From positions 41,842-105,841 of IMG/VR virus record IMGVR_UViG_3300033156_001223: a DNA stretch of 64,000 nt. The stretch is one strand, 5' to 3'. Below, piece after piece: positions 1-64,000 of this stretch. A program made the translations under genes and the position numbers. Within the stretch, counting starts at the first letter, position 1; each line of letters starts with the position of its first letter. The notes under the pieces are model-generated. The model was not told where the DNA came from, did not search any database, and saw nothing but the letters and a program-made list of their open reading frames with translations. This DNA is from a virus. Lineage: Duplodnaviria > Heunggongvirae > Uroviricota > Caudoviricetes.

Positions 1-160
1 ATGGACTAGTCACTGTAGGTTGCCCCCAGCCAGTAGCAGTACGAGCCATAGTTATACCACCAGGCATCTTTGGTGCCTGAATTGGTACATTCAGAAAAGA
101 TCCAAGCTCAGCAGGTCCGGCTCTATTACTTTGGAATACTGCCTGCTGAGTTAGAGCCAT
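1..160 (-). CDS. hypothetical protein, partial (N-terminal 53 aa; continues past window start)
   Basis: ATG at 158-160 on minus strand, open to the window edge (MALTQQAVFQSNRAGP...); no clear SD. Confidence 0.2.
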   Translation of the reverse strand, partial: MALTQQAVFQSNRAGPAELGSFLNVPIQAPKMPGGITMARTATGWGQPTVTSP

Positions 161-232
161 TTGGGTGGTGGAAAAACTGTCAAGCACAATACTATTTTAC
201 AGGGAAAATGTGAAAAGAGGTAGCTAAAAAAT

Positions 233-613
233 TTAGCTGCCACCAATAATAGGTATATTCCACAGAGGTCTAGTCTCTTTAATTCTTTCTGCCACAGGAG
301 CAAAGATTACTGAATCATTACTTATAAACTTAACTAATTCCTCTTTTCTTAACCTCCAACTACCAAGTTCTTGGCTATAAGTATTGAGAAAATAAACACA
401 AATTTCAGCATCATAATTTAATTTTTTTACTAACTCTAGCCCTTTCTCAAATATACGAGACAGACTGACATGATACATCTCTTCTGATTTTTCTTGGTCA
501 ATCTTATCAGGAGAATCGGGATTTGAAGATACTAATTTTCCTACAATAAAAATTGCGTGGAATTTTCCTTCTACCATCTGTGATGGAGTGATAGTTATCC
601 CGATTCTCCACAT
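233..613 (-). CDS. hypothetical protein (126 aa)
   Basis: ORF-track ORF; SD-like AAAGGAGAG immediately upstream of the ATG. Confidence 0.5.
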   Translation of the reverse strand: MWRIGITITPSQMVEGKFHAIFIVGKLVSSNPDSPDKIDQEKSEEMYHVSLSRIFEKGLELVKKLNYDAEICVYFLNTYSQELGSWRLRKEELVKFISNDSVIFAPVAERIKETRPLWNIPIIGGS

Positions 614-614
614 C

Positions 615-848
615 TTACTCTCCTTTCTGATTATAATGGAGTGAGAGTTTTAGGAAAGAAGGATGATCAATTCCTAGACTATCACATAGATATTTGATGT
701 GCTCTGATTTAATGCAATCTTCGGCATCTTTTCTCAATCGTTTGCTTTTACTATTTAAATCTTTGACACATTGCCAGAGTATGGCAAAAGCTAGATTTCT
801 AGCTGCTAAATATTCTGCAGTAATATCTCTATTATCTTCTTTTACCAT
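615..848 (-). CDS. hypothetical protein (77 aa)
   Basis: ORF packed against the neighbouring genes, same strand as the operon. Confidence 0.4.
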   Translation of the reverse strand: MVKEDNRDITAEYLAARNLAFAILWQCVKDLNSKSKRLRKDAEDCIKSEHIKYLCDSLGIDHPSFLKLSLHYNQKGE

Positions 849-1167
849 ACGAAACAGTAATTTCTGGGTAGGTTGTGGTCGAAGCCTTCTCTATCTCCTT
901 ACGAACAGTCTTTCCATCCAAATATTTCTCACATATTTCTTTCCATCTCACATTTCTTCTAGTTACTGTCCTAACACTCAACGAATAAGGGCCACTTTCA
1001 ATCACCCATCCTTCCCTATAAGCCTTGTAGAAAAGATCTTTCATTTCTGACAATTCCTTTTCGATCTTACGATACTCTCTCTGTAATTCGTAATATCTTT
1101 GTAGAGTAGTTTGTGGAACAATAGTCCCTTCTGTTTTCTTTGCCCTTTTCTTAGCTGTCTTTGCCAT
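832..1167 (-). CDS. hypothetical Lys-rich protein (111 aa)
   Basis: ORF in a co-directional gene string. Confidence 0.4.
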   Translation of the reverse strand: MAKTAKKRAKKTEGTIVPQTTLQRYYELQREYRKIEKELSEMKDLFYKAYREGWVIESGPYSLSVRTVTRRNVRWKEICEKYLDGKTVRKEIEKASTTTYPEITVSYGKRR

Positions 1168-1177
1168 GACCTCCCTC

Positions 1178-1540
1178 CTAAAACATAATCTTGTCTTTAT
1201 CTTCTTTCTCTTTCTTAATAGACTTACTTTTAAACTTCACCCCCTTCCGAGTAGAACCAATTGGTTTGATTACTAAAGGCTTCGAAGGGGCTACTCTCGA
1301 CAATTTCTCTTTAAGCAGCTCATCAGTCGTACTTACTTTAAGATAAGGAGCTACTAGTTGTTTCAAAGTATTAATATTATGAGGATATGGCTCACAAAGA
1401 GCCCGAAGAGCAAGAACTTCTTCTTGTTTCATCAGATCTTTAACTGCTAATGCCATTAGCCAAGCAAAATCACTATCTGGGACTTTATCCAGCTTCTCAT
1501 ACCAGATCATTGCTGTGTATCGCCCGGAGGGGGTGGACAA
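1178..1540 (-). CDS. hypothetical protein with basic C-terminus (120 aa)
   Basis: ORF in a co-directional gene string. Confidence 0.4.
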   Translation of the reverse strand: MSTPSGRYTAMIWYEKLDKVPDSDFAWLMALAVKDLMKQEEVLALRALCEPYPHNINTLKQLVAPYLKVSTTDELLKEKLSRVAPSKPLVIKPIGSTRKGVKFKSKSIKKEKEDKDKIMF

Positions 1541-2082
1541 AAATTTCGGATCGTCTTAGCAGCATCATCAAAGAAAGTTTTAGCAATCCTCCCAGAAAAC
1601 CAAGTAAGATGTTGAGATAGAAGGATGAGAACTGGTTCTGCTAGCTGTTGAATTCGCTCCAGCTTTGCTTCGAGATACTTTTCTAAACTGGGTAGGTCTC
1701 CCCCTCCGGGATAAATTAATCCAGTAAAAATATCCTTTTTTCCTACAGTTAAACTATCAATACTAGCTGCTAGTTGTAACTGAGCTAACAACTCATTAGT
1801 TACTCCGTAGGCTCCTCCTTTCTTCCATGCCACTCGGGCAATTGCTTCACGATCCACCCCTGTGAGACTTCGGAAAGTTACTTGGATATTGCTGGTAATC
1901 GGAATGGTCTGAGTAACATATCCTTTGAGTAGCAATTGTTCTACATCGAGAGGAGGAAGTTTCTTCTCCAACTCCTCTTTTATCTCAGGATCAAAAAATG
2001 GAGAATCAAAATAATCTAGAAGATCGGAAAGTCGAAAATCCTTCTGCTCTTCTTTCTCCTGACTCTTTTTTTCTTCTGACAT
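1507..2082 (-). CDS. hypothetical protein (191 aa)
   Basis: ORF; acidic, Lys-rich N-terminus. Confidence 0.45.
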   Translation of the reverse strand: MSEEKKSQEKEEQKDFRLSDLLDYFDSPFFDPEIKEELEKKLPPLDVEQLLLKGYVTQTIPITSNIQVTFRSLTGVDREAIARVAWKKGGAYGVTNELLAQLQLAASIDSLTVGKKDIFTGLIYPGGGDLPSLEKYLEAKLERIQQLAEPVLILLSQHLTWFSGRIAKTFFDDAAKTIRNFCPPPPGDTQQ

Positions 2083-2095
2083 GACTTACCTCCTT

Positions 2096-2539
2096 TTAGC
2101 CTTTATCCGGTTGCCAAAAATCGGCTCCATAGGCATCCCAATCCTTTCGATATTCATCATTTGGATCATATTCTCTATCTGTAACATTTAATATAACTGC
2201 TTCTTTTTCCAGACTCATAAATCCATGATACACCCCCCTCGGTATGATTAACATTTGGGGGATTCTTTCATCCAAGACTACTTTCTCCAATATGACATCA
2301 CTGCCACTATCGAAGGCCAATCCAACTAATGCTCTCCCTTTTACACATACTAACCTATCCACTTGCTTACGATGGTAATGCCATGCTTTTACTGCTCCTC
2401 TAAATACTGCCGTAACATAGATATTTCCTATTCTCTCTTCACTACTAATAGCTTCACGAATTGGAATAAGATAGCCACGCGAATCTAAATGAAGTTTTAG
2501 TGGCTTCAACCGATAAATACTTTCACTCATCTCAGACAT
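2096..2539 (-). CDS. cupin-fold sugar-nucleotide epimerase/isomerase (RmlC / FdtA-WxcM-like)
   Basis: 147 aa; HYH-containing cupin motif pattern (RGYLIPI...KAWHYHRKQVDRLVCVKGRALVGLAFD) resembling dTDP-sugar 3,5-epimerase/isomerase family. Confidence 0.45.
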   Translation of the reverse strand: MSEMSESIYRLKPLKLHLDSRGYLIPIREAISSEERIGNIYVTAVFRGAVKAWHYHRKQVDRLVCVKGRALVGLAFDSGSDVILEKVVLDERIPQMLIIPRGVYHGFMSLEKEAVILNVTDREYDPNDEYRKDWDAYGADFWQPDKG

Positions 2540-2717
2540 TTCTTACCTCCTACCTTAGCTTACTTTTTTCTGTATTAGCATATTCCTTTCTCAATGTCAA
2601 ATTGTTACTCCTCAAACAAAAAATCTTCCACAGAATCAAGATAGATAAAAATGAGTTGGAATGAGTAAATTTGAGTGAGAAAATCCCTCATAATTCTTTC
2701 CCAAATTCTTCAATTAA

Positions 2718-2739
2718 CTTTTTCGACCTAGGTCAAAAA
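2718..2739. promoter_or_regulatory. near-perfect 22-bp palindrome (TTTTTcGACCT|AGGTCaAAAAA), candidate operator upstream of nrdJ
   Basis: Read directly; core GACCTAGGTC is a perfect palindrome and sits just upstream of the -35 box. Confidence 0.35.
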
Positions 2740-2745
2740 TTTCAC

Positions 2746-2774
2746 TTGACAGTGAGTTTTGACCAAGTAATAAT
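2746..2774 (+). promoter_or_regulatory. sigma70-like promoter (TTGACA-N16-TAATAAT) driving nrdJ
   Basis: TTGACA at 2746-2751, TAATAAT at 2768-2774; AGGAGG SD at 2806-2811 precedes the ATG at 2820. Confidence 0.4.
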
Positions 2775-2819
2775 GAGCAACAGTTTCCTTCTCAAAAATC
2801 CAATTACAAGGAGGACGAA

Positions 2820-4895
2820 ATGGATGTACATGGTGAAGTCTTGAGATTGAAAAATATTTTAGCTCCTGGGGAGACCGAGGAAGAGATGTTCCGTAGAGTC
2901 GCCAGGCATATTGCTCAAGTAGAAAAAGACAAAGAGTTTTGGGAGGAAAAATTCTTTAAGATTATGAATGAAAAAATATTCCTTCCTAATTTTCCAACCC
3001 TTAGAAATGCTGGTAGAAACTCTGGAAATTTAGCTGCTTGCTTGGTTTTAGATATTGAGGATTCTCGAGAGAGTATTTTTGAGACTCTCAAAAAAGCTTG
3101 TAATGCTCAAGCCTTTGGAACTGGCACTGGTTATAACTTTTCCAAACTTCGCCCCAAAGGAGCTTTAATTCGTTCAACCGGTGGGAAGGCTTCCGGGCCG
3201 GTAAGTTTTATTAGAGTGTATGACTTAGCAGTAGGAGAAATCATTCGACAGGGTGGAGTTAGGCAAGGAGCTAATATGGGAATTCTTAACTGTACCCACC
3301 CAGATATCTTAGAGTTCATCAAAGCCAAATCTACCCACAAAATCTCTAACTTTAATTTTTCAGTATTAGTAACTGATGAGTTTATGAAGAAGGCTATTAC
3401 TGGAGAGGAGTATGACTTAATAGACCCACAGACTGGAGATAAAGTAGGGAGTCTAAATGCTCAGATGGTATTCCAAGAGATTTGTAAGCAGGCTTACAAA
3501 ACTGGTTGTCCTGGTCTTTTTTTCTATGATACAGTTAATAAAACATATCCAAGCAATTTAACCTTGAATGCTACCAATCCTTGTGGGGAAACTCCACTCC
3601 ATCCAGGAGAATATTGTAATCTTGGTTCACTAAATTTAAGAAAAGTCTCTAAAATGAGTGATGAAGAGCTGCAAGAAGCAGTAAGAGTTGCAATTAGGTT
3701 GTTGGACAACATCATAGATGTGAATAGTTATGCAGCCATACCAGAAACTGAACTTACTTCCAAGGCTACTCGTAAAGTAGGACTAGGAATTATGGGATTA
3801 GCAGACTATCTCATTGAGAAGAAAATTGCTTATGATTCTGAGGCTGCCCTACAAGAAGCAGAAAAAATTATGAGAAAAATCAATGAATTTGCTGTAGTTG
3901 CTAGTGAAGAGTTGGCTGAAGAAAAAGGTCCATTCCCATTATCTGAACAATTTCACTTCCCTAAGCCAAGAAGGAATGCTCAGGTTACTAATATTGCTCC
4001 TACTGGTACTATTTCTTTTTTAGCTGGGTGTTCTGCTGGAATTGAGCCATTATTTGGAGTGGTTTTCCAATATAGAACTGGAGATGGGAAAGTGTTACAC
4101 AAAGTGCATGACTATTTTGAGAGAATGTGTGAGGAGAGAGGAATAGAGGTTGATGTAAAAGATATCTTAAATCATAAAGGATCCATTCAGAAGTTAGATT
4201 ATCCGAAGGACTTGAAAAATCTTTTTAAAACTGCATATGATATTGCTCCAGAGTGGCATGTCAGAATGCAAGCTACTCTCCAAAAACATGTAGAAATGTC
4301 TATCTCCAAAACCGTCAATCTTCCGGAGAATTCTACAGTTGAGGACATTAAAAAGATTTATATTATGGCGTGGAAAGAGGGATGTAAAGGAATCACTATC
4401 TATCGAGATGGAACAATCGAAGATCAGCCCATTCACTTTAAATCAAAAGAAGCCGAATATACTCGTCCCAAAGTTCTTCAGGGAGAAACCGAAAGATTTG
4501 ATCTAGGAGAATGCGGAAAGCTTTATATTACTATCAACTATGATGAACAAAGAAGAATTAGAGAAATCTTTCTAGCTAGAGGCTATCCAGGTGGATGTGC
4601 TGCAGCCCAAACTGCTGCCCTAGCTATTACTATCTCTTCTTGTCTCAAGTTAGGCATGGACGCACAGACGTTGGTCGAAAAGCTAAAACAGATCAAATGT
4701 GGAAAGGAATTTTGGGATGAGAATAATGGTTCAAAAATTAAGATATTTGGTTGTGCTCATGCTATTGCTCTAGCAATCGAACACTTTCTCAAAAGACATA
4801 CTAACTTATGCCCATTATGTGGCAGTAAGTTGATCAAGAAAGAAGGATGCACATCATGTAGTAATTGTTCTTGGGGAAAGTGCCAAATAAGTTAA
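2820..4895 (+). CDS. nrdJ: ribonucleotide reductase class II (adenosylcobalamin-dependent), with C-terminal Cys-rich zinc ribbon
   Basis: 691 aa; active-site TNPCGE motif; overall RNR architecture; C-terminal CPLCGSK...CTSCSNCSWGKC. Confidence 0.85.
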   Translation: MDVHGEVLRLKNILAPGETEEEMFRRVARHIAQVEKDKEFWEEKFFKIMNEKIFLPNFPTLRNAGRNSGNLAACLVLDIEDSRESIFETLKKACNAQAFGTGTGYNFSKLRPKGALIRSTGGKASGPVSFIRVYDLAVGEIIRQGGVRQGANMGILNCTHPDILEFIKAKSTHKISNFNFSVLVTDEFMKKAITGEEYDLIDPQTGDKVGSLNAQMVFQEICKQAYKTGCPGLFFYDTVNKTYPSNLTLNATNPCGETPLHPGEYCNLGSLNLRKVSKMSDEELQEAVRVAIRLLDNIIDVNSYAAIPETELTSKATRKVGLGIMGLADYLIEKKIAYDSEAALQEAEKIMRKINEFAVVASEELAEEKGPFPLSEQFHFPKPRRNAQVTNIAPTGTISFLAGCSAGIEPLFGVVFQYRTGDGKVLHKVHDYFERMCEERGIEVDVKDILNHKGSIQKLDYPKDLKNLFKTAYDIAPEWHVRMQATLQKHVEMSISKTVNLPENSTVEDIKKIYIMAWKEGCKGITIYRDGTIEDQPIHFKSKEAEYTRPKVLQGETERFDLGECGKLYITINYDEQRRIREIFLARGYPGGCAAAQTAALAITISSCLKLGMDAQTLVEKLKQIKCGKEFWDENNGSKIKIFGCAHAIALAIEHFLKRHTNLCPLCGSKLIKKEGCTSCSNCSWGKCQIS

Positions 4896-4898
4896 TTA

Positions 4899-5186
4899 CT
4901 ATTCGTCTACATCAGTTTCATCATAAAGCATAACTGCAACTCTAAAAATATTTCCTCGTAGATTATGGAGGTTTGCTATTAGCTCTGCTTGAGAAATTAT
5001 CTCTGAGTGCTTGTTAAGTATTCTAACTATTTTATTGAATTTGGTCATACTAGATTGAGAACAATGGAAAAACCAGTCTTCGGCATTGATAGGTTCTGCA
5101 GGTAATCCAAGCTCATTTAATTCAGTAAACAAAGGGCCATAATCTGCTTCAGGATGTACTCTCAACTTCAATGTCAGCTTGTTCAT
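4899..5186 (-). CDS. hypothetical protein (95 aa)
   Basis: ORF convergent with nrdJ. Confidence 0.35.
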   Translation of the reverse strand: MNKLTLKLRVHPEADYGPLFTELNELGLPAEPINAEDWFFHCSQSSMTKFNKIVRILNKHSEIISQAELIANLHNLRGNIFRVAVMLYDETDVDE

Positions 5187-5442
5187 TAGTATATCCCTCC
5201 TTATTATTCAAAATAGCAAGAATATCTAACCTTAATTTCAACAGTGCATTCAGTTTTTCTTCCAAACCAGCAAGTTCTCCATCAAGGCCATCCAATCGTG
5301 CTCCACATTTCTTGCAAGTCACCCACAATATCTCCAAACAAGGTAATGCGGCTAACTGCGGATGCTCGGTCGCTAAACAAACTTCCAAATCACCCTGAAT
5401 CACTGCTACTCCCATCTTGGACCCACATTTCGGACAAATCAT
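5149..5442 (-). CDS. zinc-ribbon and coiled-coil protein (97 aa)
   Basis: CPKCGSKM...CKKCGARL plus a leucine heptad stretch. Confidence 0.4.
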   Translation of the reverse strand: MICPKCGSKMGVAVIQGDLEVCLATEHPQLAALPCLEILWVTCKKCGARLDGLDGELAGLEEKLNALLKLRLDILAILNNKEGYTNEQADIEVESTS

Positions 5443-5488
5443 CTTCTCCCTCCTTTCCTAAGTAATTTCTATTATTTTATAGCAGAAT

Positions 5489-6625
5489 TTGCTAGAATTT
5501 AAAGTGATGAGTCAACAAATTTACCGAGGCATAGAGAATAAAATTTATCTCACCTTCTCTGCAAACGATCAAACCGTTAAACCAGATCAAATCTCCCTCG
5601 TGAGATTAGTAAGAGGTGGTGATATTATCTACAACTTCGAGACCGCAAATGTTGATGGTGAGGGGAATTATTATGTTACTTGGAAACCTTCCTATACTGA
5701 TGATCTCGGGCTCTATATCCTTGAGTATACTTGGGTATATGCTTACCAGCAATTCTCTACTAAGGAATCAATCATCCTACTCACAGAGATACGAGGAGAT
5801 TGGTATTTCAAGGTTAAAAACGTCTTGGTAAGAACTTTTTCTCTGGAATTTGTTGATATCTCTTGGGAAGCTGAGTATTTAGGTAACTTTGAGCCTAAAT
5901 TTGTTGTTAGTAAAGGATTATCAGAATCTGATGTGTTTGTAGACATATCTCCTGAATTAGAAGACAGATATTATTTTAGAGACTACGACGTAGAAATGCG
6001 AACCCTTACTAGGCCTTACTACTACGTGGTTAGTGCATATGACCAGGAAGGAAATTTGTTAGATATTACTAACCCAGTTACTATCACATATGAACCAGAT
6101 GCTACAGCGTTAGCGGTAGCAGACCAATTTCGAAGAATGCTGAAAACTGCTTTAGGAAGAAAAATGATTCTACTTAAGAAGAGAAGATTTGGGAAAAGAT
6201 GTGAATGCTGGAGCAATGAGTTGAAAAAAGTAACAAAATCGAGATGTTTATCTTGCTTCTCTACCGGATGGGCTGGTGGGTATCATCGGCCAATAATCAT
6301 TTATGGGCAACTAGTAGAAGGAATGAAAGGAGAAACAGTTTCACCATACGGCCAAACAGAACCGAGAAATGCCCAGTTTAGTATTGCTAATTATCCCATC
6401 ATCCATCCCGATGATTTATTAGTAGAAGAACAGGGTGTTATTTGGAGAATTCATAGTGTACAACCTACTATGAAAAGAAGAACTTTGATTCGACAAATAG
6501 CAAATGTTACCGCAGTAGTGCCTGGAGATATAGAATATGAATTTCCTATTAAAAGTTCCTATTTTACAACTGCAGATGAAGTAGTGCTAAACCCTAAATA
6601 TGACTTAAATGTTAAGACTCTGTGA
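5489..6625 (+). CDS. hypothetical protein, possibly virion-associated (378 aa)
   Basis: First ORF of the plus-strand block; CxC...CxxC cluster (KRCECW...RCLSCF). Confidence 0.45.
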   Translation: MLEFKVMSQQIYRGIENKIYLTFSANDQTVKPDQISLVRLVRGGDIIYNFETANVDGEGNYYVTWKPSYTDDLGLYILEYTWVYAYQQFSTKESIILLTEIRGDWYFKVKNVLVRTFSLEFVDISWEAEYLGNFEPKFVVSKGLSESDVFVDISPELEDRYYFRDYDVEMRTLTRPYYYVVSAYDQEGNLLDITNPVTITYEPDATALAVADQFRRMLKTALGRKMILLKKRRFGKRCECWSNELKKVTKSRCLSCFSTGWAGGYHRPIIIYGQLVEGMKGETVSPYGQTEPRNAQFSIANYPIIHPDDLLVEEQGVIWRIHSVQPTMKRRTLIRQIANVTAVVPGDIEYEFPIKSSYFTTADEVVLNPKYDLNVKTL

Positions 6626-6686
6626 GTTCCCTACTCCCTTAATAAGTGTTACAATAATCTGATTACTAGTAAGGAGGTGTTTATTT

Positions 6687-7073
6687 ATGAGTTTTGAAAA
6701 ACTAGCAGCGAAGCTCTTTCTTCAGTATCTAGCAGATGAACTTGGGCTAGACGACTATAAATCTGCCAGTGAAGAGGCGGCTGACGAAATTATTAAGTTA
6801 GCTGCAGTTGGCTTGGTTGTATCAAAAAGATTTCCTGAGTTGGTAAAAATTGCTAAGAAGCTGACTTATCAGGAGCGTCAATCTTTACCTGATAGTGCTT
6901 TTGCTATTCCGGAAAAACGCAAATACCCAATCCACGATTTGGCCCATGCTCGCAATGCCTTGGCAAGAGTAGCAGCTTTCGGGTCTCCCGAGGAGAAAAA
7001 GAGAGTTTATGCTGCCATTAAAAGGAAATGGCCAGGACTTTGGGCCAGACATGCCGAGAGACACAAAAAGTAA
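6687..7073 (+). CDS. hypothetical protein (128 aa)
   Basis: ORF with AGGAGG SD upstream (TAAGGAGGTG). Confidence 0.5.
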   Translation: MSFEKLAAKLFLQYLADELGLDDYKSASEEAADEIIKLAAVGLVVSKRFPELVKIAKKLTYQERQSLPDSAFAIPEKRKYPIHDLAHARNALARVAAFGSPEEKKRVYAAIKRKWPGLWARHAERHKK

Positions 7074-7082
7074 TTAATTTAT

Positions 7083-7772
7083 ATGGTAGTCCAAATACAA
7101 CCAGGTGCTAACCAGGCTTATGCCAAAATAGATAAGAGTGTCCGTACTCAGCACTACTATCCAGCTATAGCTGCACGCTTGATTATCAAACATTTTCTGC
7201 AGGAGTTGTTTACTACTAATGAAGATTGGAAGTGGGTTCCTGATGAGAAACAAACTAATATTTTTATTATCGACTATGCAGGTAAGCCCTCGGTTAATCA
7301 GGTAAAGCCTATTGTCGCAATCCAAAGAGCTCCGATTAATGTAAGAGATTATTCTGTCCGCTCTCGTATTGTTTATGACAAAACTTTCATGTCCAAGTTA
7401 CTAGTAAAGGTTCTTAATATACCAATGGTAGTTCATTGTGTGTCTAAGGAAGAATTAGAAGCGGAGAGTATTGCTTGTGCTGTATTCCATGGTCTAATAG
7501 CTTTCCAAGAAGAAATTGTCTCGATGGGAGTTAAAGGAATAAGAGGGATTAGTTTGGGAATTCCTGCTCCTGCAGAAGGTTTTTATACTGGAGCAAAAAT
7601 AGAAGCATTTACCTGTCCAGTTTCCTTTGGAGTAGTAATGGATTCTTTTTGGATGAAGAGCAAATTAAATGCCAAAGATATTCGAGAGATTCTGACAAAA
7701 CATAACTTAAATGTTGAAGCTCTTAATGTACCACCCAACACTTTTCATGATATTAACGTTTGGCAGTTATAG
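7083..7772 (+). CDS. hypothetical protein (229 aa)
   Basis: ORF in a tightly packed plus-strand block. Confidence 0.45.
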   Translation: MVVQIQPGANQAYAKIDKSVRTQHYYPAIAARLIIKHFLQELFTTNEDWKWVPDEKQTNIFIIDYAGKPSVNQVKPIVAIQRAPINVRDYSVRSRIVYDKTFMSKLLVKVLNIPMVVHCVSKEELEAESIACAVFHGLIAFQEEIVSMGVKGIRGISLGIPAPAEGFYTGAKIEAFTCPVSFGVVMDSFWMKSKLNAKDIREILTKHNLNVEALNVPPNTFHDINVWQL

Positions 7773-7803
7773 TCAAGCTCCTCAATTACTAGTAAAATGA
7801 AGA

Positions 7804-9501
7804 ATGGAGGATAATATGGCTACTACTGGAAATTTACCAAGAATAGAAATTTATCAAGTTGCCCGTACCACTACTTATCCTGGTCGGAGGCCTATCTTAG
7901 TTCCAACTCTGATTGGCCCTTGTTTCCAAATTGTGGACATATGGGACCCAGAGACTGGAGCTTTGAATGATAGTGCAAAAGCCGGTAATTATGACCCAAG
8001 CACTACCAATACTTATGCTTACCCTGGTTTAGATAATGATGCCGAGGTTGCTACTGGAACTGTTGAGGTATATTTCAGATTTGGGAGCACCGATACTACT
8101 CTTAGTAAAGTTGAAACTGGAGTAACTGTAACTAGCTCTGGAGTTACTCTGGATCCTGGAATTACTACTGCCCCGGCACAAGTGTATATCCAATATCGTG
8201 CCTTGAAAAAAGGAGTATTAACTCCTAGTGATTCCCCAACAGGTGGTTCCTGTGGAATTCTGTTAGAAGATGAGGACGATGTTACTACCTATTTAGGAAC
8301 TATTGATCCGAGAAATCCTTTAGGATTCGCAGCTTGGATATCACTCTCTGTTGGCAGAGTTCCTGTGAGATGCATCGGAGTAGACGAAGTTACTTATTCT
8401 CAAGATGATGAAGATTATAACGGAACAGTAACTTCGTACAGCAAAAGTCTAGAAGGAGCTGAGACGTGTGATGATCCATATGTCTTAGTTCCCCTAACTC
8501 ATAACGAATCCGTATTATCTTTATTCAAAACTCATGTTGATAATATGTCAGTAGCAACAGTCGGAAAAGAGAGGATTTGTTTTATATGCCCAAAACGGAT
8601 TGATACTTATCCCGATATGACCATTCTTTCCGGTATAGGTTCTACTAATGGAAGTGATGATACCAAGTTTGATATTGATGGTGATCCTAGTGATATCGAT
8701 ATTGATTATGATGTTTTAATTATAGCTAATGAAGAGGGTGAATATGATATTGTAGCAACTGGAACTTATGAAGGAGGTGGAGGCTGGATTCAGGTTAGTA
8801 CAAGTTTGCCAAGTGTTTCTAACCGTGCTTATGCAGTAGTAAGGAAAGGAAAGCCCTGTACTACTAAATCTGAAATTGCTGAAGCGATTTCTGAGGCAGC
8901 AAGTTCCTATGCAGACAAAAGAGTTAGATATGTATATCCTCCATATGCCCAACTTTCAGTATATGGAGTAGACACAATCGTTCCTGGTTATTATGCTTGT
9001 GCAGCTCTTGCAACTATGAGGTGTGTGCTTACTCCCTCCAAACCACTAACCAACTATCAGATCCCATTGCTTACAAGTGTTAAGGGATCTAATGAATATC
9101 TATCCACTACCAATTTGGATACTATGGTTGGTGCTGGAGTTTGGGTATTAGTAAATGAAGGTGGAAATGTCCATACTCTAAGAGCAGTAACTACCGACAC
9201 TTCTACATTGCAAAATATGGAAGATAATATTGTCACCCAAGTTGATTATGTAAGTAAAATGTTGCGGACCGCTCTGAAGCCATTTATTGGTGGAAATCTA
9301 ATTACTAAAGAATTTATCAAATATACTATTAAGCCAATAGTATTCGGAGTGATCACAACTTGTAGACAAATCCAAGCAATAGCCGATATCCAAATAAGAT
9401 ATATCAGACAGAGTGAGACCAACCCGGATACTATTGAAATTGTTGCTGATATTACTCCGTTGTATTCATTGAACGTGATTCGAGTAACTCTCTACATTTA
9501 G
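7804..9501 (+). CDS. putative virion structural protein (Thr/Gly-rich, beta-rich; tail sheath or fiber-like)
   Basis: 565 aa; composition typical of phage structural proteins; SD GGAGGA upstream. Confidence 0.35.
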   Translation: MEDNMATTGNLPRIEIYQVARTTTYPGRRPILVPTLIGPCFQIVDIWDPETGALNDSAKAGNYDPSTTNTYAYPGLDNDAEVATGTVEVYFRFGSTDTTLSKVETGVTVTSSGVTLDPGITTAPAQVYIQYRALKKGVLTPSDSPTGGSCGILLEDEDDVTTYLGTIDPRNPLGFAAWISLSVGRVPVRCIGVDEVTYSQDDEDYNGTVTSYSKSLEGAETCDDPYVLVPLTHNESVLSLFKTHVDNMSVATVGKERICFICPKRIDTYPDMTILSGIGSTNGSDDTKFDIDGDPSDIDIDYDVLIIANEEGEYDIVATGTYEGGGGWIQVSTSLPSVSNRAYAVVRKGKPCTTKSEIAEAISEAASSYADKRVRYVYPPYAQLSVYGVDTIVPGYYACAALATMRCVLTPSKPLTNYQIPLLTSVKGSNEYLSTTNLDTMVGAGVWVLVNEGGNVHTLRAVTTDTSTLQNMEDNIVTQVDYVSKMLRTALKPFIGGNLITKEFIKYTIKPIVFGVITTCRQIQAIADIQIRYIRQSETNPDTIEIVADITPLYSLNVIRVTLYI

Positions 9502-9512
9502 GAGGTGTAAAT

Positions 9513-10265
9513 ATGGCTAACTGGAACCTTCAAGATATCGGTCAAGCCCTCGCGGCATTTTCGGAATGGGACAGAAGTAGAAAACTAAATCCTTTCCATA
9601 AAGATGGACAAGCAGTTTCCGGAGAGTTTGTAAAGATTGCTGCTGGGCCACCTACTTTGAGAGCCCCGGAGACTGGATCTACTACTGAAATGTCAAACAT
9701 TGTTTGGCCAATTGGAGTGGCCCAAGGTCTAACTTTTACCAGCAATATCCAACAATTTACTCTCTATGAGCTTGGTAGTAAAGCTGAATATAACTGTACT
9801 GGTCGTTCTGCAGTGCAGATTGGATTTGGAGATATTTATTTGTGGGGTCCGAACCTTTTGAGGCTGATTTATGGATGGAAGAAGGATAATCCTCCTGGGG
9901 CTCTCCAAGAAAGGTGGGATGTATTGTGGGGAGATGAAAATGCTTCTTATCAAGACAATTGGACTATTCACATCTCACCTGGTAACCGCGTCTTCTGGAT
10001 GAATGTCTTTTCAGATATTTTTTCTAGGCCATTTGGATTACTGCTTCTAATCGAAGATAATACCGAAACTACTATAGCAGCTCCGTACTTAGAAAGATGT
10101 TTTATTACTGCCTATGGGTGGGATGTGGATCCTAATGGAATCCTCATGAGAGAGAACTTAACAGTTATCCCGCATAATATTAAGTATGTAGAAGTTGCAG
10201 AGATGGAGTTAGAGGATGAATTCAAACAAGCGATCCAACAATTCTTTACAAGCGGCGGTGAATAA
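9513..10265 (+). CDS. putative virion structural protein (250 aa)
   Basis: Follows the 565-aa ORF; AGGAGG SD (TAGGAGGTG) upstream. Confidence 0.4.
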   Translation: MANWNLQDIGQALAAFSEWDRSRKLNPFHKDGQAVSGEFVKIAAGPPTLRAPETGSTTEMSNIVWPIGVAQGLTFTSNIQQFTLYELGSKAEYNCTGRSAVQIGFGDIYLWGPNLLRLIYGWKKDNPPGALQERWDVLWGDENASYQDNWTIHISPGNRVFWMNVFSDIFSRPFGLLLLIEDNTETTIAAPYLERCFITAYGWDVDPNGILMRENLTVIPHNIKYVEVAEMELEDEFKQAIQQFFTSGGE

Positions 10266-10647
10266 AAGATTAAACTTAGTTATTATTTTAGCCCTAATTC
10301 TAGTGGCACTATTATGTGTTGCTACTAGTGGTACAGCTGAATATGTCCATAAAACAGTTAATACACAATGGTCAGGTTTAGCAGCTGTGGTGGTGGCAGC
10401 TACTGCTCTTATGACTGCACTAGTTTCCTTAGCAAAAATGGTTAATCACATGAATAATGATCTCATTCATCACTCAATAGAATCTCTAGAAGAAGATTTT
10501 ACTAGAAAGGAAAACGGGTTGCGTCACGAAGAACAACTAAGATCATTAACAGAAACCATGAAGCTTATTGATAGAAGATTGACTAAAATTGAAACTAAAC
10601 TGGATATGATTGAAAAGCACCTGGTGAACTACCCCTCATTGAAATGA
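10216..10647 (+). CDS. membrane-anchored coiled-coil protein (143 aa)
   Basis: Hydrophobic helix LVIILALILVALLCV; C-terminal coiled coil; its 3' end overlaps the tnpB 3' end. Confidence 0.4.
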   Translation: MNSNKRSNNSLQAAVNKRLNLVIILALILVALLCVATSGTAEYVHKTVNTQWSGLAAVVVAATALMTALVSLAKMVNHMNNDLIHHSIESLEEDFTRKENGLRHEEQLRSLTETMKLIDRRLTKIETKLDMIEKHLVNYPSLK

Positions 10648-11950
10648 GGAGTTTCCCGCTTCAACGAGCACTAACGCACTCTCCACGGGCGTAAATTCGG
10701 GCCGTCCCAGCCCTACTACGAACTTCAATCCTTCTTTCAATAAGTTCAAAGCTGCATTGTAATCCCTATCATGCTCCACTCCGCAGTTAGGACATCTCCA
10801 TTTTCTATCAAATAACTTAAGCTCCTCATTTTTATACCCACATACAGAGCAAAGTTTTGAAGAAGGATAAAATGGACGTACTTTGATACACTCTCTACCA
10901 TACATTCTTGCCTTGTAATCTAAATAAGAAACAAATCTCCCCCAACTCACATCTGCTATGTACTTAGCAAGTTCATTACCTTGAATTAGTCGTTTGACAT
11001 TCAGGTCTTCCACTACTATGGCTTGGTTATCGCCGATTATCCTTCTACTTAGTTTATGGAGAAAATCGTTTCTCTGGTTTACTACCTTCTCGTGAAGCTT
11101 TGCCAATTTTCTCTGGAGTTTATGATATTTATTGCTTCCTTTCTGTTTCTTCGATAATCTTCGTTGATGTTTTCTAAGTCTTTCTTCCATTTTCAGCAAA
11201 TATCTTGGATTTTTAACTTTTTCTCCTGCCGACGAAGTACAAAAATGAGTAATTCCTACATCTATAGCTACTGCTTTGTTTGTCTTTGGAAGTGGCTTTA
11301 TCTCTCTATCAACAAGAACATTAAGATAAAATTTCCCTGACGGAAGCTTAGTTATTGATATACTTCTGATTTTTCCTTCTATTTCCCTATGCTTCTTAAA
11401 TTTTATTGATTTCTCAAGTTTTGGTAATTTAATTCTATTTCCTTCTATATGGAAAAATTGCGGTATGGATATACTACCAGCCTCCTTCTTGCTCTTAAAC
11501 TTTGGAAACTTTGCAAATCCTTTGAAAAAATTTTTAAGAGCCATGTCAAGCCTCTTTACCGCCCCCTGAAGTGATTGGCTATTTGCCTCTTTAAGGAATG
11601 GGAACTCTTCTTTAAGTTTTGGAAGCATTTTCTTAGATTCATAATAATTCCACTTTTTGCCTTTTTCTTTATAATCTTCTTTTGCTATCTCCAAAATTTT
11701 ATTATAGACAAATCTACAGTGCCCTATCTGGCGATTTAAAAACCCTATTTGTCCTTTTGTAGGGTAGAGCCTAAATCTATAAGTATAAAGCATTTTTATT
11801 TCCTGCATGGGACATAATACACCACATCCATAAAAAAGCAAATAATAAGCCTTATTTTATAAAAAAAGAATGAAATTTGGGCTAAAAAAGTGAGCGGCCG
11901 CCACCGCCCACTTAGATTTTCTTTAAAATACCCAAACCTCAATTTTCCCG
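10560..11950 (-). mobile_element. putative IS200/IS605-family (IS1341-like, tnpB-only) element; boundaries approximate
   Basis: tnpB without an adjacent tnpA; hairpin CCTCAT-TTCA-ATGAGG overlapping the tnpB stop (about 10639-10658) is a right-end/omega-RNA candidate. Ends not determinable by eye. Confidence 0.35.
10636..11841 (-). CDS. tnpB: TnpB (IS200/IS605 family OrfB, RuvC-like RNA-guided nuclease)
   Basis: 401 aa; canonical OrfB N-terminus (MLYTYRFRLYPTKGQ...FLNRQIGHCRFVYN); C-terminal CxxC...CxxC zinc ribbon (CSVCGY...CPNCGVEHDRDYNAALNL). Confidence 0.85.
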   Translation of the reverse strand: MLFYGCGVLCPMQEIKMLYTYRFRLYPTKGQIGFLNRQIGHCRFVYNKILEIAKEDYKEKGKKWNYYESKKMLPKLKEEFPFLKEANSQSLQGAVKRLDMALKNFFKGFAKFPKFKSKKEAGSISIPQFFHIEGNRIKLPKLEKSIKFKKHREIEGKIRSISITKLPSGKFYLNVLVDREIKPLPKTNKAVAIDVGITHFCTSSAGEKVKNPRYLLKMEERLRKHQRRLSKKQKGSNKYHKLQRKLAKLHEKVVNQRNDFLHKLSRRIIGDNQAIVVEDLNVKRLIQGNELAKYIADVSWGRFVSYLDYKARMYGRECIKVRPFYPSSKLCSVCGYKNEELKLFDRKWRCPNCGVEHDRDYNAALNLLKEGLKFVVGLGRPEFTPVESALVLVEAGNSSFQ

Positions 11951-12363
11951 GGGAGCTTTCTTTCAGATAGTTGTTCCGTTTCCCCCCTTCTTTCAAAGAG
12001 AATTTCATTGCTCTTATCCAGGATTCTTATCTTTTGAACTCTGGACTTGAAGTCCCCGAGATTGGGGGACATGATTTTTGATCCAACTGCGTATCGATTT
12101 CCATCCACTTTGATGTTTCTTCAAATACCCCCTCCGGGAGAACGTCAGGGGTAACCACAATACATGTTGGCCTATGCCTTTCTCCATAGGCCTTGGGCAA
12201 GTCCCCTAGGTTATTCAGTCTTTTTTCTTTCATTCTTTCCTCCTCCTTTTCTTTTTTCTTCTCAGTTTTGTTTTGGCGGCCGCTCATAAATTCTTGTTTT
12301 TGCCGCCGAGGAGCACTCCTGTAACCCCCGGCGGCCAGTTTGGCTATATCATAACATACCCCC

Positions 12364-12522
12364 TTAGATTAGTCTAAAATCCCAAGCCTGTTGGCTTGGA
12401 AGAGGCTCCGGCTTTTCGACCTCATCCTTTGAGACTACTTCGAAATTTTCTGAAATTGTGAGGCCGCTCTCGTTAAGAAAGATGATTGCTTCATTAATAG
12501 AAACGATAATATCTTTTTCCAT
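12364..12522 (-). CDS. small hypothetical protein (52 aa), not in the supplied ORF track
   Basis: Strong SD AGGAGGAGGG 6 nt before the ATG at 12520-12522; ORF MEKDIIVSINEAIIFLNESGLTISENFEVVSKDEVEKPEPLPSQQAWDFRLI. Confidence 0.4.
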   Translation of the reverse strand: MEKDIIVSINEAIIFLNESGLTISENFEVVSKDEVEKPEPLPSQQAWDFRLI

Positions 12523-12595
12523 TTTCCCTCCTCCTATTTTTAGTTTTTCTCTCCTTATAGTTATAGCAAATTTAAGGAGGGAAATTTCAGGTAGA

Positions 12596-12982
12596 TTATC
12601 TTACGTGTCCCGGAGCGAAGTAGACATGGGCAGAGGCAGTTACTGAACCAGAACCAGTCTTTAAACCTAATCTAAACTGATTAGCAACCATATCTCCAGT
12701 ATAACACACTCGGACCGTGCTATTGGCAGGTACACTCACGGTAAGATTATTGAAAGGAGTATTGGAAAGCTTGAATGCAGGAGCGGTATTTCCCCAATCA
12801 TGAAGATGGTAGATTTCTACAGTAACAGTTATGTCCGAGCCACTCGAGTTGGTAAACTCCATAAATAATTCAAATTTGAGATATCTGGAAGTGGCATGAA
12901 TGCCATAGCTAGGAGGAGTAACTGGATCGGATATTTCTAAGTCAGTTCCGATAGTAGCATCTTCGAATAAGTTCCAAGCCAT
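12596..12982 (-). CDS. hypothetical beta-rich protein (128 aa), probably structural
   Basis: Last ORF of the minus-strand morphogenesis operon. Confidence 0.4.
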   Translation of the reverse strand: MAWNLFEDATIGTDLEISDPVTPPSYGIHATSRYLKFELFMEFTNSSGSDITVTVEIYHLHDWGNTAPAFKLSNTPFNNLTVSVPANSTVRVCYTGDMVANQFRLGLKTGSGSVTASAHVYFAPGHVR

Positions 12983-13167
12983 TATTCATCCTCCACATCG
13001 ATTTCATCGATGGCATTATAAGCAAGATGTGCCATCGTTCTTCCAAATTCTTCTGCAAGTTCTTTAGTGGGAGTATTTTGAATCGCAGCAACTGTAATCA
13101 AATCTCTTACTATATCTGAGATTTTTTCTAAAGTAGATGGATATCGTGGATCCTGATCAAAATCCAT
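12982..13167 (-). CDS. small acidic protein (61 aa)
   Basis: ORF shares its terminal nucleotide with neighbours on both sides. Confidence 0.35.
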   Translation of the reverse strand: MDFDQDPRYPSTLEKISDIVRDLITVAAIQNTPTKELAEEFGRTMAHLAYNAIDEIDVEDE

Positions 13168-13306
13168 TTCTAACCTCCATATTTAATAATTTCCTCTTCC
13201 TCCATAGAATTCTGATTCTCTTCTATTGGCTGTTGCCCAGACTCTTGTTCCGGTTGTGATTCAACATTTTCAAACAAATCAGGCTGAATCTTCTCTTCTC
13301 CCATCT

Positions 13307-14161
13307 CTAACTTCCTCCTTCATTATTATTGTAGTAATCTTCGTTCCAATAGGCAATATAACTATATTCGGAAGGCACACTCCCCCAGCCCTGAGTAATA
13401 TTAAGATGTTGCTTATATGCCTTGAGAGCCATGGAAGCTTCTCTGAGATAATAATCCAATAATGCTCTTTCCTCTTGAAGAACTGCTCCTTCCTCATCCA
13501 CAGCAAATCCACCATCAGAATATGATAATCTATTTCTAGCTCTGAGTAACAAAACAGACTTAAGAACATGACAGGCAGCTAATTGGAGTATTATCGGGAC
13601 TGCTCCTACTGGATAGCTATTTGGAGTTATATTACCTGTATAAGGAGGAGTAGCATTCCATTCATCAAAAGCAGCTCTCAGAGCTTCCCCGAACATTCTA
13701 TCACTGGTTTCTTCTGCTCTGATGATTCGGTTTAATTCTGGATAATCTCGAAGCCATCTTCTTAACTTAGTAACCCAAGCAAGAGGATGAGAAGGTCCCT
13801 CAGTAATATAAATAGCTACTCCAAAAGGCTTAAATACTATTGGGTATTCATTCCAAGGAACTTCACCATAATAAGCATAGATTTTTGCAGTAGTAACCCC
13901 CTCAGAAAAGTCTATCAGATTAATTTGATCAACATAAATGTAAGGATTGCCATCGTCGTCGGTGTCTTTTCTTATAGGAGGATCACTAGTGATAGTAAAA
14001 GTGGAACGGAGATTCTCAAGAGAATCATATACTTCAATTTTCAGATTGTCATCCCAATCAGGAAGCACCGCGCTACCACCTTCAGTGAGAGTAAAGGTGT
14101 AGGAAATATAGCCAAAGTCATCTTGCCTGTAAGTTATTTCTGGAAGGGTATCAGTAATCAT
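13307..14161 (-). CDS. hypothetical structural protein (284 aa)
   Basis: ORF within the head/tail operon. Confidence 0.45.
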   Translation of the reverse strand: MITDTLPEITYRQDDFGYISYTFTLTEGGSAVLPDWDDNLKIEVYDSLENLRSTFTITSDPPIRKDTDDDGNPYIYVDQINLIDFSEGVTTAKIYAYYGEVPWNEYPIVFKPFGVAIYITEGPSHPLAWVTKLRRWLRDYPELNRIIRAEETSDRMFGEALRAAFDEWNATPPYTGNITPNSYPVGAVPIILQLAACHVLKSVLLLRARNRLSYSDGGFAVDEEGAVLQEERALLDYYLREASMALKAYKQHLNITQGWGSVPSEYSYIAYWNEDYYNNNEGGS

Positions 14162-14163
14162 AA

Positions 14164-14559
14164 TTATTCAATAATTTCCAGTATTTTGTTGATCAGATCT
14201 TGCTTCTTATCAGTCCTTTGTAATTTCCCTCCCAAATTCTTCAATATCTTTCTCAACTCAGCCATTGATTTTTCTTGTAAAATCTGTTGTAAATCATAAG
14301 CTTCTGAAGATTCTTCAACGTTTATTCCTACTGATTCCAATCTCGTAGTAATACCTCTTCCAATCCGATAGACAGTTGGCCTAATTGGCCTTCTAATGAC
14401 TCTCAATTCAGACGTGGAAACGACTTTAATATTAGGGTTTGCCTGAGATAATTTTCTTACCCCCTCTGGCACTACAGCTACTTGAATCATCTGACCGGGA
14501 TGTACCGGTGTACCATCAACCCAAATGATGGCTGTAGAATTATTGATTATTGCCCACAT
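14164..14559 (-). CDS. protein with C-terminal Rho-N/SAP-like helix-extended-helix motif (paralog 1)
   Basis: C-terminus AELRKILKNLGGKLQRTDKKQDLINKILEIIE is nearly identical to the C-terminus of the adjacent ORF. Confidence 0.5.
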   Translation of the reverse strand: MWAIINNSTAIIWVDGTPVHPGQMIQVAVVPEGVRKLSQANPNIKVVSTSELRVIRRPIRPTVYRIGRGITTRLESVGINVEESSEAYDLQQILQEKSMAELRKILKNLGGKLQRTDKKQDLINKILEIIE

Positions 14560-14999
14560 TATCCTACTAAGTCTATGATCTTATTAATCAAATCCTGTTT
14601 CTTATCAGTCCTCTCAGACTTTCCCCCCAAATTCTTCAAAATCTTTCTCAATTCGGCCATGGTCTTATCTTGTAGAACTGCTTCAAAATCCTCCTCAGCT
14701 TCAGCAGTAGCCTCATGCTCGGTAGCTTCTTTACTCACTTTTGGCTTCGGAGGCGGTGTAGGAGTAGCATATGATACTGTACGAGGACTATCCACTATGG
14801 CAATAGCCTTAGCTTTCAGTAAAGCAGATATTCGATAATCAGACTTATCGAGAGGAACATTCCTGACTTCCCAAGGGCGAATAGTTATATTGCCAAGTCT
14901 AATGTGGATGGTCCTTCCCTCAATTCTAACACCATGAATACGAAGATTTCGCAAACTCCTAGCCTTACCAGGTGTAATAATATTCTGAATCAAAGCCAT
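14559..14999 (-). CDS. protein with C-terminal Rho-N/SAP-like motif (paralog 2)
   Basis: C-terminus AELRKILKNLGGKSERTDKKQDLINKIIDLVG; tandem paralog of 14164..14559. Confidence 0.5.
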   Translation of the reverse strand: MALIQNIITPGKARSLRNLRIHGVRIEGRTIHIRLGNITIRPWEVRNVPLDKSDYRISALLKAKAIAIVDSPRTVSYATPTPPPKPKVSKEATEHEATAEAEEDFEAVLQDKTMAELRKILKNLGGKSERTDKKQDLINKIIDLVG

Positions 15000-15169
15000 T
15001 TTTTCCTCCTATCACCAGTTAACAAATATTAGTAACATTATATCATAACGAACTAGCTAAAAAAAGAGAAAAAGGATGATAAAAATCCTCCTTTTAGTTG
15101 ATTTACTGATTAAATAAAACTCCGAGCTCTAGGCTCAAATCTTTATATCATAATATTATCAATGTTTGC

Positions 15170-15204
15170 AAATAAAAAGAGGGGAGCCAAAATCAGCTCC
15201 CCTC
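15170..15204 (-). terminator. intrinsic terminator downstream of the capsid gene
   Basis: Minus strand GAGGGGAGC-TGATTTTG-GCTCCCCTC followed by TTTTTATTT. Confidence 0.6.
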
Positions 15205-15224
15205 AAAGCTAACTCAGTTAGAGT

Positions 15225-16226
15225 TTAGAGAGAGGAAACAACAGGAACCGCAGTAGTAGCCGGTTGTTTGTGAATATCCTCCCAACTTGGTAAAGCAGCA
15301 GAAGAACCAGAATAGAGCTCAAGTTTAGCGAGTGCATTGTAGTTAGCAACACACATTGCGATAGCTTCGTCCGCAGCCATTTTGATATAGTTACCATGTC
15401 GCTCAATCATGAAATCTACTCCACCAAAAGTGAGGAAGACTCCAAGCATCTGTGAAGGACCGAAGAGATAGATGTTACCAGGCTGGAGTAGATCCTCCTT
15501 GATAGTACGAATCCAGTTGAGTCCGAAGTAGTTTTTACTCACAAAGGCATCAGGACCTTGTGCTCCAGTACTCTCCATGGTTCTGTCATCGAGGTCTGCT
15601 CTCTGCCAGGCACCCATTTCAGCAATATTCTTCTGAGTTATCAGTATAGTTTTACCTACCATCTTCTTAGTAAGAACTTTGAGTAGCAGAACCAGGTCGT
15701 CTTTCTGGAATGCAGAGGTAGCTGCTCCAGTCTCAGTGATGACAGTCCCTTTTACAATATTATTAGGGTTCAGGGCAAGGGCTGCTTCACAAAGAGTCAG
15801 GAAGTACCAATCCTCAGTAGTCTGAAGTCTGATTGCAAAGGATTGCCTGAGGTATTGTTCCACATTGTAAGGGTAGGCAAGAAACTGCCTTTTTTGCCAC
15901 TGTTGCCAATCAGTGCTAATAGTCACAAACGGTACAGCGGCTCTTTTTCCTTCCACAACCTTATATCTTCCCTCACCAAAGAAAGTAAAGACACCCGCTC
16001 CGCTCTCAGGCGGGAAGTCAACGATGAACACGAATTCATCATTATCGAGAGCCCGTTGACAATCAGCAGCCGTTACCGGAGTAGATGGAAGAATTTTACG
16101 AGTAAAACCCTCTTCTTCAATCTGAAGCAGGATCAGCCTGCTGATTTTCGCCTGGGCCTCTTTTACATTATCAGTAGCAAGAGCATTCCAAAAACCCTCT
16201 TTAACTTTGTACTGCTCAACGTACAT
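15225..16226 (-). CDS. putative major capsid protein (HK97-fold candidate)
   Basis: 333 aa; preceded by scaffold-like coiled-coil and decoration-like ORFs; followed by a strong terminator. Fold not verifiable by eye. Confidence 0.45.
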   Translation of the reverse strand: MYVEQYKVKEGFWNALATDNVKEAQAKISRLILLQIEEEGFTRKILPSTPVTAADCQRALDNDEFVFIVDFPPESGAGVFTFFGEGRYKVVEGKRAAVPFVTISTDWQQWQKRQFLAYPYNVEQYLRQSFAIRLQTTEDWYFLTLCEAALALNPNNIVKGTVITETGAATSAFQKDDLVLLLKVLTKKMVGKTILITQKNIAEMGAWQRADLDDRTMESTGAQGPDAFVSKNYFGLNWIRTIKEDLLQPGNIYLFGPSQMLGVFLTFGGVDFMIERHGNYIKMAADEAIAMCVANYNALAKLELYSGSSAALPSWEDIHKQPATTAVPVVSSL

Positions 16227-16248
16227 GAGAAAACCTCCTTAAGATTTA

Positions 16249-16656
16249 TTAAATAGAAGCCCGAATCGTAATAGTACCATCGCTTGTATTCACATCTACT
16301 ACATAACCAATTGCCGTACCCCCTCCGCTAGTAGTATACTGTCCATTCGAATCCGCATCGACAGCATCTCCAATACTGAAGCTCGCAGCAGTTACACCGC
16401 TGGCAAAATTATCAGTTTCAAACTCAACCACCCCACCATAAATCACAGTAGCTTGATTTAAAGCAACCTGCGAATATCCTTTCTTATTGAAAACTATAAA
16501 CATCGGAGCAGCAACACTAGAAGTAGTGATTGTGTCAGCGGTGGAACCAAGAGTTACCACCCTTCCAGGAGTAATATTGTCTGCCTCACTGGCATCAAAA
16601 CTAAACTCTTTCAGATGAAGCTTAGTAACGTCACTTTTGACCCTAAAAATTGCCAT
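16249..16656 (-). CDS. putative head decoration / capsid accessory protein (135 aa, Thr/Gly/Ser-rich beta protein)
   Basis: Position between scaffold-like ORF and capsid gene; composition. Confidence 0.3.
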   Translation of the reverse strand: MAIFRVKSDVTKLHLKEFSFDASEADNITPGRVVTLGSTADTITTSSVAAPMFIVFNKKGYSQVALNQATVIYGGVVEFETDNFASGVTAASFSIGDAVDADSNGQYTTSGGGTAIGYVVDVNTSDGTITIRASI

Positions 16657-16672
16657 AGTTCAACCTCCTTTT

Positions 16673-17017
16673 TTACTCAGCAAATTGTAAAAAGAATTGG
16701 TTAAAGTCTTCTACTGGATCAGAACCGGGGGACTCAGTAATGCTATCAATAATGTCATCTCCAAAGATGGAAGAAGCAACTTTGGTAACCTCCTCCGGTT
16801 CGACCCCCTCTTCCACCAACTTCACTGGATCGGCAGCCACTTTGGCGCCGAGTTTTTGCTGGAGCTCCTCAATAACCTTTTCAAGCTGTGCTACTTTGTT
16901 TGCCTTCTCAACCAGCTCCGAAGCTTCTTTCACTTGTTCACACAACTCCTCAATTGCATCAGCAGCAACCTTAAGGAGCCTACCAGCAAGCTTTGGATCA
17001 ACTTTAGTCATTATCAC
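16673..17017 (-). CDS. putative scaffolding protein (114 aa, acidic coiled coil)
   Basis: Heptad-rich segment ELCEQVKEASELVEKANKVAQLEKVIEELQQKL; position upstream of capsid gene. Confidence 0.35.
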   Translation of the reverse strand: MIMTKVDPKLAGRLLKVAADAIEELCEQVKEASELVEKANKVAQLEKVIEELQQKLGAKVAADPVKLVEEGVEPEEVTKVASSIFGDDIIDSITESPGSDPVEDFNQFFLQFAE

Positions 17018-17252
17018 CTCTTAATTGCCTAATTTTTTCCAATAATTTATTCCTAATACCTTCCTCTGCTTCCCCAGTTCCGGTAACATCTATTTCCTCT
17101 TCTCCACCCTCCAAGGCTTCTCCTACTCTACGAAGTAGTGTAGCAAACTTTGAATACTTATCCAAGTCAGTAGGAGTAACTTCTTCAGTTCCATGTTCTG
17201 CTGGCTCTGGGTCTCCAGTCAACAATAAATCTCTTGGATCAATCGTAGCCAT
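17004..17252 (-). CDS. small acidic protein (82 aa)
   Basis: ORF overlapping neighbours at both ends. Confidence 0.35.
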   Translation of the reverse strand: MATIDPRDLLLTGDPEPAEHGTEEVTPTDLDKYSKFATLLRRVGEALEGGEEEIDVTGTGEAEEGIRNKLLEKIRQLRGDND

Positions 17253-17701
17253 TATTCCCCTCCTTCGCTAATGTATCTAGCTAATAGTCTTCCAAAAATT
17301 TCTGGAGGAATCTTCTCTAGCGGCAAGTCTTTCCCAAGAACATCAGCCAAATATATAGCCGCTGCAAGTTTTGTTACATTGTCATCAGAAGCCACTTTGC
17401 TTCTTCTCCTCTTACCAAGACCATATGCTATTCCCCCCACTCCAATAGCCCCAGGAAGCAGATATTTCTCTTTCCAAGTAGCTGGTGGGGTTTTCCAAGC
17501 ACCTGTTAATCCTGATCCTATTGCTTTTCCTTTATATTTTAAATAACCTTTTAGTCCTTTCCATCCCCGGTATTTCCAAATCCTTCTTGCCAAATCTGCT
17601 TCTCTGGGGAGCTGCCTAATCCTTTGCCCCAAATATTTAAGAGCATGTGTTAGAGCAGCTTCTTTTATCAATTCATTAATAACACCATCAGTATCCATCA
17701 T
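17252..17701 (-). CDS. hypothetical protein (149 aa)
   Basis: ORF within the operon. Confidence 0.4.
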   Translation of the reverse strand: MMDTDGVINELIKEAALTHALKYLGQRIRQLPREADLARRIWKYRGWKGLKGYLKYKGKAIGSGLTGAWKTPPATWKEKYLLPGAIGVGGIAYGLGKRRRSKVASDDNVTKLAAAIYLADVLGKDLPLEKIPPEIFGRLLARYISEGGE

Positions 17702-17719
17702 TTACCTCCTTTTGGGCAG

Positions 17720-18181
17720 TTAGCGAGATTTTTCAGATCTGGCTGCCAAAGCCCTACCACCGGCACCAAGTAGTAAAGCCAGAGCTACTGCAGAAAGCCC
17801 ACGCAGCTTCCTGCCCTTAAGAAGTTTCTCCAATGTCTCCACCTTTTTCAGTCTTCCACGGATTTTCTCAGATTTAAGAGCTTTCGCTAATGCTTTTGGC
17901 ACTCCATAATACCCTAAAGCCGCACCAGCGCCTACGCCGGTTACTCCGGCTGCTCTCCTACTTCTGGAACTAGCAAGTTTTTCACATTCATCAATAAAAG
18001 CTTGGGCAGCAATTTTGGCCCACTCTTCCGCTTCAGCAATTTTTTCAGTATCTGATACATCCTCACCAATCAATTCTGCTAACTCTTTATCAAAATTGTC
18101 CTCTTTCTCTTTAGTATTATCTTCTGCCTCTTTGTCGAGCAGACCCAATTCCTCGAGAATTTGATCTACAGAAGTGCTCAT
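17720..18181 (-). CDS. hypothetical protein (153 aa): acidic N-terminus, Ala/Gly/Lys-rich C-terminus
   Basis: ORF; SD GGAGG upstream. Confidence 0.4.
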   Translation of the reverse strand: MSTSVDQILEELGLLDKEAEDNTKEKEDNFDKELAELIGEDVSDTEKIAEAEEWAKIAAQAFIDECEKLASSRSRRAAGVTGVGAGAALGYYGVPKALAKALKSEKIRGRLKKVETLEKLLKGRKLRGLSAVALALLLGAGGRALAARSEKSR

Positions 18182-18253
18182 GATTCATAACCTCCTATAG
18201 TTTATTTCGTTTAGATAGCTACCTACTAGTATAGAGCAGCAACATTACCTTGC

Positions 18254-19663
18254 CTAGCTATAATGTCTATGCCACAAGAGAGCCAAATATATTTCAGTCA
18301 GCTCTTTATTCAATAAATTAACATCTCCAGATATCTTCAAAAGATCATTGATATCATCCTCAACTAGTAATCTTAAAACTGTTTGTGATGGACTATATTC
18401 CTTCAAATATTTTTTCACTCCATTTTGGTATGCTCCATACAAAGCGGCGATTTTTCTAAGCTTTTCTGAATTTATTTCTTGCCAATTGTCGTTATTTGCT
18501 ACTTTCTCAATTCCCAAAATCCTTGCTAACAAATATGGCTCAAGAATTGATCTCGAGAATAAATAATCCTGTAACTCACTTGCAATTTTTTCGGATACTT
18601 GTTCTGGTATTTCTAGAACTTTATCTATTGACATTGGTCTGAAAGTCATTTTTGCTTGAGAAAATATACCAGCTATTTTTGGATTTTCTTTAGCAAGCAC
18701 AAGAGTCTGAAATTCTTGGGGCTTTAAAATTATACCTAGATTAGTAAGAGTACCAAGTACCACTTCGATTGGATAACTAGCTAATTTTATTAACAATTCT
18801 GTTGGAATATCTGGCTCCTGCTTAACTATCTTATCAATTACTGACGCTAGTTTTAACAACTTGCTATGAGTAGTAGACCGATTAGTAGAACGAAGAGCTA
18901 TTTCCCCAAGCTCACTACTAGATAACTTCTTGTTGGCAATCTTTCGTAAAATTCCAGACTCTTCTGCCGCTGGTCTAAGAACAATTGACAAATCAAAAAA
19001 TACTGGCTTTTCATTAATAGCTCCAACATATCTTCCATCCTCCTCAATCGAACCCATCTTTTCCTTCAAATGCTCACAATAAAACAACCTAGATTTAGCT
19101 CTATTTCCACAAATTGAACAAACGTCTCCTTCTGGAATCTTAGCTCCCATAGAAACTTCTGCAGTTTTTCCTTGATCGATGGCCTCAATCAGTCCAGGGG
19201 GAGCTTTCTTAACATCAATTCTTGCAATTACCTCAACCCTCTTCATCTTATCATTCCAAGCTGCCTTCACTATATCTCCTATAGATAGGTTTGGATCCTT
19301 ATTAAGATGATGTTGAAAAACTTTGGCATTTTCAAAGGTTTTATAGCCCCACCAAGCATTCTTTTCCGGTGGGTTAAGAGCTTTTTCCGGCCAAATATCT
19401 CCTTTGTTGTTAGGACCCCAATATTCTGACGCTCCGAGTGGGGCTACTAAGATATATCGATATCGTGGATCTGGCTTAATTTTTTTCATATATTCCACAA
19501 GCTCCGGAGCAATTACTCCTTTCTGGATCTCAGCAGCTAATTTTTCAAGAGAAATTACCTGTGGAATAAAATGAGTAGATGATCTCCCCCTATACCACCT
19601 ACCAGTAGGCTTTGGGGTTAGCTCAAATCCAGTACTATTAGATTCTATTACTTTGTATAACAT
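18254..19663 (-). CDS. virion morphogenesis protein (portal or prohead-protease candidate)
   Basis: 469 aa; position upstream of scaffold and capsid genes; contains CSICGN...YCEHL. Family not identified. Confidence 0.3.
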   Translation of the reverse strand: MLYKVIESNSTGFELTPKPTGRWYRGRSSTHFIPQVISLEKLAAEIQKGVIAPELVEYMKKIKPDPRYRYILVAPLGASEYWGPNNKGDIWPEKALNPPEKNAWWGYKTFENAKVFQHHLNKDPNLSIGDIVKAAWNDKMKRVEVIARIDVKKAPPGLIEAIDQGKTAEVSMGAKIPEGDVCSICGNRAKSRLFYCEHLKEKMGSIEEDGRYVGAINEKPVFFDLSIVLRPAAEESGILRKIANKKLSSSELGEIALRSTNRSTTHSKLLKLASVIDKIVKQEPDIPTELLIKLASYPIEVVLGTLTNLGIILKPQEFQTLVLAKENPKIAGIFSQAKMTFRPMSIDKVLEIPEQVSEKIASELQDYLFSRSILEPYLLARILGIEKVANNDNWQEINSEKLRKIAALYGAYQNGVKKYLKEYSPSQTVLRLLVEDDINDLLKISGDVNLLNKELTEIYLALLWHRHYS

Positions 19664-19685
19664 TCTTACCTTTCAACATTTAGTT

Positions 19686-19901
19686 TTATAAACCTTGTTG
19701 TTCTAACTTCTTAAGTTTCTCATTTAGTTTACCCCACTGACGCAACTTTCGTTTCGCAAGTTTTTCATACGTGCGTCTTTCCCAAGCTGGTACCTCATTC
19801 GCTTTTCTTTGAAGAGCCCAAAATTCACGATCGAGTTTTTGCGCCTTTAGCTTGAGAAGTCGTCTTAGCAACTTTGGGTTAATATTTGTATATCTTCCCA
19901 T
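19686..19901 (-). CDS. small basic protein (71 aa)
   Basis: Arg/Lys-rich ORF. Confidence 0.4.
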   Translation of the reverse strand: MGRYTNINPKLLRRLLKLKAQKLDREFWALQRKANEVPAWERRTYEKLAKRKLRQWGKLNEKLKKLEQQGL

Positions 19902-20018
19902 AGGTCACCCCCTAAATAATTAGTATAAATTTGTTCGATTGTTTTCTCCGGTACTTGCTCAGATAGATTCTATTACTTTGTACAACATCGAATTTTCCCT
20001 CTAAATAAACTCTTTGCT

Positions 20019-20615
20019 TCATTTGTTTCGTTTCTTGAATAAATCTTTAAGTACAATTGCTCCCAATAGGGGAAGAAGAATATATCTCTCAATTGGGCGA
20101 ACTACTCGACGGCGCCTTTGCACTTCTTCAAAGACTCCCAATGGCACTCTAATTCCAAAATCTTTGGTTAACTTCTCTAGATGTCTTCCATATAATTCGA
20201 GACCAAGAGCCCGAGGTTGTATTTCTTTCTTGGGGATTTGGTCTGCTAAACTAGCAAAATCCTTAGTCATTTTACGAGCCAATGCTTCTAATCCATATGA
20301 AGCCTTTATTGTCTTCTCCACCCTATTCGCAAACCCTCTTTTCATCCACTTAGTAGTACCTTTAAAAAGATCAAGATCTCGTTCAAAGGGGTATTTCCAA
20401 TATCTAACATTCGGATATTTAGCTCTGATATCTTTCAGAAATTTTCCATATGCTGTTACAAAATTTTCTGCTGCTTTTGAATACTCTTTGCTAAATTGCA
20501 CAAGGTCTTTACTTCTATAAGGGAGAGTAGCCCATAGATACATTCCAGCGTAACTCGCCGGTAAGCCTACCGTAGCAAGAGACCCAGCAACTGATATAGA
20601 CCTTCTCTTTTTCAT
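20019..20615 (-). CDS. hypothetical protein (198 aa)
   Basis: ORF in the minus-strand operon. Confidence 0.45.
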   Translation of the reverse strand: MKKRRSISVAGSLATVGLPASYAGMYLWATLPYRSKDLVQFSKEYSKAAENFVTAYGKFLKDIRAKYPNVRYWKYPFERDLDLFKGTTKWMKRGFANRVEKTIKASYGLEALARKMTKDFASLADQIPKKEIQPRALGLELYGRHLEKLTKDFGIRVPLGVFEEVQRRRRVVRPIERYILLPLLGAIVLKDLFKKRNK

Positions 20616-20633
20616 TGTCTGGACCTCAAATCA

Positions 20634-21158
20634 TTATCCTCCGCTAGCTCCGAAGTAGTCAGAATATAGTTGCTTTATTGTTTGTTCCGGAACCGCCCCA
20701 GAAACCGATTCAACGAAACTCTCAGCCATAAGCTGGCTGAAGGTCTTGGGTTTTTTCTCTGTTATCTTTATTGCTTCTAGAGGATTAATTCCTTCATATA
20801 CCCCACTAGTCAGAGTAGCTTCAATCCAAGGGCCCACTACTCCTGGATTCTTTGCTAGATCGGGGTAAAGTCTATAAATAGTAGCATACAAAAACTGCAC
20901 CTTCCCTTTGTTGAACTTCTTAAGATTCGGATACTGATTATATAATCTTCTTAAATTTCTCTTAAAAGACAGAGAAGATACTATACTTTCAATTCCTCTA
21001 ATAGCAGCAATAGTGCCTGTTAAAGCTATGGGGGGAAGAACATACTTTTTGAGACTCGCTAAGCCTCCTTCTTTAGTATTATCAAGAGAATCCAGAAGCT
21101 TTTTTAATTTCATTAAATCCCTAGTTCTAGACATGTTAATAACCTCCAGGAATAACAT
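20634..21158 (-). CDS. hypothetical protein (174 aa)
   Basis: ORF. Confidence 0.45.
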   Translation of the reverse strand: MLFLEVINMSRTRDLMKLKKLLDSLDNTKEGGLASLKKYVLPPIALTGTIAAIRGIESIVSSLSFKRNLRRLYNQYPNLKKFNKGKVQFLYATIYRLYPDLAKNPGVVGPWIEATLTSGVYEGINPLEAIKITEKKPKTFSQLMAESFVESVSGAVPEQTIKQLYSDYFGASGG

Positions 21159-21423
21159 AATCTACTTGCTGAGTTCTTGCCACGGATTGCTGCCTTTTCT
21201 TTTTCAGCTGTCTATATCCTGCATACATCCCACCACCAACCAATAAAGTAGTAATTGGTCGCTCAGCCAAAGATTGACCTACATTTTTCACTATATGTCC
21301 AGTTAATCGCAGTGGGAAAGTTAGAACTTTACCAAAATCAACCTTTTTACCAGCTTCTTCAATCCCTTTTAGTTTCCCCCACCATCTAGCTTCTTTAGTA
21401 AGACTATCACAAAATTCTTTCAT
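21136..21423 (-). CDS. hypothetical protein (95 aa)
   Basis: ORF. Confidence 0.35.
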   Translation of the reverse strand: MKEFCDSLTKEARWWGKLKGIEEAGKKVDFGKVLTFPLRLTGHIVKNVGQSLAERPITTLLVGGGMYAGYRQLKKKRQQSVARTQQVDYVIPGGY

Positions 21424-21427
21424 GTTA

Positions 21428-21712
21428 TTAGCCTCTTAAAAATGAAAATGGTAATGTAAATAATCCTATGGGCCCAGCATCAAAGCGATATGTTCCTTTT
21501 CTAGGACTTTCCAATTTTACTTGCCCAAATCTTGCAGCTTGTCTCCTCTGTATAACTTGCTTACCAGCAATAGGCCCTATGATAGTGGCCCCAGCTGCAG
21601 TTAGGGGCATCCAACCTTTTCTCAGTATTGGTTTGGCTATCTTGAATGCTCCCCGAGCCAAAGCTCCTAGGAAGGCCTCCTTTTCCATTTCGCTAACAAA
21701 CTCTTTCATCAT
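21428..21712 (-). CDS. hypothetical protein (94 aa)
   Basis: ORF. Confidence 0.35.
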   Translation of the reverse strand: MMKEFVSEMEKEAFLGALARGAFKIAKPILRKGWMPLTAAGATIIGPIAGKQVIQRRQAARFGQVKLESPRKGTYRFDAGPIGLFTLPFSFLRG

Positions 21713-22467
21713 TTGTTACTGTATTTATTAAGTTCCTGAGCCAGCTGGTATATTCTATCCCTAGGATTAAACAGCTTCCTTATTCCATGATCAGCAGTCT
21801 TCTCATATCTTTGTAAGATATCAATACACCATCCTACATCATCAAATAATAGTCTTATTTCTTCCGGAGTATATTTTCTGAAAGCAAGAGCTTGGTGGAT
21901 TTCGTCTCTTGCTTCCTTAATCAGCTTGGCAATTCTGTCTCGATATGCATATTTTTCCTGTTCTTCTAGCTCTCTCTTCTTCCTCTCCTCACAATACTGT
22001 CTAAACTCAGCAGTTTTGCTACTATACTCAACATCTTTCCCGGGAAGAGAATCGATCAACTCTTTTCCTATTTCGGCCAGTATTTCTTCTCTTCTAGTAG
22101 ACAAGTCAAATTGGATATTAGGAGTATCACTCGCCGCCTTCTCCATCGATGCTTGTTTGTCAGCAGCTCCTTTAGTCTTGGACAATTGTTCCTGCCTTTC
22201 CTTAGTAACCTTCTTTCCTTTGAGAGCAGAAATTATTTTCTTTGAATCTACCAATTCAAAACCATAAGTACGATCCTTTCCTCCTTTCAAATACAGCTTC
22301 CTCCATACTGCTTTATTGGTTAATTCACATACTCTCTGAATTTGCTGATCTGTAAGATTTAAATTAGCAATTACTTTTAAAACTCCCTCAGAAGGGGAAG
22401 AGACCTTGTCCTCAAGGAACAAGTCGGCAGCTTTGTTAGCCAACTCTTTAAGTTCTTCAAGAGTCAT
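21709..22467 (-). CDS. hypothetical protein (252 aa), charged and helical
   Basis: ORF with ATGA overlap to its neighbour. Confidence 0.45.
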   Translation of the reverse strand: MTLEELKELANKAADLFLEDKVSSPSEGVLKVIANLNLTDQQIQRVCELTNKAVWRKLYLKGGKDRTYGFELVDSKKIISALKGKKVTKERQEQLSKTKGAADKQASMEKAASDTPNIQFDLSTRREEILAEIGKELIDSLPGKDVEYSSKTAEFRQYCEERKKRELEEQEKYAYRDRIAKLIKEARDEIHQALAFRKYTPEEIRLLFDDVGWCIDILQRYEKTADHGIRKLFNPRDRIYQLAQELNKYSNK

Positions 22468-22802
22468 TAAGAAACTCTCCCGATTATTTGTACTCTTCCA
22501 GCTTGCAAGTTGTTTACTAGTAATTTTATTCCCTGTTTTCTATTCCTTGCTCCAGTTTTGATAATTCTTAACATAACATTTTTAGGGCCGCTGAAGATGG
22601 GACCTCCGCGATAAGTCCACCAAATAATTCTTCTGCTTCTGCGATCATAAGCTACACTGTTAGGGCTACCAGGGCGTTTCGCACTTAAAGCTACTAGATA
22701 TAACCCTCCAATAGTAGCTCCAGCACCAAGCCCGGCTCCAGCTAGGTAAGGTAATGCTTTTCTAAGCACGCTTTTCGCACGAGATAGAGAGAATCGTGGC
22801 AT
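22467..22802 (-). CDS. hypothetical protein with N-terminal hydrophobic segment (111 aa)
   Basis: ORF. Confidence 0.4.
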   Translation of the reverse strand: MPRFSLSRAKSVLRKALPYLAGAGLGAGATIGGLYLVALSAKRPGSPNSVAYDRRSRRIIWWTYRGGPIFSGPKNVMLRIIKTGARNRKQGIKLLVNNLQAGRVQIIGRVS

Positions 22803-23220
22803 TCTTCAACCTCCTACAAGTATCATATAGTACGCTACTCTGTTTAGCAAGATTAAGTAGGTTATGTCGAAGTCGAGCTAAGCTATTCAACCAGACTACC
22901 AAAGGATTTTCTATTAATGGATTACGGTTAAGAAATAGATAAATAATTGGAGTAAGACATCTGTAACACAAAATATTACCAGTAACAAAGCTAAAATATA
23001 ATCTTTCATATTTTCTTTTGCACAGAGGACAAACTGCTTCATTTCCTTCTACCATAATTTTAGTCTCTACTCCTTTAATGTTTATTGAGTACTCCCCATC
23101 CTCTGTATTTCTAAAGCTTATGGCCACTGATCTACCGGCTAACCACTCGAAAGGATTAGGCATTAAATCTCTCAGACCTCCCCAAATATTGTCCAAAAAC
23201 TTCAAAATCAATAGGTTCAC
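22762..23220 (-). CDS. hypothetical protein with CPLC...CYRC cysteine pairs (152 aa)
   Basis: ORF. Confidence 0.4.
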   Translation of the reverse strand: MNLLILKFLDNIWGGLRDLMPNPFEWLAGRSVAISFRNTEDGEYSINIKGVETKIMVEGNEAVCPLCKRKYERLYFSFVTGNILCYRCLTPIIYLFLNRNPLIENPLVVWLNSLARLRHNLLNLAKQSSVLYDTCRRLKNATILSISCEKRA

Positions 23221-23590
23221 TAGTATAGACTTTGAGAGCTATTATCAAATTGGAAATAATCCTTGCCATATTACAGAATAATTTTAACACTTCCTGGCGA
23301 GTATTATTCGATAGAGATTCCCAGGTCGAAAGCAGTTTGCCATATTTATTCCAATACTTCATATATAAATAAATACTAGTAGCAAGAGACTCTCCAAGAA
23401 AATTTATTAATGGATCATTAGAATCTCCTATCAATCTATATTTCCAGGTATTAATAACTGCTTGAGCTAAGTGAGGATCTTCGAGATGTAATCTATCCTC
23501 GAGACTATACTCATACTTTCCTCCATATCTCACCGAATCATTTAATCCAGTCCAAGCTCTACGCTTTCGTGACATCAATGACCTCCCCAT
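23156..23590 (-). CDS. hypothetical protein (144 aa)
   Basis: ORF. Confidence 0.4.
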   Translation of the reverse strand: MGRSLMSRKRRAWTGLNDSVRYGGKYEYSLEDRLHLEDPHLAQAVINTWKYRLIGDSNDPLINFLGESLATSIYLYMKYWNKYGKLLSTWESLSNNTRQEVLKLFCNMARIISNLIIALKVYTSEPIDFEVFGQYLGRSERFNA

Positions 23591-24347
23591 CTAAATCCTC
23601 TCTAGTAGGAAGTTCTTTCGGTTCATTAGTAGTAAGTTTAACTTGTGAGAGCAATTTCTCTAGCTCTCCCTTACCAATAGTGATAGACTGCTTGGCTTTA
23701 ACTGCCATGATGGCATTAGTAGCCCAAAGATTAGCAATCTTAGCATCTCCTAGACGTCCATATTTAACTACTTCGAGAAATTTAACATATGAAGTAGCTG
23801 CGATTGTATCGAGGATCTGTTTACTATCAAATTGGGCAGAAAGCCCATGATAGAACATAGCTATATCATCCTGCCCTATCATAGCAAGTAAATATTCCAT
23901 AGCAGGTAAATCTCTAGCTTGTAGCACTTCCAAATACTTCTGGCATTTTAATGGATTACAAAGGGTATCTTTATCTAAAAAGTAGTGCATGTAGAGGCTA
24001 CAGATGTCCGAATTATATAATCTTTCCGTAAGATACAGTATCCGGGAAGATGACTGTTCTGGATCAAATCGTGCAGACAAGATGGCCATATCAACTACTA
24101 TTCCGAGATCTTTTCTCATCTTAGATGCTTTTTTAAATTTTCTAGTTTCCCGCAGTAAGTCTCTTATTTTCAGAGATTTTACATACTTATCATCCTTTGC
24201 CTTTTCAACCCAATAGTCAATATGAGATCTTTGTAAAGGGGGAGGAAGAAAGTGGGAATCCAATTCTTCTAAAAGTTTATCTGTACTATTATGCTTTCTT
24301 AATATTCCAACTGCGAATCTGTAATATGGATAGATTTCTTCCACCAC
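23559..24347 (-). CDS. hypothetical protein (262 aa)
   Basis: ORF. Confidence 0.45.
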   Translation of the reverse strand: MVEEIYPYYRFAVGILRKHNSTDKLLEELDSHFLPPPLQRSHIDYWVEKAKDDKYVKSLKIRDLLRETRKFKKASKMRKDLGIVVDMAILSARFDPEQSSSRILYLTERLYNSDICSLYMHYFLDKDTLCNPLKCQKYLEVLQARDLPAMEYLLAMIGQDDIAMFYHGLSAQFDSKQILDTIAATSYVKFLEVVKYGRLGDAKIANLWATNAIMAVKAKQSITIGKGELEKLLSQVKLTTNEPKELPTREDLDGEVIDVTKA

Positions 24348-24383
24348 TAATAGATTTTAGTAGAAAAATAAGCATTTTGCGAG

Positions 24384-26087
24384 TTATTTCTGCTTCCAAC
24401 GCAAAACTTCGAGAGCGTGGGCTACTTTGTAAAGCCCTCGAATAGCGGTTTTGATGGAATTTTCAGGGAGACTTTTGACACCTAGACGATTTGCAAGCAA
24501 AAGACCTGCTAGTTTCTCGAGTGTATCATGAAACAATGGAAGAGCATTAGTCAAAGTATCTAAGGTCTCTGGGGTAACAAAATTCAAAGAAAAAAGAGTG
24601 TCCGGAGTCACATCCGGATATAGTTCGGCGGCTTCTTTGGATAAATCTATTCTTAAATCCTCACAAAGCTTCTCTAAAACATTCGAATTTTTAGGAAGAT
24701 TTCCAGGCTCAAAATAAGCTCTGCCAAGTTTTTGGGATATGAGTAGAGCTTTATCTGACTGGTTTGAATCTAATCCCACTGCCAATAGAATCGCTTTAGC
24801 TTCATCCTCCTCAAATCCTCTCTTAGGAATATGTGCTAACTTTCTGAAACTATAGGTATTGTTATCAGGGAAATATACTATGTATGGGAGTGCTTCATAG
24901 GCAGCAGCTGCTTTCTCTGCCTTGCTTCCATGGAAAGCTACCACTTCTCTTTCTTTAATTGGAATGAACTTCCAAGAAGATGGAATGAACAATCTACTAT
25001 TATGTATTACCGGTACTCTCAAAGTATCTTCTGTTACTAATTCCCACTCATCAGTAGCAGTCTTCACCAGTTTCCGGTTCAATCCATCTACTATAGTAAC
25101 CGGATAACTAGCTACTGCAGTTTTCGGAGAAACAAAAAAGAATACTCCATAACCTTTAGGTTCTGCATGATATTTCTCAATCTTGGGGGCACCAATGAAA
25201 TCTCCTGCTACTTTTTCTACAAAAGAGATTCCTTTAGGATGGATAACAATGCCAGTATTATAAATGTGATGGAAATCAGTTAATCTCGGAACAAATAAAC
25301 CTTTGATATTATCTCCTTGGTGTTCTATCTCATAAACCCCAAACTTGTCCGAGGCACTCGCTTCTTTTACAGGCAGAACTATCCTTCCACCTGGTCGTCT
25401 CTTTAAGACCTTAGGGCCATTATCGGCTACTTTAAGAATAGTAATCGAAAAAGGATTAAGCTTTACTGCATATGCCTTCCGATTTTTTATATACACACTA
25501 TCATAGTCCTCTTTAGCCGAAGCTATTTTAGACTCAATAGTAAAGAATCTTTTGATATCAGGATATGTAAGCAGACTGGGACAATCATAAGCGATATTCC
25601 TTAAAACTTTCTCTTTCAGTTCAGCTGGAACCTTCTCTGAAAGTTCTGCTAAGAAATCAGATGCTATTTTATACCCAGCAGTTGTTTGTCCTGGAGTGGT
25701 TTGGGCACTGAGATAGAAAGAACTAGAAAAAGGGAGAGAACTAATACCGAAAGTAGCATCAATAATATCAGCGCCAAACAAAGAAACTATTTCATCATCT
25801 ACAAGTGGCCACGGTTTACCATTTCTGATTATGATGTCAATGTCTTCCAAATTTCCTTCTTTAATTACTACAGGGAGAAAAATTTGTTCATTGGAAGATT
25901 GCCTAATAACAACTTTACCAAGAGCAGATCCCGTCTTTTCATCATACTTATCCAATTGTACTACCAAATCTCTTCCACGAAGAGATGGATACCTAGAATA
26001 CAAAAACTCCAAAATTTGAGTTGGCCACTCATCAGAAATAGGAGATAGCCTCATGGCCCCAGTCTTTATGAGAGATTGTGGTATCAT
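24384..26087 (-). CDS. large hypothetical virion/morphogenesis protein (567 aa)
   Basis: Long ORF at the head of the minus-strand operon; no motif recognised. Confidence 0.45.
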   Translation of the reverse strand: MIPQSLIKTGAMRLSPISDEWPTQILEFLYSRYPSLRGRDLVVQLDKYDEKTGSALGKVVIRQSSNEQIFLPVVIKEGNLEDIDIIIRNGKPWPLVDDEIVSLFGADIIDATFGISSLPFSSSFYLSAQTTPGQTTAGYKIASDFLAELSEKVPAELKEKVLRNIAYDCPSLLTYPDIKRFFTIESKIASAKEDYDSVYIKNRKAYAVKLNPFSITILKVADNGPKVLKRRPGGRIVLPVKEASASDKFGVYEIEHQGDNIKGLFVPRLTDFHHIYNTGIVIHPKGISFVEKVAGDFIGAPKIEKYHAEPKGYGVFFFVSPKTAVASYPVTIVDGLNRKLVKTATDEWELVTEDTLRVPVIHNSRLFIPSSWKFIPIKEREVVAFHGSKAEKAAAAYEALPYIVYFPDNNTYSFRKLAHIPKRGFEEDEAKAILLAVGLDSNQSDKALLISQKLGRAYFEPGNLPKNSNVLEKLCEDLRIDLSKEAAELYPDVTPDTLFSLNFVTPETLDTLTNALPLFHDTLEKLAGLLLANRLGVKSLPENSIKTAIRGLYKVAHALEVLRWKQK

Positions 26088-26467
26088 CTACGTTTTTTCC
26101 TCTTTCTCTGATAATATTTTCTCACTAATGGACGATACATGGAAGAGAATAGTTTTTCCCCATATCCCTTACCATAACCAATTATTCCTCCAGTAACCAA
26201 TCCATAAGGAACTGTCCGTTTAGCCCAATGCTTAAGATGATATCTTATTGCACGACCAGCCGGAGGTTTATTTAATTTAGATGGAGATTTAAGAAATTTC
26301 TGTATTGCAGTACCAATCAAGACTGCTTGGAGAAAGCCAGTAGTAGCTTTTCCAAGTGCCCAAGCCTGTCTTTCTATTTTCTGTTGTATATTACTACGAT
26401 TACGTCTTCTAGCGGCTTCTTTAATCAAAAGATTTAGAAGAATATCCTGTTTATTTATATAACTCAT
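26084..26467 (-). CDS. basic protein with Arg/Lys tail (127 aa)
   Basis: ORF; poly-basic C-terminus (QRKRKKRR). Confidence 0.4.
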   Translation of the reverse strand: MSYINKQDILLNLLIKEAARRRNRSNIQQKIERQAWALGKATTGFLQAVLIGTAIQKFLKSPSKLNKPPAGRAIRYHLKHWAKRTVPYGLVTGGIIGYGKGYGEKLFSSMYRPLVRKYYQRKRKKRR

Positions 26468-26508
26468 CTCTCGTATTGTAACATTGAGTAGTGATAAAAG
26501 GAACTATC

Positions 26509-26733
26509 CTACTCTTTTCTCTTTTTCTTTTTACGGGAGAATGGAGCAAATAGTAATACAAGTAACCATGCAAGAGCCGATTTTTTATTCCCAGTTCGGT
26601 AATAATGGTTTGCTAGAGCACTGAGTAATGTTCTATCTTCTGCGGAATATACATTAGTCAATTCGGAAAGCTCTGGAATTCTTCTTTTTTTAGCCATTAC
26701 GCCTACTTCTCCCCTTCCACAACAACAAGCCAA
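26509..26733 (-). CDS. small basic protein (74 aa)
   Basis: ORF. Confidence 0.3.
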   Translation of the reverse strand: MACCCGRGEVGVMAKKRRIPELSELTNVYSAEDRTLLSALANHYYRTGNKKSALAWLLVLLFAPFSRKKKKRKE

Positions 26734-26884
26734 GAACAGCTGCTAACGCTGGCATACTGGCATAACCTCCTCTGCTAATAATATATTTCATTCTTGCAGC
26801 TCTTCCTCCCATCTGAAAATATTTACCAAGCCTCCGATACAGCATATATTTAGGCCTTTTAGATTTAGGAAGTTGGAAAAGCAT
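26690..26884 (-). CDS. small basic protein (64 aa)
   Basis: ORF overlapping its neighbour. Confidence 0.3.
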   Translation of the reverse strand: MLFQLPKSKRPKYMLYRRLGKYFQMGGRAARMKYIISRGGYASMPALAAVLGLLLWKGRSRRNG

Positions 26885-26965
26885 CCTTTCATATTCTTCG
26901 GTGGGTAATTGAGCAATGCGTAAGGCTTTTAAGACCTTATGTTTCTTTTTTAGTCATTGTAATTT

Positions 26966-26991
26966 AAAAAGGGGGCCGAAGCCCCCTTTTT
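26966..26991. terminator. intrinsic terminator hairpin flanked by A/T runs on both sides (possibly bidirectional)
   Basis: AAAAAGGGGGC-CGAA-GCCCCCTTTTT. Confidence 0.6.
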
Positions 26992-27001
26992 ATGCACATG
27001 G

Positions 27002-27649
27002 TTAGTCTCTTTCGAAACGATATAATCCCTTGCCGCGAGCTTTACGACCTCTCCGAGCTCTGGCTTGGATGAACCGTCCTAATACAGTAGAGCCATATCC
27101 AGCACCGGCTCCCGCAGCACCTGCAGCAAGTGCCGCCAATATGGCTCTAGCAGATTTCGGCTTAGTTGATAATAGAAGTGGTATTGCAGCAGAATAAGGA
27201 GCTGCTGCTGCAGCACCTGTAATTGGAGAAGTCAGGGCGCGGCTAATTGGGTAAGTTTTCTTTCTCTTTTTCTTTGCAGCCTCTTTGATCAGATAATTAA
27301 CCAACAGATCCTCCACTTTATCCTCCGCCTCTTTTTCCTCTTCTTCTTCGGCAAGTAGTTTGATTAATGCATCAAGAACCTCATCTTCTTCCGCCTCTTT
27401 TTCCTCTTCTTCTTCGGCAAGTAGTTTGATTAATGCATCAAGAACCTCATCTTCTTCCGCCTCTTTTTCCTCTTCTTCTTTGGCGAGCAGTTTGATTAAT
27501 GCATCAAGAACCTCATCTTCTTCCGCCTCTTTTTCCTCTTCCCCAAAAAGTAGCTCTCCGATCAGCTCTTCAAGAGCTTCATCTTCTGCTTTTTTCTCTT
27601 CCTCTTCTCCAAGAAGTTCAAGAAGACCTAAAAGTTCCTCAGTCTTCAT
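27002..27649 (-). CDS. acidic repeat protein: 22-aa Glu/Lys-rich tandem repeats followed by an Ala/Gly-rich basic tail
   Basis: 215 aa; unit KEAEEDEVLDALIKLLAEEEEE repeated more than three times. Confidence 0.55.
   Translation of the reverse strand: MKTEELLGLLELLGEEEEKKAEDEALEELIGELLFGEEEKEAEEDEVLDALIKLLAKEEEEKEAEEDEVLDALIKLLAEEEEEKEAEEDEVLDALIKLLAEEEEEKEAEDKVEDLLVNYLIKEAAKKKRKKTYPISRALTSPITGAAAAAPYSAAIPLLLSTKPKSARAILAALAAGAAGAGAGYGSTVLGRFIQARARRGRKARGKGLYRFERD
27325..27545. repeat. tandem 66-bp in-frame coding repeat (about 3.3 copies) inside ORF 27002..27649
   Basis: CCGCCT phase markers at 27325, 27391, 27457 and 27523 (period 66 nt). Confidence 0.8.
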
Positions 27650-27750
27650 CTGGATTACCTCCTTATTTATTCTGATATGGGACTTTGCCCTTTTTATAGT
27701 AGGACGAGTAGTCCTACAACAATATTACTCATTTTATTTTCCATTGTCAA

Positions 27751-28494
27751 CTAAATACCAAATCTTTCGGGGTATAAGTAAACCACAGAAACAAGAGCCG
27801 GGAAGTACAAATCTCGATAATGTTGCATTTTTCTAACAAGACTCTTAAATCGTCTACCATTTGGTGGAACATACTCTTCTCCATATCTAAGCCCGGCCTT
27901 TTTAGCTACAAGAAGTTCTCCAGATCCAGCTCTGAGAGCTTTGTAGTAATTTTTGATATCTTTATCCCCCAGATGATATAAGTAGTTGGATTCTTTAATA
28001 ATAACTGATGGGTCCGAGTGAGTAGAAAATTTAGATTCCACTAGATGTTTTCTAATTTCCTTTATACTTTTTCCCTTTTTTCTTAATCTACTGGCTTCTT
28101 GGATTAACTGCTGGTATTCACTCAACTCATGAGCTGTTGCTAGTATTCTCAGATTTTCTCTCTGTCGTCTATCAAATTTCTTTGGTACTTTACGAGCATA
28201 TCTATAAAAATCTGAGTTAATCTGCTTTACCAGTTTTCTAACTTTGGGTAAATCTTTTGCAATTATTTTCCAATCTGATATTTCCTTGTAAGGGAGCATT
28301 CTTTTTTCTAATATTATTGGATACTTAGTCCCATACCTGACTTTTCTATATAATTTGGTTAGATGACCAAGCCAAGTGACATCCCATATTGCTGAAGGTA
28401 TAAAAGTAGCGGATCTGTCTTTTTTCTGGAGCTTCTTATATATTTTCTTGGCTTCTTCCCAGGTTTGATCAGTATTAGATTGTTTTGGCATCAA
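27751..28494 (-). CDS. hypothetical basic protein (247 aa)
   Basis: ORF. Confidence 0.45.
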   Translation of the reverse strand: MMPKQSNTDQTWEEAKKIYKKLQKKDRSATFIPSAIWDVTWLGHLTKLYRKVRYGTKYPIILEKRMLPYKEISDWKIIAKDLPKVRKLVKQINSDFYRYARKVPKKFDRRQRENLRILATAHELSEYQQLIQEASRLRKKGKSIKEIRKHLVESKFSTHSDPSVIIKESNYLYHLGDKDIKNYYKALRAGSGELLVAKKAGLRYGEEYVPPNGRRFKSLVRKMQHYRDLYFPALVSVVYLYPERFGI

Positions 28495-28520
28495 AATTAT
28501 TGTAGCAAAATAGAGGTAGC

Positions 28521-28552
28521 TAAAAAAGAGGCGGGCCTATGCCGCCCCTTTT
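28521..28552. terminator. GC-hairpin with flanking T/A runs, overlapping the stop of ORF 28537..28860
   Basis: GGCGG-GCCTATG-CCGCC stem with TTTT on both strands. Confidence 0.4.
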
Positions 28553-28860
28553 AAAACTCTTTTAGTAACTGTTCTTATTATTGAAATCAGTAATTGCTGG
28601 GATGAACTAATATCTCTACTATTCCCCTGTACAAGTTCAGCAAATTTACCTTTTTTAGATTCTCCTACTACAAACGCCATATTAGGGTGTGTCCTTAAAA
28701 CCGCGATCCAAGCATACGAATCCCCCACAGGTTGATCTCTTACTAAACCAAAAATGAATTCAGAAAAAGGGGGGTATATCCAACAAACTTCCGGAATCTC
28801 CTCTTCCAATCTCCTCGCTACCGCCCCCCAGTTGAAAACTGTATGATCAACCACTTTCAT
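28537..28860 (-). CDS. hypothetical protein (107 aa)
   Basis: ORF. Confidence 0.4.
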   Translation of the reverse strand: MKVVDHTVFNWGAVARRLEEEIPEVCWIYPPFSEFIFGLVRDQPVGDSYAWIAVLRTHPNMAFVVGESKKGKFAELVQGNSRDISSSQQLLISIIRTVTKRVLKGAA

Positions 28861-29104
28861 CTTGGAATCTCCTAATTGCCTCCTCCAATGCTCTGTGGTT
28901 CTGAACAGGAGCTATCTTCTTTTGGATTCGGAAGAAAAATCTATAAAAACAAGGAAGGCAGATGTTGTTATACAAGTACCGACTATTGTAGGTCAGAGTG
29001 ATCTCTACTAAATGATCTCCACCTCTAATTACCTTACCACATATATGACAGGTTCTGTTTCTTCTAGCCTGTTCTATATGTAACCCCACTGGCTCACCTC
29101 CCAA
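28847..29104 (-). CDS. zinc-ribbon protein (85 aa)
   Basis: CHICGK...CLPCF. Confidence 0.4.
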   Translation of the reverse strand: MGGEPVGLHIEQARRNRTCHICGKVIRGGDHLVEITLTYNSRYLYNNICLPCFYRFFFRIQKKIAPVQNHRALEEAIRRFQDESG

Positions 29105-29378
29105 TCTTAATCTTTATTTCTTCATCAATAGGCATGTTTATAGTAGCCCCTCCGATCTCAATCCTAACAGAGAATTTTCTTCCAGAATTATTAGCCCTTT
29201 TCTTATCTTTATTACGAAATTTAGAAGAAGCACTCAGGCCGTATTTCTTTTTCCAATGATAGTAACAGGAATTCGACACACCGTATTTTTCAGTAAAGAG
29301 TTTTGGACTTAATTCCGATAAATCTTTGAGTACTTCCGCCGGAATCTCGTTATTCGGAAATCTCGGTTTCATCCTCAT
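29094..29378 (-). CDS. small HTH-type DNA-binding protein (transposase-OrfA / terminase-small-like)
   Basis: EKYGVSNSCYYHWKKKYG resembles HTH_Tnp_1-type helix-turn-helix. Confidence 0.35.
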   Translation of the reverse strand: MRMKPRFPNNEIPAEVLKDLSELSPKLFTEKYGVSNSCYYHWKKKYGLSASSKFRNKDKKRANNSGRKFSVRIEIGGATINMPIDEEIKIKIGR

Positions 29379-29976
29379 CCCTCCTTAGTCTTAGTTTTTG
29401 GAATCTTTCAACTCTATGTAGTGGAGTAAGCCCTCTCTCTTCAATACCTTTCCAATGATTGGGTGCTGGGTATCCTTTATTCGATACCCAATCGTAAGAT
29501 GGATATAGGTTATGAAGTCTTATCATAACCTTATCTCTCTCTACTTTTGCTAGAATACTAGCAATTGCTACAGGGAGGAAAATATTATCAGCTTTAATTA
29601 CAGCCACTCCTATTTCCTGATATTTAATAGGAACATGGGTGCCGTCGAAAATAATGATGTCCGGAATTCCAGATAAATACAAATCATCTAAAGCCCGAGA
29701 CATTGCTAGTAATCTAGCCTGATGTAAATTAAGATATTTCAATTCTTTAACTGATACTGAGCCAAACGAGTAGCAACAAAACTTTTTTAATTTAGGAATA
29801 AGACTTTCTCGTTTCTCGGGGCTAAGTAACTTCGAATCTTTTATTTCTTGATATAAAGATTGTGGGAGTCTGGAAACTAGATAAGCAGCACAAGCATAGA
29901 GTGGGCCGGCTAACGCACTTACTCCCACTTCGTCCACTCCGATGACAAATTGGTCAGTCTTCGGTGTCATCTTCAT
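29350..29976 (-). CDS. rnhB: ribonuclease HII
   Basis: GVDEVGVSALAGPLY (DEVGRG motif), DSK, IAIASILAKVERD, GYP motifs in canonical order. Confidence 0.8.
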   Translation of the reverse strand: MKMTPKTDQFVIGVDEVGVSALAGPLYACAAYLVSRLPQSLYQEIKDSKLLSPEKRESLIPKLKKFCCYSFGSVSVKELKYLNLHQARLLAMSRALDDLYLSGIPDIIIFDGTHVPIKYQEIGVAVIKADNIFLPVAIASILAKVERDKVMIRLHNLYPSYDWVSNKGYPAPNHWKGIEERGLTPLHRVERFQKLRLRRDEDETEISE

Positions 29977-30337
29977 CTTGCCTTCTCTCCTTACAATACT
30001 CTTTCACACCGTACCACCCCATTGAACCAAATAAACATAACAATGCATCTGCATATTCTTCTTCTAATAACATTCCAAAATTAGGATTCTCCTTCTTGAA
30101 AGCTTTAATTGCATCCTTGATAGTAATATTCTCACCATATGAATTTTTAAGAGTCTCCAGAGTGAATGCTACAGCTATCACATTGAAACAGTGAAACATC
30201 TCTGAAGAGTCTCTCTTTCCATAAACTTCCTCCAAGAAATTCAGACTAAACAGACTAGATTCTAAGCAGTTATTGAGAAACCTACGCTCCATTTCTGGAA
30301 TATCAACCTGAGAAAAATTAGATTCACCTAACCTCAT
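29954..30337 (-). CDS. hypothetical protein (127 aa)
   Basis: ORF. Confidence 0.4.
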   Translation of the reverse strand: MRLGESNFSQVDIPEMERRFLNNCLESSLFSLNFLEEVYGKRDSSEMFHCFNVIAVAFTLETLKNSYGENITIKDAIKAFKKENPNFGMLLEEEYADALLCLFGSMGWYGVKEYCKERRQDEDDTED

Positions 30338-30339
30338 TT

Positions 30340-30813
30340 TTACCTCCTACTCGAATACCCAAACGACAGAAATGACATATCGTCTTGCATAAAAACATCT
30401 GCTAGCAATGAAGAAAACTTCTTGAGCTTCTCTAAACATTCCTTGCTGACGGATGCTACAAATGACCTAAACTCTTCAGGAGAAGAAAATACCATGAAAG
30501 CATCATTATCATGTCTCAATACTCTATAATTCCCGAAGAGTACATGACATGCGACATTTTTGTTGCTTTCCAACTCTATAACTACTTCCACTCTCTTAGT
30601 AGGAAACTCAATCGCTTCAGCCACCAAATCTGCTGGGAATTTGTACAGCCAATAAAATTTAAATTGGGCATTCTCGAATTTGTTGCCCCACGATAAATAC
30701 GTAGGGATCATTCCCTTAGTGAAATAAATTACTTCAACCGCTTCATCTACTTTATCCTCTTCAACCCCCGCATACTTCACTAGGATGATTTTGAATTTCT
30801 CTAATAATTCCAT
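30340..30813 (-). CDS. hypothetical protein (157 aa)
   Basis: ORF. Confidence 0.4.
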   Translation of the reverse strand: MELLEKFKIILVKYAGVEEDKVDEAVEVIYFTKGMIPTYLSWGNKFENAQFKFYWLYKFPADLVAEAIEFPTKRVEVVIELESNKNVACHVLFGNYRVLRHDNDAFMVFSSPEEFRSFVASVSKECLEKLKKFSSLLADVFMQDDMSFLSFGYSSRR

Positions 30814-31204
30814 CCCCTCCTCCTTTCAGAGTCAGTTTAATCTCCCCAAATCTACTATTGGTGTAGGAAATGCATGTATAGACCAGTTCAATAAAGCTGA
30901 TCAATACTTCAGAAATACCATTTGCTGGTAGCTTAACTTGTATATCATCTATGTCATTTATTTCCATTTCTGCACATCCAGTAATTGGGTATATAATTAC
31001 TAAGAACTGTTGCAATGTCTGTAAATAGCTACTATAGAAGAACAATATTAACCAAATGCTTCTCTTTTTTATCTTTATTGAAAATGCTTTACACATAGCC
31101 CAAAAATCGATTAGGCAAAACAATCTATACACAATGTTGACAAGTGCGGAAAAGGTGGCAACGAGAACAGCTACTAATAATAAGAAAATATCAAAATTAT
31201 TCAT
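30761..31204 (-). CDS. membrane protein (147 aa, two predicted TM helices)
   Basis: Hydrophobic stretches LLLVAVLVATFSALVNIV and IWLILFFYSSYL. Confidence 0.4.
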   Translation of the reverse strand: MNNFDIFLLLVAVLVATFSALVNIVYRLFCLIDFWAMCKAFSIKIKKRSIWLILFFYSSYLQTLQQFLVIIYPITGCAEMEINDIDDIQVKLPANGISEVLISFIELVYTCISYTNSRFGEIKLTLKGGGDGIIREIQNHPSEVCGG

Positions 31205-31230
31205 TGCTCTACCTCCAAAAGCTTAAGTTG

Positions 31231-31261
31231 AAATAAAAAGGGGAGAGCTTATGCTCTCCCC
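31231..31261 (-). terminator. intrinsic terminator
   Basis: Minus strand GGGGAGAGC-ATAA-GCTCTCCCC followed by TTTTTATTT, directly after the stop of 31262..31504. Confidence 0.6.
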
Positions 31262-31504
31262 TTAAAGTTCATTATCTGAAAATAAGTCAGGAGGTGATAA
31301 CATTTTCATAACCATTTTTTGAACTACTTCGTAAAACTCTGGGATGAAATCCTTGTAATTGTCTTTTACGTGGCCTACTAGTTCCTGAATCAGGCTTTGG
31401 AGCTTTTCATCCTCAGCTACTTTAGCAGCCCATTTTTCCACAAAACGATCTATCTCCGGATCTCCAGTATCAATGTTCTTGATATACTTTTCAATTTCAT
31501 TCAT
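31262..31504 (-). CDS. small acidic protein (80 aa)
   Basis: ORF with GGAGG SD. Confidence 0.4.
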   Translation of the reverse strand: MNEIEKYIKNIDTGDPEIDRFVEKWAAKVAEDEKLQSLIQELVGHVKDNYKDFIPEFYEVVQKMVMKMLSPPDLFSDNEL

Positions 31505-31607
31505 ATGAAATACCTCCTTTTTAATTTCTAGCTTTCAAACTTTGAGTCGAATCTCGGGCCAGTTCCAATTACCTTTTAGTTATCTATTTTCTCTCCCTTT
31601 CGAGATG

Positions 31608-32372
31608 TTAGTGGTTTCCAATAGTATAGACTAATGGAACTCCTTGTGCGCCTACTGGAATATATATCATTGTATTATTAGGTGAGTCTGCCATTGCTTT
31701 CTGAGCCTGAATTGCTTCGTGTTGAACATAAAGTGGGGTGAGAGAAGCATTAATTATTCTCTGTGCTTGGGCAATACCCCTCGCTTCAATAACTCTTATT
31801 TCTGCATCTTTCTTCTCGATCTCTACTTCAAATTTTTTCCTTTCCAGCTCAGTCTCTTTAGCAATCTTTAAGTCCTGGGCTTCCTTAACCCTTGGAGGTT
31901 CTTGTATCCAACTTCTAAATTTCTCAAAAGCTTTGGAGGCTATCTCATCTCTCTTATCTTTAGCCTCTAGGGCCTTATATCCTGCTACTGCATCAAGAAT
32001 AGAATTGCGGAATGGCTGTCGAACGGTTCGCTCATACCAATCCTCACCACCATATGTCTCTACGATATCTTTGACTGATCCGGGCTTGGGGCGAATAACG
32101 ATATGAGCATTGAAGTTAAGTTCCAGATTGTCTTTACTGATAACTTTGAATTTCTCATTGCAAGTCTGCCATCTCACATCAATATTAATAACTTTCCATC
32201 GCCACCTCAGCCCAGGTGATGCTGGGCCTTTCTGTGTACGCTTAAATTTTTGTGTACCTATGTACGGCTTCCTGTACAAATATCCCTCATACCCTGCTGG
32301 AGTTTTTGGGTTCGTACAATTACAGATAAAAATAATGAAAGCGAGAAAGATCAAAGGAACAGCTCTCTTCAT
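31608..32372 (-). CDS. SPFH/band-7 (prohibitin/HflC-like) lipoprotein
   Basis: Signal peptide with lipobox-like FICNC; SPFH-like core; Ala/Gln/Glu-rich coiled coil (EARGIAQAQRIINAS). Confidence 0.6.
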   Translation of the reverse strand: MKRAVPLIFLAFIIFICNCTNPKTPAGYEGYLYRKPYIGTQKFKRTQKGPASPGLRWRWKVINIDVRWQTCNEKFKVISKDNLELNFNAHIVIRPKPGSVKDIVETYGGEDWYERTVRQPFRNSILDAVAGYKALEAKDKRDEIASKAFEKFRSWIQEPPRVKEAQDLKIAKETELERKKFEVEIEKKDAEIRVIEARGIAQAQRIINASLTPLYVQHEAIQAQKAMADSPNNTMIYIPVGAQGVPLVYTIGNH

Positions 32373-32475
32373 TTTTCCCTCCTTAATGTGTTAATTCGAC
32401 CCGAGATTCAACTCTTTTTCATTTTTAGGTTTTTGGGGAGAGGAGCGAGGATGCCATAACGGCACCACCTCCTTT

Positions 32476-33474
32476 CTAGTATTTTCTCCTCTCCCTATTA
32501 GTTATAACAAAAAACCAGGAGGGGATTTCCAATGGTGGGCTATTATACCACTTGATGGTTTTCTCTATTCCTTCTTCAAGTTTTATTTCTGGAGACCAGC
32601 CAAGTTCTTTTCTTAATTTAGTACTATCCAAAGCGTATCTAAAGTCATGCCCAGGCCTGTCTTCAACCTTCTTTATCTGAAGATTGGGTAGAAATTTTTT
32701 AAGTACTTCAAGCACTTGGTAATTATGATATTCTTCTCCAGAGGATATATTATAGACTTCTCCGATACTACCATGGTAGACAAGTCCTTCTACTGCTCGA
32801 ACCATATCTTCTACATAAATCCACTCTCGCATTTGCTTTCCTTCCCCATATAGAATAGCTGGCTCTCCTTTCAGAGTATTACAAATTGCTTTAGGGATAA
32901 ATTTAGAGGGATGTTGTCTCGGGCCATAGACATTACAAGAGCGGAAGATAATTATAGGGAGTTGGAAAGTGTTATGAAAAGCAAAACAAAGAGCTTCAGC
33001 ACTAGCCTTGCTTGCTGAGTATGGATTCCTGGGTCTAACTACTACTTCTTCTGTCACGGGAGGATCCCCCTCTTTCAGTTCTCCTAACACCTCATCAGTG
33101 CCAGCATAAATAAATCTGTCTATCTTCTCGTATATTTTACATGCTTGGAGCAGATTGAAGTGATCGACGATGTTGAATTTGATGAAGTCGGTTGGTGATT
33201 TGATACTATCATCAACATGAGAAAAAGCTGCAAAATGAACTACATCGGTAATCTGATACTCTTGCAAAATAGCCGGGGAAACCTCACCAGCTAGAATAGG
33301 AAGAAGTCCTACTTTATCTTTATACTCTTGATAGATTTCTTCCCATAATAAATCATTCCATTTGTCAAGAAATCTAAAGTCTACTATTATTACTTCTCTA
33401 TCACTCTCTAATATTCTTCGAACAAAATTTGAGCCAATAAACCCCAACCCACCAGTAACAAGTATCCTTCCCAT
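32476..33474 (-). CDS. rmlB: dTDP-glucose 4,6-dehydratase (NAD-dependent SDR epimerase/dehydratase)
   Basis: N-terminal GGLGFIGSNF Rossmann motif; YSASKASAE catalytic YxxxK; downstream block matches RmlB (NVYGPRQHPSKFIPK...ILYGEGKQMREWIYVED). Confidence 0.7.
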   Translation of the reverse strand: MGRILVTGGLGFIGSNFVRRILESDREVIIVDFRFLDKWNDLLWEEIYQEYKDKVGLLPILAGEVSPAILQEYQITDVVHFAAFSHVDDSIKSPTDFIKFNIVDHFNLLQACKIYEKIDRFIYAGTDEVLGELKEGDPPVTEEVVVRPRNPYSASKASAEALCFAFHNTFQLPIIIFRSCNVYGPRQHPSKFIPKAICNTLKGEPAILYGEGKQMREWIYVEDMVRAVEGLVYHGSIGEVYNISSGEEYHNYQVLEVLKKFLPNLQIKKVEDRPGHDFRYALDSTKLRKELGWSPEIKLEEGIEKTIKWYNSPPLEIPSWFFVITNRERRKY

Positions 33475-33506
33475 ATGAATCCTCCTTGCTACATTTACCT
33501 ACACAT

Positions 33507-33740
33507 CTATTCAACGCAAACCTGGAAAACTACTCTCTTACCGGGCTGATTAGATGTATTTATGGCATAGAGAATGGTGCGAATTGCATTAGCAATCGAG
33601 CCTTTTTTCCCCAATACAATTGGGGCATCATCCTTATCAACTTTTACTTCAAATACAATCGCAAATTTGCCATCTACTCGGCTGATTTCATATGGCTTGC
33701 TACATAAGTTGTCGAGTATTGCCTTCAGAATTTCTTCCAT
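33507..33740 (-). CDS. KH-domain RNA-binding protein (KhpA/UPF0109-like)
   Basis: 77 aa; VLGKKGSIANAIRTIL matches the GxxG KH loop pattern. Confidence 0.45.
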   Translation of the reverse strand: MEEILKAILDNLCSKPYEISRVDGKFAIVFEVKVDKDDAPIVLGKKGSIANAIRTILYAINTSNQPGKRVVFQVCVE

Positions 33741-33801
33741 CGGACGTACCCTCCTACTAAATCAATTCTTAAAGCAAATTTTAACAAAAAATCTAATATT
33801 G

Positions 33802-34494
33802 TCAATCAGATACAATTTTATCCAAATTGAGAAGGAAACAATCACTACTTATTATCTCCTCTATCTGCTTAGCGTTGAGTTCCTTTGGACCATAAAATAC
33901 CTTCAACTCTTCAGCAGGAGTCTTCGTAATGGTGTTAGTAATGAAGTTCTCATCAAAAGTGCTGATAAAGAATTGTTTCTTGCTGTGACTTCCTATATAT
34001 TTTGAAAGTATCGATGATTCTATAGGGCCAATACCCCTAATATTCTCAAAACAAATAATACGCTCTGGGGCATCATACACGTAATAACTGTATTCTTTGG
34101 CAATATACTCTGGTAAAGATCCAGCATCTCTTCCCATCAAAGGTATATTTAGTTCTGGGCTATAAATATAACAGGCTGAGTAATGCTTATTAGTTTTTAT
34201 AATATATGAGTAGTCAGTTATCGATACCTCAAACATATTAGTTTTGATATTACACTCACTTATGGGAAAAAATCTATCTGGAGGAATTAGGCAAGACCAT
34301 CTATCTCCACGCAAATACACTGGCATAGAAATAGCTCGTAGGATATGTGAAACCCATGCTACACCACTGTAGTTCGTAAGAAAGGACTTATCTTCACACA
34401 AAAAAATATTCACTCGACCAAATTCATTTATTTTCACATTTTTGATCTCAAAGCGCATAGTGCGTAATTTCCTAATCTGAATCCACTTTATCAT
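33802..34494 (-). CDS. hypothetical protein (230 aa)
   Basis: ORF. Confidence 0.4.
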   Translation of the reverse strand: MIKWIQIRKLRTMRFEIKNVKINEFGRVNIFLCEDKSFLTNYSGVAWVSHILRAISMPVYLRGDRWSCLIPPDRFFPISECNIKTNMFEVSITDYSYIIKTNKHYSACYIYSPELNIPLMGRDAGSLPEYIAKEYSYYVYDAPERIICFENIRGIGPIESSILSKYIGSHSKKQFFISTFDENFITNTITKTPAEELKVFYGPKELNAKQIEEIISSDCFLLNLDKIVSD

Positions 34495-34660
34495 GCTTAC
34501 CCTCCTTTGCTCGGTCTACTAAATCACGATAGCACCGATAGCAGCATACCCATTTTCCATGAAGCTCTTTTGGCACTAATATATCACTATACCAAGTGCC
34601 ATCAATAATTCTTCCCTCAGTTTCAAACGATTTATTTCTACCACAAATAACACATTTCAT
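34472..34660 (-). CDS. zinc-ribbon protein (62 aa)
   Basis: CVICGR...CCYRC. Confidence 0.35.
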   Translation of the reverse strand: MKCVICGRNKSFETEGRIIDGTWYSDILVPKELHGKWVCCYRCYRDLVDRAKEGKHDKVDSD

Positions 34661-35325
34661 TCCTCCCCCTCCTCAATCAGTTTCGCATTCTCTAAATCCT
34701 GCCAACCACGGCTGCCATCTGGTCTTGTAAGATGATCACAGACTACTCCGCAATGGACATAACTCTTATAACCCAACTCTGCAGCATCGTGGTGGAATAC
34801 CGCATCCGGAAAAGCTTCAGTATGTCTAAATTCAACTTTTTCAACTACTTCTCTTTTAATCAAACATACTCCTAGAGTACCTTTTGGAGTACACTCTTTA
34901 ATTACATCTCCTGCTATCCACCATTCGGGTGGATGGAAATCGAAATCCGTGTAGTAGAGGCCTTCTATAATGGGCTTATCTGCCTCAATTAATTTTTTAA
35001 GAGTATATGGAGGCAGTATCACATCACATTCAACACTAAACAAATAATCATAATCTCCTTCAAGACAAATTTCTCTTGCCAAATTACAAGCAGCGGCTAA
35101 TCTACGATGCACCAGATACTCATCTGGGGTCTGATCTATTTTGATAACTTGTTTAATCCATCCCTCTGGTATAGGAAATTCCCAATATTTTGGAGTAGTA
35201 GATATTACTACTCTGGTAAGGAAATTTTTAGGAAAATCCAATCGTTGTATGGCCCTGAAGAAGAGAGGAATCGAATAAGATTTTATTGGGTGAACGGGAC
35301 TAAATAAAAGTACTCTACCAAACAT
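34657..35325 (-). CDS. putative GT-A fold glycosyltransferase
   Basis: NLAREICLEGDYDYLFSVECDVIL resembles the GT2 DxD-region pattern; weak. Confidence 0.35.
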   Translation of the reverse strand: MFGRVLLFSPVHPIKSYSIPLFFRAIQRLDFPKNFLTRVVISTTPKYWEFPIPEGWIKQVIKIDQTPDEYLVHRRLAAACNLAREICLEGDYDYLFSVECDVILPPYTLKKLIEADKPIIEGLYYTDFDFHPPEWWIAGDVIKECTPKGTLGVCLIKREVVEKVEFRHTEAFPDAVFHHDAAELGYKSYVHCGVVCDHLTRPDGSRGWQDLENAKLIEEGEE

Positions 35326-35336
35326 ACCCTCCTCCT

Positions 35337-35891
35337 TTAGTTAAGCTCCCTATCATCTCCTACGAAAATATCATAGAAAGTACAATATTTCCCTAAATTA
35401 CCTCCCCCAATATCAAGCGGTTTAGGAGTATCACCTTCAAGTTCCCACCCAAATCCATCAATCTCTTTAGTCTTAAAATTAACACACTGAACCCAAACTA
35501 CATCAACAGGGTCAAAAAACTCTTTTATCTGATGATAATACATTCCAATCTGTTCTTCTTGTATACTTGGAATTCCTACTTTCCGCATCTCACCCATTGT
35601 TATACACCCTAGATAATCAATATTACTTCTGCGGCAGAACTCTTTCACGGATAAGAAATTAGGTATTTTGTCTTCTCTAGAAAACTCCAATGGAACGACA
35701 AAGTATAAAGTTCCAGGGGAATAGCAAAAAAAGCTCATAGGATCCATGTCAATTTCGTTAACTGTTTCGAAATATTTTGTAATAAAATTTTTAATGAAGC
35801 TACAGAAATCTTGAAAAGAATTGATATCATTTTCTTCAAATTCCAACACCTTCATGTGAATCTGTTTCATCTTTCTCCTCCTCCCATTCAA
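35337..35891 (-). CDS. hypothetical protein (184 aa)
   Basis: ORF. Confidence 0.4.
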   Translation of the reverse strand: MNGRRRKMKQIHMKVLEFEENDINSFQDFCSFIKNFITKYFETVNEIDMDPMSFFCYSPGTLYFVVPLEFSREDKIPNFLSVKEFCRRSNIDYLGCITMGEMRKVGIPSIQEEQIGMYYHQIKEFFDPVDVVWVQCVNFKTKEIDGFGWELEGDTPKPLDIGGGNLGKYCTFYDIFVGDDRELN

Positions 35892-35944
35892 TAATCCCTT
35901 CTGCTACTTGTCGTAATTCTTTTTTCTTCTCCCTTCTTTCTCTT

Positions 35945-36367
35945 CTATCTCTCATTATCTTCGTTGGTGGTGCTGTCGGTTTCCTCACTTGGCAGTATAG
36001 GGGCTTCCTTTTCTTTTTCATTGAGATATTTCCTCCCAATTATTCTATTTATCTCTCTATTTAATCCAAGCATATTGAGTATTGCAGGGACCTTATCAAT
36101 AATAGTTCTCTGAAAATTGACTACTTGTAAAAGAGCTTTGTTAATATAATCGAACCCATTACAATACCATCCCTCAGGAAACTTCTGGCAGACTATTCCA
36201 GCATCTGGGTAGATTCTCAAGAGTACATATGGTTGATTAATAAAAAATACATCTTGTTGTTGATATGGAAATTCTTTGAAAACAAATAGAGACACTCCAA
36301 AACCAATAACTGCTCCCAAAAATCCTGATAAGATATGCCTCCCTATTTTCAAATCTTTCCAATTCAT
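35945..36367 (-). CDS. hypothetical protein with N-terminal TM helix (140 aa)
   Basis: ILSGFLGAVIGFGVSLFVF. Confidence 0.35.
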   Translation of the reverse strand: MNWKDLKIGRHILSGFLGAVIGFGVSLFVFKEFPYQQQDVFFINQPYVLLRIYPDAGIVCQKFPEGWYCNGFDYINKALLQVVNFQRTIIDKVPAILNMLGLNREINRIIGRKYLNEKEKEAPILPSEETDSTTNEDNER

Positions 36368-36382
36368 CTTCTCCCTCCAAAC

Positions 36383-36781
36383 TTAGTGATGATGAGTATC
36401 TCTTATTATGCTTACCAACTCTGCAATATTTTCATTGAGTTTTCTAAACTCCTCCACAATTTCTTTTTTGCTCTCCCAGCTTCTTGACCTACTAAAATGT
36501 CTACATATAAATTCCATTACCTTGTCATTGCGTGGTCTAAGACCACGATTGCTGAATATTTTATCTAGACACTCGTAGCATAACCAAATATACTCTCTCT
36601 TTCCTCCTTCTCTACTAATGGTGCAATCTGTTAGCTTATCCTCTTCTTCACAACCACATTGTTCACATCTCTTCTTTTGTAACTGCTTTGGTTGCTTTTT
36701 TGATTTTCTTGTCCCACATCTACAAAATAACATATCTGACCTCCTATTTTTACTAATGGGTGCCCAGCTTTTGCCAGGCAC
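36383..36781 (-). CDS. Cys-rich zinc-binding protein (132 aa)
   Basis: CRCG...CEQCGCEEE...CYEC. Confidence 0.4.
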   Translation of the reverse strand: MPGKSWAPISKNRRSDMLFCRCGTRKSKKQPKQLQKKRCEQCGCEEEDKLTDCTISREGGKREYIWLCYECLDKIFSNRGLRPRNDKVMEFICRHFSRSRSWESKKEIVEEFRKLNENIAELVSIIRDTHHH

Positions 36782-36834
36782 CCTCTCCTGGGGAGATCCC
36801 CACTGCCGGATAGAGTGGAAGACAGGGACATAAT

Positions 36835-37425
36835 TTATTTCTTTTGTAAAAATAAAAGAGATCGAGTTCTATGATTAGTAGATTGTTGTACTGCAACAAT
36901 TCCACGATATTGAAATTCTGCGTTTCTCCATTGAGGGACAATAGTGTCTAACCACAGAAGCCACCCTCCCGGTCTTAACACTCTATAACACTCCTCAAAT
37001 GTCTTCCTTTTCTTTATTGGCTTAGTTCCATACTTCTTATAATTCTTCTCATATGGTGGGTCAGCTAATATTAAATCGAAGCTATTAGATTCTAGAGGAA
37101 TCTCCTTTGAATCGGCAATAATATCTGGTTGTAACTCCGGATTTATATCTAAAGTAAAGATATTTTCTCCGTTTCCCTTTAAAGTTCCTGAAAACAAGTG
37201 TAGGACCAACCCCTCTTTGAAAATTGGATGCATAACTGCTTCTACTCTTCGTAAGAATCCTGGTGGGTAAGCTCCATAAAAATAAGGAGCTCCATCAGCA
37301 CGAGTTTGGTTATACCATCTACCAAACCACCAATAGCCAACAACATTATTCTTATGGAGCAAAACCGGTGACCATCCTTTCTTCTGAGCTATACTGTTAT
37401 AATACTCAACGTTTAAGTCAAACAT
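36835..37425 (-). CDS. putative amino-methyltransferase with DPPY motif (N6A/N4C DNA MTase or RsmD-like)
   Basis: Motif I-like LHLFSGTL followed by FDLILADPPYE (motif IV DPPY). Confidence 0.5.
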   Translation of the reverse strand: MFDLNVEYYNSIAQKKGWSPVLLHKNNVVGYWWFGRWYNQTRADGAPYFYGAYPPGFLRRVEAVMHPIFKEGLVLHLFSGTLKGNGENIFTLDINPELQPDIIADSKEIPLESNSFDLILADPPYEKNYKKYGTKPIKKRKTFEECYRVLRPGGWLLWLDTIVPQWRNAEFQYRGIVAVQQSTNHRTRSLLFLQKK

Positions 37426-37466
37426 TCTTACCTCCTTACCTACTAATCTTATCTAAAAATCCTCTT

Positions 37467-37658
37467 TCAATCAACTAAAAAGTGGAGTGGAGGGTGATTG
37501 CTATCCACTTCACTTTTATCTCCCTTCTTCTTTCCATACTTATAAAATAGATTCTCCAATTGCTTTTGTTGGGGAGGAGATATTGGGCCAAACCCAATTT
37601 TAATTAAATTATTAAAATCCCCCTCCTTAAATCTGATTGTCTTCTTTTTCCTACCCAT
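37467..37658 (-). CDS. small basic protein (63 aa)
   Basis: ORF. Confidence 0.3.
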   Translation of the reverse strand: MGRKKKTIRFKEGDFNNLIKIGFGPISPPQQKQLENLFYKYGKKKGDKSEVDSNHPPLHFLVD

Positions 37659-37718
37659 TTTATCCTCCTCTCTGGAATATTTAATAATTAAAAAGGGAGG
37701 GTGGCTGCCGAGCCATTT

Positions 37719-38075
37719 TTATGTTTTGGCAAAAGCTCGGCAGCCGATTATCTTTCCTTCCTCATCACGGACTGTTTCATCCACGATGAGGAAGTCTTCT
37801 CGCGGTAATCGTGCTGCAACTACCGCGGATACAATGAAATATATTCCCTCAGAGGGGGGAGGCAATTCTATTCCCTCTGGGGAATACTTGACCCTGTTGA
37901 TGGGGAGCCCTGGGGCGAGCTCTCCGATTTTTTCACGATGTTCCCGCAGCCGCAGTGGTTCTATAGCTGCGGGAATGGTAATCTCCCCCCCTCCATCAGG
38001 GTGGAGATTCACAGGATGCGGAGTAGTATTATACAATACCACCCCATTTATCACCACTTTTCCGAATTTTTCCAT
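37719..38075 (-). CDS. hypothetical protein (118 aa)
   Basis: ORF; 11-bp-stem hairpin overlaps its 3' end. Confidence 0.4.
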   Translation of the reverse strand: MEKFGKVVINGVVLYNTTPHPVNLHPDGGGEITIPAAIEPLRLREHREKIGELAPGLPINRVKYSPEGIELPPPSEGIYFIVSAVVAARLPREDFLIVDETVRDEEGKIIGCRAFAKT

Positions 38076-38094
38076 TTTCCTCCCTCCTTATTCA

Positions 38095-38280
38095 TCATTC
38101 ATCTCCAAGCTCCTCGATCAATTGATCGAGGTAGCTTTTTCTTGGTGGTATAAATTCCACTACATATGGGGGATTTTTTCTTTTACCCTCCTGCCATTCC
38201 AGTTCAGCCTCAGCCAGATGGCCGAGGCCGTAAAATTCCAGTTCATCCCTGATCCTCTCAAGCTTTTCCTTTCTTCGCAT
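38095..38280 (-). CDS. small protein (61 aa)
   Basis: SD AGAGGAGG upstream; conserved 20-nt motif just upstream. Confidence 0.4.
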   Translation of the reverse strand: MRRKEKLERIRDELEFYGLGHLAEAELEWQEGKRKNPPYVVEFIPPRKSYLDQLIEELGDE

Positions 38281-38335
38281 TCTGCACCTCCTCTCTTTAC
38301 CCTCCCTATTAGTTATAACAAATATATTTATATAT

Positions 38336-38776
38336 TTATAATTTATTAATAAGAAAAAATCTTGTGATTAGTCCTTGATCATCTAACTCTGCAACAATTC
38401 TCACATTCTTACTGGTAGTAAATACATGATTAATAATATCTAATGCAGTTATTTCTTCCTGATGCCCATTATCCCGAAATAACAACCCTCTCAAAGAATC
38501 ATTACATCTTACTGGTTTGATCAACGCTTTACTAACTGCTTCTCGATCCTTCACCAACATATTTTCAAGACCATATACTACATCCTCTACAGTAACTTCT
38601 TGATAATAACCAAGTTCTATTAAATCATCTACATAGAGTTCCGCCCCACAACTTACACACTTAGCTGAAAACTCTCCAGCTCCAGCATCACGCCAACGAA
38701 CTCCATCAAATCTCTTCATACCAATATCTGTAAAAGAAATATACTCTATCTTTTCGTGACAGTAAGGACACTTCAT
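38336..38776 (-). CDS. zinc-ribbon protein (146 aa)
   Basis: CPYCHEK...CVSCG; AGGAGG SD. Confidence 0.4.
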   Translation of the reverse strand: MKCPYCHEKIEYISFTDIGMKRFDGVRWRDAGAGEFSAKCVSCGAELYVDDLIELGYYQEVTVEDVVYGLENMLVKDREAVSKALIKPVRCNDSLRGLLFRDNGHQEEITALDIINHVFTTSKNVRIVAELDDQGLITRFFLINKL

Positions 38777-38821
38777 CTTCTCCTCCTTAGTTTGGTTCTA
38801 GACCTATGAAGTTATAACATA

Positions 38822-40894
38822 TTATGCTGCTACTCTTTCTAGCTCTTGTTGAGTAGGAAACTCAATATGTTGCAACAGAATCTCTACGTCTGGAATGTCA
38901 GGAATTCTCATTCCTGTTGCCAGGGCGGGTATTGGATTGGGACCAGTAGGCCAACTAGCTCCTCCTTTAGCAGCAGTATCAATGATGGTAGTTTTTAATT
39001 TCTCAAAATTGAGTCTCGCTAGAATATCCTCTATCGTATCCAATGGAAGAGTATTCACCCCTCTTAGCACTGGCTCATACTTAACTGGATCTGGTTTAAC
39101 CTCGATAACCGGAAATTTCTGAATCTTTTCAAACACTTTTTCATCAATTAAAGTGCCTGCCGATACCCCACCAATCGATTTTGCTAGTCTCATACCAATT
39201 GCTAGTTTAGGGGGTAGAGATATCTTTTTACTTACTTTTTTATTGAAATGTTCTAAGTAGCTAATCGGAGCATAATCTCCCTCTACATAATAAGGATGAC
39301 TACCCCGGTCTATTACTTTGGCAGTATTAGTTAATGCCTTAACTAGCACTTCTAAGTTCTTCCTCGACACTGTAGCTTCTTCGCTCAGAGTTTTGTCCAG
39401 CTCCTCTACTAATTTGTCTTGGGTATCTTCGATTCCCCTCAATTTGAGAAATTTAATGGGATTAAAAATACCAGAAGAAATAGCATCTCCTCGAGTAACA
39501 CTTTGTCCTCTTTTTACTATTACCTCTCTATCTGCAGGTACCCAGTGCTCTCTCTTATTGATGATAACTCTATGACCTCCCAACTCTGGATCCGGAATAA
39601 CGGCTTCTACTCTTCCGTGAACTTCAGCTAAAATAACCTCATTAGGAATATTCTCTGGGAATTCCAGGAGAACTGATAGCTTTTTGAATGGGCCGATATC
39701 CCCAGTACCGACGTGCCATCTATTAAGAGCTAATTGAGTAGTAGGTTCTCCTACTGCATGAGCCGCTTTCACTCCTACAAAATCTCCTTTCGGATGATCC
39801 TGTCCGGTCACATCTCTACCGAGGCATTTCTGACATACTCCGTGAACTGCCTCACATCTAAGAGGACTCCTTACCACTAACTCTCTTATATATTTGCGTG
39901 CATAACTGAGCAGTTCTGGAGTAACCAAAGTATTATGAGCAAATTTCTTGCCACCAATTTTTTGGCTCCCAGCCAGGTATCTACCAACAATGTTGGGGTC
40001 ATCCACTGACATCTTAATGCCACGAGTAGTACCACAGTCTGTTTCGGTTACTCTTAGATCAAGAACTGAATTCATAACTAATTTAGTTAACCTTCCCGGT
40101 TCACTAACCTCTTTAACCTTTGCTAAAGCTCCGGCACGAGAACCATACATACTAGTTAAATATTCCGGAATATCTAGCCCCTGAGCATACCCTTCTATGA
40201 TTGGAAATTCTATATAATCCCCCTGTAAGTCCTGAACCGCATTACCGAGTAGCATTTGCCTTAAGTGAGATGTTCCTCCACGTGAGCCCGATTCAACCAT
40301 AAGCCTGAAAGCATTGTTCTCTGGAAGCTTTTCTACTAGCTTATTTAATTTATTCAACATATTCTTCATAATTTTATTAGTTTGCTGTTTGGTCTCAGCC
40401 TTCCTCAAAGCATTCATTGCCTCAAACACAATTTTATCTCTTTGTTTTTGAATATTTTTTGGAACAGATAAATCATCAAGACCAAAACTGAAACCAGAGA
40501 AATAAGCTGCATTAAGCCCCACTTCTTTGAGTTTATCTAACAACACTGAATAATCTTTTGGTCTTTCCTTGGCTATCTTTGCTAGGTAATTTCTAAGTAC
40601 TTTTGCGGTTATTGGCTTAGTAAAAAGATGTTTGTCTGGGAGAAAAGATTGGATGAAAAGCCTCCCTGGAGTTGTAGTAGTCCTCCCTACTTTAACAACA
40701 TCATCTACATTGAGCTTTCCACTTTCCCAAGCCTTTAATACTTCACTAACAGATTTAAATTGTTTATTAGTTTTCTTTCCTTCTTTGGTAAGTAAATATA
40801 GTCCTAACACAATATCTTGGCGTGGTGCCCACATTACTTTGGATGTAGAAACGGACCATAGTATCCCAAACAATAACTCCATTTTTAAGAACAA
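38822..40894 (-). CDS. rpoC: RNA polymerase beta' subunit, C-terminal portion (continuation of the rpoBC fusion in another frame)
   Basis: APRQDIVLGLYLLT matches bacterial beta' PSQDVVLGLYYMT; PGRLFIQSFLP and YFSGFSFGLDDLSVP match downstream beta' blocks. Frame is open only from 40915 after TGA at 40916-40918; the listed TTG start is an artefact. Confidence 0.8.
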   Translation of the reverse strand: MFLKMELLFGILWSVSTSKVMWAPRQDIVLGLYLLTKEGKKTNKQFKSVSEVLKAWESGKLNVDDVVKVGRTTTTPGRLFIQSFLPDKHLFTKPITAKVLRNYLAKIAKERPKDYSVLLDKLKEVGLNAAYFSGFSFGLDDLSVPKNIQKQRDKIVFEAMNALRKAETKQQTNKIMKNMLNKLNKLVEKLPENNAFRLMVESGSRGGTSHLRQMLLGNAVQDLQGDYIEFPIIEGYAQGLDIPEYLTSMYGSRAGALAKVKEVSEPGRLTKLVMNSVLDLRVTETDCGTTRGIKMSVDDPNIVGRYLAGSQKIGGKKFAHNTLVTPELLSYARKYIRELVVRSPLRCEAVHGVCQKCLGRDVTGQDHPKGDFVGVKAAHAVGEPTTQLALNRWHVGTGDIGPFKKLSVLLEFPENIPNEVILAEVHGRVEAVIPDPELGGHRVIINKREHWVPADREVIVKRGQSVTRGDAISSGIFNPIKFLKLRGIEDTQDKLVEELDKTLSEEATVSRKNLEVLVKALTNTAKVIDRGSHPYYVEGDYAPISYLEHFNKKVSKKISLPPKLAIGMRLAKSIGGVSAGTLIDEKVFEKIQKFPVIEVKPDPVKYEPVLRGVNTLPLDTIEDILARLNFEKLKTTIIDTAAKGGASWPTGPNPIPALATGMRIPDIPDVEILLQHIEFPTQQELERVAA

Positions 40895-43800
40895 AAGTAG
40901 GAGCCTGGGGGATGGTCAAATCATAGACTGTCTTTCTCCCAATCGGTTTTACCGAAATAACCCGCTTCCAGGAAATCATATCATTCTCTATTAACTCTTT
41001 CCATCTCTGGTATAGAGGGTCATCACTATTTATTTTTTCAATAATTCCCATAGCAAAGTCTCTAGACATCCTATTACTACTATATCGTGGGTAAACAATG
41101 GATCTCAACTTCTTTGGTAATGGAATAATATCTCTTTTAGTAAATTTAGTAGGTAACTCTTTTAATCTCTTTTGTTTGTGATTATGCAAATAAATTTGAT
41201 CTTTCTTAGTCATAATATCTACTGAATTCAAATATGCTCTGTAATAATTTCTTTGCTGCCCTTTATAAGTATATTTGCTATTACTAATTACTGATCTGAC
41301 TCCCAAACTCATTGCTAACATCGATATCTCATAGGCCAGTCTTTCGCTAGTAGTAGAAATATATACCTCTTTACCCTTTTTAGAAATGGTGCCATCTCCT
41401 GCAAGAAGCCCAGAAAGAAGCCCCAATCTAAATTCATATGGAGTAGATAGAAAAAACGTGGGGAGATGCTTGTTGTTAGCTCCTTCTCCAAATAGCACTG
41501 GGAATTCTCCAGCTAGTTTGGTTGAATAGATACGCACAAAATCACTTCTACCTGTTGGGAATTTCCGTATTACTGCTCCTCCTGTTTTATTTAGTTTTTC
41601 CCTACAAATCTTCAGTAAGTATTCTTTCATTTCATCACTAATTGTAGAAATCCTTATTTGGGTATTCCCCTTTTTCCACCCCGTGCAACATCCTTCAGCA
41701 CAATACATTCCAAAAAGAAAACCAAGATCATAATCTAAATCAACCTCTTTTCCATCCATTTCAATTTTCGTAATTTTTTCCTCAGCGGGAATATTTCTTA
41801 ATACTGGTAAATACATACCAACAGATTCTTTAGGAGTTACTCTCTTTAGTTCCAATGTCTCTGGATCAAGACAAAGCAAAGAATGGTCGTTCGAGACTAT
41901 CAAAGTCTTTCCTGATTCAGCAACAACTTCATAACAAGGAACATTTTTATGAACTGAGTAGCTGTAAGGATTTACCCATTTAAGCTCCAAAGCCTTTGGA
42001 TCCATAGCAAGTACTTTAAGATTTTCCTTTACTCTAAATTCTTTAATCTTCCCAGTATCCTTAACTTTTTCATCCTTCGGGAAGTCCTTCAAGTCAGTGA
42101 GATGCACCTCATCGTCATTAAGATAGAATATTTCACCCAATACACTATCACCATCAAAATCAGCATTGAATCCAGCTGTTACTAATGGGTGAATGTGGAT
42201 TACTTTATCTCGAACTATTCTAGGATAGAAAGCCATCACTCCATATTTATGGAGTACCGGATCCCTTTTTAAATAGACTGGTCTATTAGCCATCTCCCTC
42301 TCAAGTGCCCTTCTAGCTGCTTCCTCCTTATTCTCAACTACTAATCTAGCCCTAGCCGGACTATATCCAGCTTCCACCAATTTTCTCACTACAATTGGTT
42401 CAAAGATTTTCCAGGCCATGTCCTCTGGTATACCAACTTCATCTAAATGGAGTGATGGATCAGGGACAATCACACCTCGAGAAGAAAGATCTTGTCTTCT
42501 TTTGAGTAGAGCACTTTGAAAGTAACCAAGTTTTGGGCTTGGTCCAATAATAATATCCATCACAGACTTAAGCTTACGATTTATGCCGACCTCGAGTCCA
42601 TCAAGCTCCAAAGCTTTAACCGCATCATACAATTTAGCATATACTTTCCCATACTCCGCTTCAGGAAACTCTTTTCTAGCTATAGGTATCTGATTGTTGA
42701 CCATAGCAATATTTCTATATAAACCATTAATATCATGGACAGATATTCCCCCTTGTTTAAGCTGAACTAGAGGTCTGAAGAAAGAAGGAATGACAACTAT
42801 GTTTTTTCTAAGAAATATTTCTTCTGGTTTCTTATTTAATTTAATTATATTCCTCAAAATCTTAATTTTTCTGGCTAATACTGATTTTCTCTGGTCGTTA
42901 GCAGTTTTAATTTCCTGGGTGGCCTTAGCCAACTCTTTCTTTGGATCCAGTCTTCGTAAAAGCATTCTGAAAGCATCCCCAAATTTGTATTTACCATCTG
43001 GAGTAATTTTTCCAGTACTATCTACTCCGAGTTTCCCAGAAACTATATCTTTAAAAGTAGCAGAATTTATCTCCAATAGAATGCATAATGCTCGTTCAAA
43101 TATAGGATTTGGAACTACCTCATTAAGAGGAATGTGGTTATATTTAGTGCCGAAGAACCCTCCAGTAAGTCTTGGGTCAAATAATCCCCCCTCCTCAGCT
43201 ACTGGGTTTCCTTTTTTCATTCTGATAATTTTAGTTGCATCTATTTCCCCATTCGAGAGCTTAAGAATATCTTCATCAAATAGAGGAACAAATTGGAGAA
43301 CGTTTCCGAGCTTCTCTACATTAATCCCCAAGGCCCGAAGGTAAGATTCAAATTTCTGGTAAGTTAGAGGAGTTTTAGGTCTGGGTATTGGTAGGCCTGA
43401 TTGGAAAGCATACCAGAAATCTGGATTATAGTCACTTTTGTAGGTTTGTGCTTCATAAAGGTTTGCTTTTGCTCCGTGAGCCAACATTGCATATAAACCA
43501 AGATGCCCCAATGACTGAGCACCACCTTCAGATGATCCAAGAGGCAACGCATCATAACTATACTTTTCTCCTGCCCCGGCTCCTCGGGCATGTAGTTTAG
43601 GTTCCGCCCGATGTTTTAATTTCATAATATATTGTGGTCCTATGAAGACATCCGGTATGGGTTTTCCAGTCTTCGGATCAACCAAATCTTCTTTATCTGG
43701 AATTTTCAATCTCTTCAATTCATCCCTGATTTTGGAATAATAGTTCCCCATAAAATTTTCTACTGGGTAAGGCTTTCCGGTCTTCTCTGCTATTTTTCCA

Positions 43801-46214
43801 GCTAAAGTTTCCAACACCTGCCCCATATTCATACGAGAAATTACTCCAAGAGGATTCAAAACCACATCTATGATTTTACCATCCTTAGTTCTAGGCATTT
43901 CCGAATCAGGAATGATTGCTCCAATTACTCCTTTGTTTCCGTGCCTATTAGCCAGTTTATCTCCAACTTGTGCCGGCTCGGTGGTACGAATATAAACCTT
44001 AACGAATTTTGGTCTTTTGACTACCTTAACGACCTTACCGGGTGAGGAACGATTCCAAGTTATAGATCTATCTCTTTCAGGTATAGCTAGTTTTTTAGAA
44101 AACTTGGCAAGCAAGAATTGATCAGGAGTGGGCAGTTCTTTGTGGATTACCAAGATAATTGGGTCTCCTTCTTCGACCATCTGCCCAACCTTAACTACTC
44201 CGTCATCATCTAATTTATTAAGCTGATCTTTAGTAAATAGAGTAGAGGGGAATAGAGAAATATATCTCTTTTTATTTAAAGTAGTATCCTTGTCGACATA
44301 TTGGGAAAATTCATATAAATGCTCACTAGTAAGTTTCTTAGCAGCAGACTCCGAAATAACAATAGCATCATCAATATTATGTCCTTTGAAAGGCATATAA
44401 GCTACTAGGAGATTCTTACCAAAGGCAAATCTTCCTTCTTTAGTGTAATTAGTATCAAACAACAAATCCCCTTTTTTTACTTTCTGTCCTTCTTTAACCA
44501 GTGGTTCACTATCCAAAAAACCATCTTGTAAAGGATAATCCTTTGGCATAGATATCTTGTGAGTCTTTCCGGACTTATCTTTAACGTAAATATACTCAGA
44601 AGTAACCTTTGAAACGGTTCCATTAACCGGCGATTTATTGAAGAAGATGCCCATACTATCCAGTAGCTCCTCAGAGATTGGTGTTCCATTTATGACTGGG
44701 AAAACTAATGGATATTCTCTCTCTTTCAAAGGCAATGCCTGCTCCAATTGTTTTACTGCCATAAGGACTCTATTTCCGGAATCATAGTTGAGAAATGGCA
44801 CTAATGAAGTTAGGTGACTAAAAAAATCTAGTGGGTGTAGAGTAAAATAATCTATCTTGTCTTTATTCACAAAACCAAATTTCCCTTTACGTAAAGCCAT
44901 CCACCTATTACCCTTTACTGGTTTGATACCGATTACTGAGTTATATACTTGTTCTGGAGTAAGAAATTCTCTTCTTCCTCTTTTATCTTTTAAAATAACT
45001 ACTGGTTTTCCATCTTTATTAAATCCAGAAACTGCTGATGCCAAGTGAAGAGTTGTTCCAATCTTAATATTGTCTGGAGTATGCACCGGATCTAAAAAAA
45101 GAAAAGTACTGGGATTAATCATTCTCTGCTTATCTGTAACCCGGTGGATGTCTCCGATTCCACCCTCCCCCATAATAGTAACTTTGTTGACTGCACTCAT
45201 AGCAGAGATTGGTCCAGTAAAAGATTCAACATTAGATATTTGGCTGTTTGTAAAGAATGAGCGAACGGCAGGGGTAAAAAAACTACTTAAGCCTAAATCA
45301 GCTATTTTTTTGCGCTTGTCAACCGTATTCTTTAATCTATTCTTCAAAATTACCATTTTTCTTAATCTTTCTCCAAGAATCTCCGATGGGGTCACTATTT
45401 GCTTAAATAAGAGTGAATCTCTATCATCCTCCTTTCCTCCTCGAAGTATTTCAATTAATCTCTCAAGAGACCTAATTAAAGTATCAACGTCCACTTTCTC
45501 GTATTTCTTTCCTAAAGTAGCTTCTGTAACTTCCGGAGTAAGGGTAGTAGAATCCAATAGTTTCTTAAACTCTTCAGCTGGGTTGGGGGGTGCTTTCTCG
45601 TATCCCAAAGCCCTAAATAACTTATTGTAATTTAATGTTTTTTTGTAATTAATAGCATAAATCTTATCTCCAACAATATTCCTTAACTTTTCCTCTCCTA
45701 CTCCCAAGGATAATAGCAACGGGATTAGGGGGATGTGGACAGTGCCATACTCGAGTAGAATAGTAAAGTCTTTTGGATTAAGAATTAGCTTAATACCTCT
45801 TCCTTTTAGATTGATTTGATTAAAATTTGCTTGGATGGTATTATCTGCCTTCTTTTCATGATACACACCTGGCAACAATCTCATCTGAGTAGGAATATGA
45901 TATTCAGAACCACCAACTAAAAAAGTAAAGCGAGGGGTTAAGATTGGGATTCTTCCAATCAACACTCTTTTCTGATCCAAAACCTTACCATCTTTCGTCT
46001 TTAATACTGCTGTAGCATAAACAGGGATGTCCCAAGTTCTATCCTGCCATCGGTATTCTCGTTGGATATTGTAGTCGTGGAGATCTTTGTCAAACTTTGC
46101 CTCTAAATCTTTTATCTCCAAACGATGATTCTTCCCCTCAACAGGGAAAAAATCCTTGATTGATTCTAAGACGGAACTGACATACTTACGGATACTGGCT
46201 TCAAACTGAGTCAT
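40767..46214 (-). CDS. rpoBC: RNA polymerase beta-beta' fusion (rpoB fused to the N-terminal part of rpoC), carrying an intein after NADFDGD
   Basis: 1815 aa; beta motif NRHGNKGVIGAIIPDSEMP...DVVLNPLGVISRMNMGQVLETLAG; beta' N-terminal GGLFDPRL; catalytic NADFDGD at 42147-42167; Hint/LAGLIDADG region follows. Confidence 0.85.
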   Translation of the reverse strand: MTQFEASIRKYVSSVLESIKDFFPVEGKNHRLEIKDLEAKFDKDLHDYNIQREYRWQDRTWDIPVYATAVLKTKDGKVLDQKRVLIGRIPILTPRFTFLVGGSEYHIPTQMRLLPGVYHEKKADNTIQANFNQINLKGRGIKLILNPKDFTILLEYGTVHIPLIPLLLSLGVGEEKLRNIVGDKIYAINYKKTLNYNKLFRALGYEKAPPNPAEEFKKLLDSTTLTPEVTEATLGKKYEKVDVDTLIRSLERLIEILRGGKEDDRDSLLFKQIVTPSEILGERLRKMVILKNRLKNTVDKRKKIADLGLSSFFTPAVRSFFTNSQISNVESFTGPISAMSAVNKVTIMGEGGIGDIHRVTDKQRMINPSTFLFLDPVHTPDNIKIGTTLHLASAVSGFNKDGKPVVILKDKRGRREFLTPEQVYNSVIGIKPVKGNRWMALRKGKFGFVNKDKIDYFTLHPLDFFSHLTSLVPFLNYDSGNRVLMAVKQLEQALPLKEREYPLVFPVINGTPISEELLDSMGIFFNKSPVNGTVSKVTSEYIYVKDKSGKTHKISMPKDYPLQDGFLDSEPLVKEGQKVKKGDLLFDTNYTKEGRFAFGKNLLVAYMPFKGHNIDDAIVISESAAKKLTSEHLYEFSQYVDKDTTLNKKRYISLFPSTLFTKDQLNKLDDDGVVKVGQMVEEGDPIILVIHKELPTPDQFLLAKFSKKLAIPERDRSITWNRSSPGKVVKVVKRPKFVKVYIRTTEPAQVGDKLANRHGNKGVIGAIIPDSEMPRTKDGKIIDVVLNPLGVISRMNMGQVLETLAGKIAEKTGKPYPVENFMGNYYSKIRDELKRLKIPDKEDLVDPKTGKPIPDVFIGPQYIMKLKHRAEPKLHARGAGAGEKYSYDALPLGSSEGGAQSLGHLGLYAMLAHGAKANLYEAQTYKSDYNPDFWYAFQSGLPIPRPKTPLTYQKFESYLRALGINVEKLGNVLQFVPLFDEDILKLSNGEIDATKIIRMKKGNPVAEEGGLFDPRLTGGFFGTKYNHIPLNEVVPNPIFERALCILLEINSATFKDIVSGKLGVDSTGKITPDGKYKFGDAFRMLLRRLDPKKELAKATQEIKTANDQRKSVLARKIKILRNIIKLNKKPEEIFLRKNIVVIPSFFRPLVQLKQGGISVHDINGLYRNIAMVNNQIPIARKEFPEAEYGKVYAKLYDAVKALELDGLEVGINRKLKSVMDIIIGPSPKLGYFQSALLKRRQDLSSRGVIVPDPSLHLDEVGIPEDMAWKIFEPIVVRKLVEAGYSPARARLVVENKEEAARRALEREMANRPVYLKRDPVLHKYGVMAFYPRIVRDKVIHIHPLVTAGFNADFDGDSVLGEIFYLNDDEVHLTDLKDFPKDEKVKDTGKIKEFRVKENLKVLAMDPKALELKWVNPYSYSVHKNVPCYEVVAESGKTLIVSNDHSLLCLDPETLELKRVTPKESVGMYLPVLRNIPAEEKITKIEMDGKEVDLDYDLGFLFGMYCAEGCCTGWKKGNTQIRISTISDEMKEYLLKICREKLNKTGGAVIRKFPTGRSDFVRIYSTKLAGEFPVLFGEGANNKHLPTFFLSTPYEFRLGLLSGLLAGDGTISKKGKEVYISTTSERLAYEISMLAMSLGVRSVISNSKYTYKGQQRNYYRAYLNSVDIMTKKDQIYLHNHKQKRLKELPTKFTKRDIIPLPKKLRSIVYPRYSSNRMSRDFAMGIIEKINSDDPLYQRWKELIENDMISWKRVISVKPIGRKTVYDLTIPQAPTFVLKNGVIVWDTMVRFYIQSNVGTTPRYCVRTIFTYQRRKEN
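40863..42146 (-). other. intein (Hint domain with double-motif LAGLIDADG homing endonuclease), 428 aa
   Basis: Starts with Ser directly after DFDGD (SVLGEIFYL); block B ESGKTLIVSNDHSLLC; LAGLIDADG motifs LFGMYCAEG and LLAGDGT; block F/G VYDLTIPQAPTFVLKNGVIVWD then +1 Thr. Confidence 0.7.
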
Positions 46215-46222
46215 TGTAAGTT

Positions 46223-46228
46223 ATTATA
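46223..46228 (-). promoter_or_regulatory. TATAAT -10 box 8 nt upstream of the rpoBC ATG (possible leaderless start)
   Basis: Minus strand ...tttgcTATAATaacttacaATG; no SD between. Confidence 0.3.
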
Positions 46229-46252
46229 GCAAAGGTTTCATTTCTAAGCATC

Positions 46253-47263
46253 CTACACAAGATGATGCTTTTTTAGAGTCCTATGTATGTAGGCGAGAGA
46301 ATCAAAGCATTTGTTAAACCTGTCAACAGTTTCTTGAGCTCTATTATACACATTAACAAGACTTGGATAAGTATTATGATATAAAGTATACCCCTTTAAA
46401 TACTCCATTATTGGACCAATACAAGTCTTTGATTTAGTGGAAAAAATCTTTACCATACTTTCCGGGAAATCAGACCAAATATATAAATAGAAACGCCCCC
46501 CACCAATACTAGGACTAGGATTAAGGCTAAAACACTTTTCAAATCCATTCTCCTTTGCTTCTTGCTCCAGCATACTTTTAATACCTTTCACTTTCCTCTC
46601 ACTATCAGCACGAACTACGGCTATCAACGTATTATTTTCCTGCATGAAATCCCTATTAGCAAACTTTTCCTCAATATCAATAATAGAGCTACGAAGTTGC
46701 TCAAACTTCTGATGATTAAAGATTTCGAAACCCAATTCCCCAACAACATCTGGTAGGTTCTGTAAGGTAGTTAAGTTATTTATTACTAAATTCATTGAAT
46801 CATTAATTCTCATCAGGCTATCAGTAAGAGAAATACTAGATCCAGATGACTCAATAGCACGCCTGATTCGGTTCCTAATTGACAAACGAATTGACCGTTT
46901 TAACTTTTCTGGCTCTGGATAATATCTGGCTCTATAGCCGGGAAGCGGAGCGACAATAGAAGGATGTATGGCAATCGTAGCAACTGTACGTTGTGATGAA
47001 CGTGAAGAGCCAATTTGGCCAAATGAAACCATACTACCCTCACCATATCCTCTAGACGAATCAAACGTTGGTAGCATTCTTCGTATGCTGCCAAAGATTT
47101 CACCTGGAATAGAATCAGACGGTTCTTTAGAAACAAGGACTATAACTGACCCAGGTGGGTATGGATTATTTTGGTTCAACTGGACTATCAACTCTATCTT
47201 CTCTTCAATCACATCCTCAATATCTTCCACATGTGGTTGAAATCTCATCTTCACTACCTCCAT
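46253..47263 (-). CDS. hypothetical protein (336 aa)
   Basis: ORF. Confidence 0.45.
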   Translation of the reverse strand: MEVVKMRFQPHVEDIEDVIEEKIELIVQLNQNNPYPPGSVIVLVSKEPSDSIPGEIFGSIRRMLPTFDSSRGYGEGSMVSFGQIGSSRSSQRTVATIAIHPSIVAPLPGYRARYYPEPEKLKRSIRLSIRNRIRRAIESSGSSISLTDSLMRINDSMNLVINNLTTLQNLPDVVGELGFEIFNHQKFEQLRSSIIDIEEKFANRDFMQENNTLIAVVRADSERKVKGIKSMLEQEAKENGFEKCFSLNPSPSIGGGRFYLYIWSDFPESMVKIFSTKSKTCIGPIMEYLKGYTLYHNTYPSLVNVYNRAQETVDRFNKCFDSLAYIHRTLKKHHLV

Positions 47264-47442
47264 CGATCAGAAGCAATCTCTACAGGCAGAAACCCCAAAG
47301 ATTCATTTATCTTTTTACACGACGGACAGAGGCGGTTATATGGGCCATCAGAAATGAATTCCTTACCACATCTTAGGCATTCCCTTCTCTTCCTCCTACG
47401 AGACCCCTTCCTATTCTGATGGTACCCATGTTTGGCTGGCAT
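47254..47442 (-). CDS. small basic zinc-ribbon protein (62 aa)
   Basis: CLRCGK...CPSC. Confidence 0.4.
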   Translation of the reverse strand: MPAKHGYHQNRKGSRRRKRRECLRCGKEFISDGPYNRLCPSCKKINESLGFLPVEIASDRWR

Positions 47443-48359
47443 CCGTTTACCCTCCTTTCCTTTATTAACATAGATAGGTCGTTAACATCAGAATCTACAA
47501 CCTCCCAATGCTTCAGGTCAACAATGGTTGACCCCTTTTCTATCTCCCTTTCAAACCAATGAATTACTACCTTTTCTTCTCCCTTTACTAGCCCAGTGGC
47601 AGAGAAAATATAATTATTGACATGTGGTATATCTACATCTTTATGAGGTCCTCGTTCTTCATACCAGTAGAGACAGTTAAACCTAGTATTGGGAGACGGA
47701 AGAAAGAGAGCCGATTGTTTATCAGTAGCGACCTGTACAAAATTCGGGGGAGTATCTGATTCTGTATTATAATAATGTTGCAAACAGTCTAAAACTATGT
47801 CTTTAAAGCGGGCCATATCTAAGTTTACATTTTTTCTTAGTTCCACAACACTTCCTATATATTCCAATCGGCTGTATAGAAGCCCAAAATCATCATTATG
47901 ACTGCCTGCAATAGGTACATCTTCTTCTACTAACTCTGCTACATCCCAATGACCTATTTTAAATTCAGTAGGTATAAACTCACCCTGTATACTGTGTTGG
48001 TATGCTCTGCTCCCTTCCTGGTCAATGATACATAGAACAGAAAGATCTGAAAGATAGAATCCATACTTACATACTTTCAACCCACTTCTGATCGAAGTCA
48101 TAACTTTAAGAGTGTCTAACTTAGTTCTTCTTTCATCCAACACTCCGAGTGAGAGCTCGTTGGAAGTATCTTTAAGTAGAAAGAAGAAATGGGGAATATC
48201 AAGGTACTCATCCATAAGTGGAACCAACATCTCACTACACGCTTGCAAAATTTCTCTATCTGTCAAATCATAAACCTTTGTAGACATCATCTGCACATTG
48301 TAATTAGACGGGGCATTGATAACAAGTGCACCGTCACTACGTCTAGTAGTAGATACCAT
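47373..48359 (-). CDS. hypothetical protein (328 aa)
   Basis: ORF; no family assigned. Confidence 0.45.
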   Translation of the reverse strand: MVSTTRRSDGALVINAPSNYNVQMMSTKVYDLTDREILQACSEMLVPLMDEYLDIPHFFFLLKDTSNELSLGVLDERRTKLDTLKVMTSIRSGLKVCKYGFYLSDLSVLCIIDQEGSRAYQHSIQGEFIPTEFKIGHWDVAELVEEDVPIAGSHNDDFGLLYSRLEYIGSVVELRKNVNLDMARFKDIVLDCLQHYYNTESDTPPNFVQVATDKQSALFLPSPNTRFNCLYWYEERGPHKDVDIPHVNNYIFSATGLVKGEEKVVIHWFEREIEKGSTIVDLKHWEVVDSDVNDLSMLIKERRVNGCQPNMGTIRIGRGLVGGREGNA

Positions 48360-48370
48360 TGTGAACCTCC

Positions 48371-49018
48371 CTAAAATTCTATTCTGCAGCCTAACCCTAC
48401 ATTATAAGTGATATCAGAAAACTGGCTGGTTGGTGGGATTTGAAGAAAAGAGTTAAGACCAATGGAGACTCTAACCCTCTTACCGAAGCCCAAGAAATAA
48501 TAGTCAAACTGAGCATAGTACCCAGAGACTCCTATACCTACTGTAATTGATGGAGTTCCTATTCTGACGTACTCATTAACTTTCGGCTTTTTCTTCTTCA
48601 GTTCTTCAATACATTTGTCTAATTCTTTCTGGCAAGGATCATAAAATCCCGGTAATAAAGTCAATCTTCCTGGTACGTTATCGAATACATTCGGGTCGTA
48701 AAATTTCCATCTCCCTTTCTTGTCTACTACGGAATATTCATACTCATAATTTTCAAAGCAACTTTTACAATCAGCGGGGATTACTTCTACTACTTCCCCA
48801 CTCGGCTTTTTTAGCTTCTTTATCTCTTCAGTTGCCTCGTTCAACTTACTATTCAATTCTTTAATCTTCTCAGCTAATCTATCTCTACTCTCTTCTAAGG
48901 CAGCTACCTGCCTTCGATGTAAGACATTTTGGTAGTAATAATAAGCTAAGTTGGCACATAAATAGAGGAATAATACTACACCCGCCCAAGATAATACCTT
49001 TTTCACCGTGGTGCTCAT
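48371..49018 (-). CDS. membrane-anchored coiled-coil protein (215 aa)
   Basis: N-terminal TM helix VLSWAGVVLFLYLCANLAYYY followed by a coiled coil. Confidence 0.45.
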   Translation of the reverse strand: MSTTVKKVLSWAGVVLFLYLCANLAYYYYQNVLHRRQVAALEESRDRLAEKIKELNSKLNEATEEIKKLKKPSGEVVEVIPADCKSCFENYEYEYSVVDKKGRWKFYDPNVFDNVPGRLTLLPGFYDPCQKELDKCIEELKKKKPKVNEYVRIGTPSITVGIGVSGYYAQFDYYFLGFGKRVRVSIGLNSFLQIPPTSQFSDITYNVGLGCRIEF

Positions 49019-49677
49019 TTGACTAACTTCCTAATCTCTCGCCTGATCTCCTCCTCACTTTTATTAGCTAATCTCTCGATAGTCTCTTGTGGGACTTTTA
49101 TGAATTTTAGATATTCCAAAAGAGATTGCTTATTAAGCGTCTCAAGACTCTGTAAAACATCAGTCAACGAAGCGGGTCTAAGTTTATCAATCTTCTCCTC
49201 TAGCTGCTGGAGAGAGTTCATAATAGCACTAAAATAATCCATCATTCCACTTATTACTAATCTAGCTAAAGTCTCAATTCCAGCATCCCCAGTAGCCAAA
49301 GTTTGATAAATCTCGTCCATTAACTCCTTTTCATCTTCAGAAATTTCTTCTTCTTCCTTGACCGGGGGCTCTTCAGCCTCTTTTGCATCCTCTTCAATAG
49401 TCTCTTCCTCTTGATGCTCTTGCTCTTCCTGTGGTTTTGCTGGTGGCCTTACTCGCGGTTTAGGAGCTCGATATCTTTTCTCTTTTTTCGGTATCAATCT
49501 CAAAGCTTCCTCTCTGGCCTCTTCATAGCTCTTCCCTTCATTGAGCTTTTGCAAAATATACTCGAGTTGAGCGGTACCAAGAGTTGTGCTTTCATTTCTT
49601 GGCAGCCGAGTTACTCCCAGCTTTTCTTTTAGTTCTCTTACCAAGTCCCAACGTTTCTTAGTAGACGGTGCTTTCAT
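49015..49677 (-). CDS. acidic hypothetical protein (220 aa)
   Basis: ORF with ATGA overlap to its neighbour. Confidence 0.45.
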   Translation of the reverse strand: MKAPSTKKRWDLVRELKEKLGVTRLPRNESTTLGTAQLEYILQKLNEGKSYEEAREEALRLIPKKEKRYRAPKPRVRPPAKPQEEQEHQEEETIEEDAKEAEEPPVKEEEEISEDEKELMDEIYQTLATGDAGIETLARLVISGMMDYFSAIMNSLQQLEEKIDKLRPASLTDVLQSLETLNKQSLLEYLKFIKVPQETIERLANKSEEEIRREIRKLVK

Positions 49678-50314
49678 GACTTACCTCCTCAAAATTAATT
49701 TTTATTTTGTAGATATCTCCTTCTTTCCTTTCCAAGTAACCTCTTGAAACTAACAGATCAATCAGGTTACTAATCACAACATTAGTAGTATTTAACCTCT
49801 CTGTCAAATAAGAAGTGGGCAACACAATAGTGTCTGTTTTATTCATAATGCTAATCGCCAAGCATTCGAGTAGAATCATTCTCTGGAATACTGTGAGACT
49901 TTTGAAATTGTTGGAGAACCAAAACTCCAGTGGTACGACTAACTCCCCAACAATCTTCTCTGGTTCTTTTGTTTTAGTGGGTTCTTGAACTGTTTCACTC
50001 CTTCCCTGCAGTAATTCTCTAGCTTTAGACCGGAGAGACTCTTCGCTTTCAGAGAATGCTTGGCTGAATCCAATTCCGGTAAGTTTTGATACTAGATAAG
50101 AAAGAGAATAGTGTGACATATTTGGGAGCAGCTCTATTAATTCATTTGGAAATTCTCTAGCAAGATTTGATAAATTTGATATCCAACAATTAATCATACA
50201 TACCGGATGACAGACTTCACAGTTTAAATCACAATCAGCTTGTAGTAAAAGCCTTGCTCGATATTTCTGGATGAACCGTCTCAGTAAATCCCTTGGTTCC
50301 ATCTTAAACTCCAT
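49658..50314 (-). CDS. hypothetical protein with C-terminal winged-helix-like segment (218 aa)
   Basis: ISNLIDLLVSRGYLERKEGDIYKI resembles a wHTH recognition helix plus wing. Confidence 0.4.
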   Translation of the reverse strand: MEFKMEPRDLLRRFIQKYRARLLLQADCDLNCEVCHPVCMINCWISNLSNLAREFPNELIELLPNMSHYSLSYLVSKLTGIGFSQAFSESEESLRSKARELLQGRSETVQEPTKTKEPEKIVGELVVPLEFWFSNNFKSLTVFQRMILLECLAISIMNKTDTIVLPTSYLTERLNTTNVVISNLIDLLVSRGYLERKEGDIYKIKINFEEVSHESTVY

Positions 50315-50323
50315 ATTTTTATA

Positions 50324-50743
50324 TCAATTTTTCTCGCAAATTTGCATCTCCTGAGGATAATAATAAATCTCAATATATTCTTGATTGGGAGTATGAATTT
50401 TGTCTACTACTATTCGGATATTATACTTGTCATCAATTCCCAAAACCTCAGCTACCACATCTTCAGTTAATTTTATGTAGTTACTAGTATCTCGTCTGAT
50501 CAAATCACCCTTCTGAGATTTCCATTTAGAATAAAGACGGATTACAAGAACAAAAGTCTTTCCTTTATGTTCAGAAACGAACTTACTGATGTCCTCAAGA
50601 TAAGTAGTAGACAAATAACCTATACTCTGACTTTTGAATGTACGACTTTCTCGGGAAAGTATCTTCCTCCCTTTCACCGAAACATAAGCTCGGTTGAGTG
50701 GAGGCGGAAAATATGGCAGAATCATGTGCAGTTTATCTGTCAT
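50324..50743 (-). CDS. rusA: RusA-family Holliday junction resolvase
   Basis: ILPYFPPPLNRAYVSVKGR matches RusA LPWPPSNNRYY...GR; RRDTSNYIKLTEDVV matches RRDLDNLQKAAFDAL. Confidence 0.6.
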   Translation of the reverse strand: MTDKLHMILPYFPPPLNRAYVSVKGRKILSRESRTFKSQSIGYLSTTYLEDISKFVSEHKGKTFVLVIRLYSKWKSQKGDLIRRDTSNYIKLTEDVVAEVLGIDDKYNIRIVVDKIHTPNQEYIEIYYYPQEMQICEKN

Positions 50744-51231
50744 TCCACTACTCCATATTTTTCCTTATCAAAAACCAAACTCCTTCTAGAAAGCTCTCTA
50801 GATACGAGTCTCCACAAGGAATTATATCTTTTTGCCAATGCCTCGAGGGCTTCTACCTTAGATAGGAAGGACTGTAATCGTAAATTTACTGTTATATAGG
50901 ATTCATGAGCACAGATGTGATCCTTTTTGATTCCTTCCTTTAATAGTTGAGCTTTGACATAGTCAAGAGCTTCTTTAGCCCCTCTTACTTTGCTTCGCTC
51001 AATTGCCAAGGCCTCCTCCAAAAAATTTGACCATTTTACTACTACGGCAGCATAATTACCTAATTCCACATCACTTAATTCAACGACATTTACTGCTGGA
51101 AATTTCTCTTCAGGAATTTTCCCAAAATCTGTATGACCGAGCCTTTCTTTGACAAATTCCTTCATCTTTTCCTTTGGCTCGTCTACATATGCCTGGAGCG
51201 CTCTTTCATGCAGCTCCATCATTTTCCCCAC
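50740..51231 (-). CDS. hypothetical protein (163 aa)
   Basis: ORF. Confidence 0.4.
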   Translation of the reverse strand: MGKMMELHERALQAYVDEPKEKMKEFVKERLGHTDFGKIPEEKFPAVNVVELSDVELGNYAAVVVKWSNFLEEALAIERSKVRGAKEALDYVKAQLLKEGIKKDHICAHESYITVNLRLQSFLSKVEALEALAKRYNSLWRLVSRELSRRSLVFDKEKYGVVE

Positions 51232-51254
51232 ATTTATTGTATATAATCTTCATT

Positions 51255-52094
51255 TCACTCCTCCTTTCTACATCTCTCTACATATGGACAATATTTTTCA
51301 CATCCACCAGACCATGAATAGGCACCTGGATTAGGATAGAACAAGTCGGGATTCTTTTTAGCCTCTTGAATAAATTTAGTAACTTTTCGAGTATGTTCAG
51401 CAAATGCCTTAATATCACGGCTAGTCTTAATTAGCTCAATAACCTTAACTTTGGGATCGATTGTATCGGGTATCACATTATCAACATAAAGCTTTACTCT
51501 TCTTCCAGAAAAATTTTGTAGAGATTCCTTTGGTGGAGCGAGTTCTCCCCCTTTAATTAATTTCACTAAAGCAAAAGCATATGCATTCATTTGTAAATTA
51601 GTATATGCATCTGCGGAGTAGACCATTCGGTCTCTTACTTTCAAATCACGTAGAACGATTACTTTATCTACCACATCAAATCTTCCTTTAACCCTTACAG
51701 GTAACTTCTTCATATCCACTTCAAAATCATGCTCCACCCAAAGTGGGTCTACAAATCTAGCAACATCATCTATATATCGATCAATCGCAGCGATTCCGGC
51801 TTTAATTTCTCTATCAAAATTGGTCTTGCTCCAATCAGATTTATCCTTACCAGCCTCCATAGAAGCTACAAATTTATCAACCACATCATTCCTTTTTGGA
51901 TCTCTTCTCTTTTGTAGCTTTGTATTGTAATAAAGTTCGAAGGCTTCGTGGAAAGCCAGCCCTCTAATCATCAAATAAGAATATGGAGTAGGTATTTTTA
52001 AGATATAACGATAATAATATTGTCGAGGGCAGCGATAGAAAGTTAGTAACTCAGAGGGTCGAATAATAAAAACTTCGTTAGTCTGATTCTTCAT
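51255..52094 (-). CDS. PD-(D/E)XK nuclease of the Cas4/RecB-exonuclease type with C-terminal Cys cluster
   Basis: N-terminal FYRCPRQYYYRY; C-terminal CEKYCPYVERC (Fe-S cluster-like). Confidence 0.6.
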   Translation of the reverse strand: MKNQTNEVFIIRPSELLTFYRCPRQYYYRYILKIPTPYSYLMIRGLAFHEAFELYYNTKLQKRRDPKRNDVVDKFVASMEAGKDKSDWSKTNFDREIKAGIAAIDRYIDDVARFVDPLWVEHDFEVDMKKLPVRVKGRFDVVDKVIVLRDLKVRDRMVYSADAYTNLQMNAYAFALVKLIKGGELAPPKESLQNFSGRRVKLYVDNVIPDTIDPKVKVIELIKTSRDIKAFAEHTRKVTKFIQEAKKNPDLFYPNPGAYSWSGGCEKYCPYVERCRKEE

Positions 52095-53154
52095 TATTCT
52101 GTTCTCCTGTTTCGGTCTGACTTATGTAAGCATAAATTGCCCTTTCTACTTCACTATGAAGTTTTTCGTCATGGTATAAAGCATCTAATAGCTCACGCTC
52201 TCCGTGGAACTTCTTTCCCATAACACTAAAATAGGAGCCACTACGAGTTATTATGCCCATTATTACTCCATAAATTCTCATCTCCATAATTCGATCTATT
52301 CCATGCTCCACTCTTGGAACTCGCTCAAAATAAAGATCAAATGCACCTTTATATCCTTCTAGCATTCCAGCTTTACCCTTTATTACTTCAAAATTGACCG
52401 TCTTCCCTAAGACCTTCTCCTTAGCCTCATCATAGATATAATGTCCAGAGTTAAACATTACTGATCCGATTTTAGCATGGCGAAGAGGAAAGCCTACTGG
52501 CAAAACATATTCAGACCTACCGGCAAAACTCTCCTGCATTTTCACTCTAACTTGATTAGTAACCAAGAGAGTAGTTAAATTTTCTCCTTCAGATGTATAA
52601 CCGAGTTCTCCATATATAACATTGCGAATAAACCTACTCACCACTCTTACCAAATCTCCTACCGGGATCCCTTTACCCAAATTAGCACTAAGACTACTCT
52701 TAGTAGGAAAGCCTGCAATACTATCAATTATAATCAAAGAATAGTCCTTAGACTTTACAAATTCCGCTACTGCATCTAAGGCATTCTCAGCACAAGGAAA
52801 TCTGGAAAAATCAACCTTCGAAATATCCAAACCTAGCCACTCAGCCCAACTACTTTCTGGCTCCTGTTCCGAACAAACAAACATTACTCTTCCTAATTTC
52901 TGGGCTTCTGCTGCTAATTTAATAGCCATGGTAGTTTTACCAGACCTATCTGGTCCACAATACTCCATTAGAGTGCCTCTCGGCACCCCACCACCTAAAG
53001 CATAATCCAGAGCAATGGATCCGGTTCTGATTCTTTTGGAATATCTTAGTTGTAGCTTGTCTAGATCTACTATGATTCCCTTCTTAGCTTTGACTACCTT
53101 TTGAATTTCTTGTTTTGCCATCATCTCCCTCCACAAAAAACCATGGGTCCTCAA
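52078..53154 (-). CDS. RecA-family recombinase
   Basis: LDYALGGGVPRGTLMEYCGPDRSGKTT (RecA Walker A region); LLVTNQVRVKM and C-terminal blocks collinear with RecA. Confidence 0.75.
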   Translation of the reverse strand: MRTHGFLWREMMAKQEIQKVVKAKKGIIVDLDKLQLRYSKRIRTGSIALDYALGGGVPRGTLMEYCGPDRSGKTTMAIKLAAEAQKLGRVMFVCSEQEPESSWAEWLGLDISKVDFSRFPCAENALDAVAEFVKSKDYSLIIIDSIAGFPTKSSLSANLGKGIPVGDLVRVVSRFIRNVIYGELGYTSEGENLTTLLVTNQVRVKMQESFAGRSEYVLPVGFPLRHAKIGSVMFNSGHYIYDEAKEKVLGKTVNFEVIKGKAGMLEGYKGAFDLYFERVPRVEHGIDRIMEMRIYGVIMGIITRSGSYFSVMGKKFHGERELLDALYHDEKLHSEVERAIYAYISQTETGEQNNEESD

Positions 53155-53288
53155 TAAACTGAAAAATCCATTCCTCTAAGTCTGGATCTGTAATAGGAAT
53201 CACCGATTGCCATTGATCCAATTGATCTGCGAGTAATTTGATCAAATCTTCCGGAATTCTAATCAGACTCATCTTGTTTCCTCCTCAC

Positions 53289-53597
53289 CTAGTCTTCACT
53301 AGATACTACTCTAGCACAAAAATCAAGAACATCAAGAAAAATTTCTCTGACCACCTTATCAGTGAGTTTCTTTCCTTTATATTTCTTTGTTATCTTCTTA
53401 ACTCCCTCTTCTACTTTTTCCATCCCTTTTTCGGATAATCTCCATCCATCATCACTAACTAAAAGCTCCGGATGCTTTAAACAATATCCACATACCTGAT
53501 AAGTAGGAAGGTCATGCTTTCCATCAGTAAACAACTTAACAGTATATTTAGCCTTATGTTTTCCACAAATATTACACTTATCCATTAGTCCCCCCAA
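53289..53597 (-). CDS. zinc-ribbon protein (102 aa)
   Basis: CNICGK...CGYC. Confidence 0.4.
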   Translation of the reverse strand: MGGLMDKCNICGKHKAKYTVKLFTDGKHDLPTYQVCGYCLKHPELLVSDDGWRLSEKGMEKVEEGVKKITKKYKGKKLTDKVVREIFLDVLDFCARVVSSED

Positions 53598-55399
53598 GTA
53601 TCAACAATTTTTGATTCCACATCAAGAGGAACACTGAGGCTGATATTAAAGATAGATAAAGGATTGGCCATTGTTTTTCTTACTATTGCCTCTATAAGTT
53701 CGGCGGATTCTTCCGGTGCTTCCAATACCAACTCATCATGAATTTGTAAAAGTAATCTAGCCCCCAATTCCTTTAATTTTGGATTATTTTCAATCTGAAT
53801 CATGGCTCCACGTAAGATATCTGCTACTCCGGCTTGAGGCCCAGTATTGAGAGCTTGTCTTGCTCCTTCCGCTAAGTCAGACTTCAGAGCCTTGATATGT
53901 CTAGGTCTACCTAAAATACTGCGGAGATGGGGAGGATCATGATTGAGTGCTTCATACTTAATATGGTAATAGTAATAAGAAAATCTCGGGTATAAAGTAA
54001 AATATGAATCGACAAATTCTTTTATCTGCTTGATCGTATAATTATACCCAACCTCTGCTAGCTGAGAGGCAATTGTCTCAGCTGAAGAACCATAATGAAG
54101 CCCCAGTACTAATGCTTTAATAACACTTCTTTGTTCATCAGTTAAATTTCTAATTCCAAATATCCTTTTAGCAGTGAGAGTATAAAAATCTCCACTCTTA
54201 CAAGCTTCTATCATATTAGTATCTCCGCAAAGATGTGCCATTACTCTAATTTCAGCCTGTGAATAATCACAGACAATTAATTTATATCCTGGAGATGCGA
54301 CAAAAGCTTTTCTGATCCCTACTTTATCATGTCTTTTGGGAATGTTCATGACATTAGGTTTTGAGCTAGAGATTCTACCAGTTTCAGTTCCGTGTAAATC
54401 AAAAGTGCTGTATAATCTCTTACCATCATACAATTGTATCTTCTCTAAAATGGGATCAACAAAGGAATTGAGTAGTTTTTGGTAGGCGCGATACTCAAGG
54501 ATGGGGGCTACATACTCTTGGAATTTTGGGTGGGTAGATAATTTTTGAAGGGCTTTAGAACTGGTGGAAGGTGCTCTGGTTTTAGAAGTTCTTTGAGTAA
54601 CCGGAAGACCAGCTGATTTAAAGAGAAAATCTGCTACTTGTTGGCTAGAGTTCAAATTAATCGGCTTACCAGCTAGTCTAGATACAGTGGTGATGCAGTT
54701 ACTAACAATGCTTTCTATCTCTTTCTTGATCTCTTGGAGTTTTTCAGTATCAATCCTGATTCCTCTCCTTTCCATCTGATACAAGCACATCAAAAATAAT
54801 TGCTCTACTTCTCGATAATAATCAAATAAACTTTTACCGTCTCTCCAAGGAATTGACTCCAATCTCTCTTTGAGAGCTAAAAATAAAAGATAAGTAACAT
54901 AGGCATCAAAAGTAGCATATTCGACTGTTAAATCCATATCTTCTAAAAAATCTGAGTCTTTAAAGACTTCTGAGAAACTTTTATTTTTGTAAATTTTTAG
55001 GTGGAGTTTACTTAAGTGTTTCAAACTATAATCTTTATTCTCAGTATCCAACAGCCACGCCATTACAATAGTATCATAAATTTCTCCGGCTACTTTTACC
55101 CCAAGATTCTCAAAACAATGCATATCATACTTAGCATTATGAAAAATCTTGGCTATTTTTGGATTAGACAAGAGAAAATCACATTCAAATACCAACTCTA
55201 AAGGCAAAAAGGCCCTAAATTTATCAGTAGCGACGGACCAACAGACAATTTTGTCCAACAACGCTGAATAGCCTGATTTTATTGAAGCTCCGTTCGTCTC
55301 CGTATCAATAGCAACCAAACTTACTCCTTCTATTAGTCTCCTTAAATCATCCGGATGATTAATAATTATTGGATCTGGAATATCGTACACGACAAACAT
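53585..55399 (-). CDS. family A DNA polymerase with N-terminal 3'-5' exonuclease domain (T7/Pol I-like)
   Basis: Exo I motif DTETNG; pol motif A DYSQAEIRVMAHL; motif C HDELVLEAP. Confidence 0.85.
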   Translation of the reverse strand: MFVVYDIPDPIIINHPDDLRRLIEGVSLVAIDTETNGASIKSGYSALLDKIVCWSVATDKFRAFLPLELVFECDFLLSNPKIAKIFHNAKYDMHCFENLGVKVAGEIYDTIVMAWLLDTENKDYSLKHLSKLHLKIYKNKSFSEVFKDSDFLEDMDLTVEYATFDAYVTYLLFLALKERLESIPWRDGKSLFDYYREVEQLFLMCLYQMERRGIRIDTEKLQEIKKEIESIVSNCITTVSRLAGKPINLNSSQQVADFLFKSAGLPVTQRTSKTRAPSTSSKALQKLSTHPKFQEYVAPILEYRAYQKLLNSFVDPILEKIQLYDGKRLYSTFDLHGTETGRISSSKPNVMNIPKRHDKVGIRKAFVASPGYKLIVCDYSQAEIRVMAHLCGDTNMIEACKSGDFYTLTAKRIFGIRNLTDEQRSVIKALVLGLHYGSSAETIASQLAEVGYNYTIKQIKEFVDSYFTLYPRFSYYYYHIKYEALNHDPPHLRSILGRPRHIKALKSDLAEGARQALNTGPQAGVADILRGAMIQIENNPKLKELGARLLLQIHDELVLEAPEESAELIEAIVRKTMANPLSIFNISLSVPLDVESKIVDTWGD

Positions 55400-55413
55400 A
55401 CTAGTCCTCCCTT

Positions 55414-55698
55414 TTATGCTCCTTTCAAAGTCCCTACTACCACTACTTTGTCTCCGGGAGTTACTTTACTGGAGAGCTTTGCTTCCTTACCATTAATTTG
55501 CACTTTTGTCTCTCTAGAATTGAATTCCGACTCAGAGTAGCCATGCTCAACTAACACCTCTTTTACTGTTTTTCCTCCCTTGTAATCAGTAAGAACAATT
55601 GGGTCTCCCCCAGGGAAGACTCCGATCGTGGTAGTTTCAGTGTACTCCTGAGTCGGATCTACAGACTTTGGAAATCCTTTGGGATCAACTTTGCTCAT
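55414..55698 (-). CDS. ubiquitin-like beta-grasp protein (ThiS/MoaD-like)
   Basis: 94 aa; ...KVQINGKEAKLSSKVTPGDKVVVVGTLKGA; C-terminus is Gly-Ala, not Gly-Gly. Confidence 0.5.
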   Translation of the reverse strand: MSKVDPKGFPKSVDPTQEYTETTTIGVFPGGDPIVLTDYKGGKTVKEVLVEHGYSESEFNSRETKVQINGKEAKLSSKVTPGDKVVVVGTLKGA

Positions 55699-56365
55699 TT
55701 GATTCCTCCTCCTTGAACACTTGTAAATTTAATGGGAAGCTACTCGCCACAATATAGTGAGGCACCGTCTTACCCTTCAAATAAGCGACAACACAATTAA
55801 CCATAGCATTAGCAATTAATACTGTATTGTTAACAATAGCTCTTTCATTGCATGGACTTTCTTCAGCATTTTCATCACTATCAAACGAAATCGAGTAATT
55901 CTCAATAATCGAATTCCGTGTGGTATCTACCCCATATACAACTCCATAGCTAATCGACATACGCCCGTCAACCCACAGCCTGACTTTATCTTTATTTTCT
56001 TCCCACAATTTTCTTCTAAGGTCAAGAGAATCAACTGCACAAACCACTATATCATCTAATTCTACCTCTTCTTTGAGCAAGTCAACATCATGGGTAACTA
56101 CATTACACCAATCTCCCATCGTTCTTTCAATCAATTCCTTCAGAGCTTCCACTTTTTTCTTACCTATTTCTCCTCTTCCATAAATCTGGTTCGGGACATT
56201 GTGGTCTTCAATCGTGTCGTGATCATATAAGTGAATGTTTCTAATCCCCAATTTTGCTAACTGGTATGCTACCCACGAACCCAGTGCTCCTACTCCGAGC
56301 ACATGTACTTTCCTTTCCCGAAATCTGTTTGGATCAAGAAAGGCAGCCTGTCTTAAGAAGTTCAT
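55685..56365 (-). CDS. E1-like adenylyltransferase (ThiF/MoeB family)
   Basis: VHVLGVGALGSWVAYQLAKLGIRNIHLYDHDTIEDHNVPNQIY (Rossmann/ATP motif); downstream DIVVCAVDSLDLRRKL. Confidence 0.7.
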   Translation of the reverse strand: MNFLRQAAFLDPNRFRERKVHVLGVGALGSWVAYQLAKLGIRNIHLYDHDTIEDHNVPNQIYGRGEIGKKKVEALKELIERTMGDWCNVVTHDVDLLKEEVELDDIVVCAVDSLDLRRKLWEENKDKVRLWVDGRMSISYGVVYGVDTTRNSIIENYSISFDSDENAEESPCNERAIVNNTVLIANAMVNCVVAYLKGKTVPHYIVASSFPLNLQVFKEEESNEQS

Positions 56366-56991
56366 TTTTTATTACCTCGCAAGTTATCTCCGTAGCTACG
56401 TCCATAATAGTTTGACCCATAGCGTCCAGGATAGTAAGTACTACCTGTGTAGTTGCCATAGTTATAATTGTAATTACCAGTGTAGGTGAACTTTTGAACC
56501 TTGGGTTCCACCTCCTCTTTAATCCACTTATTGCGATCGAAAGGAACCCACAGGCTTGCTTTCACACCCTCAATTTTGAGTCCAGTTTCTCTCCATAACA
56601 TACCGAAGTTAATCTCTTCTTTCGTCCCAATTGCCCAGAAGAAATACGGAGCATTCTTAAATAAATCATATTCTGACACATCAACTGAACTTGGGGATGT
56701 AAACCCGGAATGAGTGTGGAGGTAGAAACGAAGCTCGGACAGAATGTCAATATCTTTCTGGTTTACCAACTCAAGAACCGATTCGGGAACTATTTCAACA
56801 GAAGCAGCCGAAACTTTTTGCTTAGGGATTAATAACTCCTTTAATAGGAACTCGCTTTTCCCCAACTTTTCTACTAAACCAAGTGCTGCTACTTCTGGAG
56901 GGATTTGCGTGCATATAGCTCTCATCTTTACCCACACTTCTGGAACAATATACAGAGTGGGAGCAATATCTTGCATTAAACTAATTTTCAT
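56362..56991 (-). CDS. JAB/MPN (JAMM) metallopeptidase-like protein with Tyr/Gly/Asn-rich tail
   Basis: HTHSGFTSPSSVD approximates JAMM HxHx7SxxD; upstream Glu in EVAALGLVEK. Confidence 0.5.
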   Translation of the reverse strand: MKISLMQDIAPTLYIVPEVWVKMRAICTQIPPEVAALGLVEKLGKSEFLLKELLIPKQKVSAASVEIVPESVLELVNQKDIDILSELRFYLHTHSGFTSPSSVDVSEYDLFKNAPYFFWAIGTKEEINFGMLWRETGLKIEGVKASLWVPFDRNKWIKEEVEPKVQKFTYTGNYNYNYGNYTGSTYYPGRYGSNYYGRSYGDNLRGNKK

Positions 56992-58186
56992 TGTTTCCTC
57001 CTCTCAAGGTTTGTAATATCTGTAAAATCTTATCATTCGGACTGTGGAAGCATTCCAAAATCTCGTCTACTGCGGGTAATATCTCAGTAAGAGCCAGATG
57101 ATTATAAATTGAAGAAGTTCTATCAAAGAAATACATTTCATACTGCTTTTTCTTTTCTTCACCATCCCATTCCAGCCCCGGGAAAGTCTTTGCTCCGTGA
57201 GGAGTACCTAACAGATTCACATACAACCAACCATATTCGATCATAATCGTATGAGGAGAGAAATACTCATTTTCTTTGGTTTTAAACTGAACTGTCAAAG
57301 GAATCTCAAACCAATCCACATCTTCAATTCTCTGATCATCTTTCAGGATATTTGCTGCTTCCTGGATCTTATCTCTTAGTTCACACAAATATCTTTTCCT
57401 AGAAAGCCTTTGGAAATTATTCCTGAACCAACGGTCAACAGATTTTGTAGCATTTATTGCACGAGTCTGAATAACGGGGGAGATAGTTGCCCGTGGAAAG
57501 TTCCCATAAACTGCTAAATGTCTATACTTATCAATGAGTTGTTTTGACTTTTCTAAAAAGTGAGTAAATAGTTCTCTGGTCTGTTTACTGTCTTCATGAG
57601 TAACATCCCAATAGCAGAACAAATCTCCGGGCGGAACCCATCCTCCCGCTAAATTCCCATCATCATCTTTAATAGGAATTGCAAAATGATACTTATAAGG
57701 TGTGCAGGAGGGCACTTTAATACCAAACAATTTTGTAGGGTTGGTAATAGCAGAGAAATCTCCCCCAAAATATTTGGTATCGTAAGAATGGATAACTAAC
57801 AAATTATCATCACTTACCAACCCACCCGGTCCATGGGGCTGGAAGAAACACACACCTTCATACTTCTCTTCTAAGGAATTGTTAAAACTATTAATCATCT
57901 TAGCAATCTCAGAAGGATCCCACGATATGTGGGCTCCAAATACAGACACTTCTTGTTTAGGAAGCAAAGAAGTACATTTATTAACCGGAGGTAGTGTATC
58001 CCCCGTAAAAATAGTTGCTAACTCAGTATTATAACTAACTGGAACGAAATTCTTCAATATGTTTTTCCTTGGCACGTTAATCAATATTGCACAGAAAATC
58101 TCTGGTGGCATCATGAACAGATACTTACTTTTTAAATAATCAGTACTAGGAGCGTACCCCGGAAATAGAAACCATTCACCACTCAT
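56981..58186 (-). CDS. hypothetical protein (401 aa) in the Ubl/E1/JAB operon
   Basis: ORF overlapping neighbours by a few nt. Confidence 0.45.
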   Translation of the reverse strand: MSGEWFLFPGYAPSTDYLKSKYLFMMPPEIFCAILINVPRKNILKNFVPVSYNTELATIFTGDTLPPVNKCTSLLPKQEVSVFGAHISWDPSEIAKMINSFNNSLEEKYEGVCFFQPHGPGGLVSDDNLLVIHSYDTKYFGGDFSAITNPTKLFGIKVPSCTPYKYHFAIPIKDDDGNLAGGWVPPGDLFCYWDVTHEDSKQTRELFTHFLEKSKQLIDKYRHLAVYGNFPRATISPVIQTRAINATKSVDRWFRNNFQRLSRKRYLCELRDKIQEAANILKDDQRIEDVDWFEIPLTVQFKTKENEYFSPHTIMIEYGWLYVNLLGTPHGAKTFPGLEWDGEEKKKQYEMYFFDRTSSIYNHLALTEILPAVDEILECFHSPNDKILQILQTLRGGNNEN

Positions 58187-58195
58187 CTTCCCCTC

Positions 58196-59038
58196 CTATT
58201 TCTCTTTCCTAGTGCCAATTGCGTAAGGCCAGTTTCTCACATCAGAACCCCATGCATCATCAACATTAACATCAGATACGAATGCATCCAGTAGCAATCC
58301 TAGTGTCATATAATCCTTAGATTGTATTAGTGAAACCACTTGCTCCGCCACGTTTCCAAAGCATGCATTGTCTTTAATATGTGGATGCACCCTACCACTA
58401 CCACTCAAATCATGCACATTAACAAATCTCAAATCATCCCTTCTTCTAGACGAATAAGGAATTTTGACTACTACTCTTCCAAGATCATAGATGTGATTGC
58501 TGCTGCCTTTCCAAGTATGGGGGCGTAACACAATATAGACGGCATCAGAAACAGAAAGATACGACATCCCTGGAATAGGCTCAGCTAATGAAGGGGTAAT
58601 CTGGAAATTATTTGCTGATCTTGGAACAGGTACTCCATCTTCTCTCAAATCAAAGATCATTTCAGTATCCGAGTGGCTCACTAAAGCATCCCAATTCCTC
58701 ACTTTCATATACTTTGCTCCGGCAATTTCTAACTTATCTTTATGATAGACAACAACTTTAGGAAATTTACGGGCAACAGCTATCCAAAACCCTTCTGCGG
58801 GATATACGAGATCATCCTTATCGAGTTCTGGGACATCCTCATTTACATAAATAAATCCTTGTAGTCCTTCATCATTTGCTATTACTGACATTAATTCTTT
58901 CTTGCCTTTACTATTATATAAATACAATCTAATCCAAGGATATTTTTTTAAATCGTGTTGGCTGATTAATTCTGGTAATCCATAAATATGTGCCGACGCC
59001 GCTCTAATCTTCTTACTCATTTTGTCTCCTCCCTTCAC
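58196..59038 (-). CDS. hypothetical protein (280 aa); weak E2/UBC-like HPH-x5-C resemblance
   Basis: VHPHIKDNACFGN loosely resembles UBC HPN-x-C; speculative. Confidence 0.4.
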   Translation of the reverse strand: MKGGDKMSKKIRAASAHIYGLPELISQHDLKKYPWIRLYLYNSKGKKELMSVIANDEGLQGFIYVNEDVPELDKDDLVYPAEGFWIAVARKFPKVVVYHKDKLEIAGAKYMKVRNWDALVSHSDTEMIFDLREDGVPVPRSANNFQITPSLAEPIPGMSYLSVSDAVYIVLRPHTWKGSSNHIYDLGRVVVKIPYSSRRRDDLRFVNVHDLSGSGRVHPHIKDNACFGNVAEQVVSLIQSKDYMTLGLLLDAFVSDVNVDDAWGSDVRNWPYAIGTRKEK

Positions 59039-60066
59039 TCATTAAATACATCTAAGTCTTCAGGTTCATAAGATTTTTGCTGAGAATAGTCTGGCTCTTC
59101 TTGATATGGGACAGTGTGTACAGACTGTTGTTCTTTCTGGTAAGGATTTTTCACTCCTAAAATTATGGCTTGCCTCTCCAAAGGCAAAGGTCTGAATATC
59201 TCCTCAAAATCATACGGTTGAACCGATTCTAGATAATCTTTGGGAAGCTCCCTACACAGTTTCTCCTTGACTATTAAAGTTTTATATCCTCCTCTTCTTT
59301 CTTCTTGTTGCTGAACATACACTTCCAAATCAAATTTATATATTGAACCTCTTATTGCTTTCCCACAGTTACAGACGGTTTCCTGAATCAACTCGTTTGG
59401 CTTTGATACGTGTCTGCAACGAGGGCAGGTCCATGTCAAAGCCACTTGCTTTGCTTGATCAATCGGATGCATTTTCATCAGCTGCTGAGGTGGTATCAAG
59501 TCTGACCTACATTCCGGGCACTGTAAAGATTTTAGAGTAATATACCCCCCACAACTAACACACTTAGAAGCAAGTTCCAAATTTTTCTCCCTCAAAACCC
59601 CAAAATATCCTGGTCCAACTGTCCAGTAACGACGACCAATAATCTGGGGTTTGTTTCCGGACATACATTTGTCGCAAGGAATATCTTCAGCTAAGTTCTT
59701 TCGGCAAGCTACGAAACTAGTGGAACCATCTTCTGCTTCAATTTTATGGACTAAGTTTAGGTTTAATACAGTAATAACTCTACAAAATTGAGTACTAGAT
59801 ACCACGCTTTTCTGATCAGAATAAAAACACCCAACGCATTTTCCACCGAACTCGGGGTGTTCTGCACTGCATACTAAATACCTCACCTTCCCCCCCGAGA
59901 TGCAAACATGTCTTTTTACCTCATAAAACGGAAAAGGGAGAATTCTAATCGTAATTGGCATTGGATGTTTGTCAGGAGTCTGAATCGGAACTCTCAAAAA
60001 TTCTTTCCTCTCTGGAGAGCTAAAACCTCTTTCTTCCTGCCCAGGAAACTGCCAGTATTCCATCAC
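59035..60066 (-). CDS. multi-zinc-ribbon protein (343 aa)
   Basis: At least five CxxC pairs (CVGC, CDKC, CVSCGG...CPECR, CPRCRH, CNCGK). Confidence 0.45.
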   Translation of the reverse strand: MMEYWQFPGQEERGFSSPERKEFLRVPIQTPDKHPMPITIRILPFPFYEVKRHVCISGGKVRYLVCSAEHPEFGGKCVGCFYSDQKSVVSSTQFCRVITVLNLNLVHKIEAEDGSTSFVACRKNLAEDIPCDKCMSGNKPQIIGRRYWTVGPGYFGVLREKNLELASKCVSCGGYITLKSLQCPECRSDLIPPQQLMKMHPIDQAKQVALTWTCPRCRHVSKPNELIQETVCNCGKAIRGSIYKFDLEVYVQQQEERRGGYKTLIVKEKLCRELPKDYLESVQPYDFEEIFRPLPLERQAIILGVKNPYQKEQQSVHTVPYQEEPDYSQQKSYEPEDLDVFNE

Positions 60067-60308
60067 TAGTCCTCCTTCTTGTGAATAATTATTGGTATAA
60101 GTCTACTTACCAATTCATCTGGATCTACTCCTTCTCCTCTCAAATACTCATCCAATTCTTCTTCGGTGAGATCAGATGGGTCAGCTAAAAACTCGAATAG
60201 ATTATTCACAAACGCAACGGCCTTCCTTCTCTTCTCTTCATCCATTCCTTTCCTCCTATCTATTACTTAACCAATCTCAAACCGTTATGACAAATTTATA
60301 CGATAATT

Positions 60309-60611
60309 TTACTGGGCCAAATAAGGAGCAAGCAAACTTCTATATAATTCCATTAAGTCCTCATCTGGGTAGAGACGACCACCCCAGTCCGCTATTGAGT
60401 GTAAGTCAATCGAATACAATTTATACCCACAATTTGGACATTCTAAGGCTTCAAGAATCCATTCTGCGTAACTTATATCTTCCTCTTCAAGAGGATTGGT
60501 AGCACTTCCGTAAAAACGTTCAATGTACAAACTATATACCTTCAAATTTCGTATTTCAGTAATTTGCCCACATTCCGGGCATTTTACTCTGTCCATCAAT
60601 ATCCACCTCAA
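60309..60611 (-). CDS. zinc-ribbon protein (100 aa)
   Basis: CPECGQ...CPNCGY. Confidence 0.4.
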   Translation of the reverse strand: MRWILMDRVKCPECGQITEIRNLKVYSLYIERFYGSATNPLEEEDISYAEWILEALECPNCGYKLYSIDLHSIADWGGRLYPDEDLMELYRSLLAPYLAQ

Positions 60612-61513
60612 CTTTTTGATAGAATACCTTGAACTTGTAACCTTAACAAACTTTGCCTCTGGCTTAAAAGTTTTTCAATTTCCTCTTTGGTATAATCATC
60701 AGGTTGTCTCTTAGGACCTATTACAATTGAAACTCTACCAAAATCTAGTAGCTGGTAATATATTTTCTTGGTGCCTCGTCTACCAGCATCATCATTGTCA
60801 AGGAAAATGATGAAATCGCTACTAAGAGAACCAAGTAATAGAGCCTGTTCATGGCTCATACTCGCTCCCATAATTGCCACTGTATTTTCCCAGCCGTTTT
60901 GGACTAACCACAAACAGGCTTTGAATCCCTCAACAACTATTACTGGCTTCCCTCGCTTAACATGATGACCGTGATAAAGATGTCTGTGAGGATGGAATTC
61001 ATAATTTGGTACAAACTCTTTGATTTCAGAAATATAAAATCGATACTTTGGCTGATCGTCAGGATAAATGCTTCTACCAGAAATTCCTACCAAATTTCCT
61101 TGGATATCTCTAATAGAAAACACTATTCTCTTGCGATAATGATCAAAACCAATTTCATGTTCCTTTAAAACTTGAGGAGTAAATCCTTCTTGTAGCAAAG
61201 CTATTGGGCACTCCATAGTATACAAAGACAAAATCACATCGCTTAATTTGATATCCTCTCGCTTAGTAATAGATCGTGGGGCCAAAGATACCAGTTTTGG
61301 ATCTACTCCGATAATGTTAGCTAATTTTTCCCAGTTACCAGATGCTTGACAAACAAAGCAATGAAATAATCCAGTCCGCAGATTTATGTAGAGATGGTGG
61401 TCGTGATCCGGGTGGAAAATACACGGCACAGCAAATTCTCGTCCTCCACTTACAATCTTATAGTCAGTAAATTTATCCTGTAATACCTCTAATAAGTCTA
61501 GCATAGCTACCAC
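60608..61513 (-). CDS. DNA primase (DnaG-like: CHC2 zinc finger plus TOPRIM)
   Basis: CIFHPDHDHHLYINLRTGLFHCFVCQASGN; TOPRIM block VIVVEGFKACLWL...FLDNDDAGRRGT. Confidence 0.8.
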   Translation of the reverse strand: MVAMLDLLEVLQDKFTDYKIVSGGREFAVPCIFHPDHDHHLYINLRTGLFHCFVCQASGNWEKLANIIGVDPKLVSLAPRSITKREDIKLSDVILSLYTMECPIALLQEGFTPQVLKEHEIGFDHYRKRIVFSIRDIQGNLVGISGRSIYPDDQPKYRFYISEIKEFVPNYEFHPHRHLYHGHHVKRGKPVIVVEGFKACLWLVQNGWENTVAIMGASMSHEQALLLGSLSSDFIIFLDNDDAGRRGTKKIYYQLLDFGRVSIVIGPKRQPDDYTKEEIEKLLSQRQSLLRLQVQGILSKS

Positions 61514-62424
61514 ACGTCAATATTTATATCTTCTTCATTTTCTGCTTCCTCTGGCAGCACCCCACCACCAGGAACTCTAAGTTTCTCTGCCTCACGAGCA
61601 ATCTGTTTTACCCAATCATCAACATCTACTATCGGAAAGGTTGTATTTTCTTGCATACTAATTCCAGGTCTTGCTTCTATAACAAATGCACCTTCCTCAC
61701 CTTCTCTAGATTTTTTGATCAGCACAGCAATCATTCCTCTATCTCTAGAATACAGCAACCTAAGTACCACGTCAGTATCTCGGAAAAAGTCATAAGTAAA
61801 GGCAATATCGTCTGCAGAGCGGGAAGCTGCTGAACCTCGACGATTTGCTTGTGAAGTAGCAACAATAGAAAGACGGAACTCTTTAGCAATCTGTTTCATA
61901 TCTTGTGAAATAGTCATAAAATTCGTCCAATCCCTTTCCTTTAGCCCCTTAACTCTTAGTAGATGCATACCATCTAATAATAAAACAGCAGGACAAATCT
62001 CTTCCAGTTTCATCCTAATTACATCCAAAGTGAATTCCCTATCTTCATCAACTGCTTCTGAAATTACAATATTCTGCCCAATTTCTTTTACTTTCTCATT
62101 AGCTTCTATCAACTTTTTTTCTTCTTCTTCATTTAAAGTTCCAGTTCGTAATTTTCGGTAATCTACTCCGGCAACAAATGAAAGAAGCCTTCTAGATATC
62201 TGCTCCTTACTCATTTCTCTAGTAATGAAAAGACACTTCTGCCCGGCCTGGGCCCAAAAGTAACAACAATATACTAGGATCCAAGTTTTCATCATTGCCG
62301 AGTTGGCATATATCAAAACAAACTGTTCAGGCTCGAGCCCACCAGTAGCTTGATTTAAAGAAGACCAGGGGTAAGGAATTCCTACTAATCCTTGAGAGTG
62401 CTTACTTTGCCAATAATCTTCCAT
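61507..62424 (-). CDS. DnaB-like replicative helicase (C-terminal RecA-like domain)
   Basis: Degenerate Walker A ANSAMMKT, LDGMHLL and SQANRRGS blocks collinear with DnaB/T7 gp4. Confidence 0.7.
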   Translation of the reverse strand: MEDYWQSKHSQGLVGIPYPWSSLNQATGGLEPEQFVLIYANSAMMKTWILVYCCYFWAQAGQKCLFITREMSKEQISRRLLSFVAGVDYRKLRTGTLNEEEEKKLIEANEKVKEIGQNIVISEAVDEDREFTLDVIRMKLEEICPAVLLLDGMHLLRVKGLKERDWTNFMTISQDMKQIAKEFRLSIVATSQANRRGSAASRSADDIAFTYDFFRDTDVVLRLLYSRDRGMIAVLIKKSREGEEGAFVIEARPGISMQENTTFPIVDVDDWVKQIAREAEKLRVPGGGVLPEEAENEEDINIDVW

Positions 62425-62473
62425 TACTGGATTGTAAAGCTCCTCTAATGTCTTGTCTTCGAAGGAACGAGTA

Positions 62474-62791
62474 TTAAAGACTTGGTGGATTCTTTCGACT
62501 TGGTTTAAATAGATTCGCTACTTCTCGACGCATCAACTCACTTTGCACCTTGTCACATACAACATCCAAAGAATCACCAACTTCTTGATAATCAAAATCA
62601 GGAAATTTATCTTTGATTAACTCAACACTAGGAACCTCACCATATTTCCGATAATGAGCATCTATCTCCGAAAAGATTCTTATTGCTAATGGATCAGAAA
62701 GAGTGTTTGGAGTAAGTCGGTATTGCACCTTAACTCGGCGCAATTCTTTATCTTGTAAAATTTTACATATCAACAAACGCTGCCAATTCAT
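62474..62791 (-). CDS. hypothetical protein (105 aa)
   Basis: ORF. Confidence 0.4.
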   Translation of the reverse strand: MNWQRLLICKILQDKELRRVKVQYRLTPNTLSDPLAIRIFSEIDAHYRKYGEVPSVELIKDKFPDFDYQEVGDSLDVVCDKVQSELMRREVANLFKPSRKNPPSL

Positions 62792-63040
62792 TCAGCTTCT
62801 CCTAATCTTAAGTTCAGTGACCGAAAACGCATCCTCATTCTCTCTTTCAAATTCCGTTCTCGCCATAAAATGATCATTTACGTCTATTTCATACAAGTGA
62901 ATTGCCCTTTTTATAGCTTCTTCTTTGTCATGAGCCCTGACTCGAATTTCGTAGTAAAACTTCCCCGGAATACCTACTTCGAACAATTTTTCCTCTTGAG
63001 GTTCTTGATCCTGATTATGATCATTAACTTTCATTTCCAC
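62792..63040 (-). CDS. small acidic protein, member of a tandem paralog trio
   Basis: Shares the Y-Y-V-x-x-G...A-H/N-x-K/E-EEA...Y...F-x-A-T-x-FE pattern with the next two ORFs. Confidence 0.5.
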   Translation of the reverse strand: MEMKVNDHNQDQEPQEEKLFEVGIPGKFYYEIRVRAHDKEEAIKRAIHLYEIDVNDHFMARTEFERENEDAFSVTELKIRRS

Positions 63041-63054
63041 CCCCTAAAAAAGAT

Positions 63055-63285
63055 TCACATGTCAATTTCCTTAACATATGTGTCTTCTAGCTCAAAAGAA
63101 GTTGCTTCCATAAACTCATCACATGAAGCATCATTATATATCCCCCTAGCTAATATCTCAGCCTCTTCCTCATTATATGCTTCAACATAAAATGTAGTAA
63201 CATAAACACCACTAAAAGTAACCCGGTACCATCTAATTTGAGGTCTTTCCTCTTTCTGTTCACTATTATGCCCTAATACCTTCAT
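63055..63285 (-). CDS. small acidic protein, paralog 2 of the trio
   Basis: MKVLGHNSEQKEE...YRVTFSGVY...AYNEEEA...FMEATSFE. Confidence 0.5.
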   Translation of the reverse strand: MKVLGHNSEQKEERPQIRWYRVTFSGVYVTTFYVEAYNEEEAEILARGIYNDASCDEFMEATSFELEDTYVKEIDM

Positions 63286-63518
63286 TAGTCATCCTCCTCA
63301 ACCTCAATATCAGATCTTTCAAAGTTAGTACTGGCAAGAAAATCTTCTGGAGAATCCTCCTCATATAATATGATAGCATTATCCCTAGCTTCCTCTTTGT
63401 TGTGAGCAAGGACCCGAGCTCTATAGGAGAAATAGCCTGATATGGTTACATAATAGTAGCGAAGCTCTTCTGCACTATCTGTCTCGTGTTTCTGTTCTCC
63501 ATGCTTAACCACCTTCAT
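63285..63518 (-). CDS. small acidic protein, paralog 3 of the trio
   Basis: MKVVKHGEQKHET...YYVTISGYF...AHNKEEA...FLASTNFE. Confidence 0.5.
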   Translation of the reverse strand: MKVVKHGEQKHETDSAEELRYYYVTISGYFSYRARVLAHNKEEARDNAIILYEEDSPEDFLASTNFERSDIEVEEDD

Positions 63519-63528
63519 TTATCCCTCC

Positions 63529-63951
63529 TTATTCAACTTCCCAATTCACAAATACATCATCTGGGGTTTTAGCAGATTTCTGTTGCTCCTCAGGCTGTGG
63601 CTGAGTTTGTTGAGGAGCAACAGGCTGATGGGTTTTCTGTAGTAATGTGGATAATTCTTCCTGTCCCTTCTTTAATCCAGCTTCGCTCTCTTCTTGGACA
63701 ATTTCCCATGCTATCTTAAATGCGGCCGAGATATCTTTAAGAGTAGCATTACAAGGTAATCTAACCGCCGCACGAGCATGTATTGTCCAAAATGGCTGAA
63801 CTGGGAACATCTTTTTCATTTCTGCTTCCACATATGCACACGGCTCAGTTATATTTCGTTCTTCCAATTTGATATCATCACCAACCTTACGAACTGTGGT
63901 ATTCCCATCCTTTATTTCATACTCCTTGGATCCTTCACCCGACTTAATCAT
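63529..63951 (-). CDS. hypothetical protein with Gln/Pro-rich C-terminus (140 aa)
   Basis: ORF. Confidence 0.4.
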   Translation of the reverse strand: MIKSGEGSKEYEIKDGNTTVRKVGDDIKLEERNITEPCAYVEAEMKKMFPVQPFWTIHARAAVRLPCNATLKDISAAFKIAWEIVQEESEAGLKKGQEELSTLLQKTHQPVAPQQTQPQPEEQQKSAKTPDDVFVNWEVE

Positions 63952-64000
63952 TCTCTCCTCCTACTAATATTTTGCTTGGTATGTCAACCAACTAGAAATC

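Follow-up and report, generated by a model that had tools for sequence, protein, structure and literature searches.

The locus raises the question of why genes for a ubiquitin-like protein (Ubl), an E1-type enzyme and a JAB peptidase should lie among the replication genes of a phage. The window (the whole 64,000-nt stretch of IMG/VR record IMGVR_UViG_3300033156_001223 that was analysed) had been described in a sequence-only reading as carrying a six-gene operon between a DNA polymerase gene and genes for a primase and a helicase, which might be a conjugation or counter-defence system or a captured defence island. The ORF listing of the window confirmed that the six-gene block is real, with all genes on the minus strand at the coordinates and between the flanking genes claimed for it (Table 1), and it most likely works as a phage-run cascade for Ubl conjugation. 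The gene boundaries had been called overlapping or 4-nt-spaced, which was nearly right because the junctions from A343 to the Ubl gene are mostly overlaps (of 4, 11, 4 and 14 nt), the exception being a 9-nt gap between B280 and C401. The Ubl gene is separated from the polymerase gene (PolA) by 14 nt.

Table 1. Genes of the block and its flanks (positions in the window)
Feature	Position	Strand	Place
A343, multi-zinc-ribbon protein, 343 aa	59035-60066	(-)	block
B280, putative C-terminal UBC/E2-like domain, 280 aa	58196-59038	(-)	block
C401, predicted Cys-less paralogue of E2-bearing X proteins, 401 aa	56981-58186	(-)	block
Predicted JAMM/MPN+ peptidase, 209 aa	56362-56991	(-)	block
Predicted minimal ThiF-type E1, 226 aa	55685-56365	(-)	block
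Predicted pro-Ubl, ThiS/MoaD/SAMP-type beta-grasp, 94 aa	55414-55698	(-)	block
Family-A DNA polymerase with 3'-5' exonuclease (PolA)	53585-55399		flank
DnaG-type primase	60608-61513		flank
DnaB_C helicase	61507-62424		flank

One copy of the cassette was present in the window. The block from primase to PolA was syntenic on three independent metagenomic contigs with protein identities of 49–89 %, and the order primase, cassette, PolA, RecA and PD-(D/E)XK was kept in the related locus L003. Homologous cassettes in related phages, which had been proposed as a check, were readily found. E1 relatives were detected on 129 IMG/VR viral contigs, mostly of 40–220 kb, and with the best 80 of the 129 kept, 87 other loci were analysed overall. 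Four of the six genes (Ubl, E2-like, JAB and E1) made up a cassette in most of these loci, the commonest orders being Ubl-E2-JAB-E1 (21 loci), E2-JAB-E1 (14), JAB-E1-Ubl (12) and E2-JAB-E1-Ubl (7). The E2-like gene was directly beside JAB/E1 in 63 of the 87 loci, whilst seven loci had JAB-E1 with no E2-like gene detected. Related loci carried two to five E2-like paralogues each, some of them lacking the Cys, and the E2-bearing proteins ranged from ~200 to 890 aa. The cassette was also found in ~50 species genomes or MAGs, Methylomirabilota and Patescibacteria among them, in some cases on contigs of 0.2–1.2 Mb. In the crAss-like Steigviridae and in phage FpV4, the same E1 and JAB families lie between primase and UDG. 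When 150 genes flanking related cassettes were inspected, the annotated ones encoded DNA-metabolism proteins, with no sulfur enzymes or virion proteins among them. The cassette is not a one-off: more than 100 further large phage contigs carry it, as do many uncultured bacteria, and no published description of it was found. Because the primase-to-PolA block is syntenic on three independent contigs and the cassette recurs, the arrangement is not due to chance.

The motifs quoted in the sequence-only reading were all present, namely HTHSGFTSPSSVD in the JAMM protein, HPH-x5-C in the 280-aa protein and a C-terminal ...LKGA in the Ubl. The 94-aa protein consists of an N-terminal extension of ~21 aa followed by a beta-grasp domain (aa 22–94) which ends in ...GTLK-G93-A94 (codons 55420-55422 for G93 and 55417-55419 for A94). 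It matched Pfam ThiS under the gathering score (E = 1.2e-3) and its own family HMM with E = 3e-16. A profile of 26 family sequences, headed by the 94-aa protein, was compared with the PDB and returned beta-grasp structures aligned end to end, with SAMP2 (1.2e-5), PF1061 (1.8e-5), MoaD (2.3e-5) and ThiS (7.5e-4) among them; SAMP1 and TtuB were also matched. In a Pfam census of the family, ThiS matched eight members and SAMP2 seven. An Sm-fold reading of this protein lost its support, the match of E = 0.0024 obtained with a shallow profile having fallen to 0.8 with the 26-sequence profile. These comparisons support the proposal that the protein is a Ubl, and it is predicted to be of the ThiS/MoaD/SAMP type with a Gly-Ala end. 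The LKGA ending was unchanged in all four close homologues, and endings in the family took the form [KR]-G-[NA] plus zero to two residues. Tandem poly-Ubls were frequent, every repeat closing with KGN. In the alignment with SAMP2, the Gly of the family stands opposite the penultimate Gly of SAMP2, which weakens the case that Ubls with a single extra residue are processed.

A candidate enzyme for such processing is the 209-aa protein, which is predicted to be a JAMM peptidase, in agreement with the earlier assignment. It possesses E33, H92-x-H94, S101 and D104 (56680-56718), which are invariant in the family, although the gap after HxH is one residue short of canonical, and its tail (aa ~170–209) is rich in Tyr, Gly and Asn. 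The JAB family HMM matched it with E = 6e-35. Pfam Prok-JAB matched 11 of 50 family members, whereas a Pfam search with the window protein alone gave no match; in the PDB only AMSH-LP/STAMBP were matched, aligned across the motif (E 0.2–0.3).

The 226-aa protein was likewise borne out as a minimal ThiF-type E1 by its sequence features. A single ThiF-type adenylation domain (Pfam PF00899, E = 5.7e-25, 88.3 bits against a cut-off of 28.1) includes GVGALG at aa 24–29 and D112, and there is no CxxC zinc motif, UFD or separate Cys domain. PDB matches were PaaA, NEDD8-E1, MccB, TcdA, MoeB, Cap2 and Uba5. G24, G26, G29 and D112 were invariant in the family of 42 sequences, as was Cys172 (S-x-C-G; 42/42), which lies within 'ESPCNER' (codon 55850-55852) and is the predicted crossover-loop catalytic Cys, as in the non-canonical E1s Uba5, Atg7 and Cap2. 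The protein fell under every NCBIfam equivalog cut-off (ThiF 73.6 against 159 bits, MoeB 45.3 against 266 bits), which argues against its being a ThiF or MoeB sulfur-carrier enzyme.

The weak E2-like signature reported for the 280-aa protein was strengthened. B280 comprises an N-terminal alpha/beta domain (aa 8–122) and a putative UBC/E2-like domain (aa 143–280, 58199-58612) with H218-P-H220 at 58379-58387, the candidate catalytic Cys226 at 58361-58363 and N258-V-D-D261. The family consensus is HPH[VI]-x3-G-x2-C-[LWF]-G, in which the x7 spacing equals that of UBC, and the Cys was present in 73 of 76 E2-like domains. Against a set of four canonical E2 sequences entered by hand, the E2-like family was aligned by hhalign with 91.4 % probability (E = 9e-7, 83 columns), compared with ≤0.5 % for control families, and hmmsearch with the same set gave per-sequence p values of 3.5e-6 to 2e-3. 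Register with the canonical E2s extended over ~83 columns and took in the Cys as well as the HPN-like and PNxxD-like motifs. A PDB-wide search gave no significant E2 match of the family (E 0.6–1.9), Pfam E2 models matched neither B280 nor 45 members of the E2-like family, the AF2 model had pLDDT <50 for aa 123–280 and Foldseek on B280 found nothing. Overall, the profile comparisons support the C-terminal half of B280 as a UBC/E2-like domain.

The presence of an E2-like protein bears on two other explanations of the locus. Sulfur carriers are among the nearest solved relatives of the Ubl, and ThiS, MoaD, TtuB, ThiF and MoeB are among the best relatives found for the Ubl and E1 in Pfam, NCBIfam and the PDB. 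SAMPs serve both conjugation and sulfur transfer; HcyS/HcyD/HcyF, QbsE/QbsD/QbsC and CysO/Mec+ are sulfur-carrier systems of Ubl/JAB/E1 type, and the blocking Ala of HcyS is removed by a JAMM protease. The cassette could on these grounds be a sulfur-carrier system, in which a JAB-trimmed, E1-adenylated Ubl thiocarboxylate supplies the sulfur for a cofactor or for a tRNA or DNA modification, but we consider this the least probable of the readings, and very improbable, given a predicted mature Ubl end of Lys-Gly and not Gly-Gly, an E1 far short of the equivalog cut-offs, common poly-Ubl precursors and an adjoining E2-like protein with a near-invariant Cys. It had been claimed that no sulfur-metabolism gene was nearby, and a scan of 20 window ORFs detected none for sulfur, molybdopterin or thiamine; neither these ORFs nor the 150 neighbours of related cassettes included a rhodanese, cysteine desulfurase or sulfur-using enzyme. 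With its K-G(-A) end, its sub-equivalog E1 and no sulfur neighbours among the genes scanned, the cassette was not placed with ThiS-ThiF, MoaD-MoeB, HcyS/F/D or QbsE/C/D.

Alternatively, only Ubl, JAB and E1 might act, in E2-independent tagging or non-covalent regulation, with B280 and C401 as replisome accessory proteins and the HPH...Cys of B280 binding metal or having another role. UbaA needs no E2 in archaeal SAMPylation, and among solved structures SAMP2 comes closest to the Ubl. The 12 JAB-E1-Ubl loci and the seven JAB-E1 loci would fit such a scheme, although several loci without an E2-like gene are truncated contigs. The X and Y proteins of the crAss module (invariant YMHSH...C.G) have no detectable relation to B280 or C401 and would fit it too. 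The frequency with which the E2-like gene accompanies JAB/E1 and the motif register with canonical E2s make this reading quite unlikely.

The E2-dependent cascade may also involve C401. Its sequence consists of a globular X-N domain (aa ~77–215; motifs QPHGPGG, LFG, DDDGNLAGG and DLFCYWDVTHE), a helical/coiled-coil segment (aa ~200–282) and a degenerate E2-like C-terminal region without the HPH...Cys loop. No homologues outside its own family were found among 1.84 billion representatives, and the AF2 model had pLDDT 35. In a locus set of 6025 ORFs, the top non-self matches were all E1-adjacent X (E2-bearing) proteins (best E = 1.9e-4), and an iterated search recruited X proteins only. The 401-aa protein, rightly noted but left as an unknown in the sequence-only reading, can accordingly be redefined as a predicted catalytically dead, Cys-less paralogue of the E2-bearing X proteins.

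A343 possesses CxxC pairs at 77/80, 131/134, 168/171, 183/186, 214/217 and 232/234 and an acidic, aromatic C-terminal tail (...EPEDLDVFNE); zinc-finger matches were sub-threshold only and there was no match in the PDB or phage records. Homologues were found in the two closest contigs and were absent from the other 85 loci. Against the L003 orthologue it was 83 % identical, similar to the replisome proteins and unlike B280 (49 %) and C401 (57 %); E1, PolA and RecA gave 82–89 %. The zinc-ribbon protein does belong to the gene block, as had been claimed, and shares the transcript of the cassette, but whether it is a member of the cassette is doubtful; it is probably not a core component because it is confined to the closest relatives.

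The component identities held under test, in keeping with the conjugation system suggested earlier, and we regard as probable a self-contained, phage-encoded Ubl-conjugation pathway that is transcribed with the replication genes. Knowledge of the families suggests how processing, thioester relay and conjugation might proceed. The Ubl would be made as a blocked precursor (...K-G93-A94), and the JAMM peptidase would remove the residue after Gly93 and could later reverse conjugation. The E1, presumably homodimeric in the manner of MoeB, Uba5 or Atg7, would adenylate Gly93 and take the Ubl onto Cys172 as a thioester, from which it would be passed to B280, onto Cys226 in the UBC-like domain, and transferred by B280 to a target lysine. 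C401 might assist, either as a substrate adaptor or as a partner of UEV type. As B280 and C401 evolve fastest and duplicate in related cassettes, they would most likely choose the target. No E3 or conjugation target was found for the cassette; candidate targets are host or phage proteins. Our best guess is that, early or midway through infection, the tag would serve to disable or redirect proteins of the host, those for defence among them, and the purpose may be counter-defence, host takeover or inter-phage competition.

Amongst known systems, Bil (BilABCD, Type I/II), which performs bacterial ISG15-like antiphage ubiquitination, shares with the cassette the set of Ubl, E2, JAB and E1, the lack of an E3 and multi-beta-grasp Ubls. 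In Type II Bil, the BilA of E. aridi ends in Gly97-Ala98, the Ala blocking adenylation, and up to nine non-conserved residues come after the conserved Gly of such Ubls (PMC10557695). The BilA end parallels Gly93-Ala94 of the window Ubl. However, the Bil E1 is multidomain (IAD-AAD-CYS), whereas the window E1 has one domain only and carries its Cys in the crossover loop. The E2 of Bil, BilB, is small, stands alone and has a Cys...His (CEHH) signature (PMC10557695), whilst the E2-like domain of the window type has a eukaryote-like HPH/HPN motif and is C-terminal in larger proteins, which have an additional N-domain and in most cases a coiled coil. Bil is found in bacterial defence islands and the window cassette in phage replication modules. 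Despite the resemblance, the cassette appears to lie outside the Bil, Bub, CBASS and sulfur-carrier classes; in a comparison of described features, its single-domain E1 and HPH...C E2-like domain set it apart from Bil.

The Bil-parallel architecture (Gly plus blocking residue, JAB, E2 and E1) would also suit a defence-type or superinfection-exclusion module that tags the proteins of competing phages, whether as a carried weapon or as a captured cellular defence island. Fast evolution and duplication of the E2-like proteins would be in keeping with an arms race, reverse transcriptases were encoded at eight of the 150 sampled neighbours and cassettes occur in cellular genomes, although many "cellular" matches are on short MAG contigs, possibly binned phage DNA. 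We judge this unlikely, since the cassette has a fixed place in the replication module (in the window family, Steigviridae and FpV4) rather than in a variable island, GC content is flat over the region and PADLOC matched only the generic part of the E1, the best matches being Cap2 models over the first ~120 residues (aa 3–126), with no other cassette protein matched. Of the functions first suggested, conjugation or counter-defence was kept, whilst a captured defence island became less likely given the synteny of the cassette within the replication modules of diverged phages.

The conjugation cascade was also compared with other systems. Bub (6E/DUF6527) is likewise a diverged prokaryotic Ubl/E2/E1 (+JAB) operon with a peptidase-cleaved precursor and highly variable Ubl architectures, but its E1 and E2 lack the catalytic Cys (Tyr/Ser oxyesters) and it has a DUF6527 serine protease; both window cysteines are (near-)invariant and Pfam found no DUF6527 in the six window proteins, so Bub was rejected. 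Type II CBASS Cap2/Cap3 has a JAB and a non-canonical E1 of homodimer type that is related to Atg7/Uba5. Cap2, however, is an E1-E2 fusion that conjugates CD-NTase, whereas the window has separate E1 and E2 genes, a dedicated Ubl and no CD-NTase, and with Cap2 models covering only part of the E1 this class was rejected as well. Archaeal SAMP/UbaA/HvJAMM1 and Thermus TtuB/TtuC share small ThiS/MoaD-clade Ubls (SAMP2 being the best solved match), a minimal MoeB-like E1 and JAMM removal, but differ in having no E2, a Gly-Gly end and a sulfur-carrier role. Eukaryotic parallels are the HP[NH]-x7-Cys spacing, the PNxxD-like motif that follows helix 2 and the strand motif Y-x-G-x-F-x-I-x-I of E2s, head-to-tail polyubiquitin precursors with an extra terminal residue, and Ubc13-UEV pairs of an active E2 beside a Cys-less paralogue. 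The differences are ~17 % identity, the lack in the window of a RING/HECT E3 and a UFD-bearing E1, and a Ubl of the ThiS/MoaD/SAMP clade and not the ubiquitin clade.

The closest phage counterparts were the crAss001 gp75–gp79 module (annotated 'ThiF' and 'metalloprotease'), FpV4 and a Xanthomonas jumbo phage, which share the E1 family (HMM E = 1e-46 to 1e-36); crAss-like phages (crAss001 gp77-type JABs) and FpV4 also share the JAB family (1e-16 to 1e-10). The crAss001 module adjoins primase in the replication module, as in the window, but the crAss E1 and JAB have extra N- and C-terminal domains. crAss001 gp79 opens with a Ubl-like domain that closes in KKIKSG|A, and the Xanthomonas phage encodes a Ubl with a GG end together with an 892-aa protein that contains IHPH...SLCLG.

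The sequence-only reading had listed six tightly packed minus-strand genes between DNA polymerase and primase–helicase genes, and ORF calling reproduced both the six genes and these flanks. From the 343-aa zinc-ribbon protein (A343) through the 280-aa and 401-aa proteins (B280 and C401), the JAB-type peptidase (JAB) and the E1 to the 94-aa ubiquitin-like protein (Ubl), successive ORFs were joined by a 4-nt overlap, a 9-nt gap and then overlaps of 11, 4 and 14 nt. RecA, a PD-(D/E)XK nuclease and RusA were encoded further downstream of the flanking genes, and a multisubunit RNA polymerase (split and fused, with an intein), a class II RNR and TnpB were encoded elsewhere in the window. Family-model searches found a single copy of the cassette in the window, where GC content was flat (36–43 %) and no tRNA genes were detected. 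An identical copy of C401 sits on a contig of 142.6 kb, so the phage is a large one. Three tandem small ORFs near the end of the window appeared to be mutual paralogues with acidic ends, sharing the pattern ...Y..V...G.....V.A...EEA...AI.LYE.D....F.A...FE....

Coordinates of the cassette, of other features of the window and of features in related loci
Feature	Locus	Coordinates	Strand	Description
Cassette	window	55414-60066	minus	six genes
Ubl	window	55414-55698	minus	94 aa
E1	window	55685-56365	minus	226 aa
JAB	window	56362-56991	minus	209 aa
C401	window	56981-58186	minus	401 aa
B280	window	58196-59038	minus	280 aa
A343	window	59035-60066	minus	343 aa
DNA polymerase	window	53585-55399		family A, with 3'-5' exonuclease; cassette flank
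Primase	window	60608-61513		DnaG-type; cassette flank
Helicase	window	61507-62424		DnaB_C; cassette flank
RNA polymerase beta/beta'-N fusion	window	within 38822-46214	minus	1815 aa (Rpb2_6 + Rpb1_1/2); broken by intein with LAGLIDADG homing endonuclease, aa ~1388-1782
RNA polymerase beta'-C	window	within 38822-46214	minus	690 aa (Rpb1_3/4/5); next after the fusion
TnpB/IS605 OrfB-type gene	window	10636-11841	minus	OrfB_IS605, Cas12f1-like TNB and HTH
Tandem small ORFs	window	62792-63518	minus	82, 76 and 77 aa
crAss gp79-type protein	L001 (crAss001)	4250-4927		gp79; Ubl-like domain, small helical region, acidic linker, ...SEIDDMFxFV tail
crAss gp79-type protein	L010 (cr106_1)	1189-2392		same architecture
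Xanthomonas cassette	L008 (jumbo phage PhiXhv-12)	2736-7488		between DNA ligase and topoisomerase genes
Tandem E2-like paralogues	L028 (IMG/VR phage contig)	2-5916		five consecutive, upstream of JAB-E1
Bacterial cassette	L016 (GCA_016699995.1, 943-kb genome)	5203-8976		four genes, between ClpB/RecX and sigma factor/RecG

The assignments made earlier to the three core proteins were borne out. The 226-aa protein, at 88.3 Pfam bits against a cut-off of 28.1, is by sequence a bona fide ThiF-superfamily E1 of minimal type; it fell far under every NCBIfam ThiF/MoeB equivalog cut-off, and its PDB relatives were mixed (PaaA, NEDD8 E1, MccB, TcdA, MoeB, Cap2 and Uba5). The sole PDB matches of JAB were AMSH-type JAMM proteases (E about 0.3), the alignment spanning the motif E...HxH...S..D, and 11 of 50 members of its family reached Pfam Prok-JAB, in agreement with the proposed JAMM/MPN-like peptidase. 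Single-sequence Pfam matches of the Ubl were borderline (ThiS 1.2e-3, S4 2.7e-3), and a 26-sequence profile headed by the window protein matched SAMP2 (1.2e-5), MoaD (2.3e-5) and ThiS (7.5e-4), together with P. furiosus PF1061, SAMP1, TtuB and RnfH, as expected of the beta-grasp fold suggested for it. ThiS (8), SAMP2 (7) and other beta-grasp families also dominated a per-member Pfam census of the Ubls. An Sm fold indicated by a shallow profile (1th7, E=0.0024) was rejected, as E rose to 0.8 with the deeper profile.

Across the family, Ubl C-termini followed the form [KR]-G-[NA] plus zero to two residues, and many Ubls consisted of two or three head-to-tail repeats, each with a KGN end. Repeats and extra end residues follow the same logic as polyubiquitin precursors and Type II BilA. 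The BilA of E. aridi ends in Gly97-Ala98, its crystal structure placing the Ala so as to physically block ATP binding, and in its homologues up to nine residues that are not conserved come after a conserved Gly (PMC10557695). Given these ends and this precursor logic, trimming by JAB after Gly93 of the window Ubl (Gly93-Ala94) is the natural reading; in the SAMP2 alignment the family Gly lies opposite the penultimate Gly, which leaves this cut as something we infer.

A blastn search of the cassette against phages gave no match, nor did searches for related loci from a single E1 or a single C401 sequence. About 100 relatives of the E1 were identified at 30–41 % identity and similar minimal length, many of them on contigs of 100–240 kb. 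Four of their neighbourhoods had one layout, namely a long protein, a ~340-aa protein, E1 and a small protein; the ~340-aa proteins proved to be JABs that share the motif and, in many cases, the Tyr/Gly-rich tail of the window JAB, and the small ones were Ubls with RGAA, RGNN or QGN ends, some of them tandem. Scanning IMG/VR with an E1 alignment revealed relatives on 129 viral contigs. The best 80 of these 129 loci were taken, and iterative HMMs were run on 6025 ORFs from 87 loci. JAB ORFs (n=89) were present in nearly every locus, an E2-like domain in 63 of the 87, and Ubl ORFs numbered 66; the commonest orders were Ubl-E2-JAB-E1, E2-JAB-E1, JAB-E1-Ubl and E2-JAB-E1-Ubl. Homologous cassettes, a point the sequence-only reading had raised for checking, do occur in other phages. 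The window proteins matched the family models at 3.6e-81 (E1), 6e-35 (JAB), 2.9e-24 (E2-like, aa 155-272) and 3e-16 (Ubl).

The surroundings of about 40 non-redundant viral cassettes were sampled as 150 flanking genes. Few of these had Pfam matches, and those that did encoded DNA ligase, SSB, PCNA, helicases, PD-(D/E)XK nucleases, MazG, HNH proteins and reverse transcriptases; sulfur enzymes and virion proteins were absent from the matched genes. The reverse transcriptases (RVT_1) accounted for eight of the 150 neighbours (loci L017-L068; best E=2e-26). The earlier remark that no sulfur-metabolism gene lies nearby also held for the 20 window ORFs scanned, which included no sulfur, molybdopterin or thiamine gene. 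A sulfur-carrier role for the cassette is very improbable: it is opposed by this lack of sulfur genes, by the K-G end of the Ubl, by the sub-threshold ThiF/MoeB scores of the E1, by the E2-like neighbour and by the poly-Ubl precursors.

B280, C401 and JAB received no annotation in single-sequence Pfam, PHROG, PADLOC and NCBIfam scans, and A343 matched no family in the same four collections. An AF2 model of B280 built on a shallow alignment was confident for the N-terminal domain (aa 8-122), the C-terminal half (pLDDT <50) showing four strands, HPH, Cys and three helices in that order; the corresponding model of C401 failed (pLDDT 35, shallow alignment), and Foldseek searches of the PDB and viral sets with these low-confidence models returned no informative match. 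In the long proteins beside related E1s, the last domain shows plain homology with the C-terminal half of B280. Its family consensus, ...Y-x-[IL]-G-x-F-x-I-x-I ... [FW]-x-N ... HPH[VI]-x3-G-x2-C-[LWF]-G-N ... F[LI]E[ST]-V-N-x-x-D-x-x-G ... W-P, agrees in order and spacing with the UBC signature, Y-x-G-G-x-F-x-L-x-I ... HPN[IV]-x3-G-x-[IV]-C-L-D ... L-L-x-x-P-N-x-x-D-P. The candidate catalytic Cys (Cys226 in B280) was kept in 73 of 76 E2-like domains.

When a 30-sequence profile headed by B280 was compared with the PDB, UBE2L3 (eight distinct sequences), UBE2N and a plant UBC were among only 25 matches, at E values of 0.6–1.9 that are not significant database-wide, and the remainder were ankyrin-repeat artefacts. 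In a test directed at the E2 likeness already suggested by the sequence-only reading, the same profile was run on four canonical E2s, whose sequences were entered by hand here and in the profile–profile comparison; per-sequence p values were about 3.5e-6 to 2e-3, with HPH aligned to HPN, Cys to the catalytic Cys and VNxxD to PNxxD. Profile–profile comparison of the 76-domain family with the same four E2s gave 91.4 % probability (E=9e-7, 83 columns), compared with ≤0.5 % for the JAB, Ubl and E1 families used as controls. The weak HPH-x5-C signature noticed earlier in B280 thus gained support as part of a UBC-like domain. None of 45 E2-like members matched Pfam UQ_con or Prok-E2, and the C-terminal domain of B280 is very probably an E2 belonging to a UBC-like family outside current models.

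Only three or four homologues of B280 and C401, at 49–57 % identity, were found in 5.8 billion proteins. The contigs carrying them kept the gene order primase, 58-aa protein, A343, B280, C401, JAB, E1, Ubl, PolA, RecA and PD-(D/E)XK nuclease, and the Ubl end LKGA, 'ESPCNER' of the E1, the JAB motif and 'HPHI..NACFGNVA' of B280 were invariant in alignments of close homologues. Identity to the orthologue on L003, a metagenomic contig syntenic with the window, was 89 % for PolA, 86 % for RecA, 83 % for A343, 82 % for E1, 76 % for JAB and 73 % for Ubl, but dropped to 57 % for C401 and 49 % for B280, marking the latter two as the fast-evolving parts.

Outside its own family, C401 had no relative among 1.84 billion representatives searched exhaustively with HMMER, and its relationship to other proteins came to light solely in the targeted locus set. 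There, among 6025 ORFs, the four top matches other than C401 itself were all E1-adjacent E2-bearing proteins (best E=1.9e-4, over a globular stretch outside the coiled coil), and iteration recruited 30 domain matches, again all in such proteins. The shared N-domain reads PHG ... F-x-I-x-[IV]-W-S ... [LM]-[FW]-G ... D-x-x-G-x-x-V-A ... L-Y-I-x-x-D-x-x-H; C401 also has a coiled-coil segment and the first E2-like strands, the HPH...Cys loop being absent from the alignment. Its closest relative (L022|4760) is a Cys-less second copy next to an active one, other loci encode two to five E2-like paralogues, and the pair in locus L015 (407 and 284 aa) has sizes as in the window. From the shared domains, the absent Cys loop and these pairs, C401 is best read as a putative UEV-like dead E2 paralogue that would partner active B280. 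At least two of the five paralogues on L028 lack the catalytic Cys.

Homologues of A343 were confined to the two nearest contigs, and tblastn and PDB searches gave no match. With a conservation level like that of replisome proteins, A343 is regarded as a neighbour of the cassette; both the zinc ribbons and the acidic, aromatic tail would be in keeping with either an adaptor or a component of the replisome. The zinc site of T4 gp32 has the form H-x12-C-x9-C-x2-C, and phage SSBs have acidic C-terminal tails; A343 contains H53-x12-C66-x10-C77-x2-C80 and a tail ending DLDVFNE. The idea of a gp32-like SSB is drawn from the resemblance in this pattern and tail and is not put forward here; the tblastn and PDB searches spoke neither for it nor against it.

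Taken together, the phage cassette probably encodes a Ubl-conjugation cascade. The Ubl precursor would be matured by JAB and adenylated by the minimal, presumably homodimeric E1, which would form a thioester on the invariant crossover-loop residue Cys172, a logic like that of Uba5, Atg7 and Cap2. The Ubl would then be handed to Cys226 of B280 and placed on target lysines, C401 acting as a partner or an adaptor. An E2-independent, SAMP-like system is improbable. Systems of this general kind are known as prokaryotic ubiquitination-like operons, of which the phage version would be a variant. It differs from Bil (compared by its described features), Bub and CBASS in its minimal E1, in a Cys-bearing, HPN-type E2 that shares its protein with an N-domain and a coiled coil, and in its dead-E2 paralogues and residence in phage replication modules. 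Of its parts, only the E1 is recognized by Pfam, NCBIfam and PADLOC. That the phage has captured a defence module, or wields the cassette like Bil against its competitors, seems unlikely. Host takeover, counter-defence, replisome control and inter-phage conflict are candidate purposes.

The E1 and JAB models also matched proteins annotated 'ThiF' (1e-46 to 1e-36) and 'metalloprotease' (1e-16 to 1e-10) in crAss-like and FpV4 phages, in which both genes lie within a fixed five-gene block between primase and UDG. A Ubl-like domain with the end KKIKSG|A opens the first gene of the crAss block. Insertion of an HNH endonuclease gene directly behind this domain in cr106_1 has split it off as an ORF ending KKIKSGKF. 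Comparison of the window families with the crAss gp75, gp78 and gp79 families by hhalign and HMMER found nothing beyond E1, and a by-eye likeness between crAss YMHSH...C.G and HPH...C.G, which neither method supported, is not taken as homology. In PhiXhv-12, the Ubl (140 aa) ends in GG (...AKASGG), an 892-aa E2-like protein carries IHPH...SLCLG and very Cys-rich N- and C-termini (CxxC/CC clusters), and 'thiamine biosynthesis protein' is the annotation given to the E1.

CBASS Cap2/3, Bil and Bub are currently understood as bacterial anti-phage weapons, and crAss-like phages are among the most abundant human gut viruses. Here a complete, conserved Ubl/JAB/E1/E2 cascade is placed on the phage side, within the replication module, in a family spanning at least 129 viral contigs, with E1 and JAB fixed in crAss-like phages. 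We tentatively suggest that large phages and, in a more diverged form, crAss-like phages run their own Ubl-conjugation system, in which precursors resemble polyubiquitin, the E2 is of the eukaryotic HPN type and an active E2 is paired with a dead one, covalently tagging host or phage proteins during replication. If so, viruses would operate a 'ubiquitin system' inside bacteria that mirrors Bil/Bub/CBASS defence, and there would be a previously unrecognized prokaryotic E2 family with a motif nearer to eukaryotic E2s than that of BilB. No earlier description of a phage Ubl/E1/E2/JAB cassette was found in the literature searched, whose coverage was incomplete, notably for the Aravind-group 6A–6E operon classification. 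The E2-like family defined here escapes current Pfam, NCBIfam and PADLOC models, and the work corrects a routine label, 'thiamine biosynthesis protein ThiF', that dozens of phage records carry. What a phage ubiquitinates, if the cascade is active, is a directly testable question, and the parts for biochemistry are compact: the E1 has 226 aa, the Ubl domain ~73 aa and the E2 domain ~130 aa.

A degenerate DNA pattern scan of species genomes, which gives a lower bound, identified at least about 50 true cassettes in Methylomirabilota (about 20), Patescibacteria (Saccharibacteria, Paceibacterota, Falkowbacteria and others), Melainabacteria, Woesearchaeota and other phyla. Their presence in Patescibacteria and Methylomirabilota raises the question of which side, phage or cell, invented the system. 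In Methylomirabilota MAGs (among loci L097-L171), JAB was often undetected within the 8-kb loci. Some cellular cassettes are on contigs of 0.2–1.2 Mb, and in small-genome bacteria the setting of the four genes looks chromosomal, as in GCA_016699995.1, where ClpB, RecX and RecG are neighbours. Many others lie on short MAG contigs, which could derive from phages.
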